DNA from: Hyphochytrium catenoides
Lineage: Eukaryota; Protista; Hyphochytriomycota
Assembly (NCBI GenBank): GCA_900088475.1
Contig: FLMG01001116.1
Coordinates: 1-64,000, forward strand
Direction: 5' to 3'
Length of the DNA: 64,000 nt
Shown here: positions 1-64,000 of the stretch, piece after piece
Layout of the letters: each line of letters begins with the position of its first letter
Numbering within the stretch: position 1 is the first letter of the stretch
Notes under the pieces: model-generated
Database searches by the model: none
What the model was told of the DNA's origin: nothing
Seen by the model: the letters and a program-made list of their open reading frames with translations, nothing else
Made by a program: the position numbers and the translations under genes

Positions 1-186
1 GTCTAGTAGTTTATACGAGACACAGTTACTCTCCAGAACAACTAGACAACGTGCTAACTAGGAAACAGGGTCCCATAAGCTCTTCATACTCACTTCGAGT
101 ATATCAGTAGACCACATAACCTAAATAAGAGCGTCTTCAAATCCCATACATTATAACACAGCGTCGATCACGCTTCAACATTGGCG

Positions 187-1650
187 ACCTTCTCTTGCAG
201 GACACAGTGCTTGACATCTAAAGTCTTTGACTTTGGTCGTGAAGAGGAGCAGAGGACAATTGCGCTTTGGTTGTCCTAACTAATAGGGATGGGCAGCTGG
301 TTGAAGAAGCCAAGCTCGCCAAGGAACACACATTGCAGTGCTCTGCGACCTGGCTTGCGAACCAAAGAGAGACGCACTCCGCTTCGGTGGTTGACGACGC
401 TCTGAGAGATTGCTTCTTTGACTTCCATGCAAAAGCACCGCCGTTGAAGCTCAATAAATAGCCTGTGATAGACTTGCGGTCAGCTGGGTCGCTAGCCCAA
501 TCAGCATCGGCCTGGACAGAGAGTTGAATAGGGGTATCTCCCCCTAGACACAAGGAGTAGTCTTGGGTGGCCTTCAGGTAGGTGAAGATACGTTTGACAG
601 CCTCCCAGTGAACGTGGCGGAAGGTAGTGACGTGTTCGCTCACAGCTTGTACCGCATAAGCGATATCAGGCCGCGTGCACACCATGACGTACAGCAAGGA
701 ACCCACTGCTTGACGATAACGGGTGCGAGCCAACCGGTCAGCGTCATCATCAGAAAGAGGAATGGTAAAAGCTTTAGGCAAATACGTCTTAGGCACCGCT
801 GGGATAGGATTGGGGTAGGCATCAAGTAGATTGAAGCGCTCCAAGATCTCGGTAATATACTTCGACTGTCGAAGGTATATCTTCCTAGCAGCTCGATCCC
901 GCTTTACTTGGATGCCCAAGTAGTACTCTAACTCCCCCAGATCGGTGATGGAGAAACGAGCAGATAGCATAGTCTTGAGACCTGCAATTTGCTCGGTGGT
1001 AGGAGCAAAGAGGAGCATGTCATCCACGAAGACGCCGACGATCTCAAGGTCCTCAGGTCTCGAAGAGTGGCGCTTGACGTATACCCCAAAGTCACAAACA
1101 CTGCGCTGGAACCCTTGCTCAATCAGATAATGGTGCAGCATGTCATTCCACATCTTGGGGCTCTGGCGAAGACCATATATCGACTTCTTCAGCTTCCAGA
1201 CGTGATCTTCTTGTCCAGGGGCTACAAAGCCCGGTGTTTGACGCATGTACACCGGCTCGTCGAGATTGCCGTTCAGGAAGGCGGTCTTAATATCGACGTG
1301 ATGCACTTCTAGATCCAGCGTGGCTGCGAGCGAGAGAAGGCAGCGGACAGTGTCATGCCCTATCACTGGAGCAAAGACCTCGCTAAAGTCAATACCTTGC
1401 TTCTGTCGATTGCCAAGAGCGACTAGACGTGCCTGGTACTTGTCCACTGAGCCATCGCTATGCAACTTGACCCTAAAAATCCATTGCGAGCCGATAAGAT
1501 GAGTGCCGGGAGGTGGGGGGGCACTAGATCGTAAACCTCATGGGACTGCATTGATGTAAGCTCTGAGGTAATGGCGGCTAGCCATTCTGTGGCATGAGGT
1601 CCAGAGAGTGCCTCGCGGACTGTTTTCGGTTCAGAGACATGCAGCAGATT
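187..1650 (-). pseudogene. Copia reverse transcriptase-RNase H (RNase H truncated)
   Basis: EPKTVREAL upstream, then ORF 218-1465 with YQARLVA, HVDIKTAFLNG, LKKSIYGLRQSPKMW, FVDDML, YRQAVGSLLY, TRPDIAYAV, DADWA and SSTTEAE. The RNase H end is frameshifted and stops before the ADxLTK motif. Confidence 0.93.
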
Positions 1651-1806
1651 AGCCTGGCCTACTGGAAAAGAGAGAGAGTCTCCTTGTAGTAGTCTATCAT
1701 CACGACCACGAGTGATAGGACCAAGTGGAGAAGTGATTGTGGTCGAAGAGGACGGAGAAGAAGCTGCTGGATGATCTTCGTCTTCGCCAAGCTCGCTCGT
1801 CTCCGT

Positions 1807-3069
1807 TCAATCAGCAACGCTGCTCTCTGGCTCCGGCCCCAGACAGTCATTGGTGGGTTCCTCTGGACTTGCTTCGTCAGCAGAAGGTTCACTTTCTTTT
1901 TCTGCTTGTCTCGCTGCACTCGCTTCACCACTTACTTGCGCTGCTTCAGCGGCAGTTGCTGATTCGTTCCCTATGTTGGGAAATAAAGAGACATAGTCAT
2001 AATTTTGCTGTCTTTTTGCCTGTTTGAGTAGAAAGGCCTCAGAGCGAGACTCGTCGATAACCACATCACGCCGCACAGAGATTCTCTTGGTCAGAGGATC
2101 ATACAGTCGATAGCCATGGGTGCCAGAGTCATAACCTACAAAGATATACCGAGAGCTCCGCGCATCAAGCTTTCGCAGCATCGTCGACGGCTCTAAACCA
2201 TACGCAAGGAACCAAAGACGTGTAGATGATCAACATCAGGCGGCTTGCCGTACCACTTTTCGTACGGGGGTAGAGCCATCGAGTGAAGCAGTAGGACAGC
2301 GATTGATCACATGAACTGCGGAGGCCAATGCATCTGCCCAAAAAAAACGAGGTAGGTCAGTAGCAATCAGAAGGCATCTCGTCGCCTGCATGACAGTTCT
2401 CATCCAGCGTTCACAACAGCCGTTGCTAGAGGGGGAATAAGCAGGTGCAGGAGAGTGCAGGATGCCGCGGCGAGAGCACACTCTGCGTGCAGCACTGCTA
2501 ACGAACTCTCCCGCGCGATCGGAGCGTATCTCCTTCACGCGCTCACCCGTCTGGTACCCCATGGAAAGGATGAGTTCCTCCAACTTAGCTTCTGCTTCTC
2601 CTTTGCTCCGAAGAAATTGCACAAAGCACCTCCGAGAGTGATCATCCTCCACGAGCAGAAAATGAACATAGCCTTGATAGCTACGAGTATTGGCAATGCC
2701 AACGTCGGCGTGCAGAAGTTCCAGCAGTCTTCTTGTTGCCTTACGGGGCTGAGCGTGATAAGGCTTACGAGTTAGCTTCGCAAGAATGCAGGTCTCACAA
2801 AGACAGAGCTGCTGAGAAGCTCTATCAAGGGCTATACCGGAAGCCTGCAGGGCTAGTCTGCGAATATCTGTGTGGTTAAGATGATTAAGCCGTTTGTGCC
2901 ACAGGGTGATAGGCTCTTGCTTGCTCGTAGCTGCGGCTAGTCTTAGAGAAGAAGAGTCACTTTGTACCGGTGCATCGTCAGTGTCCGAGGAGTAATAAAC
3001 GGTTCCATTGGTCAAACCAATACGTCTCACTTGTTCTTGTGAGGTTAACTTTGCAATGTCCTTGACCAC
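1807..3069 (-). pseudogene. Copia integrase (HHCC, DDE core, C-terminal SH3-like region)
   Basis: LWHKRLNH...CETCILAK zinc finger; LLHADV, RSDRAGEF and SNGCCERWMR catalytic motifs; FWADAL...INRCP. KLDARSSRYIFVGY...GYRLYDP follows in the next frame (1807-2181). Confidence 0.92.
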
Positions 3070-6000
3070 TGAAGGACTGAGAGTGTCAGCTCCATTTGAG
3101 GTAAATTACACTGCTGCACCAGAGAAGTCTTGGATGTATTGTCCAATAGAGAGAAGATGCGTGACAAGGCTCGGGTTCATGATGGAGGTAGCCGGGAACC
3201 CACTGATAGCTCTGGTCTGGACTCGGAGAGTTTGGCACTGGGCGGCGCTCGCCACGATGCGGTCGTATTGCTTCAGTTCCATAACAGTAATGACTGCGCG
3301 TATAGTAGGATCCATGGGGTCCGTATCTCTCGTAGTACATAACACCCGCGTCCTCCTCTGATTGTGAAGACCTTCGCGTTCCTCCAGGTATAAAGAGGTC
3401 AGGGTAGGACTGTGACTGGCTAGAGGTTCGGCCGCCATACTCTCCCTTGTGCTCATCCTGATAAGAGGCATAGTATGGCATGGCGTAAGGAGTTTGTTGG
3501 TCAAAGCTGCTACGCCTTGTGCCTCTCCCATCTGCCGCAGGAGGTGGAACATCCCTTGGGACGGAAAATAGAGATGGGAGTTTCCTTTTTTTGCTCTCAG
3601 GGACTGTTGGGAATGCTCGAGAAGACATCCCAGGCGACGAGGTGCAGGAATAGTCGTAACCGTCCTGGCGTTGGAACCGGCTGCCTCGATGGTATGCCTC
3701 TTCCGGGTAGTAGACAGTGTGGTTTGGAGCTAGGCCCGGTAAGAACTCCCGGTTACAGTCCAAGGCCTGATAATCTAAGTCCGTGTGGCGGGAGTACTCG
3801 TACCTCGCGTTGTTGTTGCTACTGCTCCTACTGAGGGTGGGAGGATATTCTTTCCACTGAGGAAGAGGCATGGAAACACGGCGATAAGCCACAGCCCGGT
3901 GGTGCTGATCACCGGTTCCGGTAGCATCTAAAGAGCTTGTTCTGGTTCGTATGGTTGAGTTGTTATACTCCTGATGGGGTGAGATACTATGGTTCCGAGT
4001 TTGCGGTTGGTGATGAAGCTGATAGACGGAGTCCGAGATGCTCATCTGCCTCAAGGATGAGGGCGGAATCGATGGCCTGCTACCCGTAGCTCGTGATGGT
4101 TGGCCACAAATTTCTTCCTCATCTGTAGGAACCATGATGTGGGCGTCTCAGTGCAATATTACGGTGCCGTTCTTGTTAAACCCTTCAGGCTGACGGAGCA
4201 GTCCACTGTGCCTTTCACGTATGTGATGTCGTCAATGCCTGAGGCCTGTACTCGAGAAGGGCTTGAAGCTATCAACAACTCCTTGTCGGTCTCTATATAT
4301 CCCCACCAAGCAGCTGCTGTAAGGAGAGGCAGCCTTATTTTATATGCTTCCAGCGGGTTACAAGCTACTAGACAAGAGGAAGAGGATCGCTGCCTACGAA
4401 AGGCCTTTTTAGGCGATGATGTAGATCTCAAGAGTAGAAGGCCTCTACCATTAGAGCCCTGGGCTTCGTGGAGTGAGATCTTCCGGCTGAGTTTGCTTCT
4501 GGCATCATCATTTTTAGATAGGTCAGTCAGAACAGATGGGGGACGAGTCCCCGACTTTGATGAGCTCGAGAGCAAGCGACGACAGCGGCAATGCCAACGG
4601 CAACTCCAACGCACCGCTATGGGCCCAAGTACAACTACAAATGCTAGTGCTGTCTGTGGTCGGCCCCAACACTGAGGAAAGAATGTTATCACCAGATGAC
4701 TTGGACATAGCCAAGATAACGTCCAGCAATAGACTCTAATAACGAAGAGCCAAGTACAAGTTCCTTTTGGTGGGTGGGGGCGTCAGAGCAGGAGAGGGCC
4801 GTAGGTCGCAAGGTGCATAATCGTAATGAAAGCAAAAGGAGGCATAAAAGGAAGCTCAAGAAACAGAAGGTAGACCGTGGAGAGTGGAGACACACGAAAC
4901 AGAGGAAGCGCAATCCCAAGACGGAACAGAGGAGAGAAGAGACAGGGAATAAGAATGGTCAGAAATCTGAACCGAAGAAGAAGAGTAACAACCGCCAGCA
5001 ACCGCAGTTGCCCTCACACTTTTGTTAAGGAACATAGGGAGATAATAGAAGAGTGCAACGGTTAAAGTGTCCCTCTCGTGATATCCTCAGGGTCAGACGT
5101 GTATAGGAGTCACCACTGAGTGCCACATCATTATGGTCTGGAGTAGTACTACACCTACACGACTCTTTTGCTACAAAAGGACGCTTTCTTTCTTATGAAC
5201 AGAATGGGTGAGAAAGACGTTTGAACCGCACAAACCGCAGGCCACAACCTTGTTTCCTTGGAGTCTCGAGTCACACTTCTGTTCCATACCCAGCTTGCCC
5301 TTGATTTTACCACGGGGTTCGCATTCTTTCAGCAACTATAAGTGCTCGGGTAGGAGAGGCTAGACCCTAAGAGCTGATCCCTTGCAGATATCACCGTTTA
5401 TTGGATTGAGTTGGTACCAGTTGTTACTCTCTATTCCTTACCCGGACCCCTTGCAACTTCCCTATGTGATGAGGTTTCATTGACCCCTGTGCGGTGCGGT
5501 GCGACTCTACGTCTCCCTCTAATCAAGTGGGCAAGGTATCTACTGCCAAGTAAGAAGAAACAAAGGATATTGTAGTTCAGCATTCAGCATGGAGTTACCA
5601 GAGTGTGTCGTGCATAAGAGTCTCGTCTCCTTTCCGTACAACCCCCATTGTCTCGGACACGTTATCAGTATAGTTCTAATCTGTTACAGTATTGTCCCCT
5701 GTAGGCGTAGATAGCTCTAGGGGTAGTCGTGGCCATTATTATTATCACAGAAAGAGGTACTGTCACGTAGTAGTTCTACTACCGTTTTACATTAAGTCTC
5801 AAGCGGCGAATGATCCCAGCCTTTGAGGGGATTCCGTACAGTCCCGTCCTCTGCTAAGATCCATTAACCTAAGAGACAACCTAAGAGCCCTCTGAGCGTA
5901 GTGTGCAGCTGATTGGTCAAGCTCCTGCCCATAGGATGTGTGGGTGCAGCGGTTTACCTCCTTCCATAACTGGGATGGGTAGGCCACCACCAAACTTCCG

Positions 6001-7967
6001 TCCGTTCCCTTTCAAAGAGCTGCCATTGGTTGTCAGATGTGGATCATCGTCCTTCTGAAGTCCCCCTGAGCGTAGAAAGAAGCTCTCCTCGGCTAACGGG
6101 CGACCGTCAATGGGTCAAAAGGTTACACGCAAGGAACATGGCAGTATACCGCTAGGAAGGCGTATGTGTTCGGATGCCTGAGAACAAAAAAAGAGGGAAG
6201 GTACAGGTGAGAGACGGAAAGGATGTAGAAGAAGGTAACGTCTCAAAGGGACAATAACTTTAGTCACCTCGCCTCCTTGCAAGGCTTTGTTTCTCTCTTC
6301 GCGCATCTTTTCGTGGACTCACACTGTCCTAGGAATCATCAGTTTTGCCTCTAGTAGGACACGGGCGAGACAGGGAGCGAACCGAGGATGACGATATTCT
6401 GCGTAAAATGCAAAGATTTCTATGGGATAGGTGTTCACAAAGATCAGAGAGCAGAGAGTCCCTGCTTCTTGTCTCTCATAGACTACGACGAGAGAAGCCC
6501 AACTAACGGAAAGGATGAGATTATTCCTTCTGGGATCACGATTGTGAGGAATAACGCCCACCACCACCACTTGCGTTGTATCGCTGTAACCGACCAAAGC
6601 CGATGATGGCGGACTCTCTTCTTCTCCTCTTCGTCCTAATTGGGTCTATCTTTATTACACAGAAAGAAGTTTATTACCGTCGTCAGTAGTGCACCACCGC
6701 TACTCTCAAAGAAGCCGTGGTGTTGTTGCATGCTCCACAGAAGAAGGAAAGGCTACCATGGTCTTGCCGATCTCATCACTGCATTCGATAGGCTCTACCC
6801 TTCTAGCTGACATGTCACAAATAGAAGATTGGACCATAAAGTCTCATCAGACGGTGTTGCGTATTACTATCATGAAGTCTGGTGGTAGTAGGTAGTGAAC
6901 AAATAAATGCCATTAATAGTTGTCCGTCGCTTGAACAACGTCGCAAAAGCGTGGTGGATGACGGCTTTCATTAAGCTTCTAGGTTGTTGACGCTCTTGGT
7001 AGTCCTGTTACGAGTGAAAGAGCCACCTTGGAGTACGATAGTAAGTAAGGTCACATAGACTATGTTTTGCGGCGGTTGGATTGCTGCGCTACGTCATGCT
7101 AGTGTCTTATGGTGGTAGGGCTAGAGTGAAGGTAGAAAAGATTGGATGGCACATACCAGCAGCAGTAGTATTCAAGTCGTCCTAGAAGGCGATTGAAGGG
7201 TTGTTGATAGTAGAATCTTCTTAGGTAGATGGAGATCACCGCCATTATTGTCACTTGTCTCGGTCCTTCGTCCAGAGAACAACAATGATGAGTGTGCGCG
7301 TTCATTCAACAATAAGGTTATTTCGAAGGTATCCTGCTAGCATTCCACCACATACACTCCACCTACCTGCTACCTTCCTCCTCTGAAATTAGTAGCACAA
7401 CAAGCAAGGAAGCGGAAGGCTATTGGGGCCGTGCATTCTATTATTTACCTTACCATTTAGTTGTTGATGAGCGTCTTCTTCTTCTTGGTCGTCTTGTTCT
7501 TTTCTTCTTATTCTTCGGTAGTAAGCTATTTTGTCTTTATTTTTAGTTCTTTTATGGACTCATCATTTATGCCTCTTAAGTGAGCTCTGCTGCGGTCACT
7601 TCCCGTCCCACTATGGTAGTAACAGCCTTACGGCATTGAATAGGCAATAAGTAATAAATAATGAGAGTAACTGGATGGCCACCAACCACCAGCCACCACC
7701 ACAATAATACCAGCTAGGCAGTACTACGTAGTACTATTTCCCGTACAAGAAGATAATAAGAATCAAAGTTGGGGGAGGACTACACAGCCGACGATCATCA
7801 TGTGAAAGATGTAAACTGCTGGTGGCCGATGATGTCATCATCAGAACTCAATATCTCTGTCTCATCAATGGATGGTTCGTTCCTTCTCTCTAAAATCATT
7901 ACAAATGTACGATGTCACTCGCTGTCACCAGCACTAGCCCAGTATTCTTCACATCACAACTTGAACA

Positions 7968-8003
7968 GTTACGACGGCTTTTGACTGTTACGACGGCTTT
8001 TTG
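7968..8003. repeat. Short tandem duplication (GTTACGACGGCTTTT, period 19)
   Basis: Seen directly at 7968 and 7987. Confidence 0.8.
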
Positions 8004-8896
8004 CCAGGTATGACAGGTATGAAGAAGAAGAATTTGGTCCCTATTATCGTCACCTAAATTTAACTTGAAAGACTGAATGAATATACTCCTTTGTGTGGCC
8101 AGAGGAGCAGTACTATTAGTACCTGGCTCACCATAATATCAGGCATACATCCATATCCCTAGCTGCACCGAGGGTAGAGATTACCTTGCTTGATAGTTGA
8201 TGATCCAGCAGTCAGGATAATGATAATTGTGCACTCATTTCTTTTTTTAATGCGTGGAGGAAGAGTTCCTGAGATAAGGTGAGCCGTGGCCAAAACTAAG
8301 CGTTGTCAATGCTTTGTTGTCACCTTTCATATTTTGGAAAAGGAAAAGGTATGAACCATTGTTAGCAACAGCGAAGCAAAAACTTAATAGATTAATCGTG
8401 GAAGCCGCCAATAGCAATGTTCACGGGGCCCCAATGATAGCTGGTGCACCCACCTCCTAACTGCTATGCGGACCCCACCTTATTAGAGCAAGAAACATGG
8501 GCATATCATCTAACGGCTTGTTAGACAGATGGCAGTAGGCTGGTAACAGGCAATCTCTGTACGGAACGAGGTCTCAAACGAAAGATGCATCCGAGATAGT
8601 GAGAGAGAAGAGGCGGGTAATAGGTACATTAACCTTACAAGAAGAATAAGCATCGACCATTATCCTTCCTTGTTACACATTGGAACTAATAAAGCTTTTG
8701 ATTGCCTATATTATATATTCACAGTGGCCAACTCAACAACGGGCATAACGACTGGCCTTAGATGACGGCATCACTACATCATTAGCCATAGTCGGTACTT
8801 TATATACAAGGGTGATAATGTCAGCTGGTGGAGCAATTTGTTTCCTCAACCATGTGCTAGACACGTCTAGTCACATGTAGTCGTCGGGGTCACCTA

Positions 8897-10162
8897 CTAG
8901 CAAGCAGCCGTCTTCACCGCAGTTGTGCTCTCCGCTACGCGCCACTGTGGTGAAACTGGGGCAATGACTGCCTGCTGCTGGTAGCTCATCATCACCTGTT
9001 CCTCCTTCACTGGATAAGCCGGAGCCACTGGAGTGCTCATAGCGCGACAGTACACGGTGTTTGCAGTCGAGGCCGATGTTGCTGTATCTCCCGCCAACGT
9101 CGAAAAGTAGGGGACTGGCAGAGCAAAACTAGGTTCCGACTGGGCAGACACTACCATCCTTTGACGCTTGGTCGTTGACTCTTCAAGTTTAAGCCTCTCC
9201 AGAGAATCCAGGAATCTCTTCTCTAGCTCGCTGAGTCGCAGCAGGGCCTCGGTCTGCTGCGCCTTTAGAGCTTGTTCTGCTTCTTCCGTCTCAGCTATTT
9301 TAGGCCTGAAGATCTTCTTGCCCAATTTCTTAGGGATAGCATACCCAGCGATCTCCAAAGAAGCAAGCTTCTTTGAGACTCTCATCGGGTTGCAGCGCAG
9401 CCTCTCTGCCAGGTAACTTCGGAGCGTGACTCCTGGTTCTAGAGGAAGAATGCCTTCCAAAAAGCACTCAGTCATCTTTCTGGTGAAGCGCTCCTCGTCA
9501 TAAGTCCACTTTCCTCTGCGCTCGTACGCAATTAATGTCTCACTGACTGCTGGAGGATAAGATGAGGTTGCACTTCCAGCGAAGTGATACATAACAGTGT
9601 ACGACTGGGGAGAGTGTTGAGGAGAGTTTGGCAAGGGAGGAAACTGGCTGTTATAAGTGTGGAAACCTGCCTGGCTGACTAGACTTTCTTGCAAAGGATA
9701 GCCGTATACACCATTGCTATTATGGCTGTTGTAGCTCATGGCTAGGGGTGAAGTAGGGTCTGGTTGTGGAAGAAGAGAGGGTAGCCGTCGCTTTCTAGAT
9801 GTCTGGGACTGCTCCATGGCGGCTGTTCTGCTTGGACGGGGCAGGATTGCGCAACTGCCTGTGATCCCCTGAGGGCGATTGGTCCAAGTTGGAGGGATAC
9901 GGTCTCCCGATGATGCGTAGTGATACTGCAAAACTTCCTCGTTGCTATGACGGTTGGGTGACCCAGAGCCATCAGGTCTATCTAAGGCAGCCTCTGTCGA
10001 GGCCAAGAAATGGGTAGACGGCGACGTAAGTGAGGAGCTGCACGTTGAAACGCTTACAAGTTCTCGCCTCCTCTCCTCCAGCCCTCCAGCGAGAATGTCA
10101 GACATTCTCATAGGCTGAGACCGCTCGGATGCGGATGCGTTTTTGAGGCTCCGGTAATACAT
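8897..10162 (-). CDS. Putative stramenopile-type DNA-binding/regulatory protein (RRGKWT...CxPMRxSKK family)
   Basis: Single coding exon with first ATG at 10162, just after a 5' UTR intron acceptor. Conserved block RRGKWTYDEERF...FLEGILPLEPGVTLRSYLAERLRCNPMRVSKKL, then a coiled coil, with low-complexity flanks. The family is recalled from oomycete/diatom hypothetical proteins; its function is inferred. Confidence 0.8.
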   Translation of the reverse strand: MYYRSLKNASASERSQPMRMSDILAGGLEERRRELVSVSTCSSSLTSPSTHFLASTEAALDRPDGSGSPNRHSNEEVLQYHYASSGDRIPPTWTNRPQGITGSCAILPRPSRTAAMEQSQTSRKRRLPSLLPQPDPTSPLAMSYNSHNSNGVYGYPLQESLVSQAGFHTYNSQFPPLPNSPQHSPQSYTVMYHFAGSATSSYPPAVSETLIAYERRGKWTYDEERFTRKMTECFLEGILPLEPGVTLRSYLAERLRCNPMRVSKKLASLEIAGYAIPKKLGKKIFRPKIAETEEAEQALKAQQTEALLRLSELEKRFLDSLERLKLEESTTKRQRMVVSAQSEPSFALPVPYFSTLAGDTATSASTANTVYCRAMSTPVAPAYPVKEEQVMMSYQQQAVIAPVSPQWRVAESTTAVKTAAC

Positions 10163-12975
10163 GCTGCTGGAAGCCTTCAAAAAACCTCTGACGGCATACC
10201 AGTTGAAGCACTGGTTAAAAGCAATTGGGATGCCTTACCCGTAGGTGGAAGTATTAGAAGTGAGACAATAAAGATCAGATGTTATATGACTGAGTTTGCA
10301 AACTGTCACTGCTGTTGCTCTTTGGCCAGAAAGGGCTTCTGGCAGCAGGCAGCAGACATGTACAAGTGTACAGTCAAGCCACTACTGTAAGAAAGCTGGA
10401 TAAACTCAGCCTGGCTGCTTCTGTTGATTGATCGCTTACTTCTCCTCTCGGCCATTTATTATCACATACTGAGTATGTCAAAGAGGACAATGAGAATTGC
10501 TCTGCCTTTCGCCTGCAGTGACTGAGAGCTCGGTAGGTAGAGGGGACGGAACAAGTCAGATCCTATCAATGGAGCTCATACATAGAACTACCAACTACGG
10601 GCGTGTATCCTCATACATACATAACGACATGACGAGATGTCGCGGGTGCCTACCTCTCCTTTTATTTTCCTACTAGGCTTTGTTTCGTGCTTTGTGAATG
10701 AATAAGTTGCTTGTGCTAACAGACAGAAAGAGACAGGATATATGGCTAATCAGACGGCAAAGCCGAGGTGCCACCAGAGACAGAGCCGACAAGCGAGACA
10801 GAGAGCGCGAAAGAGAAGAGAAAATACGACTGCAGAAGTATATAAAAAGTGAGTTGAGACAGAGACAGAGCGAGAGAGAGAAAGTGAGAGGCAGTGTGTC
10901 TTTTATTGATGCGACGACAAGAAGGTGCGGCGGCTTCTGATTGGATGAGGGGAGTTGATCATCACTAACTTGGAAACAACTCGAAAGATTTCCACCTGAT
11001 AAGTTTAGGTTTCAAAATAGCTTCACCAATATTTCCACCATGAATCCTCGTTACCAAGCCAATATTTCCATCTGGACAGAGTCCTGTACTTTTCAGATCA
11101 CCATACCTCCCAACAGCTGCCCAAACAGCTTCTCAAAATCCACCAGGTACCCCAGGACTCATACTATTATTGTGCTAGCTTATTACCTCGGTATGACGTC
11201 AGAGAGGCATATTACTACATTAGAACTGAGGGGCAGGTGTGAAAGGGAAGAATCCCCACGTGTCTAATGAACGGAGAATCCCAGCCAATCAAGGCACACT
11301 AGTCATCTTCAGCAGCTCTGTGATTGGCTGTCTGCCCGTCATCATCGCCTGAGATTGAAAAGTCAAGTCCAGGGCAAGTGCGGCAAAAGGTTCCAAGAAG
11401 AATCTTCAATCTTTGTACGGAGCTCGAGGATAACTCGTGAGATGTAAGTAGAGAAGGAGGGCAAGTTCCCTGTGAAAGGACGAAGCTTGGGTTCTTGGGT
11501 TGGTGTCATTCAAGACGCGAGATTCGTTGGAGGGTGATTGTATCTCTCCTGAATTCACGGCCCTGCTTCCCCTTGGTAGCTTCCTTTTGCCTTCATTCTT
11601 TGCACACGGTGGGAGCGTTGTACACAGTGGAAGCTTCTGTTTACTTTGTTACTTTGAGCTTACAGGAGATGGAAGACTTCAGGAGGACCTGGGACTCCGA
11701 AAGAGCTAGCACCTGATGAGTTGTTCTACAAGCAATAGCGGCAAAGGACTCGCTTACCCTTGCTCGTAAGCGTTATCTTGGAACAAGAGGAACTTTATCT
11801 CTCTGTGTGAAACTCTAGCAGCTTGGCGTCTTCGAATCTTTCATAACCTAATTAGGCTACTTGTTCCTCGAGCTCAGCAGATGTAGTTCTAGATGAGAAT
11901 AAACGAGACGGAAGTCACCGCAGTAGACTATCACGATGTGAGAGCCACGTTACGTGAAGCTTGTGAATATCAGCTACCAGAGCTGGAGCTATTATAGATT
12001 AAAGAGCAAACAAATAGTAGGCCCAGCAGTTCATTGAATAGATGACAGATCTATCAGCTACATACAACCAACGTGGGCCATTATTAGAGCTCTATGTTCT
12101 GTTCAAGAGAGAGGACGACCGTTGCAGACACAGGCTAGCCTTTGTCAACTTATCAAGAGACATGCAGTAGAATTGTTACATGTCACCCCCCACAACAGCA
12201 TCCGCATCTCTTTCCTGAAGTAGTGCCAGTCTTACTCCACCAGTGGCTTGCCAGGCCACAGCTACTCCTCACAATGCGTCCACTGCAAAAGGTAATAGCT
12301 TCAAATGAAAGAAGTGGTGCTGCATTAATGATAACCCTAGACAGTGAATACCTGCAGCAGTCGCTCTTCTCGCTCTCCTCCACTTCGCTTCTTGTACTTC
12401 AGACGATGCAGTTCTATTATTTTGTTAGTTCGGCGGTTTGTATAAGGCGGGAGTCAAGTGGATTGAAAGGACAGCCGCTAGCCATAAGAGATGTACTTGT
12501 GAAATCATCATGACATTACTTCTACTGCGACACAATGCCAAAACTTCCCATTAGAGTAACGCACGGCATGCTAGGTCTTATGCAGGTCCTATCAACTCAT
12601 AGCACGACACCTTTCCAACTTTGCAGATCATCGGCACGGTAAACCACGGCCTCCAAGGAGGTACGAAAAAGTAGTCGCTAGGAGTCCTTACTGGCACGTC
12701 TATTTGGTATGTGCCTATGCCTATATAATACCAGGCAGGGAGCAAGAACTAAGGCTGCTTTTACTTAGCTTTCAAGGAGGACCTATTCTCCTCCAAGTAG
12801 CAACCATTACGCCAGAATCCTTGATAAGTTATAAGCGCTCTGTGTCCCGCCATCTCGTCCTCATTCAGTTGCCCCATTGTAGTTATTATCTCTTTGTGTG
12901 TCCACGAATAGCGGCTTCTCTTCCATTCGGTGTCGTCCATTCTAAGCAGAAGGACCACCTGTTCGCAAGATATAC

Positions 12976-13010
12976 TGTTGAGGAATGAAAGATGTTGAGG
13001 AATGAAAGAT
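12976..13010. repeat. 17-bp direct tandem repeat x2 (TGTTGAGGAATGAAAGA)
   Basis: Perfect copies at 12976-12992 and 12993-13009. Confidence 0.9.
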
Positions 13011-16000
13011 CCTCTAAGAATGGCACCAGCAGAATGCTGTCCTAGAAAAGAGCTTCTTCAATGGAGCTGTAGAGCTAAGACATGAAAAGTAGTGGACGCA
13101 TCTGATGGCTGCGGGCGACCAGACCACTTGTTTTCCTGTTCGTCTAGCAGCTTTGTGATTTGCTATGCTTTGCCTACACCTTGCAAGTCCTCCTCCTACT
13201 ACCTCCTCTCGTCATCTTCAGGATGGTGGCTCCTCTCGTCTCCCCCAGTCCCCTAATACTAGAATCAATTGCTAGTAGTAAATTTGTACGGAATAGGACG
13301 AAGGGAAGTCATGAACTCATCATGGAACCAAGTGGCAAGCGCATCTTTCGCCTATTACTACTTGGAATTCGAGAACGAGAAGAACGACGTAGTAAATTGT
13401 ACCACCATCGCAGCATGGACCAGAAGCTGCCTCTATTCAGATAAAAAAAAGGCTAGGATATGTCTTTCCTCCTCCTCCTTATCATCGAAAAGGATCTGTA
13501 AGGGAGAAGGACGACCCTTACTTTAAGTCCATCCTCTTGCGAGCGAAAGGAAAGCCCTGCTCTCGTTCTCTCATTTGCAATTGTCACTCCTCTATGCTTC
13601 TCTAGCACCCTTATTATCATCTGCCATTGCCGCTCATATTTGATCCTGCTACGGACACGACTATTATCTCCCACACGTCAAGACTTGGGGATCAGCATCT
13701 GACGTAGCGCTAGTACCACTGCATGATTTGCCCTCCTTGATCAACAACAATATGCGCATTGTGCAAGTTTTGTGTACAGTGTTGGTAAGTGAGTGTGTAA
13801 CAACGACTAGGAAACCCTAATCATCGACTCCCCAAAGCAAAATACATCTGCCAAGAGACGTATCGGGTGCATCGTGGTCGTAAACAAGAAGAGCAGAAGC
13901 TCTTGAAAAGATGCACCCTAGCGTGTGGGGTGCTACTGGAGTGATGCTGACTCCAACAACCATCATGGGCTATCGAGCTTGGGGCCGGATGGGGAGTGAA
14001 GGGGACGAGGGAAGACACATTGAAAGATCCTCCCCATGGAAAGCGGAGGGAGAAATTTGACTTGTCACAGAGCTTTTCTATCGAGGAATTCATGCACTGT
14101 ATAATAAGGTTTTGTTATAAATAGCAGGGCGCTGCTTGGTGTTGATTCCTGTACGAATGTTCTACTGTGTACCTTCAGATGTACACATAGAACTCTATTG
14201 ATCACATTCCGTCACTTTCCGTAGTGTTGAGAAGAAGCTCGGACGTGACGACGTCACCTGAAGTCCTAGCAGATAGCAGCAGAGGAGCACAGCTTTGACC
14301 TCTCCACTCTCCACTATTATTGGGCCAATGTCCCTCAAGTATCGTATGGGTATCATCACGTTGTACCTATGGAGAACACCACACAAACCAAAGATGCGTA
14401 TGATACGTATCTAGGAACTAGTGTACCACAACCACAGCCTTTCTACAAAAACTTCCTTTCATTTGCCATAGAAAAGTCATAGAAGCTATGGCCAAGATAG
14501 AGGTAGGTTGGACAGATCCTGTTATTCCCGCCCATCTGGCTCTTCTACTACTTGTACAGCATTATCATGATGTTTCTGACAGGAGAAGAAGGGAGAATGC
14601 TGCTGCTGAAGGCGATCTCTTCAAAGTTATCGATTGAACAGCTAACGAACCGCTTCCAGTTCATAAACAGTTGTACCGTACCGCTTCAGTTCACTACTAC
14701 GAACAGGTTCTACGTAAAACGGGAAAAGTCACCACTTTTCCACCTGTTCGTGACCTGCAAAAGGCCTCACTTCACGTCCTTTGGACCCATGTTCTGTCTC
14801 ACAATTTTGCTCTCTGTCTGACTCTCTACCACGCAGCCGCAGCTTTTGCTGTCTGTTGGGTCTCGAGAGAAGTGTAGGTAAGGAAATTTTCAACCGAATA
14901 TCGCTTTTTCATGCAGTAGCTCATCAGACATCAAGCCAGTGAAACAGCCAGGTCTGTCATTAGATACTGTCCGGTGCACAGTGAGAGCATGACTGATTAT
15001 ATTCTAACTGCCATTGGTCCCTTTATTGTTCCCCATCTCCTTCCTTCGTCTCTTCTGTCTCTCACACTGTGTCTTCCTCTCCCCACTGTTAGCTGACTGG
15101 CCGATGCTTTACTGTCTGTACTGGGGTAGCTTCACGTGGTGCCTGTGCAGACCTACATGGAGTACAAAAATAACCTCCATTTGCCTCCCTCGCTCTCTCT
15201 CTGAATAATGTGAAGGATGAGATCAAAGATAAGCAGTCCATGCTTCTTGAGACTCTTAGGCCCCAGTCGAAGCATGGATATACGGGAAATAGAATTGTGA
15301 GGGAGATTGCCTAAGAGAAAATTAAGGCAGGAGGTCACTGTAACAAACTTCCAACCACTTGAGTAGTAGTGTAGTTCTAGGAGGAGCTTTCTCCTGGGCT
15401 TTATTAGTCAGTAGAAGGAACTCGAGCCAAATTTCATCTCCCAAAAATTCCTTTCTCAGGAGAGCAACGAAACTACCCGGGCCTACACTAGTCTCGAGTC
15501 ACTGCCCATTAAATATATATGAACAACGGTCCGCCTCGGGTTGGGGTCCCAAGCCCGAGTCTCGTTACGATTTTGGAATTGGCTGAGTTGTAGTAATACT
15601 TGCAGGTTAACTCAGTGTTCCACAAGGTCAGGAGCAGCGTAGTAAGATTAGGGTTGACATAGCGCCACCCTGGCTCTTCACCTCACCCAACCCAATCCCG
15701 GCCCCGCCTATCCGCCCTCACGCACAATCTTTCTTCCATAGCTCTTAACGCATTTATATGCATGGGTCTGGAGCACTGCCATCTCCTACCCGCCGAGGTA
15801 GCGCCAACATTTGTGCTGTTGTGGTCGGGCCGCCGGTTGTCCTGCTGGCCTCTATTGTGTGTGTGCCCTGGGCTAGGCTGGGCTGGGCTAGGCTGGCCTT
15901 TGAAGTGTAGTTCCTCGATGGGGAGAAAAACTTGTGACTCGTCACTTGCTCCTCTTCTGCGCATGAGAGATTAGCGTTGCCGCAGAGATCGAGGACGCAG

Positions 16001-16299
16001 CATTGTGAAGTTCGAGACGCTGCTCGATAGCTAGCACTTGTGTTGACTGAGAACCAGTGTGAAGCTTTGTCTCTTGGTGTCATTATCTGCTCTATAAAAC
16101 TCCTTTTACTAAAACGAGAAGACTGGCACAATCAAGCTCTGCGCTCAAGTCACTCATCACTCACAAGCTTTGAGAGAGTAGACAGCCAGCTGTAGCTGCG
16201 CGGGGGGTACCGAGTGCACTTCTCCTCCTAACAGCTCTTCTGAAAGGCAGAGCTGGTCTGTGTACTCTCCTCACGCGTTTGATTTTATAAACGGCAAGG

Positions 16300-17381
16300 A
16301 TGAAAACTACGGCTCTCGTCGGTCTCAGTATCTCGGTGCTTGCTGCCTTTGGAGGCACCCGAGCCCAGGAGAGTCAGCCATGCACTTTAGACTCTGGTAA
16401 GCTTTCACAAACTGGTCCTTTCGCTTTGGTTTGACCGCCGACAACTCACGCATGAATCAATCCTTAGGCAAGTTTGTATGTCCTGCTGGGCTGACCTGCG
16501 TTGCCATTGCTGATAATGGAGGCATTCAAGCCAGAAAATGTGTTGCGCCTATTGTCTGCACAGGCGATGTTTTTGGCGATTGCCCAACCTACAACAAAGA
16601 TGGGGTAGCTCAGAAAGGCATTTGCTCCTTTATTGAAAGCCCGGAATGTGTCAACAACGGTGTGAGCTGTGCTTCAGTGAACGGAAAGAAGGGCCTATAT
16701 AAGTGCCTCACGCTCTCGTTATGTGATGCGGTGACCGGGAGTACGTGCTCAACGGCATGCCAAGATTCAAATGGGCTGATCTGCGGTGGCAATGGAAGCT
16801 GTGACACCAGTGGAAGCAGTCCGCAGTGCAAGTGTAAAGATGGCTTCTCAGGACCTAAGTGCGGTTCAGGCAGCAACAGCGGTGATGGAACAAACGGAGG
16901 TGGATCCGGTGCTGGAGGGGACGGTGATGGGGATTCAGGCGCGGGAGGAAATGGTGGAGGCGCTGGCGGTAATGCTGGCACGGGTGGAGACGCTGGTAAT
17001 GGTGGTGGGGCGGGTGGGGACGTAACACCTTCATCTCCGTCCAACTCGACCGTCACTCCTACTCCGTCAAAACCCTCTGGGTCAGTAACGTCTCCTCCAA
17101 ACTCATCCTCGAGCGCACCTCCTGTGGACAACACATCAGACCCAGACGCCCAGAACAAGAACAGCCAAGGTTCTGATGGTTCTGGAGGCGACAGTCTCTC
17201 AGCAGGCGGTATCGCTGGTATCGTGATTGCTGCCATAGTGGTCATTGGCCTTATAGCGATGTTTGTCATTTTCCGCAACAACCAGAAGAGAGAAAGCCAG
17301 GCAGCAGCGGCTGGGGCTGTGACAGAAGACGATGACATCGAAGGTGTGATGACGCCAAGACATAATATTGCCCTTATGTAG
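16300..17381 (+). CDS. Type I membrane protein: signal peptide, Cys-rich/EGF-like domain, Gly- and Ser/Thr/Pro-rich stalk, TM, short tail
   Basis: Exon 1 16300-16396 (MKTTALVGLSISVLAAFGGTRA signal peptide), intron 16397-16467, exon 2 16468-17381. EGF-like CGGNGSC...CKCKDGFSGPKC; TM GIAGIVIAAIVVIGLIAMFVIF. Confidence 0.88.
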
Positions 17382-18176
17382 CCCTTGATCTAGGTTATAT
17401 AGGGCACTATATAGACAGATTCAGTGTATATTATACCTGCCAGCTATGGTCTTATCTAAATATTCTAAATCTATATCACACTCACATTCAATCTTTCTGG
17501 TCAATGCACTAGCCTTGATGCATCTTAATCGACCCCACCAGCTTACCGGGCCGAGAATGTGGAAGTGGTCTAAGCGCTACTGGATGTGACCCGATAAGGA
17601 CACATCCTAAACCTACCTGGGCATAAGAAGAAAGCCCCAAAAGTTGTCAGCACCGATAGAAACGCTCTGTCAACATCATATATCAGGGAAACCACCAGGT
17701 CCTTCAGTGAGCGCAAGTGCCCTATTTTGACAAACTTGTGCAACGAGGTCCATGCAGCCGTGAGGGCAAGCAAGGGTACGACCATGTAAGTTCTGGGCTA
17801 GAGATGATTACTTTACTGACTAGAGTATTTAGCTCGTCTACATTGGTTCTGATTGGCAAGCTTCCATGAGAGATTGATCTCCGTAGTAGCAGCAAGAGCA
17901 ATGACCCCGTTCCTGTATGTGCCCCCATTTAGCCAATGAGTAAAGTGCCCCATTAGATAGGCTTGACCAAGAGGCATTTGCTTGCCGCTTGTACGTCTTT
18001 GAGAACTACAGGAGCCAGAGGTCTTGACAACCTGTCCTGATGTCAAGACAGTTCTCAGGTGCGTCGAATGAAGCTTGCCTCCTCTGTACTATCATAAGCT
18101 GGAAGAGAAGTAGTTCAAGGAGGAGTAATCTTTTAACCCTGCACAGGAAACTTATTACCAATAACCAGTTTCTCTC

Positions 18177-18251
18177 TACAGCCAATCAGAACAGCGGCGG
18201 CTACTGTACAGCCAATGGGAAAGACGCTTGCTGTCCTACAGCCAATGGGAA
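18177..18251 (+). promoter_or_regulatory. Triple CCAAT-box array with exact 30-bp spacing
   Basis: TACAGCCAAT at 18177, 18207 and 18237, plus another CCAAT at 18158. Confidence 0.55.
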
Positions 18252-19248
18252 AGGCCGGGCCTTTCAAAAACAAGGAAGTAGTTCCTGCAAGTGATGAAAG
18301 AAACCGCTAATCACACACGGTCAACGCCAGCTAAACACAGAGCGAGAGGGCAATTCAAGCACATATCAACATGTAACTCTGTCTCTTTTCAGCGGTGGCT
18401 CATAAATAGCCAAGCACCTAACTGGTGATCTAAACCGCCAACATCTCTGACGGCAACACAGATGTTGTGTGTGTTCTCACACAAAGGTGTTGGCCTCACT
18501 CACTGTTCTGTAAGTGATGGGGGCAGACTGGCGATTGGACTGGCGCCAATGGGCCAAAAAGTCGTTCCCATCTCTGCTGCAGCTTCACACTCTCTGATGT
18601 CTTCCTCTCCCTCTCCCGTCTTCCCGTCGGTCGACAAGGCAGGAAATGCTGCTAAAAATAGTCGAAAGCGAAGGCAGTGACTGAGTGAATAAGCAAGAGA
18701 GCGAAAGAGAGAGACGGCAATAAAGGGAGAGGACAGAAGAGAGAAGGGGCGCCAAGGGTGAGCGAAGGCGGAGACAAGTGGCTTCTTGGCATCAGTCTGT
18801 CACCCTTTCTGCGTACACTTTACAGTCGATAGGGCAGCAGGCCAATTGTGTCCAAATCTTGTAGGAGTCCTCCAAGCAGATCTGACTCTCCTGTCCTACC
18901 CTTAGAAGAGGCTATCGCATACAAGGACTGTTACAACGTTGGGTCGTACTGGACTATAGAAACGAAGAGAAGTCGCAACAACTCTCACTCTCAGTAGTGC
19001 TTCCACACTTGGAGCTGTTGAGTTCAGCGCCACACGGGCAGCTAAAGTCACGTTGCTACAATCTCAGCTATAATCTCCTTTTTTCGAACTGCATCCCGTC
19101 CACCAGCAGTGGTGGCAGCTGCTGACCAAGAAGACATCACTGTTCTGTTGTTCTATTGCGATCTTCCCATTTTGTGTAAGGGGAGCTCTAAGAAGAATCC
19201 CCTATCCGTCCCGATAGAGATCTTTCGATCCCAGTCAACTAACTGAAA

Positions 19249-20367
19249 ATGTCAAGTGAACTAGACTGCACAGCACCGTGTGCTATAGCGGGTCAGACCC
19301 AGAACATTTGCGAAGGCAGCGGATGCGGCATTGCCCCTTGCAGATTACCCTTTTCAGGCTCTCCAACCATCAAATGGCAGTGCTACGCTTATGTCTCGAA
19401 CACCCGCTCGTGTGACGGTATATTCGGCACTGGTTCGACAGCGCCCGACTGCTCAAGTGTCCCTACCTCTGCACCGACGCCTACCCCAGAGCCCTCCCCT
19501 TCACCGAGCCGTACGCCAGCACCTACATCCCGACCGACAACTAATGGTTCGCCCACTACCGGCTCCTCTAATGGCCTCGGTCAAGAGACAGGTGAAGAAG
19601 GATCCAAGAGCTTTTTTTCTTCCACTGGAGGTATTGTGGTGATATCTGTCATTGCAATTCTCGGACTGCTAGTCTTGGTGCTCAGCTTCCTCTTTTGGCG
19701 CCGGAATCGGTATGTTCGTAGAAGTAGCGATCTCTCCTCGACGGCCAACAACAAATGGGATCGAGGGCTACATAATGGACCCAAAGACGAGAGAGAACAA
19801 GCCCTGTTGGAAAGCGGTGATAGAGAGCAGACGCCTGCCTACTACCAAGGAGTTCATGCCCATTTGGCTCCACAGACCGTCGCTGCCGTGGTCCCCACCC
19901 AGCAGTATTGGACTTCAGTGCCCGTCACAGCGGCTCCTCCAGCTGTTGCCGGGCGGGGGAGTGATTATAGCCTTCATGGTTCAAGCCTATCAGGCCAGCA
20001 GGCCGCCCCTCAGAGAATGTCTCTCTCTGAGAAGATCAAGGAGCTGCAGGAGCAAAAGGTCACGATGCTGGGAACAGGTGCCGGTGCAGTGCCTCCGGCA
20101 GGTGCTGCTTTAGACCATCCAAACATTACTGAGAGACTTCTGCCAGAAGTCAATCAGAGACAAATCAGTACAGGCACCGTGGACATTGATGATCTTCTTG
20201 TGGCCAATGAAGGCAAGGGAGACAGCATGGGAACAATCGATGTGGACGGAGAGACTGGCAGATATACCTCAGCGAGTGATCGACAGGCGCCAGGGGACGT
20301 GATGAACATTGATTTGTACAGGCTTTCGCGGCGGCGGTCGTCGACTGCTAGCTCCATGGAGCTGTGA
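19249..20367 (+). CDS. Single-pass membrane protein with Cys-rich N-terminus, Pro/Thr/Ser stalk and long cytoplasmic tail (true start uncertain)
   Basis: 372-aa ORF with 8 Cys in the first 70 aa, a PTPTPEPSPSP stalk and TM GGIVVISVIAILGLLVLVLSFLFW-RR. No signal peptide in the ORF; a CTAAC branch point at ~19239 suggests an upstream exon. Confidence 0.8.
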   Translation: MSSELDCTAPCAIAGQTQNICEGSGCGIAPCRLPFSGSPTIKWQCYAYVSNTRSCDGIFGTGSTAPDCSSVPTSAPTPTPEPSPSPSRTPAPTSRPTTNGSPTTGSSNGLGQETGEEGSKSFFSSTGGIVVISVIAILGLLVLVLSFLFWRRNRYVRRSSDLSSTANNKWDRGLHNGPKDEREQALLESGDREQTPAYYQGVHAHLAPQTVAAVVPTQQYWTSVPVTAAPPAVAGRGSDYSLHGSSLSGQQAAPQRMSLSEKIKELQEQKVTMLGTGAGAVPPAGAALDHPNITERLLPEVNQRQISTGTVDIDDLLVANEGKGDSMGTIDVDGETGRYTSASDRQAPGDVMNIDLYRLSRRRSSTASSMEL

Positions 20368-21322
20368 ATTAACTTACTGGCGTCTTTTTTTATAAGTTAT
20401 TTATGCAGCTCAGACCTTAACTGGGCTTCGCGTCCAAAGGGCTGAACCGCTAAGGGTTTCCTATGAGGACCCTTCCCTGCGGCGATTGCTACAGCGCACA
20501 TGGTGGCCACTCGCATTCTTATTGATGCTATTTCCCCTAAGTTATCAAAAGCGAAATGATTCTTACCTATCCAGTAGCGGCCGACTCCAAATGCAGCTGT
20601 TGGGCTCTCTATGACGGTATAGAGTGTATAACAACCGTCAGCCGTAAGTCAGTCTGATAGCCGTCTCAACAACCTTAGGGCGATCTCAATAACGTTTCTC
20701 TTGTCACCATCCTTTGTTCTCAAGCACTGATCCTTTATTCCTCGAGCGCTCTTGAGACTAGGCGCCGGCTTGTAGATCGAGCATCATGACGGGCCAGCTT
20801 TGTCTTCATGAAGTCGATGCTTCAAAGTGTGAAGGTCCAACATCTCCTCATCGCTTGGCTTTTGTCAGCAGCTTTCAGCGTGGGTGGCCGCACCATGAGG
20901 ATGATCTCATGGGGATGAAGCTGATTCTTGCCGCCAAAAGGACAGACATTCAGAGCTCCTCCAGGAGCGAATCTTGAAGACTCTTGAGTTTTGGGTTGTT
21001 TTCTGGAAGATTTGTCCTCACTCAATCAAACCTTCTTCCGTGACAGGATACTAGTGGTGTCCTGTCCTCCGGCAACGCGCTTTGCCAGTCATCATCGCTC
21101 TAGCCAACGGATGTTGGCCAGAGTTTGTCGTCTGAATAGATGCGTTACTCTCAAGGTGGGTGGCGGGACCATTCGAAGCGAAGCAAGCAGCTTTTAATAA
21201 CTGAAGAAATGGCAATGGTGTCTGCGGAAGAATTGAGAAAGTGATCAAAGAAGGCTTAGTAAGCCGACACACTGGATGCAGAGTCAAAGACAGCCGCTTT
21301 CGCGTGAGCTCCTCATGGCACC

Positions 21323-23566
21323 ATGGCACCACAATTTACGAGACTCTTACTTTTCTCTTCTGGCTTGACCGTTGGCTGCCTGGTTGATCCAGAGGACGGA
21401 ACTCCTAGTGTCATTCTACTAGAGGACACAGGTGTGAGCTATACCTATATTGATGCCACAGGCGAGATAACCCGAGGCCAGGTCCCCTATAAATGGAGTT
21501 TAGTACGTTATGCAGTGAGCCGCGCTGAGGAGTTCAGGAACACTTATGGGTGGAGGAGGGCGCCACTGTTATTTCGGGAGCGAAAGTATTCGTCTTCCAG
21601 TGAGCTTAGACTGCCGCAAGGCGAACAAGAAGCGGCAAAGGGAGGCATACCCCTGCTTTTCCGTTCCTTCCTAGAATGGCCAGCCTCACCAGAAGCATGC
21701 CGGCTACAGAACGACGGGAGCGTTGAACTGAACTCTGTTGACGGCGATGCTAAAGTAGTTCTTTCTCCTAACGGGAGGTATGTCAATTGCAGGGTACCTG
21801 TCAAGCTGTTGGACTATGACAATGTCCGGCAGAGACCCCAGGGTACATCCTCAGTACTATCCCTTCCTCAAGCCCGGCGCCACGAGGCTTACGCTAAGGT
21901 TGTTCACCAGATCTTCGAGGTCCATCGGCTGCCCCCGTGGCTTAAAGTGCCGTACTCCATTCTTCGTAGTGCTAAGCAAATGGAGTTATCTATGAACGCT
22001 GAGCAAGATGAGCTGCATCTGGATTCAGACGCTATCACTGTCAGTATACCCGTCGTGGACACTGCCACACTTCGACCCAGCTGGAGTTCCTGTGCAACCG
22101 AAGGCTTTGATAAGGGCCTGCAACCACAGGCTCTTCTCCACTTCTGTTTATCGACAGCTGCTTTGTCTGAGTTGGGCGCAAAGCAGGATCACAGTACCAC
22201 TTACTCTCTCTTCACTGAACAAGACCTCTGTCTTGATGTAGAATGGACGCCGGAGGCAACTTATAGGCTGTTCTACCAAAGAGAAACAGATTCACTCGTT
22301 GTAGATGTCAGTATACTATCCTGACTCAGCTGAAGGTGTCTTTTGTTGTGGAATTTGCCATTACCCAGTGGGATGGTTACGTTACTTCTGTCCCTTCTCC
22401 CTGTATCTCTGTCACTGTTACTAATGCCGTCTGTGTCAGATGTTTACGCACAAAGACCAAGCGTCGTACATCTTGGACGGAGACTTCATTGCTCACTATA
22501 CATGGCAGAACCAGGAGGATAACCCTCATACCATATTCGCAACTTGTGCAGTACCGCTCTACGCTCGAGATGGCGATATGAATGAGCTGTAAGCAGTATT
22601 TGGAGCCCACTTACAAGCACCAAGTGTTAAATGCTTTGCAGTGATTAAGAGCCTTCCCTATCCTGTCAAGTGTTCTAACCATCCACATATCGATCATAGA
22701 TACCCCCTTCAGGCCATGACGAGCCACTGCACGGATCTTAGGCAACAGTTCATTGCTGTTTGGAGACGGGCAAATGTAAGGTAGCCCTTCTCCTTATAAG
22801 ATGCGATATTCGCTGACCTCCTACTGGCGTGTAGAGTACTTCATTGAAAACTGGCCATCCTTCCACTCCACCACGGTTCGAGAAGGTCTGCCAGCAATCA
22901 AATGAGCTTGGTGAGTTCACAGCCTACAGCGACGGCAGAGTGCATGCATGCTTCTCGAACGGGGCGATTCTCCGTCTCCGACCAGATATGTCGGAGTTTG
23001 AGTTTATGGACGTGAGAGGGGACCTCTATCACTTCTCTACGAGTGATCCCATGTGGGCTAAGAGGTAAGAAGAGATCACCTGTCCAATATATGCAAGAGG
23101 TAGGATAGTGTAGCAGGATGTCAGGAGCTAAGTACACTGTATCAGTTACTTGACTAGCACACAGGAATTCGCAGAATGGGCGTTCTTGGGACCTGAAGAA
23201 CGAGAGGCGCACTATAAAGAGAAAGTGGCAAGAGAGGACTGTGTGGCTGCTCAATTGCAGCAAGTTCATGAGTTCCTGACTCTTCAAGGTCTGATTAGCC
23301 AAGCGAAAGGACAGGTAATCTAGCCGTCCTTTTCCTAGGTTCGTCTGGCGCAGGACGCCAGACCTTGGCAGTACCTCCTATTCTCATCCTTGTTTTGCTG
23401 TCGCTGACTTTCCCAGGGTGCAACGGCAGCCTCCTCGTTAATAGAAGAAGACAACGGGGGAGAAGATCCTGGGCCCCTCAATAATATTATAGACAGGACA
23501 GAATGTGAGAAGATACTCAAGCGAACGCAACAATTCATTCTAGAGGTGGATGCCACTCTAGATTAG
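21323..23566 (+). CDS. C5orf34-like protein (DUF4524/DUF4520-type), multi-exon
   Basis: RAEEFRN, WP...GSVELNSVDGDAKVVLS, QIFEVHRLPPWLKVPYSIL and GEFTAYSDGRVHACFSNGAILRL resemble the recalled C5orf34 blocks in the same order. The last exon ends EVDATLD-TAG at 23566. Internal exon edges are not fully resolved. Confidence 0.65.
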
Positions 23567-26255
23567 AGATACGACATCTCTGTGTCTAGCATTAAGTGGC
23601 CAGCACGAGCGGCTCTACAATCAGACCTGGAGGGAGGCGCATACTGGTTCTCTCATAAGGTCAGGCGCTATTGTTAGGTTTCGTGAAGCCGAGATAAAGA
23701 TGCTGACTATAGATCTATAAGAAAAAGGAGAACAAGATTGGATTCTTCTCAGCCCCGTTACAGAATACGATAGGCTCCGTAAGAGCAAACGTCAACCTAC
23801 AAGCCTTGCAATGAAGTGAGGCCCTGCAAGAGGGACAAGACACTCCCAATCCTAGGTTCTTGTCCAGCGCGCTACCTCTCACCGGGAATCCCTACCCCTA
23901 TAATATATGTATGTATGTATACAGAAGGCCATTCCACATCTAACCACAGAACAAGAGAAGAATACTTTCCCCTTCAATCTCTATGCAAAGTTCAACTGGT
24001 GGGGCCTAGGCGGCTTACTATCTGTTCTCACAAGCCGCCAGCCATGCTTGACCTTGGCACAGAAGTCGCTGGCGCGGAAGCGAGGTTAGAACGATGGTCA
24101 CGCGAAAGGCAATGCTTTTCAAAATGTTGTTGTTTGGGAGTTCTTTGTTCTCCGGCGCGGCTGGGTAAGATGCCCCTACGTGCAGCTCGTCGCCCCTCAT
24201 CATCAGTCTCTTCCTTGTGTGACTTTAGCATAATAGATGATAGTCTCGCCTTGTGCCAATTAGTATAGGGAAACGCAGGTCCCTCACAGGTGGCGGCTTC
24301 CTGCGTAACTCGCCCACTCTCGTGCTTTGCGCTCTAAGACTGTTATTGCTGATATCACTCTCGTCACCTAGACCTACATTAAGGAGTAAGTTTGTTTGCG
24401 GTTGTGCCTTGGCGTTCCTTCGCTGTTATATTGTCATGATGGCTGCTGGCGGTGGAAGTACATAGGGATGAACACGTAACCATCGTGTACTACATTCTCA
24501 CTACCGGACGTCCCATTAATGCTATCTGTTGGTCGCAGGTCGGGGTTCAGAGGGGGTAGTATGGGCTGATGTTTACGGTGATGAACTTGAAGAGGCAGCA
24601 GCAGCAGAACCTTGAAGACTGTCACATCGAACTTTCATAAACGTACAGAATCATCACAATGGAACAAACTATGATGAATAGATCGGAAGAAGAATAGTAA
24701 GTTCTGAGCTTTTGAGAACAACGACAAAGAGAGGAGGCTGGTGGCGCCGCTGGCGGCGTGCTGCATGTTGTGCTGCATGTAATTGTCACTGTCCTGCAAC
24801 GCTCACGCCATATCTGTAGAGCTAAAGCAGCTGGAGCTCCTAGTTATTCGGCTGTTAGAACGACGGCCTGCGGTACGGCTGGCCAGCAGGCAACCAACTA
24901 AGAAACTAGGCGATCAACATCACCTCCACCTCCATCGCCGGCGTCGCCGGGGACTTGCACTGTAGTTCTACTACTGCTCTTCTACGGTGTTCTACTACCG
25001 TTTCTACAAATGACTAACGCAGTTTAAGGCTGTCGTTCAAGGAAGGGCAGGGCTACTGTACTGTCGGGGATGATGAACTAACCCAGAGTCCGAGGAAGTA
25101 CAACCTCAGAACCTCCACTGTACTATTTAGCATTCGGGTGTCTGATTTATATAACTGTTCAATCAATGAGTAAATCTCGGAGTATTGCTGTTGCTTTGTC
25201 TGTGCGTCCACAAACCCTCGACACCCACCCAGCCTAGCTATTGCTAATACAACTCACAAAACATGAAATATATTAGGAATATACCTATACAGCTTCTTGA
25301 TATTTAGCGTGTAAGTGTCCCACCCGTCCAAGGGGTCTGTACAAAAGTTGTGGCGTGATTGTTGGGTATGGGTACTTGCCCTCTCCCCCCTCCCCTTGAG
25401 GAGAAAGAAGACCGTGACGAGAGTCCAAACTCTGATCAAACTTTCTGACGGTACGACGGAAGTGGTAAGATTGAGACAGAGTGGGGTAAGAGATACAAAC
25501 TCAGTAACAGGTTTTCAAAAGGAGAAAACGGACCTGGTAGACAGAGTCATCTCATCCTTAATTTAGTTATCCTGTTGATCCGTGCTAGATATGAAGGTCA
25601 ACCACTTCTGATTGTTTACCAATAATACAGATATGAGACAGAGTCAAGAGAGAAGCACAGATGGAAAGAGGGCTAATTTAACCTAAGATAAAGAAGCGAG
25701 GGACCAGAAAGGCTCCAATAGCCGAAACAAGAGAAAGTGAGACACCAGACAGAGTCGGGAATCTTACATAAAAGATATGGCGAGACGCCCACAGAGATAT
25801 CGGCATGGTGAGGAAGAGAGAAGTGCCATACAAGAGACAGGGAGTATCCCAACAAGGTCATTACAGGCCAAATGAAGAGTAAAGGGAGGAGGAGAGGAGG
25901 AGGGGAAGGAGTTTGACCTTGTCCTCTCACACAGCAAACGATAGCAGACAAGAATAGCTCTTTTTGGATCTTTCTGCCTGAGTGTCGGTAGCTGCTTGCT
26001 GGGCTGTGAGCCAGAGACCCGATCATCAGAGTCTAGAAGACACGGAGATCGAGCGAGCAGGGCAGCACGAAGGGCCGGGTAAGTCTCTGACTCTTACCAG
26101 CTCATCCTCGTGTGGTTAATGAGGCAAAGTCACTAAACCAGCGCATAAGAGCATTGTAGGCAGAGCGAGGAGGCTTCAGATCTGTCAAGAGACAAGTTGT
26201 CACTGCTTACGTGCGCGTAATCTCCAACAACCACGGAGGTGAATATATGTTAGCC

Positions 26256-27299
26256 ATGGACACGGGTCTTCCGGTCTTGGACCTGGAGGAAGCCCTGGAA
26301 CAGGTTAGCGTGAAGCACATTGCAGTGAAGCATGTCCTTCGTTGATAATAATGTCGGGCTTGTGTCATTAGTGTGGAGGGGACCAGGAGTTATTGGATGA
26401 GCTCCTAGTGGATCTGCTGAATGAGTCGGAGAAGCATTTGGATGTGATCAAGAAGAGTGCTCCAGCAAATCTCGATGTCCGTACTACCCCTTGTCTTTGG
26501 ATGTGTGTTTGTTTGGTGCTTTCTTTGTCTCTGTGTAGCTCTCTTCTTTCCCTTCCTCGTTTCTTTCCTCTCTCTGTTCGCCCCACACCCTCTTATTCCT
26601 AGAGTTTTTTCCTTGATTTCTATCTACCCTATCCGATAGCCCCCTTCTCTTCAAAACGTCAGCCTCATGCGGCGTTCCTATATAGGATATCGCCTTCCAC
26701 GCTCACTCTATCAAAGGCTCATCAGCAAACCTGATGGTTAAGCGGCTATCTGCAGCGGCTGCAGAACTGGAACTAGCTGGAAAGCAGAAGAATAGAACAT
26801 CAGATGAGGTGACGCGAATGATATGTAAGTCTCTCCGATTCTACCATTATTTCTCTTTTGTCCGCCTTCCTTTCTTTGGGTGTGTTTTTGTGATAAGACA
26901 GAGGGGGGAAGCTTGAGGAAAGTCAAAGTAGGGACGGGTCGGCGGCGTTCTCTTCTCTCGTGTGTGTGTGTGTGTGGGTGACAGAGAAGTTGAGAGATGG
27001 TTGCTTATGCTTGCTTAGCCAGGAAAAGAGCCTTAATCCTAGCTCTATCGCTACTTTCGTACGCATTCGCCCGTTCGGCCTTCTCCTTCTCTCTCTTCTT
27101 CCCTTTACCGCCCTGACAGCACGCACTTCACACTGATTGGAAAGCCTTTCCTATCGCCGTTGATAGCGTGTCCCTCTCTCCTTGTTGTTCCCCATGTCGA
27201 CTATCTTGGCACAATCCTCTAACTTGTCTCTTGGCAGCCACTGTGGAGCAGGAGTTGGAGAGATATCGATCACTCCTGGGAGAAAAGCAGCTTCTCTAG
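26256..27299 (+). CDS. Stand-alone histidine phosphotransfer (Hpt) protein, ~117 aa
   Basis: Exons 26256-26303, 26372-26476, 26686-26824 and 27238-27299 splice in frame: MDTGLPVLDLEEALEQCGGDQELLDELLVDLLNESEKHLDVIKKSAPANLDDIAFHAHSIKGSSANLMVKRLSAAAAELE...STVEQELERYRSLLGEKQLL. HxxKGSSA is the Hpt signature; the His codon is at 26704. Confidence 0.9.
26960..26976. repeat. (GT)n microsatellite in Hpt intron 3
   Basis: About 8 GT units, seen directly. Confidence 0.85.
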
Positions 27300-27484
27300 T
27301 GAGAGATAAAGAGAGACGACAGAACGGCAATTAATCGTTGTAATTTATTACTTTCTACCACGTGAACCGTGATGTCATATATATCATGGCAACTCCCACT
27401 CTACTCATATATCACGCGTGCTTACAGGCGGGCGGCTAAAAGACTGAGAAAATAGCATCACCGCTTCGTTGTTTGATCGGTGTC

Positions 27485-30580
<3,096 letters not shown>

Positions 30581-31185
30581 GATGCTGATAAGTATCTGTA
30601 AAAGTTAGGCTGTACGCTACCGTATCAAAGAAGATAGAAGTCTCTGCCAATTCTTCAGTCACAGAGATTTCTGTAGGATGAACTCTGAGCTGAGATCTGA
30701 GAAGTTAGAAACAGAGACTCGAAGCTTCAAAATTGGCAGTGAGCCCGAACAGTCAGAGGATGTGCTGTGGTTGTGGAGGCAGGTAAACCCTAACAATCCT
30801 AGTACTGTAGTACAAAGAGGGAGAGGGGAAGCGAGCTGTCGGGTGGATGTTCTTCGTCTGAGATAGTGGATTCCTTGGTTTGTGGGCCACAGCACCACAG
30901 TGGCGGTATTTAGAATCATGGGCACCGGATCAGACATCCATAGGAATATGGCCTTTGTGTGAAGAGGGTCAAGATTCAAATCAAGAGTAGATTACGGCCA
31001 TATCAGGAATATGAGTTTCGCTGTGCGCTGTAAGATAGGAGGAGAGTATGGGTGGACTTTGAAATTGGAATATTACGATCCGTTGCCAAGAATCCGAGGT
31101 CCAAAGCAAGCCACTGTAGCGAATGGAATTTTACGTTACGAAAGTGTACAATACGTTGAGGGTGCTTCCCTTGATAATCAACCAG

Positions 31186-32646
31186 CTAGTAGTAGTGATA
31201 ATCCTTAAAGGGCGTTGAGGTTGGTGGTCGGCTATCTGTCTCTCCAAAGGCAGAGGAGTGCCAGCTTGAGACTTCAGACCGCACGGTGATGCCTCCATCC
31301 AGAAGCTCTCTTTCTTCTCTCGAGACCACGTCACGCAGCTCCCTAAGCAATACAGCTTTCTCCTGTATGAGGGAAAGAACGTCAATCTTATGTTTCCAGC
31401 AGGTCCTCTTCCCTTCCTCAGAACTGACCCGGAGCAATTCTATTCTTCCGCGACTTCTGCTATCCTTCTTGTTGAGGTTTAGGCGAGGAATAGCAGTGCT
31501 CGTGTTGAGTTTACTCATTGCCCCTACGGAGCTGGCGCGTAGCCACTCGTCTTTGTTGTAAACTTCAGTAAGAAAAGCCTACCCGATACGTCGCGGACAG
31601 AGTGGTAAGCGGGCAGAAGTCACCTAAATAACAGATCGCTCGACAAAGACGTACCAGACTTTGCGAAGTTAGAGTGCGGTCACCGCCGCGCTTACTCCCT
31701 AAGGGTGAGACCGATGAGGAAGGTAGTTCCCCTCTTGGTCGAGTCTCCGGTAACGTTGGCAGCATTGGTTGTCGCTCTTGTCCACTTCTCTTCTCTCTCA
31801 ATGGCGTTGTCGCTGGCTCGATAGTCAGCGCTAGGAGGTTCCCAAACTACCGAGCAATGGCCGGTGCCCTTACCTTTCTCAACTCGTGGAGGGAAAGGCT
31901 GGTGCTTTGCGTGCTCCAAGATCAGACTTTGTTCCTGTGCTAGCCTCTCTATCCGCTCCTTTTCTTTTTGTCGGTCGAGTGCGAACTGCTGTTCCAGACG
32001 CTTTCGTTGCTCACTCGCAGCGTTGGCTAAGAGTTTTGCGCGACTCTCTTCTTTTCCAATGCTCTCCTTCAGGACCTGGTGATGTAAGTGGGGTGAGATG
32101 GCTTGCGTATTATCAATCAATTAAAGCCATGATCTAGTTACCTCTATCAAATGGTCATCCTGCCTCTTTTTGAGTTTTTCAAGAGCCCTCGATTGACGAG
32201 GAGCTAAGGCTTTGACTGAGCTGGCGAACGCAGCTATGACAAGAAGAGTAAAGAACACACCTGAAGTGGTAGAAGCCTTAAGATCCGCGGCATTGGAATT
32301 GATAGAATTATACTTCGAGGTTGCTGCTGTACTCGCTGTCGACGATAAAGGGGCTGCTCTAATGGCCGCTGCCTCATTCATGCTGGTCAAAGGATTGCTG
32401 TGAAGCGCACCTCGTCCTGAGTGTGGTCGGGCATAACCACCTTTTCCTGGACTATCGGAAGTTAGGTTTAGGGAGTATATGAAGCCCACAGAATCGTTGG
32501 CTCTATGTCCGAATATTCATCATCGCATCACTCTCATGCAATCTGCTTTAGGTAGAGTAATTGACCAGGTCCGCCTCACAACTAAATCTTCTTGGCGTTG
32601 AACGCTGAGAGACTCCCCACTTCTCTCTGACAACAGAACTTTTCAT
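31186..32646 (-). CDS. Hypothetical coiled-coil protein, multi-exon (5' end uncertain)
   Basis: Consecutive minus-strand ORFs 32121-32489, 31692-32120 and 31186-31518 with plausible GT-AG junctions. Helical segment ESRAKLLANAASEQRKRLEQQFALDRQKEKERIERLAQEQ. No family recognised. Confidence 0.55.
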
Positions 32647-33192
32647 AGTGGCAATGTCGGAGAGAAAGAGAGAGGGTCGAGAAGACTCCTGGAGTGTGAT
32701 TGGTGGAGCTCGTCCGCTGGATAGTCTGGTCCCACGCCGTCCATCATCGTGCTCATTGAAGGCGATTGCTAGCAGTGAGAGAGGATGAACAGTTGTTGAA
32801 TGAATGAGAGTAGGGAAGTCAGAAGTCCGTTATTGTCCTAGCCTGGTCATTATGCAGCATACTTAGTAGCTTTATTATAGATGTGACGTTTTGATTCTGG
32901 ATTAGACCGATCAAGGGGATGATAGTGTGAGTTGCAAAATAAGGAGGTTATTGATTTTGGCGGGAGTTCTTCATACAGAGCTTTTGCTGAGTCCTTGAGC
33001 TTTTCTCAGCTCGTCATCAACAGGTAATTGCACTGGAGTTAGTGTGGTATGCTACGGAAGAGAGCCGATCTGTTCGAAGAGCTACTTTTAGGCATGATCA
33101 GCCAATCCATGTGAGAAAAGAAGACATTCAGGGCAATAACAACTGTCGCGCTGGCCTCAGGACAAACACGGTTGTTTAAGGCATTAGGAAGC

Positions 33193-33777
33193 ATGATCAC
33201 CCCAACGATCGCTATAGATTACGAAGCAAAACAAGATGACAAACTAGTGATGCACCGATTGCCATGCACAGTTAATTTCAGCGGCAGCGCAAATGTGGAC
33301 ATGTATTTTCATCCTGAACGGGACCAACATCAATCTGAAGATAGAACGAAGCTTTACTGTCAATTTAGAGGCCGATTATTGGAAGGCGAGCTAATGCAGC
33401 TGCCCTCAGATGTAGAAGGTAAGCGGAGAAACCTCACAGCGCTATACTCTGCTGAAGCTCTGACTAGGTCTGATTCTTGCAGGTTTTGTTTTCCGCGAAG
33501 AAGATGCGCAGGAAGCTAACGGCCTCTCTAGACAGTGGCTGGCAGAGAGGCAGTTTAAGCAAATAGTTGAATGGCAAGTGCTACATTCCAGGCTAGCTCA
33601 CTCAGGCCTAACATTCTATTTGGTCCTCACCGTAGGAAGCATGACGAGCCCCCATCAGACTCAGACGTTGTTGCTAAGAGTTTGTTATGGTTAGAGATCT
33701 CCAAAGCGGTAGGTTCTGACCTTCCTTTTAGCCTGAAATTCATGACTCAATGCTATTGCTCCTAGCTGCATCTCTAA
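33193..33777 (+). CDS. RNASEH2C: Ribonuclease H2 subunit C
   Basis: HRLPCTVNFSGSANVDMYF, QFRGRLLEG, GFVF, FKQIVEWxHDEPP and LLWLEISKALHL across four exons. Confidence 0.88.
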
Positions 33778-33889
33778 TCCTCAGCACCGCAACGACCCAG
33801 CGTCGTTACGAGACATGAACAAGATCTATATCCGAAAAGCAGAAGCTTCGTTATGGGCAGTCTGGTCCTCAGCTGTTTTTATGGGGATG

Positions 33890-35799
33890 TCAAGAGACTT
33901 TTGAAGCCATGTCCTGGCCTCTTCTTTGTTGTTCAGCTTCTGATACACCTGATACATATATGTTGGTAACTGAAGTCTTATATTCGTAGGCTCCACAAGA
34001 GCGCTTCGTACTTACCTTCGCAATCATCAATGAGTTCATCTTCCATGAACCTGGTTTAAGTCGTTCTACCACGCCCATAGCCAGGACTTAGCGCGCTCAT
34101 ACTGTCGAAGCGCCTTTCACATAATTGTTCCTTACCTGAGTTCAAGAAGTGTTGCAGGGCCTCTTCATAGGTAGCTTCAGGTGGCGCACCAAATAGGGCT
34201 GCGGCGGCTCTCTTTTCAATCCAAGTCATCCTTGAGCATTATCATTGTGCATGTAAGGACAATCCGCCAACACTTTAACTCGGTAAAATAAGAGAACCCT
34301 ACCCGGCCAGGGCCCAGCACCATCTTCCAAGAATGTGATGTGAAGCAGGATCTGTGGGATCCAGCTCAATTGCCCTCAGCACAGCTTCCTGTTATACGAA
34401 CTCAGAACTCCATCGACAAGAGCAAAAGAGAGAGAGGGAAACAAACCTTGATTTTGAAAGCATTAGATATTTTTTCCTTGGTAGGGAGAAAATCTGAGGT
34501 CGTCCTATGCAGAGCGTTAGGGGCGTATCCATCACCAGCAACAACAATAAGGTTAAAGGGACCCAATCGGAACTCCATAGCAAAGAGTAACCTACCCAAG
34601 CGTTATTGCCTTCCATTTATGTCCAGCTGCGCAAGTGCTATCAGCCTCAATGGCTTTCTCCGCATACTCCAGGGCCTATTGGGCAAGAATAAGCTCGCTG
34701 CACATGTCATCACTATAGATTGACTTACACTGTAGTGCATGTTCTTCTTTTCCCCAGGATCTTGCTGCAGCTCCGCAACCTCATAAGTAGCGCGGGATAG
34801 ACGCCATAGCTACGTAGGTCGGCGTCTAATGTCACTCGAGATCATAGACCTGGACTGCTGGAAAACTACGTGCCTTACCACTTCTGCATTCCCAGACTGT
34901 CGTCTGTCCTCCTCCTTTAAGAAGGTGTAAAGTTCAGTGAACTTCTTGTCATCATACATCTGGTCCGCGCCTTTCAGAGACTCTGGGATCTCTCTCGGAG
35001 CTGGTGCAACTTCCAACGCTCGTTGGCGGACCCCATGCGGGGCAGGAAGAAAGTCGGGCGATGGCCCCTTAGGAACCTTCTGCGCCGGCTTAAGTGGTTC
35101 AACCTCTACTACCGGTGAAAGAAGCCTTTCAACCTCCTCCCTATGAGAAATCAGGCCTGGGATCGTCCCTATAGGCAAGATATTAGAAATGGAAGTAAGT
35201 AACGATCCTCTCAGAGATGCAGACCTGTAATAAGCCCCATTGCAATGTAGACTAGAGGCCAGAAAATTCTGACATCAGCCAACTCCCCTTCCTCCCCGCT
35301 TGCGTAGAAAAGTATGGTGGCTACGCTTAAGACAAGCGCAAGAATCACGACGCCTATGGTGGCAACGAACTGCAGCAGAGTTGTTAGTTATCTATCGAAG
35401 CTTCAATGGACGAGTGAGGATACCCTTACCACCTGGCCAGCTACGAAGGAGGTCAACTCTTGACGCGCCTGCTTGGCGGATATGTTAAACAAGGGTAAGA
35501 AACAAGCATATTTATTTGAGACCTACCTGGCTGAGACCCTCCACGACTGCCCCTGTAGATAGGGTTGCCGCTGCGGCTTCAACCGCTTCTTCGGGCCTGG
35601 ATGCCTGACTTGAGCCAGCCTCCTGAGATCGGGGCGTTCCCTCGCCCCTGTCAAGGCTTTCAGCTCGACGCCGTCGACGCCTTCGGGAAGTTCGTCTCTC
35701 GTCGTTACGTGTAGATAAATAGTAGGCTCCTCCGGCAACAACCACCGCACCCGCTGCGGCAAGGGCGAACCAGAGAGCCCTTGGACCTCCGATAGCCAT
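33890..35799 (-). CDS. Regulator of microtubule dynamics (RMDN/FAM82) TPR protein with N-terminal hydrophobic segments (3' end approximate)
   Basis: [45 protein letters not shown] and [27 protein letters not shown] are characteristic RMDN motifs. Confidence 0.88.
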
Positions 35800-36575
35800 A
35801 ATATACCGGCCTGAAGAATACTCACCACGTTAAGTCACGGTAATTCACTCCAAGCTAGTTGCGGTTGTATTGGGATTGAGAAGTGGGGAGTGACCTCCGT
35901 GGTGCACCGGAGCTCACGGTAAATTGCCTTATGACAGACCATGAAGTGCTAACAAGAGCAATCCCTTTCTGCCGAGGCCTTCAAACATCGGACACAGAGT
36001 CTGCGTTGTCTGTTCTTTCGCTTCTTACATGCGGCAAATCCTGGAGAGGGAGCAAGGAAACATAAGCCTTAGCTAGAAACCTAAAGGAAAGTTAAAGGGC
36101 TGTAGACACTTTGCACACTTCCAAAAACCTGCTGTGAATGGAAGCTTTCATTCCTTCACGAAAGAAACTTACCCGTCCCTTCCCTTATTAAGAACGAGAA
36201 AGTATAAACGAGTGCAAACTATTCTTTATTTCCAGACTGGAGCCTTCAAATCCTGAACTGTCAGATCGCATCATCAGAAACTTCGCTTTTCTGATGATCG
36301 GGAACTGAATAACGGCTGCCGGCTCCGAGCTTCTGCTGCTGATAGTGTCGCCATTAGCTGACCACAGTGGCGCGCTTCCCAAAGCAAAGCTTAGCTGCAG
36401 ATGCTCTTGGTTATTGTGCCTTGGTGTACATCGTACATCAAGAGGCTGATTCCGAGCGAACGATTTCCTGAGGTCCGCTTTCGTTACAATCCTTATCATC
36501 CTTGATGGGACGACGGTGATATTCTGACTGCGGTATGTTCAAGGAACATTCTATTCTTTCAGCAAAGGACCTGCT

Positions 36576-39088
36576 CTAAGCGGCTTCTAAGTCAACCTTG
36601 GGCTGTGGCTTCCCGACACTGTAGGGACCGCCACGGAATACGTTGCCGATCCTATCCCAAAGCCCTGGATCGCGGGTTGACAGCAGTTGCGACGCCGTAG
36701 GTGATCCCACCAACGCGTCAATTACGGAAAACTTCCATTCTTTAGCTTCCTTGGTAGCCTCGGTTTTTTGGTCTAGCAGGAAATCCGCAAAACCGCCGTA
36801 AGCAAACAGAGTCTTAACTCCCCAAGAATGAGGCTGGGCTGCCAGGGCGCGGAGCACGTCAAACGAGGCATGTCGCAGCTCTGGGAAGGGCTGCTTCAAC
36901 TCTGTCATCAATACATCCATGGCTGACGTGTGCTCAGAACGGGCCAAAGCTTCAAAAAATCTCTCCTTGAGCAATTGCGTCTCTTCGTCTGGTAAGAAAT
37001 AGTCAGAATGGTGGTGCTTGCGATGGGAAAGATCAGAGCACGCAGATTGGCGGGGACATCGCGCGACTTGTGAGTCAACCCATCGGGGAGATATGAAAAG
37101 TCATAGGGAACAATAAAAGCATCTCGTTCCATCTTCCTTACCCATGGCGCCGCTATAGGCAGGGGTGTCTGCCGTTATTATGCTTGTCCCTACGATAGTT
37201 GCAAGGGAGGTACCGGAGGCAAGGACTCGGGCCACCGAAAAGAGGCAGCAAGCCTTCATGTTCGGGCCTCCACTCCAAGCATGTGACAGCCAGGCCTTGA
37301 CCACAGCTGTGTCTTCAACAATCAGCCTTAGGGCTGCAGGAGATGATGTAGCAAACGCGGAGAGGGCGTCCATAGCTGCCAGCACCCGAGACATGGAAAC
37401 AGAAGGATCCTCCCCGGACGTAGCTGGAGGTAGCAAGGATTAGTACAAAGATAAAAAAGAGACCACGAATGGCAAAAGAACGCAAAGAGGGAGCGGTGGG
37501 CGACGATGGACCCAAGAAACTAGGTATTGTCTTACCATAGCGTAGAGCAGCTCTTAGGAACTTCAAGGTAGTCTCGCGTGAAGAGGACACAAAGACGCTG
37601 GAGCCGTGCTTGGCTGCGGCAGCGCTAAGCTCTCCCACTAGCCTTAGCGCTACAGAGCCCAATAGGGGATCCGCTTCGCTTTCATCACCTATAATGACAT
37701 GAGAGACCGTCGGTACCATGGACCACAGTAAGAGCTTATTGGTATCGAGGAGTATGGTTCCAAGGAACTCTTTAGTCTTAACGCAAACTTCAACCAGGAG
37801 GAAAGACAGCGCTGCTAGAGCTCAAGAAGAGTATCAGCCTACCCTGGCCCGCTAGTGCAAGCAATCGTTGCATGATATTTTGCGACAGTATGAAGTGCAG
37901 TCCCTCTGCCGATGAAGCAAATAGAGGGAGCAGCTCAATGACGTTTACTTGCAGAAGAATGTCCTCGCTGGCAAGTATCTCCATGATTGTAGTAGATACC
38001 TGCTCCCGGCATACTTCCATAGCCTCACCAGACGAGACAGCTATCCGTATTAGTACATCCAGCAGTCGGAGCTCCCTGTGCGATGGGTCCTCATGTTCGT
38101 GCTCTCCCACCGGTACTTCCCTTACTTGCTGAAGGCCCTTGAACACCAGGGACCACAGCTTGATGCGGTCTTCGTTTCGTGTCGCCTTAGAGAGAGAGAG
38201 GACGAGAGTGCAGGCCGCATCAGAGACGGGGATGCTCTCATCCAGTATCCTTTGAACTGCAGCTGAGAGCAGATCCACTGGGGAGGTGATCACTTTGTCT
38301 GCAAAGTCGGTGGCACATTCACCTGACCTATATACCAGAAAGACAAAGATTTAAATGGGTAAAGTAACTCTCAGGTGTCTAGATATGGGCAGCGGATGAC
38401 TGCAAGAGACAGATGGTGATGAGGATCTGAAGTGTGAAAGTGATAAGCTTCCAACAAACGGACCAGCTGGAAAAAAGCAACATAAAATAGGACGAGGAGG
38501 AAGAAAGAAAGGTATAGACCAAAGCGTAAGGGGTAAGGCGGAGTTGGAGCGCATGGCAAGGATCAAGTCGTTCGAAACGGTAAGCCCTATAACATGGATC
38601 TCAGAGGACAAAGACGTGGTAAACCTTTGTTCTGACGCTGTCATAGCCCTTGCCATCTGCCTCAGGGTAAACTCTCTGATAGCATGAGCAGGATGATTCA
38701 TGCCAAACAGAAGATAGGCGTGAATTTCATGGTTCGCTAATATGGACGGGCCTTCAGGACTCTGGAATACGCGGTCCAAACTTTTCGTTGCTAACTTGAA
38801 GGCCTTCTCCTTAACTGCTGCCTGACGCGTCTGTTCACCGCGTACTGGTGCTACCGAGTCCAAGCAGGCAAAGAGTAATGGGATGGGTACCTTCGAGAGG
38901 AAATCACGAATAATGTTTAACTCCTTCTCGGTGTCCCTAGCACCAGCCGTCAGAAGGGAGGTGTTCTCTAGCGCTTGAAGCTGCGTCCAAGCCTCTTTAA
39001 TCGCCTCAGGAGTAATATCTGCTGTCATAGTAGCTGAAGGGCGAGACTCGAGTGAAGATCCTAATACATCTTCTGTCCCTGCAACCAT
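36576..39088 (-). CDS. PSMD5: 26S proteasome assembly chaperone S5b/Hsm3
   Basis: HEAT/ARM-like body with EDILLQVNVIELL. C-terminus KQPFPELRHASFDVLRALAAQPHSWG...GGFADFLLDQKTE..KEAKEWKFSVI...GPY. Start is 39088 or 39028. Confidence 0.88.
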
Positions 39089-40054
39089 TATCTAAAGCTT
39101 CAAGCGTTCTTCCAGTAGCCTTTCTTTCGGGTCTTCCGCGCTCAGTACGTCCCGTGCCGATCCGACTCCGCAAGAACGATCTACTATAAGATCACCTGCT
39201 CCTCTCAGTCTGTTTGTCTTCAAAGCAGCAAACCTCGCCTTGCAGAGTGTACTATGGGATGCTCATCTCTCTAATTCCTTAGCAGAAGGCTATGGAACGG
39301 ATGCAAGACCTTCAACGTGGCTCCTTCCTTGTTTGATCTCCATTGTAATCAAACGTTCGTTGCTGTTCTGATCGAGCTCGAAAAGCCAGCAGCAGAACAG
39401 CCGAAGCAGGGCTGAGGAGCAAAGGATGTCACATGAGGATTCTGAGCAGCAACTTCTTGGTAGATAGATTCAGAACAGGAGGCTCTTTAATTGTATACCA
39501 GATATTGCTATAACTGATAGATACTATTCTGATCCGCAATATATTGAGTGTAAAACGCGGTCGCACAAACCCACCCCAACTCCTCTGTCTATTTCCTGAT
39601 TGTTTGTCTGTCTGTCTGTCTCTGTACTCTCTTTGTAGTTAGTTCTCTAACTCTGTGACATGCTGTGTCTTACACACTTTTTGCCTTTCAATCCGTCACG
39701 CTTCCTTCTGTTTATTACCATAGCACTATTTGTCCCTTTGATCGGACATTGTATCTACCGAGCCACCCTGTGAAGACAGGCTCAGCCGCCATCACGACGG
39801 AGACATCATCTTCATTATCCAAGCGCCTAGTACGGGCGTAGTATAGTCGCTCTCTCTTCTTGAGTGGCCTCCTCTGTATGTGCAGCCAGCAGTCTCCAAG
39901 CGGCGGAGTGAGTGCCTAAAACTGGGGTACCGGCTCTGGTCAGCCACGGAAGCGGCCGAGGAGACAGGTCGGCTCTGCGGGGTTCTGCGGGCCGGGCACC
40001 ATGTTCTCAGCACAGCTTGACAAAAGAGGTCTCTAGGAAGATCCATTGTTGGCC

Positions 40055-43000
40055 ATGGCGGCTCGCTCCCTCAGTAAGGCGGGAAGCTGGTGGCGATCAG
40101 GCAATTGGCCTCTCTGCCACCGCCTAGGGAGGTCGCGGTCGAGGTGTCTCTCTACACAAGACGCTGCTTCCGGTGACCCGTCTTCTCAGTCTGTGCGCCT
40201 GCCAGCAGTGCTGGATGATGCTATTGAACCAACGGTCCCAACAGGTGCGATATGGCGCTAACTTCTCCATGTACCTTTGTTGAGAACCTCACGATGCATT
40301 TCTCTGCCAACCCAGGGCCCGCTGCCCTGAGGTACAAACGACCAAAGGTGATAACCATCTTAGCAGCTAATCGGCCGGGAACAATCGCACAGATCTCGCA
40401 GATGCTTTCGTTCGTGGGCGTGAACATTGAGAGCCTGGTCAGTCGTCCGGTCACAGTCAGGCATATGCATGTTATCTTCATTCAGCTTGAACCTAAACAC
40501 TACGCCTTCTTAGGTTGACGTCTTCTGCCACTGCTCACCTTTCTAGACCTAACCCGTGGTCTCCATTTGCCAGACCTTCTAGCGTTGTTATCGACTCTTC
40601 CTAACCCTGGCGTTCCTCTTGGCAGGTTCTAGGACGAACTGATGTCCCAGAACTCTGCCGCATCACCATAACATGCAACCCAACGGATGAGAACCTCAAA
40701 AAGATTACCCGTAAGCTGGAGAAATTGGTAACGTTTTCTTTTCTTTCTTTCTGACGTAAGTTTAACCCTCACCTAGCCTAGATGCGTTCTGACTGCCAAA
40801 TGATGAACTCTGCCTTCCCTTATTATCTCTCTCCTCTCCATCCTGTTTTTCTTTGGAGGAGAGCCTCATGCAGTATGGCTCATGAAACCTCTCTTAGGTC
40901 TGTGTCGCACTTTTCAACCTCGTGGATACTCAAGACTCTGTTCCAGCGGCCTCAAAGGAAAGTGAACTGGTAAGATCTGGGTCGCAAGAAGGTTGTGTAC
41001 GCGTGCTAAGGGTTGAGTGCGTCTCTCTTTATAGGAAAGGGAGGAAGAGATTGTGGAGCGAGTACTGCTTATGGCCAAGCTGAGAGTGCCGAAAGCTGCA
41101 GCAGATAAGAAGGACTTCATCTCCCTCGCTAACCGTTACCAGGCGAGCATTCTTCATACAGAAGGCAGAGATGGTAAGGTCGGCACTGCGTAAGTCATCA
41201 GTATCTCTTCATTGGCCCTTGCAGGCACTGCTCGTCTCTAAGTAGCAGTACTATATCTGAGCTGTGCTTATTACTTAGGTGTCCTGCTGTCGTACAAATC
41301 TGCAAGCTATCTCTCGTATACTCTACATCCTTCAAGTAGTATTGCCTTTTCTAAGAATGCTCTCTCCTTTTTTAGGCTAGACTATTCATCGTTTTTCACC
41401 TGCCAGAGTCTCACCGTTTACGTAGTCCTGTGTGCTGCTCTAAGCCTGTTGCTTCCAAATTCTTAGCAAGTCCCTTTCTCTTCCAGGCAGTAGATTCGTC
41501 ATCATGTGTGTCTCTAAGCCTCAGGAGATGCACAAGTTCATAGAGTCTTTGAAGCAGTATGACATCATAGAGCTTAACCGAAGCGGGATAGTGACGATGA
41601 ACAGCACTCAGAGTACTCTAAGAAGAAGTTTTGATAGCAGTCGAAATTTTGTGAGAGGACAGGAGCATTTAGAGGCCACCGGAGGGAGAGAAGAAGGAAG
41701 TGAAGATGAAGAGACTAGGGAGACTATGGAGGCGACCAGCACAAACCCGATAGATAGCGGCGCCGGTCAGAATCGGAGCAGAGATAAGAAGAAGCCAGTC
41801 ATTAAAGCTAGGGTAGGACCGCCTATGTTTGTCTTCTAGCTTTTCCTTTCCCCTACTGCTTCTCCTGCTCATGTTCTGCCGTCTTACTTCCTTACGGCTA
41901 CTGGGATTATTCTTCATCTGAACTGTCCTTCGTCTTCACTTTGACTACTTTCCTTCCTTGTTCGATTGACAAGTTTTTTTTGTTGTTCTGGTAGGTCTTC
42001 AGCAGGAATCTTCTCCTAAAGCACCCACCTGGAAGTCGCATCTATCTCTTACCAGAAACCTCCCAGACAATCAGTACGCCACTCTTACAGTCTGCAGCAC
42101 AGAGCAGTGATGCTGTGCCCTCTTCGTCTCCAACAACTTCCTTCTCTTCCGTGGACGATGCAACAATCATGATTACCACGGAGAAAATGTACACAAGATC
42201 TGACGGCACGTACACCCCTGAGCGCCTCTCTCTTCATGAGAGAATTGCCAATCAGCTCTTCCATTCATACCCACAGGTAGATCCGTGTCCTGTCGTCGCT
42301 AATCTCTTACTCTTCCCGCTGACCTGACATCACGTACAGCGGTCCCTTATCGGTATACACTGTTGAGACCCCTACTTGCGTTCTCCGCTACCAGTCAGGG
42401 TTACTCTGTGGCCCGCTTTTGGCGCGGTGTAAGACGTTTCTCTTCATCTTGTCTCACATGTTGGCTATTCCTGGTGTCTTAGGGTCTTGCCAAGCCGGAG
42501 ATGCTACTTCTGATTGGTACCCCCGGCGCCGGGAAGAATACGGTTCTACTGTCTACTCTGCTTCCCTCAGTGCTGAAGTACAAGTCTATTCGAAACTATG
42601 TGAACTTGGACGTCGATGACTGCCTTGCCATGCTCCCGGAATACTACCATCCAGTGCTGGATATTGGCTTAGGAAGACATGGGCCCCCACAGGTAGGACG
42701 ACAAAGTTGAAAGGGAAGGACGAAAGAGGATGTTGCGTGTTGCGAATGGGAACAGATCTCCCTTCGATCAGTGATTGTAAGCTTCAGGTAGAATTAGTCG
42801 CGAAGGTTCGAATGCTAAAGGTTCATCAACCTTCGCCTACTCATGCGCTCGTGCTTTGCTGTTTCCCGTAACCATCGGCCTTCGCGTTATCTAGGAGGAG
42901 CTATTGGTACCCCTTCCGACCACGGCCTTTGCAGACCGCGACCCACACACACGTTATGCCATGTGTCGCGATGAGGCGAAGTTTATTATCCGGAAGAACA

Positions 43001-43572
43001 GGGACGCGGCAATTATGGCGAGGAAGAATATCATAGTGCATTCAACCGGCAAAGACTCTTCAGAGCTGATGAGGTTGATCCGTCAGGTGGGTGAAAAGCA
43101 TTCGAATGGGGCTACGCAGTAATGACATAGAGCAGAGAGGTAGCGTGAAGTGACTTAGTGGCGCGAAAAGTGAGGGGCAGCCAAGGATTTGGTTATAAGC
43201 TACCTCCTACCGGCAGCGCTCCAGCAGAGAGCTTACATATCTGATACTGGTGTATGTCGCTTACATTTGCCATAGGTTAAGGCTACGGGTTACGTGATAC
43301 ACCTGTGTTGCGTCGATGTCCCGACAGAGGTTGCGATAGAACGAGTAAAGTGCCGCAGCAATATTTATGGCAGAGATGTTCCTGAAGACGTAGTGCAGTA
43401 TGCAGCGGCGTCTCTCGTGCCAAACTTCACGCGAATGGCTCGCGTGGTGGACAACATCTACCTTTATGATAACACTGTGCGACCACCGAAGCTGGTCTGG
43501 AGCCAGCTGGGAGGGCGTAGCACAGCGTGGGATCCCCGTCATCGACTGATCAGTAAATATCATCTGCGGTAA
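40055..43572 (+). CDS. Fusion of acetolactate synthase (AHAS) regulatory-subunit-like domains and a zeta-toxin-family P-loop kinase, with a transit-peptide-like leader; 643 aa
   Basis: Ten exons, all GT-AG and in frame: 40055-40244, 40316-40437, 40626-40727, 40898-40969, 41035-41173, 41487-41812, 41995-42276, 42483-42692, 42895-43086, 43276-43572. ACT domain: VITILAANRPGTIAQISQMLSFVGVNIESLVLGRTDVPELCRITI...LKKITRKLEKLV. AHAS C-terminal domain: IVERVLLMAKL...FIESLKQYDIIELNRSGIVTM. Kinase: YTRSDGTYTPERLSLHERI, GTPGAGKNT, NLDVDD, KNIIVHSTG, GYVIHLCCVDVPTEVAIERVKCR...GRDVP, IYLYDN. Confidence 0.85.
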
Positions 43573-44131
43573 CAAGTGAGCCCGCAGCAAAGCTCAACCA
43601 GAGCTCCACATAGAGGATGAGAATTGTGAGGTTCTGAATAAAACGCTATATATCCCTAATGGCCTCTTCTGTCAGAACACGACCGCCGAATCACTCCACA
43701 AAGCCCAAGAAATATTGTATAGTTGAATAATGTGGATGGGAATCAGAAGCTGCTAGGCTCAGGGATTCTGAATACTAGAGTGGCAAGGCTGGTCTAAGTG
43801 CATGAAACGATTCGCAGCCCTTCGCCAGCTCCTCACGAGGCTTTGCTCTTCATCTTCTCTCTCATGCAGCTTCTGTCCTCGTACCTCTAGGTGTCTGCCG
43901 CCACCTCGACCCCTGTAGGCCTATAGACAGCCCAGTGATCTTCTGTTGGCGTTGAGGACTTGGACGCTGACCTCACTTCGATCCAGAAGCAACAGACACA
44001 GACAGACGAGTTCAGACTCAAGGGAAGCGAGGACGCAAGACTCAGCGTAAGAAGGACCGCGACGAGAAGGGCATCGCAGAGGTGAACGGATGCACTCAGT
44101 TAGCGAGTGAAAGACCAGCAGCTTGAGATAA

Positions 44132-47100
44132 ATGGAGGAACTGATTCGTGACTATGGCCTTGGAGAGGTAAATTTCTCTTTTCCACAATCTACCACGTCG
44201 GAAGATAGAGTAGAATACTGCATCTATCTGCCAGCGTCCAAAGCTGTTATTGAAGGACTTATCTCTCGCGAGGAGCAGCTGCTGGCAGCCAGAGCAGCTT
44301 TCCTTTCCTGCGCTCAAACCTTGGTGGGGCAATATATCTGGCACCATGAACCGTTTAACCTCTCAGTCCACATAGACTCCTCCCAGGGAGAGGGTCGAAG
44401 ACGCAGCATCAACTCTACCTCGTCAGCCTTCCCTAATGACGTTGCAATGTTGTCTGAGAGCTATCTCGAGGGCTCAGTGCACTTTGGAGACAATCTTGCG
44501 GATGAATGGGTGGTCGCGTACATTCTTTTCGAGCTATCCAAGCGCCACGCCGACCTGGTCATCTCTATGACAGATAATGACGGACAATTTCTTCTCATAG
44601 AAGCCGCAGACGCGGTGCCAGACTGGCTGGAACCAGAGAACAGCAGTAACAGAGTCTTCGTGCGCAGTGGCAGAGTTCACATTGTGCCTGATAAGCCTCA
44701 GAAAAACCTAGAGTTGCACCAGGCCCTGATGGCTTTACTGCAGGATGGCGGGAAGACGGAAGCCAATGGAGCCATTCAAGCCCTGGTGCAGCGAAGAATC
44801 AGACAGGTTCCGCCTCTTCTCACGGAAAGTTTACATACAGTGCGGTAAGAAGAAATTCCTGTCAGCTCTCTCGATCTATCCTTCCTTTGGCCATAGTCAT
44901 TGGTGCTACGACCATGGAGCTCGTTGGGCTCTTACGTGCCTGTCTCTCGTCCACTGCTGTTCGCACTTAGAAGTGTGCTACCTGTGGTGCCTCGTACTGC
45001 TGTTGAACTGTGCCTCCTCGAGAGTCATTGATGTATACTTTTTATGTAATGAGAATTTGTACCCCTTAGCTCTCACGAAGCTGATGTTTCTCTCTGCTCT
45101 GCTTCTGTGGCCCCGCCTCTATCACGCACCCTGTAATGATTAAATGGTCTCTTTCCCCACGCTCTTGGTTGGTCGTTGCATACTGTCCGCAGTTGCATCC
45201 TTCCGAGAGACATCGCCATTCTGCTCCACCAGAAACCCCAGCTCGTCGCTGCTGCATCCTCGGCATTCTGTCATAGGGAACCTGGACAAACCAAAAAGGT
45301 CTGCAACAAAATGCGACGCTTTGACCCTAAGAGCAAAGTGCAGGTGATGGTCCCGATGACCCGATGGATTTATGCAGAACTCCTGCACCAGCACTTCTTC
45401 CCACCCAACGTCTTTGACCCCATGCTCCCTCTTCCTACCGCACCTGGTGTGGAGGGAGGGGAAGAACATCCTGATGCCAAGGCAGCAATGCTAGGCGTCC
45501 GCCTAGCATGTGGCTTTGAGCTCCTCTACTGGGAGGGTGAACGCTTATCGCACCATTCACAGGGAAGGGAGAAAGAAGAATTGTCCCAGCAACAACAAAA
45601 GAATGACGAATATGTGGAAAGGCTCAGGGTGGCACTCTCCTCAGAACGCTACCGCTCCTCAGAAGAAGCGTATTCGTTGGCAATCGCCTTTGGCAGGGAT
45701 CCCGTCAATAGTTCTCTCTCAGATGCCCTGAGCCTATATAAACTCGCAGCAGGGTTAGAGACTAGTGAGAAAGATCTCCGAGGATCCACTGCCGGACCAA
45801 GTTTCTCGCAAACATTAACAGCCGATGACAAAGATGATTGGCTGACTGTCACGCCAGACGAGGTGGAGAAAATGGTTCAGGACAGAATGCACGGAAGAGC
45901 TGGAAGAAAAGAGGTAGAGTGCAACTTAGACGTTGTCCTTTCGCCCTTCTCTATGTCTCTCTCTACCTTTAGGCCAGGCTTTTCACTAAAAGAGGCTTCA
46001 TTAGCTGCCCGTCAGTTTATGTTTGCTAGTCAGTTTGATGATTGCGTGCATTGGCGCAGGGTGTTAGTGCTAAGGAGTTCGAAGAAGACGGAGCAAACCT
46101 TGAAGAGATTGCAAGGGCCATGGAGCATTTTGTCAATAAAGTCTCATCTATAGAAGGAGTGGAGACCGGCGACCCCTCAGGTAAAACCAAGGAGGGCAGA
46201 GCAGTATACTAAAAGGAATAAGGTTTCTTATTTGGGTTGAGGCAAGTTATGAATGTGTCGCGAAGCTTGCGTTAGAAGAACACAATTGTTGGGCATCGGG
46301 GACCAGGCTGGCTTTTTAAGAGAATGTTTGACGAAGCACGGCAAGGCCATAGAAACAGTCGTTGACTCAAAGCTCTGTTTTACAAGGACATTAACTCTCA
46401 CTAACTAAGAATCCTATTAGGTGTTGGTGGTGATAGGCGCACTCCTGTCTCTCTGGACTTCACATCTTTGCTGAAGGTGCTTAAAGGTGAAGAACTAGAT
46501 GAAGAGCCGGAAAACGAGTAAGGACTGCTCTTTCTTTGCATTCTCCCATTTTTTCCTGCAGTACAGCTCTGCTAAAATCTCTGCCTCTGCTTTTACAGGT
46601 TAGACGATTTCTTTGATGACTCTGTAGACTCAGATGACGAAGAGGAAGAACCCTTCAATGAGATGGAGATTGAAGAACAGAAAAGAAGACAGGCCTCACT
46701 ATCCGCAAACAACAGCCACCAGGAACATAAAGACCAGGAAAAAGAGGTGGATGATAATATAGATATCTACGTTAGAGAGCTGCAAACAGAAGATAGTGAC
46801 GATGAGGATCTGCAAGACTTGGGCAATCAGGAGTTGGAGACTGCAGAGAGGGGGACTATGGGCACATTAGAGGAAAAGACGAGAACAAAAGCCGAGAGCA
46901 GCTTCCACTCGTATTTGGAAGCGATGGATGCACAGCTAGAAGACACTGCTATGGGGCAAACTTTCATGAGGCAGGAAACTGTCTCTCAAGGTGTGGAGAA
47001 CGTTGCCCAAGGACAGAAGGACCAGCCAAACCCGGTGGAGGTTGATTTGAATTTGGTGGCAAATCTATTGGAATCGTTCTCACACCAGCAAGGGTTGGAA

Positions 47101-47166
47101 GGCCCAGGTGCGAATCTTCTCAGAGAATTAGGGCTTAGACTACCTAGTGGAGAGAGTAAAGGGTAA
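44132..47166 (+). CDS. ECD: Ecdysoneless / SGT1-domain protein
   Basis: YIWHHEPFNL, FGDNLADEWVVAYIL, DNDGQFLLIEAADAVPDWLEPENSSNRVF, LGVRLACGFELL, DDDWL-like segment and PVEVDLNLVANLLESFSHQQGLEGPGANLL. Confidence 0.93.
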
Positions 47167-47574
47167 TAAAGGCAGTCTTTGAAGTTCTGAGGACTACCGA
47201 TCAGGGCTCGAACTTATGACTTAAGGCTAGCTAGCAAGGGTGTGAGACCAGACAACCTTACAAGGATATCCTAAAGTCTTATAGAGGAGGACGCAGTTTC
47301 CATATAATAATGGAGAAGTTAACGAGCGTCACATCAGGCAGAGCCCACCGTCTGTGCTGCACACAGCAGAGAACTTGAGGCGTCAATAAATAAGAGGAGA
47401 ATGGATGGAGATCTAGAAGGTTCACATGAAAAGACTGACTGTTGATGAGCAACGTGGAGCTTATTTCACACTCTCTAACCTACTCCCTTCTCCTTGGTCG
47501 CGCCTGCTTCTATCAGCTAACCATCTTATCTGCCCATCACCTTCCGTCTCTTAGCTTTTTGATATTCTGAAGGA

Positions 47575-50500
47575 CTAATTAAGGCCAGCGTCTACCACTA
47601 GAGAAGTGTCTGTCGAAGCCTTTTTCCTTGTCATCTGGATGAGTTTGGCCACCAAGCCTGTCCAGCCCGTCTGATGAGAAGCACCTAGCCCGACACCATC
47701 GTCACCTGGATGTGGAGTGTCAGAATGAGTGAGGACAAAAGGGCGTGAAGAGCCAAATAAGGGCAACAGAACGTGTGAAGAACCACGTAGTAAGTGCTTT
47801 GTGCGGAGTTGCACATAGGAGCCTTACCGTGAAAGAACTCATGGAAGAGGACGAAGTCCTTCCAATAAGGATCAGTACTGAATCCATGGTCCCTGCCGTA
47901 GGCCGGCCGCAGTCCTAAGAACAGCAAGCTTGTTACTACAAGCCTATGCAACCCGCTCTGCCTTTGCTGCTGAGGTTACTTTGACTATCTTGACGGTTTA
48001 TACGCCGACCCCACATCCCTATCTGAACCTCTTAGAGTTTCTTATGTGCTTACCCTTGTCATTTGGAAGGAAAATGCTGATAAGTCTGTCAGAGAGCTTG
48101 TTCGCCACCTCTTGGAGGTTGCACATTACCCCAGATCCGGTGGGGAACTCCACCTGTGGCAAGTAGAAGGTCCGAGTAAGAACCAAGAAAGGTTTGGGCA
48201 ACCCCAGGCTCAAGGCAATCGGGGCCAATAACTCCAACAGTGGTTGGGACGCTCAAGAAGCGAATGACATATAGCAAACAGGAAAAGTAGCCTGATGTCG
48301 ACCAATGTGCGTGAGGACGCTAGAGCCCGGATATCCAAATCAAGGCAAGATGGGCTTGAGGAGTTACCTGGACGGTATCTTGATAGAAAAAGTGGTACTT
48401 CATTAGAGCCTCTATCATCAGGAAGTTCGTTGGAAACCAGATTGGGCCCCTCCAGTTAGAGTTGCCCCCATACATCGGTGAGGAGCTTTCCGCGGGTTCG
48501 TAGCAAACCTAACATGTCAAGTTGCGGGAACGCCGTTAATGTTGAGGCAGGGAACAATATCGCCACATAGCTCATCCAAGAAGGATATAGAACAAGGATG
48601 ATGGAAACCAGCTATAAGTGCCTCAGAGCTAGCATTCCACCAGACTAGGATCTACCTGCATCACATGCCCGTCCCTAGGTGAAATCCACCGGAAAACTCC
48701 GTCACCGCTGTGCTCCTGTTGCGAGAAGGAGAGTAGGTACAGGTAAGGGGCGTGATAATGAGCCCGCAAGACGTCTGTTCTCACCCACCTTGGAGAAGGA
48801 GCGGATGCCATAGTCTGAGAGGAACTGCGCCTCATCAAGCATTCTAGTCAAAATTTTCTCTGCAGAACACAAATTAAGCTTAGCACATAGGAAAACGAGC
48901 CCAACTGGTGTTCAATTGAGAAGAACGCGTAAGGAGAAGGGGAAAAGACGGCGTCATTAAATTACCTAATTGGTCCTTAGTGACCAGGGAAAGCATTCTC
49001 ACTCCATGCGGCGCGGAGCCAAGAGAGTTAGCCCCAGCAACGCCCTCGGATCTGTAGCGCTGGAACCTAAGGAGAGGTAGATCAGTTGGAGGTGCTTTTT
49101 ATCATATGTAGAGTGGCAAGATCCCAGGAGTGATAATGAGGACCCTCTGACGTGGGGAGGATCATTAGAAGTACGAACCATTCAACTCTGGACTTGAACT
49201 GTGGCAGCTTCTTGAAGAGTCGATCTTCTATGTTCATCACCGCGAATAGGGGGATTAAGCCCACAAAGGAGCGAATCCTCAGATGATGGAAGGCTAAAAA
49301 GGCAAGCATGTGGCGCATCAGACAACGCTAGATGTTCTAGAGAGATGAGTATCATCAAGGCGTCCAGAGAAGAGGGGATAGTGGGCGGAGAGCTAGGGAA
49401 GTAGCCTAGAGTAAGTGAGGAAAGGGGCTCGAGTAGAAGGTACTAGTGGACTTACATCCATCCTCTCCTCTAAGTACGTCGTAGAAGAAGCCAGTTTCCT
49501 CCTCCCAGAGCCCCTCCAACTCGTCACTGATGGACATGGCAATGGACATGAAGTGCTCATAGAACTTGGTGGCTACATCCTGGGGAGGTAGAAATGCGAG
49601 GGTTAGTCTAATATTAGTCGCTATCGTTCCGCATTATCCAGTGGCCCATGGCCCCTAGGCAACAGCCACTAACATACATAGATCTCTTTCTGCCGACTTT
49701 TGCTCTTATGCTCCAACTGTCTGCAGAGACCGTCTTGGCATCTTTTTGCATGTATGTTTTCTTACCTCATAAGCAATATTGTGGTCCGCCAATTCAAGAG
49801 AGATCTTCAACATATCTAAGCAGTACATCGCCATCCATGCCGTGCTATCGGCTTGCTCTAACCGGAACCCTTCGTCGACGTTACTCCGGTCGAACACTCC
49901 TATGTTATCCAGTCCCATGAATCCACCCTGGACATTGGTGAGAGTAATATATCGTAACAAGCGAGAGACAGAATGAAAGTGGTGAGCAGATATTTGCAAC
50001 GCTGAGTGCCAGTTATCCCGGCGACTTGCGTTTTCCTCTAGCCCTTGTGGGACTACTTCTAGTAAACCTCAACCCATCTGTCTGCTTCAATACTTTTTCG
50101 CATGTCTTTCTCAATAATTCTTCCCTACTTACCTCGAAAAGGTTCTTGCCGTGTTGATCTTTTCTGTTGACCCACCATGTAAAGTTCAAAAGCAGTTTAT
50201 GAAAGCATCTCTCTAGGAACTTCACATCCTTGTATCCACTTTGCTTGTAGGCAATCTTGTATACTCGGTAGACTGCCCAGGCATGAACAGGAGGGTTCAC
50301 GTCTGAGAAGTTCCACTCGTATGCGGGAATCTAAGGGAAATAGAGAGATGCTTAGAGAGATCAACGAGACGGAGAGCACCATAAGGCATATCAGACCTGT
50401 CCGTTTGGATGCATATACCACTCTCTTAACATCAGAATCAGCTGGCGCTTTGCCCATTCTGGATCGATGAGCACTATCGCCTACAGTCCGTGAAAATGAA

Positions 50501-53500
50501 GTAAGCATACACAAACGCAGGCGCCCTGCAACGAACGAACTCCAACAGAAGGCGTGCCCCGGTCCCTAGCGCTGGATTCTCGTTCACTTTACTTCGTCAT
50601 CTTCAAGTGCTCACCATGGTGTGGAACGCTAGATCCCAGGCAGCGTACCAAGGGTACTCCCACTTGTCAGGCATACTAATGACGTCAGCATTGTACAAAT
50701 GCCTCCAGTCTCGGTTGCGGCCCCATTGCCTTTCAGCCGGTGGGTCTGGGCCTGAAGGATCTCCGTCTAGCCACATAGCAACGCCATAATGGTAAAACTG
50801 CTTCGTGAACTGTAACGATACGAAGAGGTGTAACATGGATAAAGATAGGCAGAAACAGTAGATGGAGCGTTCTGTAAGTGTTTTTGCGATAAGTGCTCGA
50901 TTAGGAGTAAGCGGTCCTATGCAACCTGAATAACCACGTCTCCTGCAAAGAATAGCCTGCTTACCATCATCCCTGCCAGTGCCTGTCTTTGTACATTCCT
51001 CTCTTCCTTTGTGCTCTCAGGGTTGAGGGTCTCCTGATAGAACTCATCAGCCTCCTTGATCCTCTGATCAAAGACTTCCTTGAAGTCCGCAAAGGGGTTC
51101 CCGTGGACCTCTTCGCTATTGAACCGGACACGCACTGAGAATACGACAAGGGTTTCAGATAGACCCAGGTGCAATGGTACGACAGAAGTAGGCGACTTCA
51201 AAGAAGATGTGGTAGACTAAAAAAGCCAGCATACTACCAGAGATTAAAGTAGCTCTTAGTACCTTCAAATTTCTCTCCTGGGCCCACTGTCCTCGTGAAC
51301 CTGGCACAGAATTTGCTGCCAATGCCGGCGGAATTCACTGCCTCTTCATCACCCTTGACGATATAGTTATGGAAGGCGTCCTTGACGTGCTTTGTGTTGT
51401 TCGGGACATCCCATATACGGCGAAGATTGGTGTCGTTTTCTGTGAAAAGGAGCTCTTCTGGGGCGGCCCCGTTTGAGTCCTGGTAGAAAAGCGAATGGAC
51501 AGACGAGCAAAATTTAGGGCCATTCGCTTCAACAGAAATGGACTGTTCTGCAAGGTAGAGTAGTCCTGAGATGCGGCATAAGGTCTGCTCGAAGCGTTAC
51601 CTGCACATAGTACCAGCGCTGCTTCAGATGCGGCTCTCCGAAACAATGGACTGAGTCTGCTGTGAGCTTTTTGATCACTGGGCGATTGCCATCCTCATAG
51701 GGTGCTTTCCCCTTCTCATAGCCCTGAGTTACGTCCCCCGAGTTAACAAAAACCATTAGCGGCGAGAGCCCCCGACCGACACGGCCAAAAGAAACCAGCT
51801 TACCCAGCTCCAATTATTCCTGTACCACAGATGAGGAAGTATATCCAGAGTTGCTGTCTCTGTAGCGCTTCGATTGTGGGCAGTGATGCGACACAAGATA
51901 TCTTGCTGGTCTCTCTTTGCATACTCAATCTATGAGGGATCATAAAAGGAGACGTTGAGTGAAGGGATACATGGCGCGAAAGGCATGTAAAGGCAACAAC
52001 TGACCTCGATATCCCAGTACTTGCTCTCTGGGCCACACATCTCTGGCAGTGCGTCTATAAGTTCAAATTCGGGGTCATGCCTAGCAACAAGGAATGTACG
52101 GGTTGGCGAAAGGAGGTCATGACGAATAGATATTTGGTTCATTCTGGTCTAACAAACCTGCTTCTCCTCTGGTTCTCGGCCACTAGCTCGTCGTAGGGGT
52201 ACGCGTCAATGGGATACTTATATACCATCTTGGTGTATGAGTGGGTCGGAGTACTGGTGGAGAAGGGCGCCAGTAAGACCATCTCTGCAAGCATACTAAA
52301 ACCTTACTAAAAAGAATATGGACCAAACCTGTCAACATAGAAATAATACTCCTTGACGTCCTCGCCATGATTACCCTGAGAGCCTAAATAACTATCGTTA
52401 GATAAAATCCTCTATCGGTCAGCCCTGCAATCAACCATGGTCCAACTATCATTGGGCTCCCTGTCTACAAAGTTACCTGACAGCCCAAAGAGCCTCTCTT
52501 TCAATATGGGGTCCTTATGATTCCAGAGCCCAAGCCCAAGACAAATATTCTGCGCCCTATCACACCAAGCACCAAGGCCATCCTCATTCCAGCGGTAAGT
52601 GAAGCTCCGGGAGCTGATGCGAACAAGAACAAGGGGTCTCGTGAGCTCAACGCCGTAGAAAGAAGGCGACAGGAGATAAGAGTATGGGCCTGGAAGAGCC
52701 ACGGCCCAGCACCTTTGATTAAGTGCTCGTCATTCTCGTCTATAAGGATTGGAGAGACTTAACGTACATATCATGAGTGATGAAGTTCCATGCATCACCG
52801 TTCTGGCTATAATCCTCTCGCACCGTGCCCCAGGCTCTCTCTGAGCTGAAAGAACAGGTCGCAGTGGCAAAGGTAAGCTGTACGCTGCTGACTCTCTGGA
52901 AGGTTTCGGAAGAATTTACTTACACGTAAGGTCCCCACTTCTTCCAATCAGCCCTCCGTGTCGCACTATCACGCAGTCTTTCGGTCTCCTTGGAACGGCC
53001 TCTGAGCAATAATTCGAGTCAGTCATGCCATCTGCCGCTCTATTCATTGAGTCGATCGTTGCCCGACACCTTTGTGGCATCCAAGATATTCTTCATCTAA
53101 TGAAAGGCACCTTATCACTCGCATCCCCCCTCCTCTCTCTCTTTGACCCTTCCTTAGTCGTAAAAGCCTCTCGGTTTCTCCACCCTCAGCTTATGCCATC
53201 GGTTTCTCCTCTTCAGTTCCTCTTTCCCTCTCTTTCTCACCTAAGAACAGCAGGTGAGGATTCATCCAAGTGGCTGTCGAACTCAAAGCCTTTGGTGAAC
53301 GAGTGATGGTACTGCAAGGCATCCAATACCACGCTCCACTTAGACGAGCGCTTGTACCGGAAACTCCAGGCACGGCGGGAGAGGGGAGTCACAGGAGGAG
53401 GAGGAGCGACTAAAGCAGAGGGGGAATCCAGGTCCCTTTCTCCCCTAGGTGACGGATAGGAATTGACCGCATTTCCAGTCATCGAGGGAAGTGCGGCAGC

Positions 53501-53692
53501 GACAGTCAGTGCATCCTCAAGAACTTTGGCGACTTGGTCTGTCTGTCCGCTGTTCAAGGCTTCCTTCAGCACGGTTGCAACCACCTCCTTCACCTCAGCC
53601 TGGGTCTGGGGATCCACCGCAGCAATGACATTAGGAAGGCTAGCGTGGCGACGGGAGGAACCCCCTGACGACACTGACATTCTGTGAAGCAT
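47575..53692 (-). CDS. Glycoside hydrolase family 63-like protein (YMR196W-type), many introns
   Basis: [123 protein letters not shown] and [13 protein letters not shown]. Confidence 0.92.
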
Positions 53693-54903
53693 TTCAGGGT
53701 AGGAGAGAGGACAATGGAGAAGAAACGAGTTAGACAAGAGAGTTCAAGTCCGGATTCAGGGCCAATCGGCCAAGATCTGACGGGCCTAGACAAGCGTTAG
53801 CCTATTCTTCCTGCTTGGACTCGGATGGGATGTAAGACAAGACAGGCAAACTATAGAATGAAGAAGCTGAGAGGGATGCCAACCTTGCACTGGCGCAGCA
53901 CGGAACTGTTGGCTCCGCGCTCCACTCTAGAATTGCTTCCTTTGTGTGCCGCTCCTGGGGGATGGAGCAACCAGTCCAAGAGAGACACAGCAGAGCAAAG
54001 GAAGGAACCGTGGATGAAGCACTGTTAGGGTTCCAAGGGGTCACAGTGTCATAATGGGCAACAGAAGGGGAGAGAGAGCGCGCGCGAGAGAGAAAGATGA
54101 GGTAGAGTAAGTAAAAGGTGAAAAGTAGCAACGAGGAGAGACAGAGGAGAAGTGAGGTCAGAATTCTTGCCCTTTCTTTTTCTAAAGCCTGTTCTTACCC
54201 TATGTACCGTTAAAAGATCTTGAGAATGATGAGTGGCAAGGCAAGTTTGCCTCCTTCCGCCTCTCTACGTCGCTCTTTCTTGACCGCTTTCAAGGAGGAA
54301 CTTCTCTCGTTTAGTCAGCAGTCCAGTCAGAGAATGAAGGAATGGCACTACTCTTGGTCATCAGAGTTCCCCACAATCCTGTGGAGAGAGGCGGTCTTGG
54401 TCTGCTCCTTTGCTGGCTGCTGCTGGTGCTGTCAGCAGAATCAGGGACAAAAGTCTCTGTCAGGCCCAGCAACCAGCTGCTGCGATAAGAGATGAGGAGG
54501 GGTCAAGGGGAAGCAAGAGATAAAGAATCGCGGACGGGAAAGAGAGGTGGAGAAGCAAAAATGCTGTGAGAATCATGAGACAGAGGGAAGCGCTAGATGA
54601 AAGGGAAAAGGTCATATGACCCTTGTGGCGGGGGAGACAGAGCGCCGCGAAAGATAAGAAGGCAAAGAGGCAAATCCAAAAGGTCAAGAAAAATCTTTTC
54701 TTTGTCCTTCACATGGTAATAACGGCACAATATAGTAATAGTGCCATTCCTTCTAGAGTTTGGTCGTTAAACCATAGTATTGCAGACGTAGTAAGAGGGA
54801 TGAGGCATGATGTGGATGTCTTTTGGTAGCTGCCATTGCTCGGGAGGTACAAAAGAGATCAAAATGGTGGCTAAAGACCATTTTCCTCTCTCTCTCCTCT
54901 TGA

Positions 54904-54921
54904 TCTCTCTCTCTCTCTCTC
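54904..54921. repeat. (TC)n microsatellite
   Basis: About 9 TC units, seen directly. Confidence 0.85.
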
Positions 54922-55955
54922 GCTCACTCGCTCTGGTCGTTTCCTTCCCCTTTCTCTCCTCCCGTCATTTTCCGCTCTCCCGATCTCTCTCGCCCCCCTA
55001 CTCTTATCTTCCCCTGTCTACATCCTAGAAGGAGAGAGACTCAGCACCGCGCTGACAGTCCAACAAACTCTGTGTCTCCTCTGTCCGCGTCAGCTCTAAG
55101 GACGTCACAAAAGACGAAATGAAAGACGTCATCTGTGAGCGTCAATCAACAAATAATTAGATTCATCTCTAATGATTGCCAACCTTTCCCCTGTCATCGG
55201 CTTATGCTCCCTTCCACCTTGTGCTGCATCTTGTGCTCTTTTTCTTTGCGCTCCTTAGGTGGAGCAGGTCAGATGGAGCACAAAGAGCTCATCCATCAAC
55301 CACAAACCCCGCACATACTACAAAGAGAGGAGAAACGCCCATCCTCCTTTCTTCGCCGTTTTTCCCCTTTGAATCTGAGCTTTCGAGTTTGCTCGTGGGT
55401 GATAGTTGGAGCCCGGTGTGTCTTTAGATTGGCTGATGGGAAATCTAGCAGCAGAGGACTTTCGGCTATGCCTCCCGTCGGGCTCGCTTTGCACCAGCAC
55501 CTTATAACACGGTTGCACATGAAACGATACATAGCACTATTAGCTTTACAGGGAGGATGACGTTGATGGTCGCGGAGCGTCCTAGTGCTGTTGACTCAAA
55601 TAGTATATTAACTTAACGCAAGGTATAAGGACTTATGATCTGATAGGCCTGTACACGTGCGTTCCTGATTCCTGATGTCCCTTCCCCTAGTTTCTCTTTG
55701 GGGTTGTTGGTCGTCGTTCCTGAAACCTGCTTGCATGACCCATCTGCGAGCTTTATTATCCAATGTCCTATATATGACGTTATTATGCCTGCATAGAGCA
55801 ACGGCTCCCTCTAGAGCCATAGGAAAAAAGTAATAACCTAATCAAATGGGAGAAGAGGGAGATCCATAAATAATAATAGGTATAGTGCGTATTCCTTCTC
55901 TGCTAATAGAAAGGGAGGAGCAAGGGCTTTGATATTTGACCTACTTGTACTAGTC

Positions 55956-58900
55956 CTACATCAGTTCGCTGAGATAGTCAAAAAAGTCTCCTTCATATCT
56001 CGTACATTTGGTCCGATGCACCTTCCAAATGGTGGGCATGCTAGCCAAGAGTGTCCGGGAGTGCGACACCACTATTACCGTGCCAGGGAACTCTGCCAGC
56101 GCACCGACTAGGGCATCGACGGAGTCGAAGTCTAAGTGGTTTGTCACCTCATCCAGCAGCAGGATATGGGGGTTCTGCATCGTCAGGAGAGTGAGTGAGA
56201 CCCGTGCCTTCTGGCCCCCACTAAGAGAGGACATGGGCTTGATAGCCAGAGAGGCAGGGATACCGAAGGATCCAAGCCTTCCTCTTAGGTCTTGCTCTTT
56301 CTCCAAAGGAAAGAGGGATTTTAGGAAGGCCAATGGAGAAAGGGATAGGTCGAGGGTATCAACATCATGCTGCAGGGTAGTCGTAGGGAGAGAAGGGTCC
56401 AGTCGTGAGTCGTGAGGGATATTAACAATGGATAGGTACAGGACCATCGGTGTAAGAAAGTCTGGGTAGGAGACAAGAAAAGAGGATGACGAATGAAGGG
56501 AAAGAAGGAAAGGAACGGGACGGCGTACCAAAAGCCCCTTCAAAGGGGAAGCTGTGGCGAGAAGAGAGATAGAAAGGATAAGCAAGTAAGACACTACCAG
56601 AAGCAGACGCGTTACAGCATATATAAGATATTGACCTCTGTTTTACCTGTGTGAAGTGTGCGACCTTTGCCTTGTGATGTAGCCATACTTCCCCAGTTTG
56701 AGGCTTGATCTTTTGCCCCACCAGGCTCAGCGAGGTGGTCTTTCCAGAGCCATTGAGACCCACAATGGCGATCTTTTCTCCTAAGGACAAGAATCAATGC
56801 CCGAAGAAACCACTATTTGAGTTGAGGTCTAAGGCAACCAGATAGAAGAGTCCGAGACGCAAACGCCAAAGGACAGTAACAGAAGGCCCAGATATAGACT
56901 TTTAGACTACAGATGAAAGACGACCCAGGGCAACGCTGGAGTGTGGACGCACGGGGAAGAAAGCTCCAAATGAGAGATGAGAATCAACCTACTGATAAAC
57001 TAATTGGAAACAATAGGGGCAACTGCAGGTGCAAGCTCTAGGGCGGAAAGTTGATAATAAGAGACCAGCACGTGCCTACCAAATTCAACATTCATAGTGA
57101 CATCCTTCAAGATACATTTGTCGCCGTAGGCAAACGTTGCATTTCGAACCTGCAGGTGGGAAGAGTAAGTATTTGGCAAGCCTTACAGGGTGATACGACC
57201 GCTGTGGCGGCCACTGCAGACTCGGTGGCCATAAAAGTCAACCAGGCAAAGGGGCCAACTGTAATGTTAGCCGAAAGCCAAAGAGATTTAAGCATCAGCA
57301 ACCTTTTGCCACAGCAGAAGGAGCCCAAGAGATAGAAGGGGACCAGCATCGTCGTACCGCATACCTGAAGAATGGAGGTGCCGCTTCCGATTGGCTCAGG
57401 ACAGGGAAAAATGAACCTGATCTCCGGATCTCTTGACATGGCCAGTGACCTACTCAAACACATCCATCTATTGGTAAGAGCGGGGAGGGGGATCACCATA
57501 CCCGTGGTTGAGCTTTCCTACCTTGCCTGCATCGTCCCGCCCTTACCCCAGCCCATGGCATTCTCGTTCACGGAGCCAATACGAGGGACGCACTAGAGGG
57601 CGGAGGGATGTTAGACAAGAGCGCACAGAACATCCACCAAGTGGACAAGAAAGATGTTTTATGGTTGTGGGTTGCAACTTACCGTCTGCGTAGATTCACA
57701 GGGGGGCGCGCGCCCAGGCAAGTGACAGTCATCGACAACAGCATCGCGAGAAAGCAGACATCCGTGAGCAGTTAGTCATCGCCAGAACAGACTTCCATAT
57801 GTGAACACGGACTTACATTCTGGACTTTAAAGCGGTGCCCATGCTCATCCTTTTCCATACCCATCCTTCCTAATTTCTTTCTTCGAGAGGCCACCTTCAA
57901 CATAAAGAGCTTTCTTAGTCTCTGTTTTCTAACCCTGCAACTCAATCTTCTGTTGTTCTCCCGTCTTCCCCCTTCTTTATCACGCTCTCTCTCTCTTTGT
58001 CTTCCATGGGCCTGACACTGGTGTTAAGCTATGGGTACCTGTCCTCCTCTTTTCTCATCTTTCACGTTTCCCAGCATAGACTTCTGCATGTTTTTTATAC
58101 TCTGCTCAATATGTGCTCTTTTCTTGTCTAGATTGGCTTGAGTACTAGCAAGGAACTTCGACTTGTTCTCAAGCTGCTCTTCATACTCAGATAGCGTTCC
58201 TACGACATGCAAAGCGCTGCTTAGAGGTCCGCGATACAGCTTTCTTGCCACCCGAAAGAGGCAAATTAGTTGACCGATGCATCTTTTCAGCGATGAACTT
58301 CACAGAAGGTGGGAGATGTTACAGACGATAGCAGATGCATAACCAAATCCTTCGTCTCACCACTGTAGTATGTAAGGGTCCCCTCTCTGAACGTGATAAT
58401 ATCTGTGCACGTATTCTCCAGAAATTCTCGATCGTGGGAGATAATTAGGACAGTTGATTCCAGGCTCTGAAGATAGTCCTCCAGCCATAGGACAGCTTTC
58501 AAATCTGAAGCGAGCCGCATGAAGTCATAAAAGTGTCTAGACAGCCTAAGGACCCAATTGTGCGAGGGAAATGATACCAGAGTATGCGGTTCATTGCCTC
58601 TTGAGCTAACGAGGAAAGGCATCAAGGAAGGAAGCGAGTACAACAGAGAGATAGAAAAGGAAAAGATAAGGAGCGTACCTAGATGGTTGGTGGGTTCATC
58701 CAAAATGAGAAAGTCTGGTTTTATAAAGAGGGTCGTGGCAAGGGCCAAGCGCATTCTCCAGCCACCTGTGTAGTCAAGCAAGCCGAAGTCAAGGCATTAG
58801 ACGTGGGGACTCTGTATGAGATGGTTTGGGCAGTTCAGGTCGTGGTGGCCAGGAGGCCAACAGCACGAGGAGGAGTAGAGTGTCTGCGCAGCCTGACCAG

Positions 58901-60498
58901 ATAATTCCTTTGTCTTCTTCGCAAGGTTGAGCTTCCTAAACCCGAGACCATGAAGAATGTCCAGTGCTCTCTTTTCAGCTGTTGCGGCTTCCAAAAACTC
59001 TAGCTCTTCATAAACAGAGTGCAGCAGCTTCTCCAGCTGCTCTGGGGTCCCTGAAACAGTTCGAAGTAGCATCAAAGATCACAGCAAGGGTTACGGTCAG
59101 AGTAGAACGCGAGATACTATAGATTGAGAGTGGCACTGACAATCATCGCTGCCACCCCGCTTCTCGAAGTCGCCCTGTTCCAGAATATCTCGGAGTTGTA
59201 CTAGCTGCGTGAGGCGCTTGTGTCCAGCAACCACTGCCTCAACCGCTGCAGGTATCAAATTGAAGTTGACGAGCCATAAGATACATTTAAATGTGAGAAC
59301 AGGATAATTGAGAACAGGACATAAATCTAAACTAGCAGTGACCCGCAAGGCAGCTAGAAGGCAGCCGGAAAATTTTTGGCTAGGTAGAAAGAATCAGAGG
59401 AAGTACTAACGAGATTTATCATCGCCGACCGCTTCCTGCTCGACCAGTAGCACAGAGACATCACGAGGAAAGCCGGGGAGGTTTCCTGAAGCTATCCTTC
59501 GTGCCAGGGTAGTCTTTCCCACACCCTACAGATCAATAAAAAGACCAATGGGCGATAAAGTCATGCCATGAGAACCCTTTACAGGCATACAAGGTGCGAG
59601 AAGATATATCTATGCCTGTTGTTCCCCGCCTGGTCGTTTACAATCTTTCTGTGCTTTCTCCTGAGCATAGTTCTACGTCTTCCCAGATCAAGTTCCGTTG
59701 TGCGCGATAACTTACATTTCGTCCTAGTAATCCGTACCGATGCTGGTGTATGAACCGAAGCGTGGTTCTATTGAGTAACACTTGGTTATTGTAGGCTAAC
59801 GTCACTCCTTCCACTACGATATCTCTTCTTCCTTCCGTCACAAGTCGGACTCCTCTCCCTACATGTACCTCCTCAGGTCCCAAGACAATCACGAGGATGC
59901 ATTACAAGCTCTGTCTCTTACCTCCAAATGCTCTTCCGCCCCATTTCCGAGAGGTTGCCTTGGCCTCTTTCCAGGCGCTTGACCTTCACGCCAAAAACTT
60001 TGTTTCAGTATATAAAAAGAGTGGCAGGAGAGCACATAAACAAAGACTTCGGGGCAGGAAGAGGCGTAGCCTCGACGAGTGGAAGGGAAGCGTAATCAAC
60101 ACGGAGAAGGGTGGTGATGAGGAGTGACTGGAAGAGTAACGGCCAGCCATACGCATGAGCGAGTGGCCCCGTGGAAGCTGCTTGGGAAGGATCGTCAAGG
60201 AAAAGACTTGGTACCAGTCATCCAGTTCATCTAGCTCTTGATCTCGAGAGTCCTCCACCAGACCACATTGCATTAAGGCCTTCGCAATCACATCCACCTC
60301 TTCCGTCACACTCTGATCCCCCAGCATACATTCAGAATCAGCTCCCTTGCTGCCGTTCACAGGGGAGTAAGTGGCATCAGGTCCGTCGGCTTCTCTCCCT
60401 GAACCGTCTCCACCTGTTCCCTTCTTGGTCTCATCATCTGGAGCTCGTTTTGGAGCATTTCGTGACTTTCTCCTTGCATTTTTCGACACAGGCGGCAT
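55956..60498 (-). CDS. ABCF-family ATPase (GCN20/ABCF3-like), two ABC cassettes and no TM domain
   Basis: [71 protein letters not shown] and VVSH. Likely start [11 protein letters not shown] at 60498. Confidence 0.93.
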
Positions 60499-61639
60499 CT
60501 TGGCAGCAGCTGCATAAATGCGCCAGGTGGTAAGTACGATTACTTTTAAAAGAGGAGCTAACCCGACGAAACTCCTACAATAACTATTGCAATCAGCCCT
60601 ATACACATGGGTGCTCCACTTACTTTAGCTCCGCAAGGTTCAACGGCAAAACTCCACCAAAGCAGAGAGTGACGATGATGAGTTGGTGGTCGGCTATTCT
60701 TTACGTGGCCTGTTGTTCTGTTTGGCTCGCTTTTTCTCCCTTCTGTGTCCGCTGTCCTCTTCTCTTCTCGTCCTCGCGGAAGAATACTATCTGTCCTCAG
60801 TACCCTAATGCAAGCGTTGTGTTGCTTCTCACTCTCTTCTCCTCCCTCCTCTTCGCCCACGCGCCTTCTATTTCCCTTTCGTTTCTGCAATCACAACTTC
60901 TGCGGCTTCTTGCTTTGCTTTACCTAGCTTCTGTCGGTGGCCGTAGATGCCCTAACCTCCTTCACTCTCAATAATTGCTCCTTGCTGCTGCTGCTGCTGG
61001 CTGCTTCGGGCTGCTGCTGCTAGCTGCTGTATGATGAGCGGAGGATAGCACAAGACCTTCGAAGAAACGGTCTGTGAGAGAGAGAAGAGTTGCGGTTTGT
61101 GGGAGATGGCGAGAAAGAGGGAGCAAGAGAGGAATGCACATGAGGGAGAGAGAACCGAAACCGGGGGAGACAGAGAGGGCTAGAAAGAGCAAGAACTTGT
61201 ACGAATCTGTCGAGACAGTGTGGGTCAGCTATCTTGTCGTACTGTAGCTCCTGAATGATTGATTTCTTTCGTCAGGATGGGGAGGAAGTGGCTGGGTTCT
61301 GTGCAAAAGAATGGGGTGATGGGGTGATGGGGGACGAAGGAAGATTTTTCTAAGAAAAAGTGAGGCTGGAGGTGGAGAGAAGCACTGCAGAGCTCCCCTT
61401 GGATATGACGACATGATCCCCCTCCTTCAGCCCTTTCTTGAGATAATAAGAAGTTTGAAGATTCTATTTTTTAAATGCGTGGACTTGTATCGGTCTCTTG
61501 TCCGCCTCTTCGTTCTTCTTATTTCATCAGTACCAATAAGGCCTTATTTCCTAGTGAGTAGCAGCCGCTTCACGATATCATAAAGTTCTTCGATCGCCAA
61601 GCTTGAACTTTCCATGCCTCTTAATGCTTAAGTCAGATG

Positions 61640-63440
61640 CTTCGTTTTCACGACACCTGCTGCTGCCCGAAAGACCGAGGTTTCTTGTTATACATCGATG
61701 ATTATGATGAACTAGTATTAATAATAGCTACTCCTACTATTTTTATGTTGCTATTGCTGCCACATATGCGATGGAGATGCAAAAGTGACCTCCTCTGGAT
61801 GATGCTTAGAAGAGAATTATATCAATACCTTGCTCTTCTTTTTGTGGAAATGGCTTTTTTGTGTCTTCAATCCTCCGAAAATAAGGTTATCGTGAGGTTT
61901 CCTCATCAGGATTCGTGGAAGGGTGCCCGTCATTGCGCCTCGACCAGCCCCTGTAATAGAGACTCTTCCGAGGGATAATGCGGGCTTTGGGAGGGGCGGC
62001 GATGAATAAAGTAAATTGGGGATCACTTGTAGAAGAAGGACCACGACAAGAGCAGGCCTCGGTGGCGGCTAAAAAAAGAGGAACATCACTTCGAACTCTT
62101 GACGAACTTTTCTCGTCTGTTGCCTTGTTTGCTGAACTCGCAACTGGTAATATAGACCTTGTTTTGCTAAAGTGTGTCCGAGCTTGACACCTTCTCTTCC
62201 TATCGACCCTTAAAAATGGTCTCTTGCAAATCTCGAAAAGCTCTCTGTCTCCAAGCGTTGGACCAATCATTACCTCCGCTTCTCGTTCTTCTTTGTCTTG
62301 GCACTTTCAGATTATTATATCTTGTAACAAACTCCCTGGCATATCTACATCGTGGCAGTTCTTTGTCACAACGAGTAGACTTTCCTCGTAAGAAAGTCAT
62401 GGTTCCTGCTAGGTGCAACGTGCTTGTATAGTAAGTCGGAACTAGACTACATCAACGCGAGTAGTCCAGGTTATCCTGGTAGTCCTAAGAACGATTTGTC
62501 GCAGGCTCGTGGCTGACTGTTGAGTCTATGTTTTGCGTCCTCAATGATAATTGGCAGCCTGCCCCTCTCGAAGCGACACAGCTTTCTCAACTCTGTCGAA
62601 CAATAGGGAGATACGGTTGACAAAGAAGTGGCTCGCTATTTCTCCCTTCGCAGATCGCGGGCTGATTGCAGCCTCTATGGCTGGGATTTAAAAGCTGGTG
62701 ACTGGTGACTCGATGGTCTTCAGTAGTCAGATCTCTTGGTCAGCATCATCATCCATTCACAGAGCTTCACACAGAGCAACAACAGTGTTGACGCTGTGCT
62801 GACTTTATTAGGCGAATGCCGCGAGAAAGGCGGCGGGATCAGGCTACTACACTCCAAGCTCCACTTTGTCAGACCACAGCTCGTACATTTGCAAGGCAAA
62901 CTCCGTGCTAATTTAGAACATAGCATTTGGAAAGCCTTCCAATCCTAAACTCCCATATATTTTGTTCCCGCATATTGATAGACCCACCCAAGTGACAAGC
63001 CAGTTCATTTCTGAATGCTGATTGGCCATGGCTCCTCATCTTTGGTCTCGGATTGGCCATGAGGGAAGGGCTTTAGGTTTCCCACAGCCCCCAGCGTGCC
63101 TTCTTACTCATACAACTCTCAAACCCTTCAGTTCTATACTTGTTGAACATGTCCGCATCTTCACACCACCACAGCTTCCTCGTGCGACAATTTATGGAAG
63201 ACACGAACTTAAAATCGCCATGGTAAAACAGGAGGCCTGCTCTGCTAACGCTTTGTATCTGTAAATAGCAAGGTACCAGTTCCCTACCAGTCCCCATCGC
63301 AAAGTATAAGCCGCCTATTAGTGGACGGCTCGGATCTTCTGCGTATCCTCTGGAGCAAGGATCAAGGATGAGCTGTGGGAGCATAACGGTCTCAGTGTGT
63401 ATCCTTGCTCCTTGCTCTGCCTCGCAGTCCTGCGACACAA
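61640..63440 (-). pseudogene. Possible decayed KDZ (Kyakuja-Dileera-Zisupton)-like transposase relic
   Basis: Broken frames carry, in the expected order, NCRTRKLWWCEDADMFN, WKAFQML...CKCTSCG, LYYRGW..R, F-C/LHRICG (~61760) and VHHNHRC (~61700). These resemble the recalled CxC/KDZ motifs CxxCG, CxHGICxG and FHxxNHxC. Many stops and frameshifts. Confidence 0.3.
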
Positions 63441-64000
63441 CAGGGCAGGTCGAGAGGATGATGGACCGGCGAGCTCTTTGTTCTTTATAAATTGCCGCTC
63501 TCCATCCTCCATCAGTCTTCTCTCGCCCACTTTGGTCCCTTCTAGATCTGGCTGTCTCTCTGCTGGTACCCTAAGGCAAGGTGTTCTTACTGACGCATTG
63601 CTTCACGTCTTTGTAGTTCCCTCCTCGGTCTCCCGCCTATCCTTCGGTCCAACCCCTCTCATTCATCTTCTCCCCTCCTGCCGCACCTTGCTTTGCTTTT
63701 CGTAGCGGCGGGGACTTCAAGCTTTTTTCGCGCCTTCTCAGGAGCAACGGCTTTTTATGAAGCTTCTCTCTTCCGCAAGTGCAGAGACTGTGTAATCGGC
63801 CAAGGGCATATTACTTAGATCTTCGTTAGAGCAATCTCCATCTTCTTCAGAGCTTAATCTATCTGCGAATCAAGCTCCACCAGTCAACAATGTTGGAGGT
63901 CATGCAGTCTGTCTGCAAGTGGTGCACCATCCGAATTGGCTTCGGCATCGCCGCGATACTCCTGGGAGCCGTCATGGCCATCGTTTGGCCTGCGACGATG

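Follow-up and report, generated by a model that had tools for sequence, protein, structure and literature searches.

Does the locus at 40055..43572 of the Hyphochytrium catenoides contig FLMG01001116.1 encode one protein in which an AHAS small subunit (SSU) is joined to a zeta-fold kinase, and if so, what would such a protein do? The window is the whole stretch of 64,000 nucleotides that was analysed, and all positions refer to it. The features of the locus are listed here.

40055..43572, + strand: whole gene, encoding a leader, an AHAS small-subunit copy, a linker and a zeta-fold P-loop domain (GT-AG frame; one alignment to P0007)
40055..40156, + strand: Arg/Ser-rich leader without acidic residues (aa 1-34), a likely mitochondrial presequence
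40345..40918, + strand: ACT domain (about aa 74-145, exons 2-4), from Pfam and alignments; pocket residues N82, G85, N100 and I101 kept
41050..41620, + strand: SSU C-terminal domain (about aa 168-253, exons 5-6), from the ALS_ss_C match
41621..42177, + strand: low-complexity linker (aa 254-378, 125 aa), from the family alignment
41813..41994, + strand: intron 6, which joins both halves, with an in-frame TAG at 41837-41839
42178..43569, + strand: Zeta/PezT-fold P-loop domain (aa 379-643, exons 7-10), from Pfam and from fold and sequence alignments
42516..42542, + strand: Walker A (aa 423-431), from alignments; K429 matches zeta K46, and Asn430 replaces the usual Ser/Thr
42615..42617, + strand: Asp456, matching the zeta catalytic base Asp67
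43039..43041, + strand: His530, at the zeta Glu116 position
43342..43374, + strand: lid arginines R568, R572 and R578

The exons lie at 40055-40244, 40316-40437, 40626-40727, 40898-40969, 41035-41173, 41487-41812, 41995-42276, 42483-42692, 42895-43086 and 43276-43572. Spliced together they give 1932 nt, that is 643 amino acids and a stop, with GT-AG borders at all nine introns. The product aligned with the Pythium oligandrum protein P0007 in a single piece (residues 74-642, 32% identity, E 1.6e-86), which places the spliced model far above chance. The ten-exon, 643-residue frame proposed in the initial annotation was upheld, and the fusion of an AHAS small subunit with a zeta-fold kinase in the window gene is confirmed at the level of gene sequence. 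When the window protein was scanned exon by exon, Pfam matched ACT on exon 2 (E 1.3e-4), ACT_AHAS_ss on exon 3 (0.014), ALS_ss_C on exon 6 (5.9e-7, over the curated cut-off) and Zeta_toxin on exons 8 (1.4e-5, over the cut-off) and 10 (0.0024), in agreement with the domain identities first given. A PDB sequence search with exon 8 or exon 10 singly returned no useful match. Residues 1-34 hold six Arg, one Lys, seven Ser and no Asp or Glu, and 29 of 37 Met-led family leaders are alike, with at least three Arg/Lys and at most one acid in residues 1-25; the presequence-like character first noted for the leader was borne out on both counts.

The two halves are joined across intron 6, the acceptor of which scored best of 61 AGs between 41600 and 42270 and the donor third of 38 GTs between 41490 and 42270. 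The in-frame TAG reported inside this intron is present, and a transcript retaining the intron would encode 325 aa and no kinase. This stop is one argument for separate genes in H. catenoides, the first ending at 41837-41839 and the kinase starting from ATG 42169 or 42187, or for a main transcript that retains intron 6; the same reading is favoured by the strong donor-like GT at 41991, top-scoring among the 38, and by the position of ATG 42169 immediately before the conserved kinase start. We consider it very improbable, as the orthologues are fused, only one of 45 homologues has Met in the corresponding region, the reading frame is open for 58 codons upstream of ATG 42169, and intron 6 exceeds the other introns in T content (45%) and has the best acceptor in the region. 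A junction from 41765 to 42056 would also keep the frame. The linker is 8 aa long in four Saprolegniales and 62-90 aa long in Peronosporales/Pythiales; this range, 8-125 aa with the window protein, argues against a fixed contact between the halves. The relative placement of the two halves was not given by a 576-aa model (pTM 0.46).

The SSU-then-kinase order was found in one chain in Phytophthora, Pythium, Peronospora, Hyaloperonospora, Aphanomyces, Achlya and Thraustotheca; an orthologue from Pythium oligandrum has the accession TMW61140.1. Family-built profiles detected both parts in 55 of 62 family rows, and Pfam placed ACT_AHAS_ss and Zeta_toxin in one chain in 5 of the 40 matches that it scanned; among matches outside the family an SSU part was found in 0/138. 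A chance splice, considered as a separate candidate, was ruled out by the conserved orthologues. All 38 organism-named matches, among 56, were oomycetes, and the Atlas held a single 60-member cluster, 100% Eukaryota and most commonly Oomycota. No named non-oomycete member was recovered when a profile seeded by basal members together with six exons of the window gene was scored against the 7,998 candidates with the best word sharing, a word-based search with exon 8 found no homologue among 79 candidates, and neither metagenome scan for family loci gave a match. In P0168 (526 aa; contig of 1692 bp) and P0164 (602 aa; contig of 1958 bp) there is scant space for introns, and gene models are split in some assemblies (P0004/P0206, P0241/P0244, P0242/P0245). 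Both halves recovered the split between Saprolegniales and Peronosporales/Pythiales. The window protein was the deepest branch in a quick, unrooted tree; in the SSU-part tree long branches converge at the window protein, and its placement there is unsure. Judged by these sequences, the pairing is oomycete-wide. Literature searches found no paper on an SSU-zeta kinase pairing; neither the 275-row fusion table of PMC2705460 nor Tables S2 and S4 of PMC5795050 nor the readable supplements of PMC5023847 list it. The initial annotation, which knew of no description of the pairing, missed that the fusion occurs throughout oomycetes in database entries with one-domain names.

The first half has the ACT and ALS_ss_C order expected of an AHAS regulatory subunit (best E 2.5e-17, also E 5.9e-8). 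We take the amino-acid pocket of IlvH to be N11, G14, N29 and I30; the pocket residues were kept in the family rows at N82 (39/42), G85 (49/50), N100 (51/52) and I/V101 (52/52). The catalytic subunit is presumably contacted by IlvH R26, the Arg of the RG[YF]NI motif, and by D69. This Arg was present in all six ordinary SSU repeats compared but in none of 52 family rows, and the Asp69 site was acidic in 4/6 of those repeats compared with 0/55 family rows; Val97 and Cys140 of the window protein occupy the sites of E. coli IlvH Arg26 and Asp69. Against the SSU equivalog TIGR00119 (cut-off 56.9 bits), P0001 scored 61 bits and four other family proteins 41-50 bits. Pfam found no ALS_ss_C match in seven full or near-full homologues, nor in a set of five. 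The SSU C-domain is nearer the ordinary consensus in the window protein than in crown oomycetes, and in Peronosporales it has large inserts.

In P. infestans the family member is PITG_04491, and a separate gene, PITG_03410, is an AHAS regulatory subunit by annotation alone. A separate AHAS small-subunit gene is annotated in P. ultimum too (PYU1_G000792), and the fusion as the sole AHAS small subunit was ruled out by the annotated genes of these two species. In published tables PITG_04491 had 14.5-30 CPM versus 61-594 CPM for PITG_03410, a ratio of 4.2-20.7, and CPM ranged over 2.1-fold for PITG_04491, 9.7-fold for PITG_03410 and 30-fold for the catalytic subunit. The ranks of the fusion and the catalytic subunit agreed (Spearman 0.93, n=7 conditions), which fits a link to AHAS or merely growth phase. 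Because P. infestans has a separate, more abundant annotated subunit and the RG[YF]NI Arg is lost, the fusion is probably not the working AHAS subunit but a paralogue. The same two points weakened the earlier alternative of an AHAS subunit with a built-in nucleotide sensor.

Across 10 representatives, mean pairwise identity was 52.9% for the kinase, 48.0% for ACT, 29.0% for the SSU C-domain and 21.5% for the linker. The kinase is the best-conserved portion of the fusion, which points to strong selection on it. The drifted C-domain and the freely varying linker would suit an SSU copy that has lost its response to amino acids and merely directs the import and supports the oligomerisation of a constitutive kinase. 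That reading seems improbable to us, given the pocket residues kept in nearly all rows and an ACT conservation close to that of the kinase.

The fold of the second half was compared by Foldseek, and the model of the P0004 kinase domain had a pLDDT of 91.7. K429 was kept in 58/58 family rows; it is followed by Asn in the window protein and P0005. Asp456 matches the residue named as catalytic base of zeta, Asp67, in passages of PMC3062530, and was Asp in 59/59 family rows. The lid arginines R568, R572 and R578 were kept in 57/58, 58/58 and 57/58 non-gap family rows and, by analogy with zeta R158/R171, would contact ATP phosphates. The acceptor-side motif set LPE[FY]Y, R501-Y502, C505 and E508 is nearly invariant in the family. 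The Glu116 position was His in 59/59 family rows, and outside the family Asp in 45 and Asn in 7 (n=52). The zeta domain had been called complete; the fold was borne out, but two Mg-site positions are non-canonical (Asn430, His530); with this double change in the window protein and P0005, catalysis may be lost there. The sister group of the kinase domain consists of seven proteins with Asn at both changed Mg-site positions, all free-standing and without an SSU. P0068, one of these seven nearest kinase relatives, lies on a contig labelled as giant virus. Scans of viral contigs with single sister proteins (4/7) found P0068 but not P0111, P0058 or P0066, and when such contigs were searched with a profile, three remote matches (23-26% identity) were returned.

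The yeast small subunit tunes AHAS to the energy state through an ATP site of its own. The main rival to an active kinase is of this kind: as a pseudokinase, the zeta-fold domain would bind ATP/ADP without turnover, in a minor second AHAS regulatory subunit that mixes with the ordinary SSU and makes AHAS energy-responsive. The retained P-loop Lys and lid arginines, the whole SSU fold with its C-terminal domain, and expression ranking with the catalytic subunit are consistent with it. The invariant His argues against kinase activity of the fusion, since the site is essential in zeta, where E116A is described as being without ATP hydrolysis in passages of PMC6356619. Still, we hold this rival to be rather unlikely: the free-standing sister proteins have a changed Mg site and no SSU, the transcripts are 4-21x under those of the ordinary subunit, the RG[YF]NI Arg is gone, and the acceptor-side motifs are nearly invariant. 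The catalytic base, also invariant, is not obviously needed by a mere sensor and favours a kinase.

Our preferred reading, to which we give a probability of roughly 45%, is that this oomycete-wide protein is likely a mitochondrial kinase under the control of branched-chain amino acids and not a working AHAS subunit. The amino-acid-gated kinase of the initial annotation gains support from the pocket and kinase residues kept. The ACT domains would form a dimer, with valine or a related amino acid bound in the conserved pocket; this ligand would shift the ACT dimer and make the attached kinase more or less active, in the manner of other ACT-regulated enzymes. Phosphorylation of a hydroxyl group would depend on ATP and Asp456, and Asp454 may stand in for the lost acidic Mg ligand, for which shikimate and gluconate kinases offer an analogy. 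Since all characterised enzymes of nearest fold have nucleotide sugars or dinucleotides as substrates, the acceptor would most likely be a sugar hydroxyl of a nucleotide cofactor, with NAD(H), dephospho-CoA or an adenine nucleotide as first candidates. UDP-GlcNAc is an unlikely acceptor, since its contact residues are not kept.

A narrow form of the preferred reading, whose share lies within the probability given above, takes NAD(H) as the acceptor and 2'-NADP(H) as the product, made in the matrix for ketol-acid reductoisomerase (KARI) and inhibited by valine. The AHAS catalytic subunit and KARI of P. infestans are annotated as mitochondrial, genuine NAD kinase activity belongs to a plant zeta-domain protein that has a regulatory domain at its N-terminal side (10.1101/521658), and the fold neighbour AvrRxo1 phosphorylates NAD at the 3' position, according to passages of PMC5087710. 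We nevertheless find this form quite unlikely, as PITG_00257 and PITG_02750 are annotated as NADH kinases in P. infestans, expression of the fusion is low and nearly flat, and the plant domain organisation (NADKc) is reported only from plants and some algae (10.1101/521658). A more far-reaching account is doubtful: an SSU duplicate of an early oomycete may have fused to a zeta-type kinase from an exchange with a giant virus, giving a mitochondrial Val/Leu/Ile sensor that emits a phosphorylated nucleotide signal or cofactor. Its His-based active site would be new among characterised zeta enzymes, it would have persisted in free-living water moulds and obligate downy mildews alike, and the earliest-branching form found would be that of the window.

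The protein is conserved and lineage-restricted, its predicted input (branched-chain amino acids) and output (phosphotransfer) make it directly assayable, and to our knowledge mitochondrial amino-acid sensing in oomycetes is unstudied. If the preferred reading is true, a whole AHAS small subunit has been reused to control another enzyme, and a toxin-family kinase has been domesticated for core metabolism, in parallel to plant NADKc. Database entries named 'acetolactate synthase small subunit', 'Zeta toxin' or 'ACT domain-containing' need correction, as metabolic models can be misled by them. The fusion is kept in crop and fish pathogens, with no other named lineage found, and, should it prove essential, might be worth considering as a control target.

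With AHAS regulatory subunits (IlvH, yeast Ilv6, plant RSU; TIGR00119; PDB 2f1f, 2fgc, 2pc6, 6u9d, 6u9h) the fusion shares the ACT and C-domain fold, the pocket residues and an organelle-type leader. It differs from them in its added 265-aa kinase domain, in lacking the RG[YF]NI Arg, and in its low, nearly flat expression beside another annotated small subunit kept in P. infestans. Zeta/PezT UDP-GlcNAc kinases (PF06414; PDB 1gvn, 3q8x, 2p5t) were the top fold match (E 1.8e-10, TM ~0.6), with the K46 and D67 equivalents, the T118 hydroxyl and the lid arginines in common. Identity to them is about 17%, the Glu116 site is His and the Lys70 site, three after the base, is Ile/Leu; their UDP-GlcNAc contacts Glu100 and Thr128 are not kept in a hand-mapped alignment, a loss that ruled out a UDP-GlcNAc kinase. 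Unlike them, the fusion is eukaryotic, has introns and an attached SSU copy, and is without epsilon antitoxin, which had no match on any exon scanned; the adjoining genes are a Proteasom_PSMB gene and an SGT1 gene. A toxin-antitoxin pair was ruled out by the absent antitoxin and this eukaryotic housekeeping context.

Plant NADKc (At1g04280) is likewise a eukaryotic, mitochondria-associated zeta-domain protein with an N-terminal regulatory part (10.1101/521658). It is calmodulin-regulated, with an outer-membrane anchor and no ACT domain; the fusion lacks such an anchor and the 200-aa calmodulin-binding domain, and its N-terminal half has the AHAS small-subunit fold. Xanthomonas AvrRxo1 is a fold neighbour of the fusion kinase (E 8.1e-9, 15-16% identity) in which, as in the family, the zeta residues for ATP are kept and those for UDP-GlcNAc are not (PMC5087710); unlike the fusion, it is a secreted bacterial effector with a chaperone/antitoxin and no sensor domain. 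The nearest sequence relatives of the kinase domain are phage and giant-virus zeta-like kinases, as MuF, eCIS, InPase and RadC fusions or free-standing giant-virus forms, of which the MuF-fused forms have been treated as conflict effectors (PMC5512222). Unlike the fusion, none of them carries an SSU part (0/138). In ACT-regulated enzymes such as aspartokinase, SerB and GlnD, the catalytic domain is controlled by a fused ACT module that binds an amino acid; in the fusion, by comparison, a complete AHAS small subunit stands in the place of the module, and the catalytic domain belongs to the zeta family.

The fusion of an AHAS small subunit (SSU) with a zeta-type kinase, claimed in the initial annotation, is borne out by one-chain orthologues across the oomycetes. 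A HMMER search with exon 10 of the fusion gene gave 146 matches; Pfam placed ACT_AHAS_ss and Zeta_toxin on one chain in 5 of the first 40, those bearing species names coming from Achlya hypogyna, Phytophthora fragariae and Pythium oligandrum. Searching with a profile yielded 56 proteins, of which 38 have an organism name, in every case an oomycete (Phytophthora, Nothophytophthora, Peronospora, Hyaloperonospora, Pythium, Globisporangium, Aphanomyces and Thraustotheca), and 18 have none. When profiles derived from the family for each part were run on 62 family rows and 138 outside kinase hits, both parts were found in 55 of the 62 rows (SSU alone in 3, kinase alone in 4) and the SSU part in none of the 138. 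Both are also present in 41 of 48 additional cluster members. The ESM Atlas holds a single 60-member cluster, 100% eukaryotic with Oomycota commonest, labelled 'hypothetical protein'. The window model aligns with the fused protein of P. oligandrum (P0007) over residues 74-642 (E 1.6e-86). A quick kinase-domain tree was built from 26 selected family rows plus the 52 of 138 outside hits passing a coverage filter (78 rows in all); in it a branch with SH-aLRT 97 separates the family from the rest, and the window protein is the first to diverge within the family. This makes an oomycete that diverged early, or a near relation of the oomycetes, the likely source of the window. Some assemblies have split gene models, which could stem from faulty annotation or from genuine fission. 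Three Aphanomyces models (P0195, P0197, P0200) have 300-370 additional N-terminal residues and are likely merged, because other assemblies call a separate upstream gene (P0255, P0257). In Phytophthora ramorum and Peronospora assemblies the full-length gene is accompanied by a second copy that is shorter or split (P0241/P0244, P0242/P0245, P0261-P0263), which suggests local duplication or mis-annotation.

The window is eukaryotic DNA with many introns and a GC content of ~49%. As predicted, the ten exons at 40055-43572 splice into one 643-aa frame, all nine introns being GT-AG, and Pfam scans of single exons detected the three expected domains. The genes flanking the fusion are housekeeping genes.

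Exons 2-3: ACT
Exon 6: ALS_ss_C
Exons 8 and 10: Zeta_toxin
36188-39091, minus strand: Proteasom_PSMB (PSMD5-like) gene, divergent, upstream of the fusion gene
44132-47166, plus strand: SGT1/ecdysoneless-like gene, ~560 bases downstream of the fusion gene
218-3729, minus strand: copia-like retroelement in several separate frames (RVT_2, rve, gag_pre-integrs)
8897-10234, minus strand: 445-aa frame without a match in the Pfam scan, with a 'W..EE..F...LRSYLAERLRCNPMR.SKK'-type motif known from stramenopile DNA-binding proteins

The junction joining the two halves is intron 6 (41813-41994), which contains an in-frame TAG. Under a scoring matrix built from the other eight introns of the gene, its acceptor ranks first of 61 nearby AGs (top 1.6% of 5,175 window-wide) and its donor third among 38 GTs (top 4.8% of 3,609), within the range of the other eight. 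The predicted boundaries are unsure, because a donor-like GT at 41991 outscores the predicted donor and the pair 41766 with 42056 likewise preserves the frame. The fusion itself is independent of any splice guess, since fused proteins are found on contigs barely exceeding coding length (526 aa on 1,692 bp; 602 aa on 1,958 bp). Were the intron retained, its in-frame TAG together with an ATTAAA at 41801 (region 41801-41839) would permit a 325-aa isoform that lacks the kinase. A short upstream ORF (40001-40036; ATG at 40001, stop before 40037), which shares its frame with the start of the fusion, could affect translation.

The family profile matched solved AHAS small subunits (E 2.5e-17 to 3e-11), as did the predicted model of P0007 by fold. 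The IlvH positions N11, G14 and N29 are kept in 39/42, 49/50 and 51/52 family rows, and I30 is I or V in 52/52; these four positions form the valine pocket. The Arg of RG[YF]NI is present in all six ordinary SSU repeats displayed versus 0/52 family rows, and the Asp69 site is acidic in four of those six versus 0/55. In E. coli, Arg26 and Asp69 are key contacts to the AHAS catalytic subunit. Among the family members scanned with Pfam, only the window protein passed ALS_ss_C; its C-terminal SSU domain is more ordinary than that of crown members. The ACT hairpin (aa 109-116, exon 3) has T-x-V-P-E-L-x-R, a motif specific to the family in which 53/53 rows keep Pro112 and Glu113; the Glu is missing from the ordinary subunits displayed beside the family profile and may be a contact to the kinase or ligand.

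The kinase-domain model of the homologue P0004, which is confident (pLDDT 91.7), matched zeta and PezT best among solved folds (E 1.8e-10), then AvrRxo1, followed by polynucleotide and adenylate kinases. By alignment, S. pyogenes zeta K46, D67, K70 and E116 correspond to K429, D456, L459 and H530. The complete zeta P-loop domain described initially held in its fold, its Walker A Lys (K429; 58/58 non-gap rows of 59), D456 (Asp in 59/59) and three lid arginines (each in 57-58/58), but not at the Glu116 site, which is His in 59/59 family rows and Asp (45/52) or Asn (7/52) in outside rows. At position 459, 58/59 family rows have Ile/Leu, versus Lys/Arg in 47/52 outside rows, and the residue after the Walker A Lys is also changed, to Asn, in the window protein and the homologue P0005. 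In zeta, Asp67 has been proposed as the catalytic base (PMC3062530); E116 is a possible Mg ligand, and the E116A variant shows no ATP hydrolysis (PMC6356619). Mean pairwise identity among 10 family representatives is highest in the kinase (52.9%; ACT 48.0%, C-domain 29.0%, linker 21.5%), whose acceptor-side motifs are a near-invariant set of its own. Shikimate, gluconate and APS kinases are active P-loop kinases without the Mg-site acid, so His530 is no proof of a dead enzyme, and the family kinase may be active despite it. In the main rival reading the domain would sense ATP/ADP without catalysis and influence AHAS via the ordinary small subunit; this seems to us rather unlikely.

The leader, initially called Arg/Ser-rich and acid-free, bears out that description: residues 1-34 hold 7 basic and 0 acidic residues. 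Of 37 family rows whose leader starts with Met, 29 show three or more basic residues and no more than one acidic residue within the first 25. In P. infestans, annotation assigns the AHAS catalytic subunit and ketol-acid reductoisomerase to mitochondria (PMC5635513 supplements). The reading that we prefer, with a probability of roughly 45%, is that an AHAS small subunit was duplicated, that the copy would have lost its hold on the catalytic subunit while retaining the amino-acid pocket, and that this sensor may now regulate the attached zeta-fold kinase in the matrix. The full-length model (pTM 0.46) leaves the relative placement of the halves undefined. The acceptor is likely the hydroxyl of a nucleotide cofactor, and NAD would be a fair first guess by analogy with the precedents of plant NADKc (10.1101/521658) and AvrRxo1 (PMC5087710). 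This narrower form is nevertheless rather improbable, because two further genes of P. infestans are annotated as NADH kinases.

In P. infestans the family is represented by PITG_04491; the AHAS regulatory subunit annotated there is a distinct gene, PITG_03410, with a P. ultimum orthologue (PMC5635513 supplements). Over the seven conditions given there, CPM was 14.5-30 for the fusion (a 2.1-fold range), 61-594 for PITG_03410 (9.7-fold) and 25-749 for the catalytic subunit (30-fold), with a PITG_03410/fusion ratio of 4.2-20.7. One species at least therefore transcribes the locus, and the fusion looks like a low-level paralogue of a subunit known from annotation. Fusion and catalytic subunit agree in rank (Spearman 0.93, n=7), possibly as an effect of growth phase.

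In the quick tree the sister group of the family (SH-aLRT 99 for both together) consists of seven metagenomic proteins, P0068, P0058, P0064, P0066, P0078, P0111 and P0141. They form a small subfamily of free-standing zeta proteins in which each of the two Mg-site positions is Asn; comparing their profile with that of the family gave E 1.8e-40 across 200 columns. One member, P0068, is 100% identical to a gene on a gene-dense contig labelled GVMAG, which we read as a giant-virus genome bin; this and the sister position offer a lead that a zeta kinase may have been exchanged between the family lineage and a giant virus, in either direction. Three other members (P0111, P0058, P0066) were each sought in the viral collection and not found. 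Phages as well as giant viruses have zeta-fold proteins, at 12-22% identity. The neighbours at the giant-virus-labelled locus (4996-6465 on that contig) are, by eye, DNA-ligase-like and ABC-transporter-like genes.

Family proteins stand in public databases under one-domain names. The pairing, thought undescribed at the outset, had no description in the literature searched, most subscription papers lying outside its scope. Seidl et al. 2011 reportedly list 53 oomycete-specific architectures, and the pairing may be among them. It is absent from the fusion table of PMC2705460 (main-text terms and two supplements) and from Tables S2 and S4 of PMC5795050, and a term search of PMC5023847 supplements did not find it. 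The fusion is a real, oomycete-wide and apparently unstudied variant of the theme of ACT-regulated enzymes.
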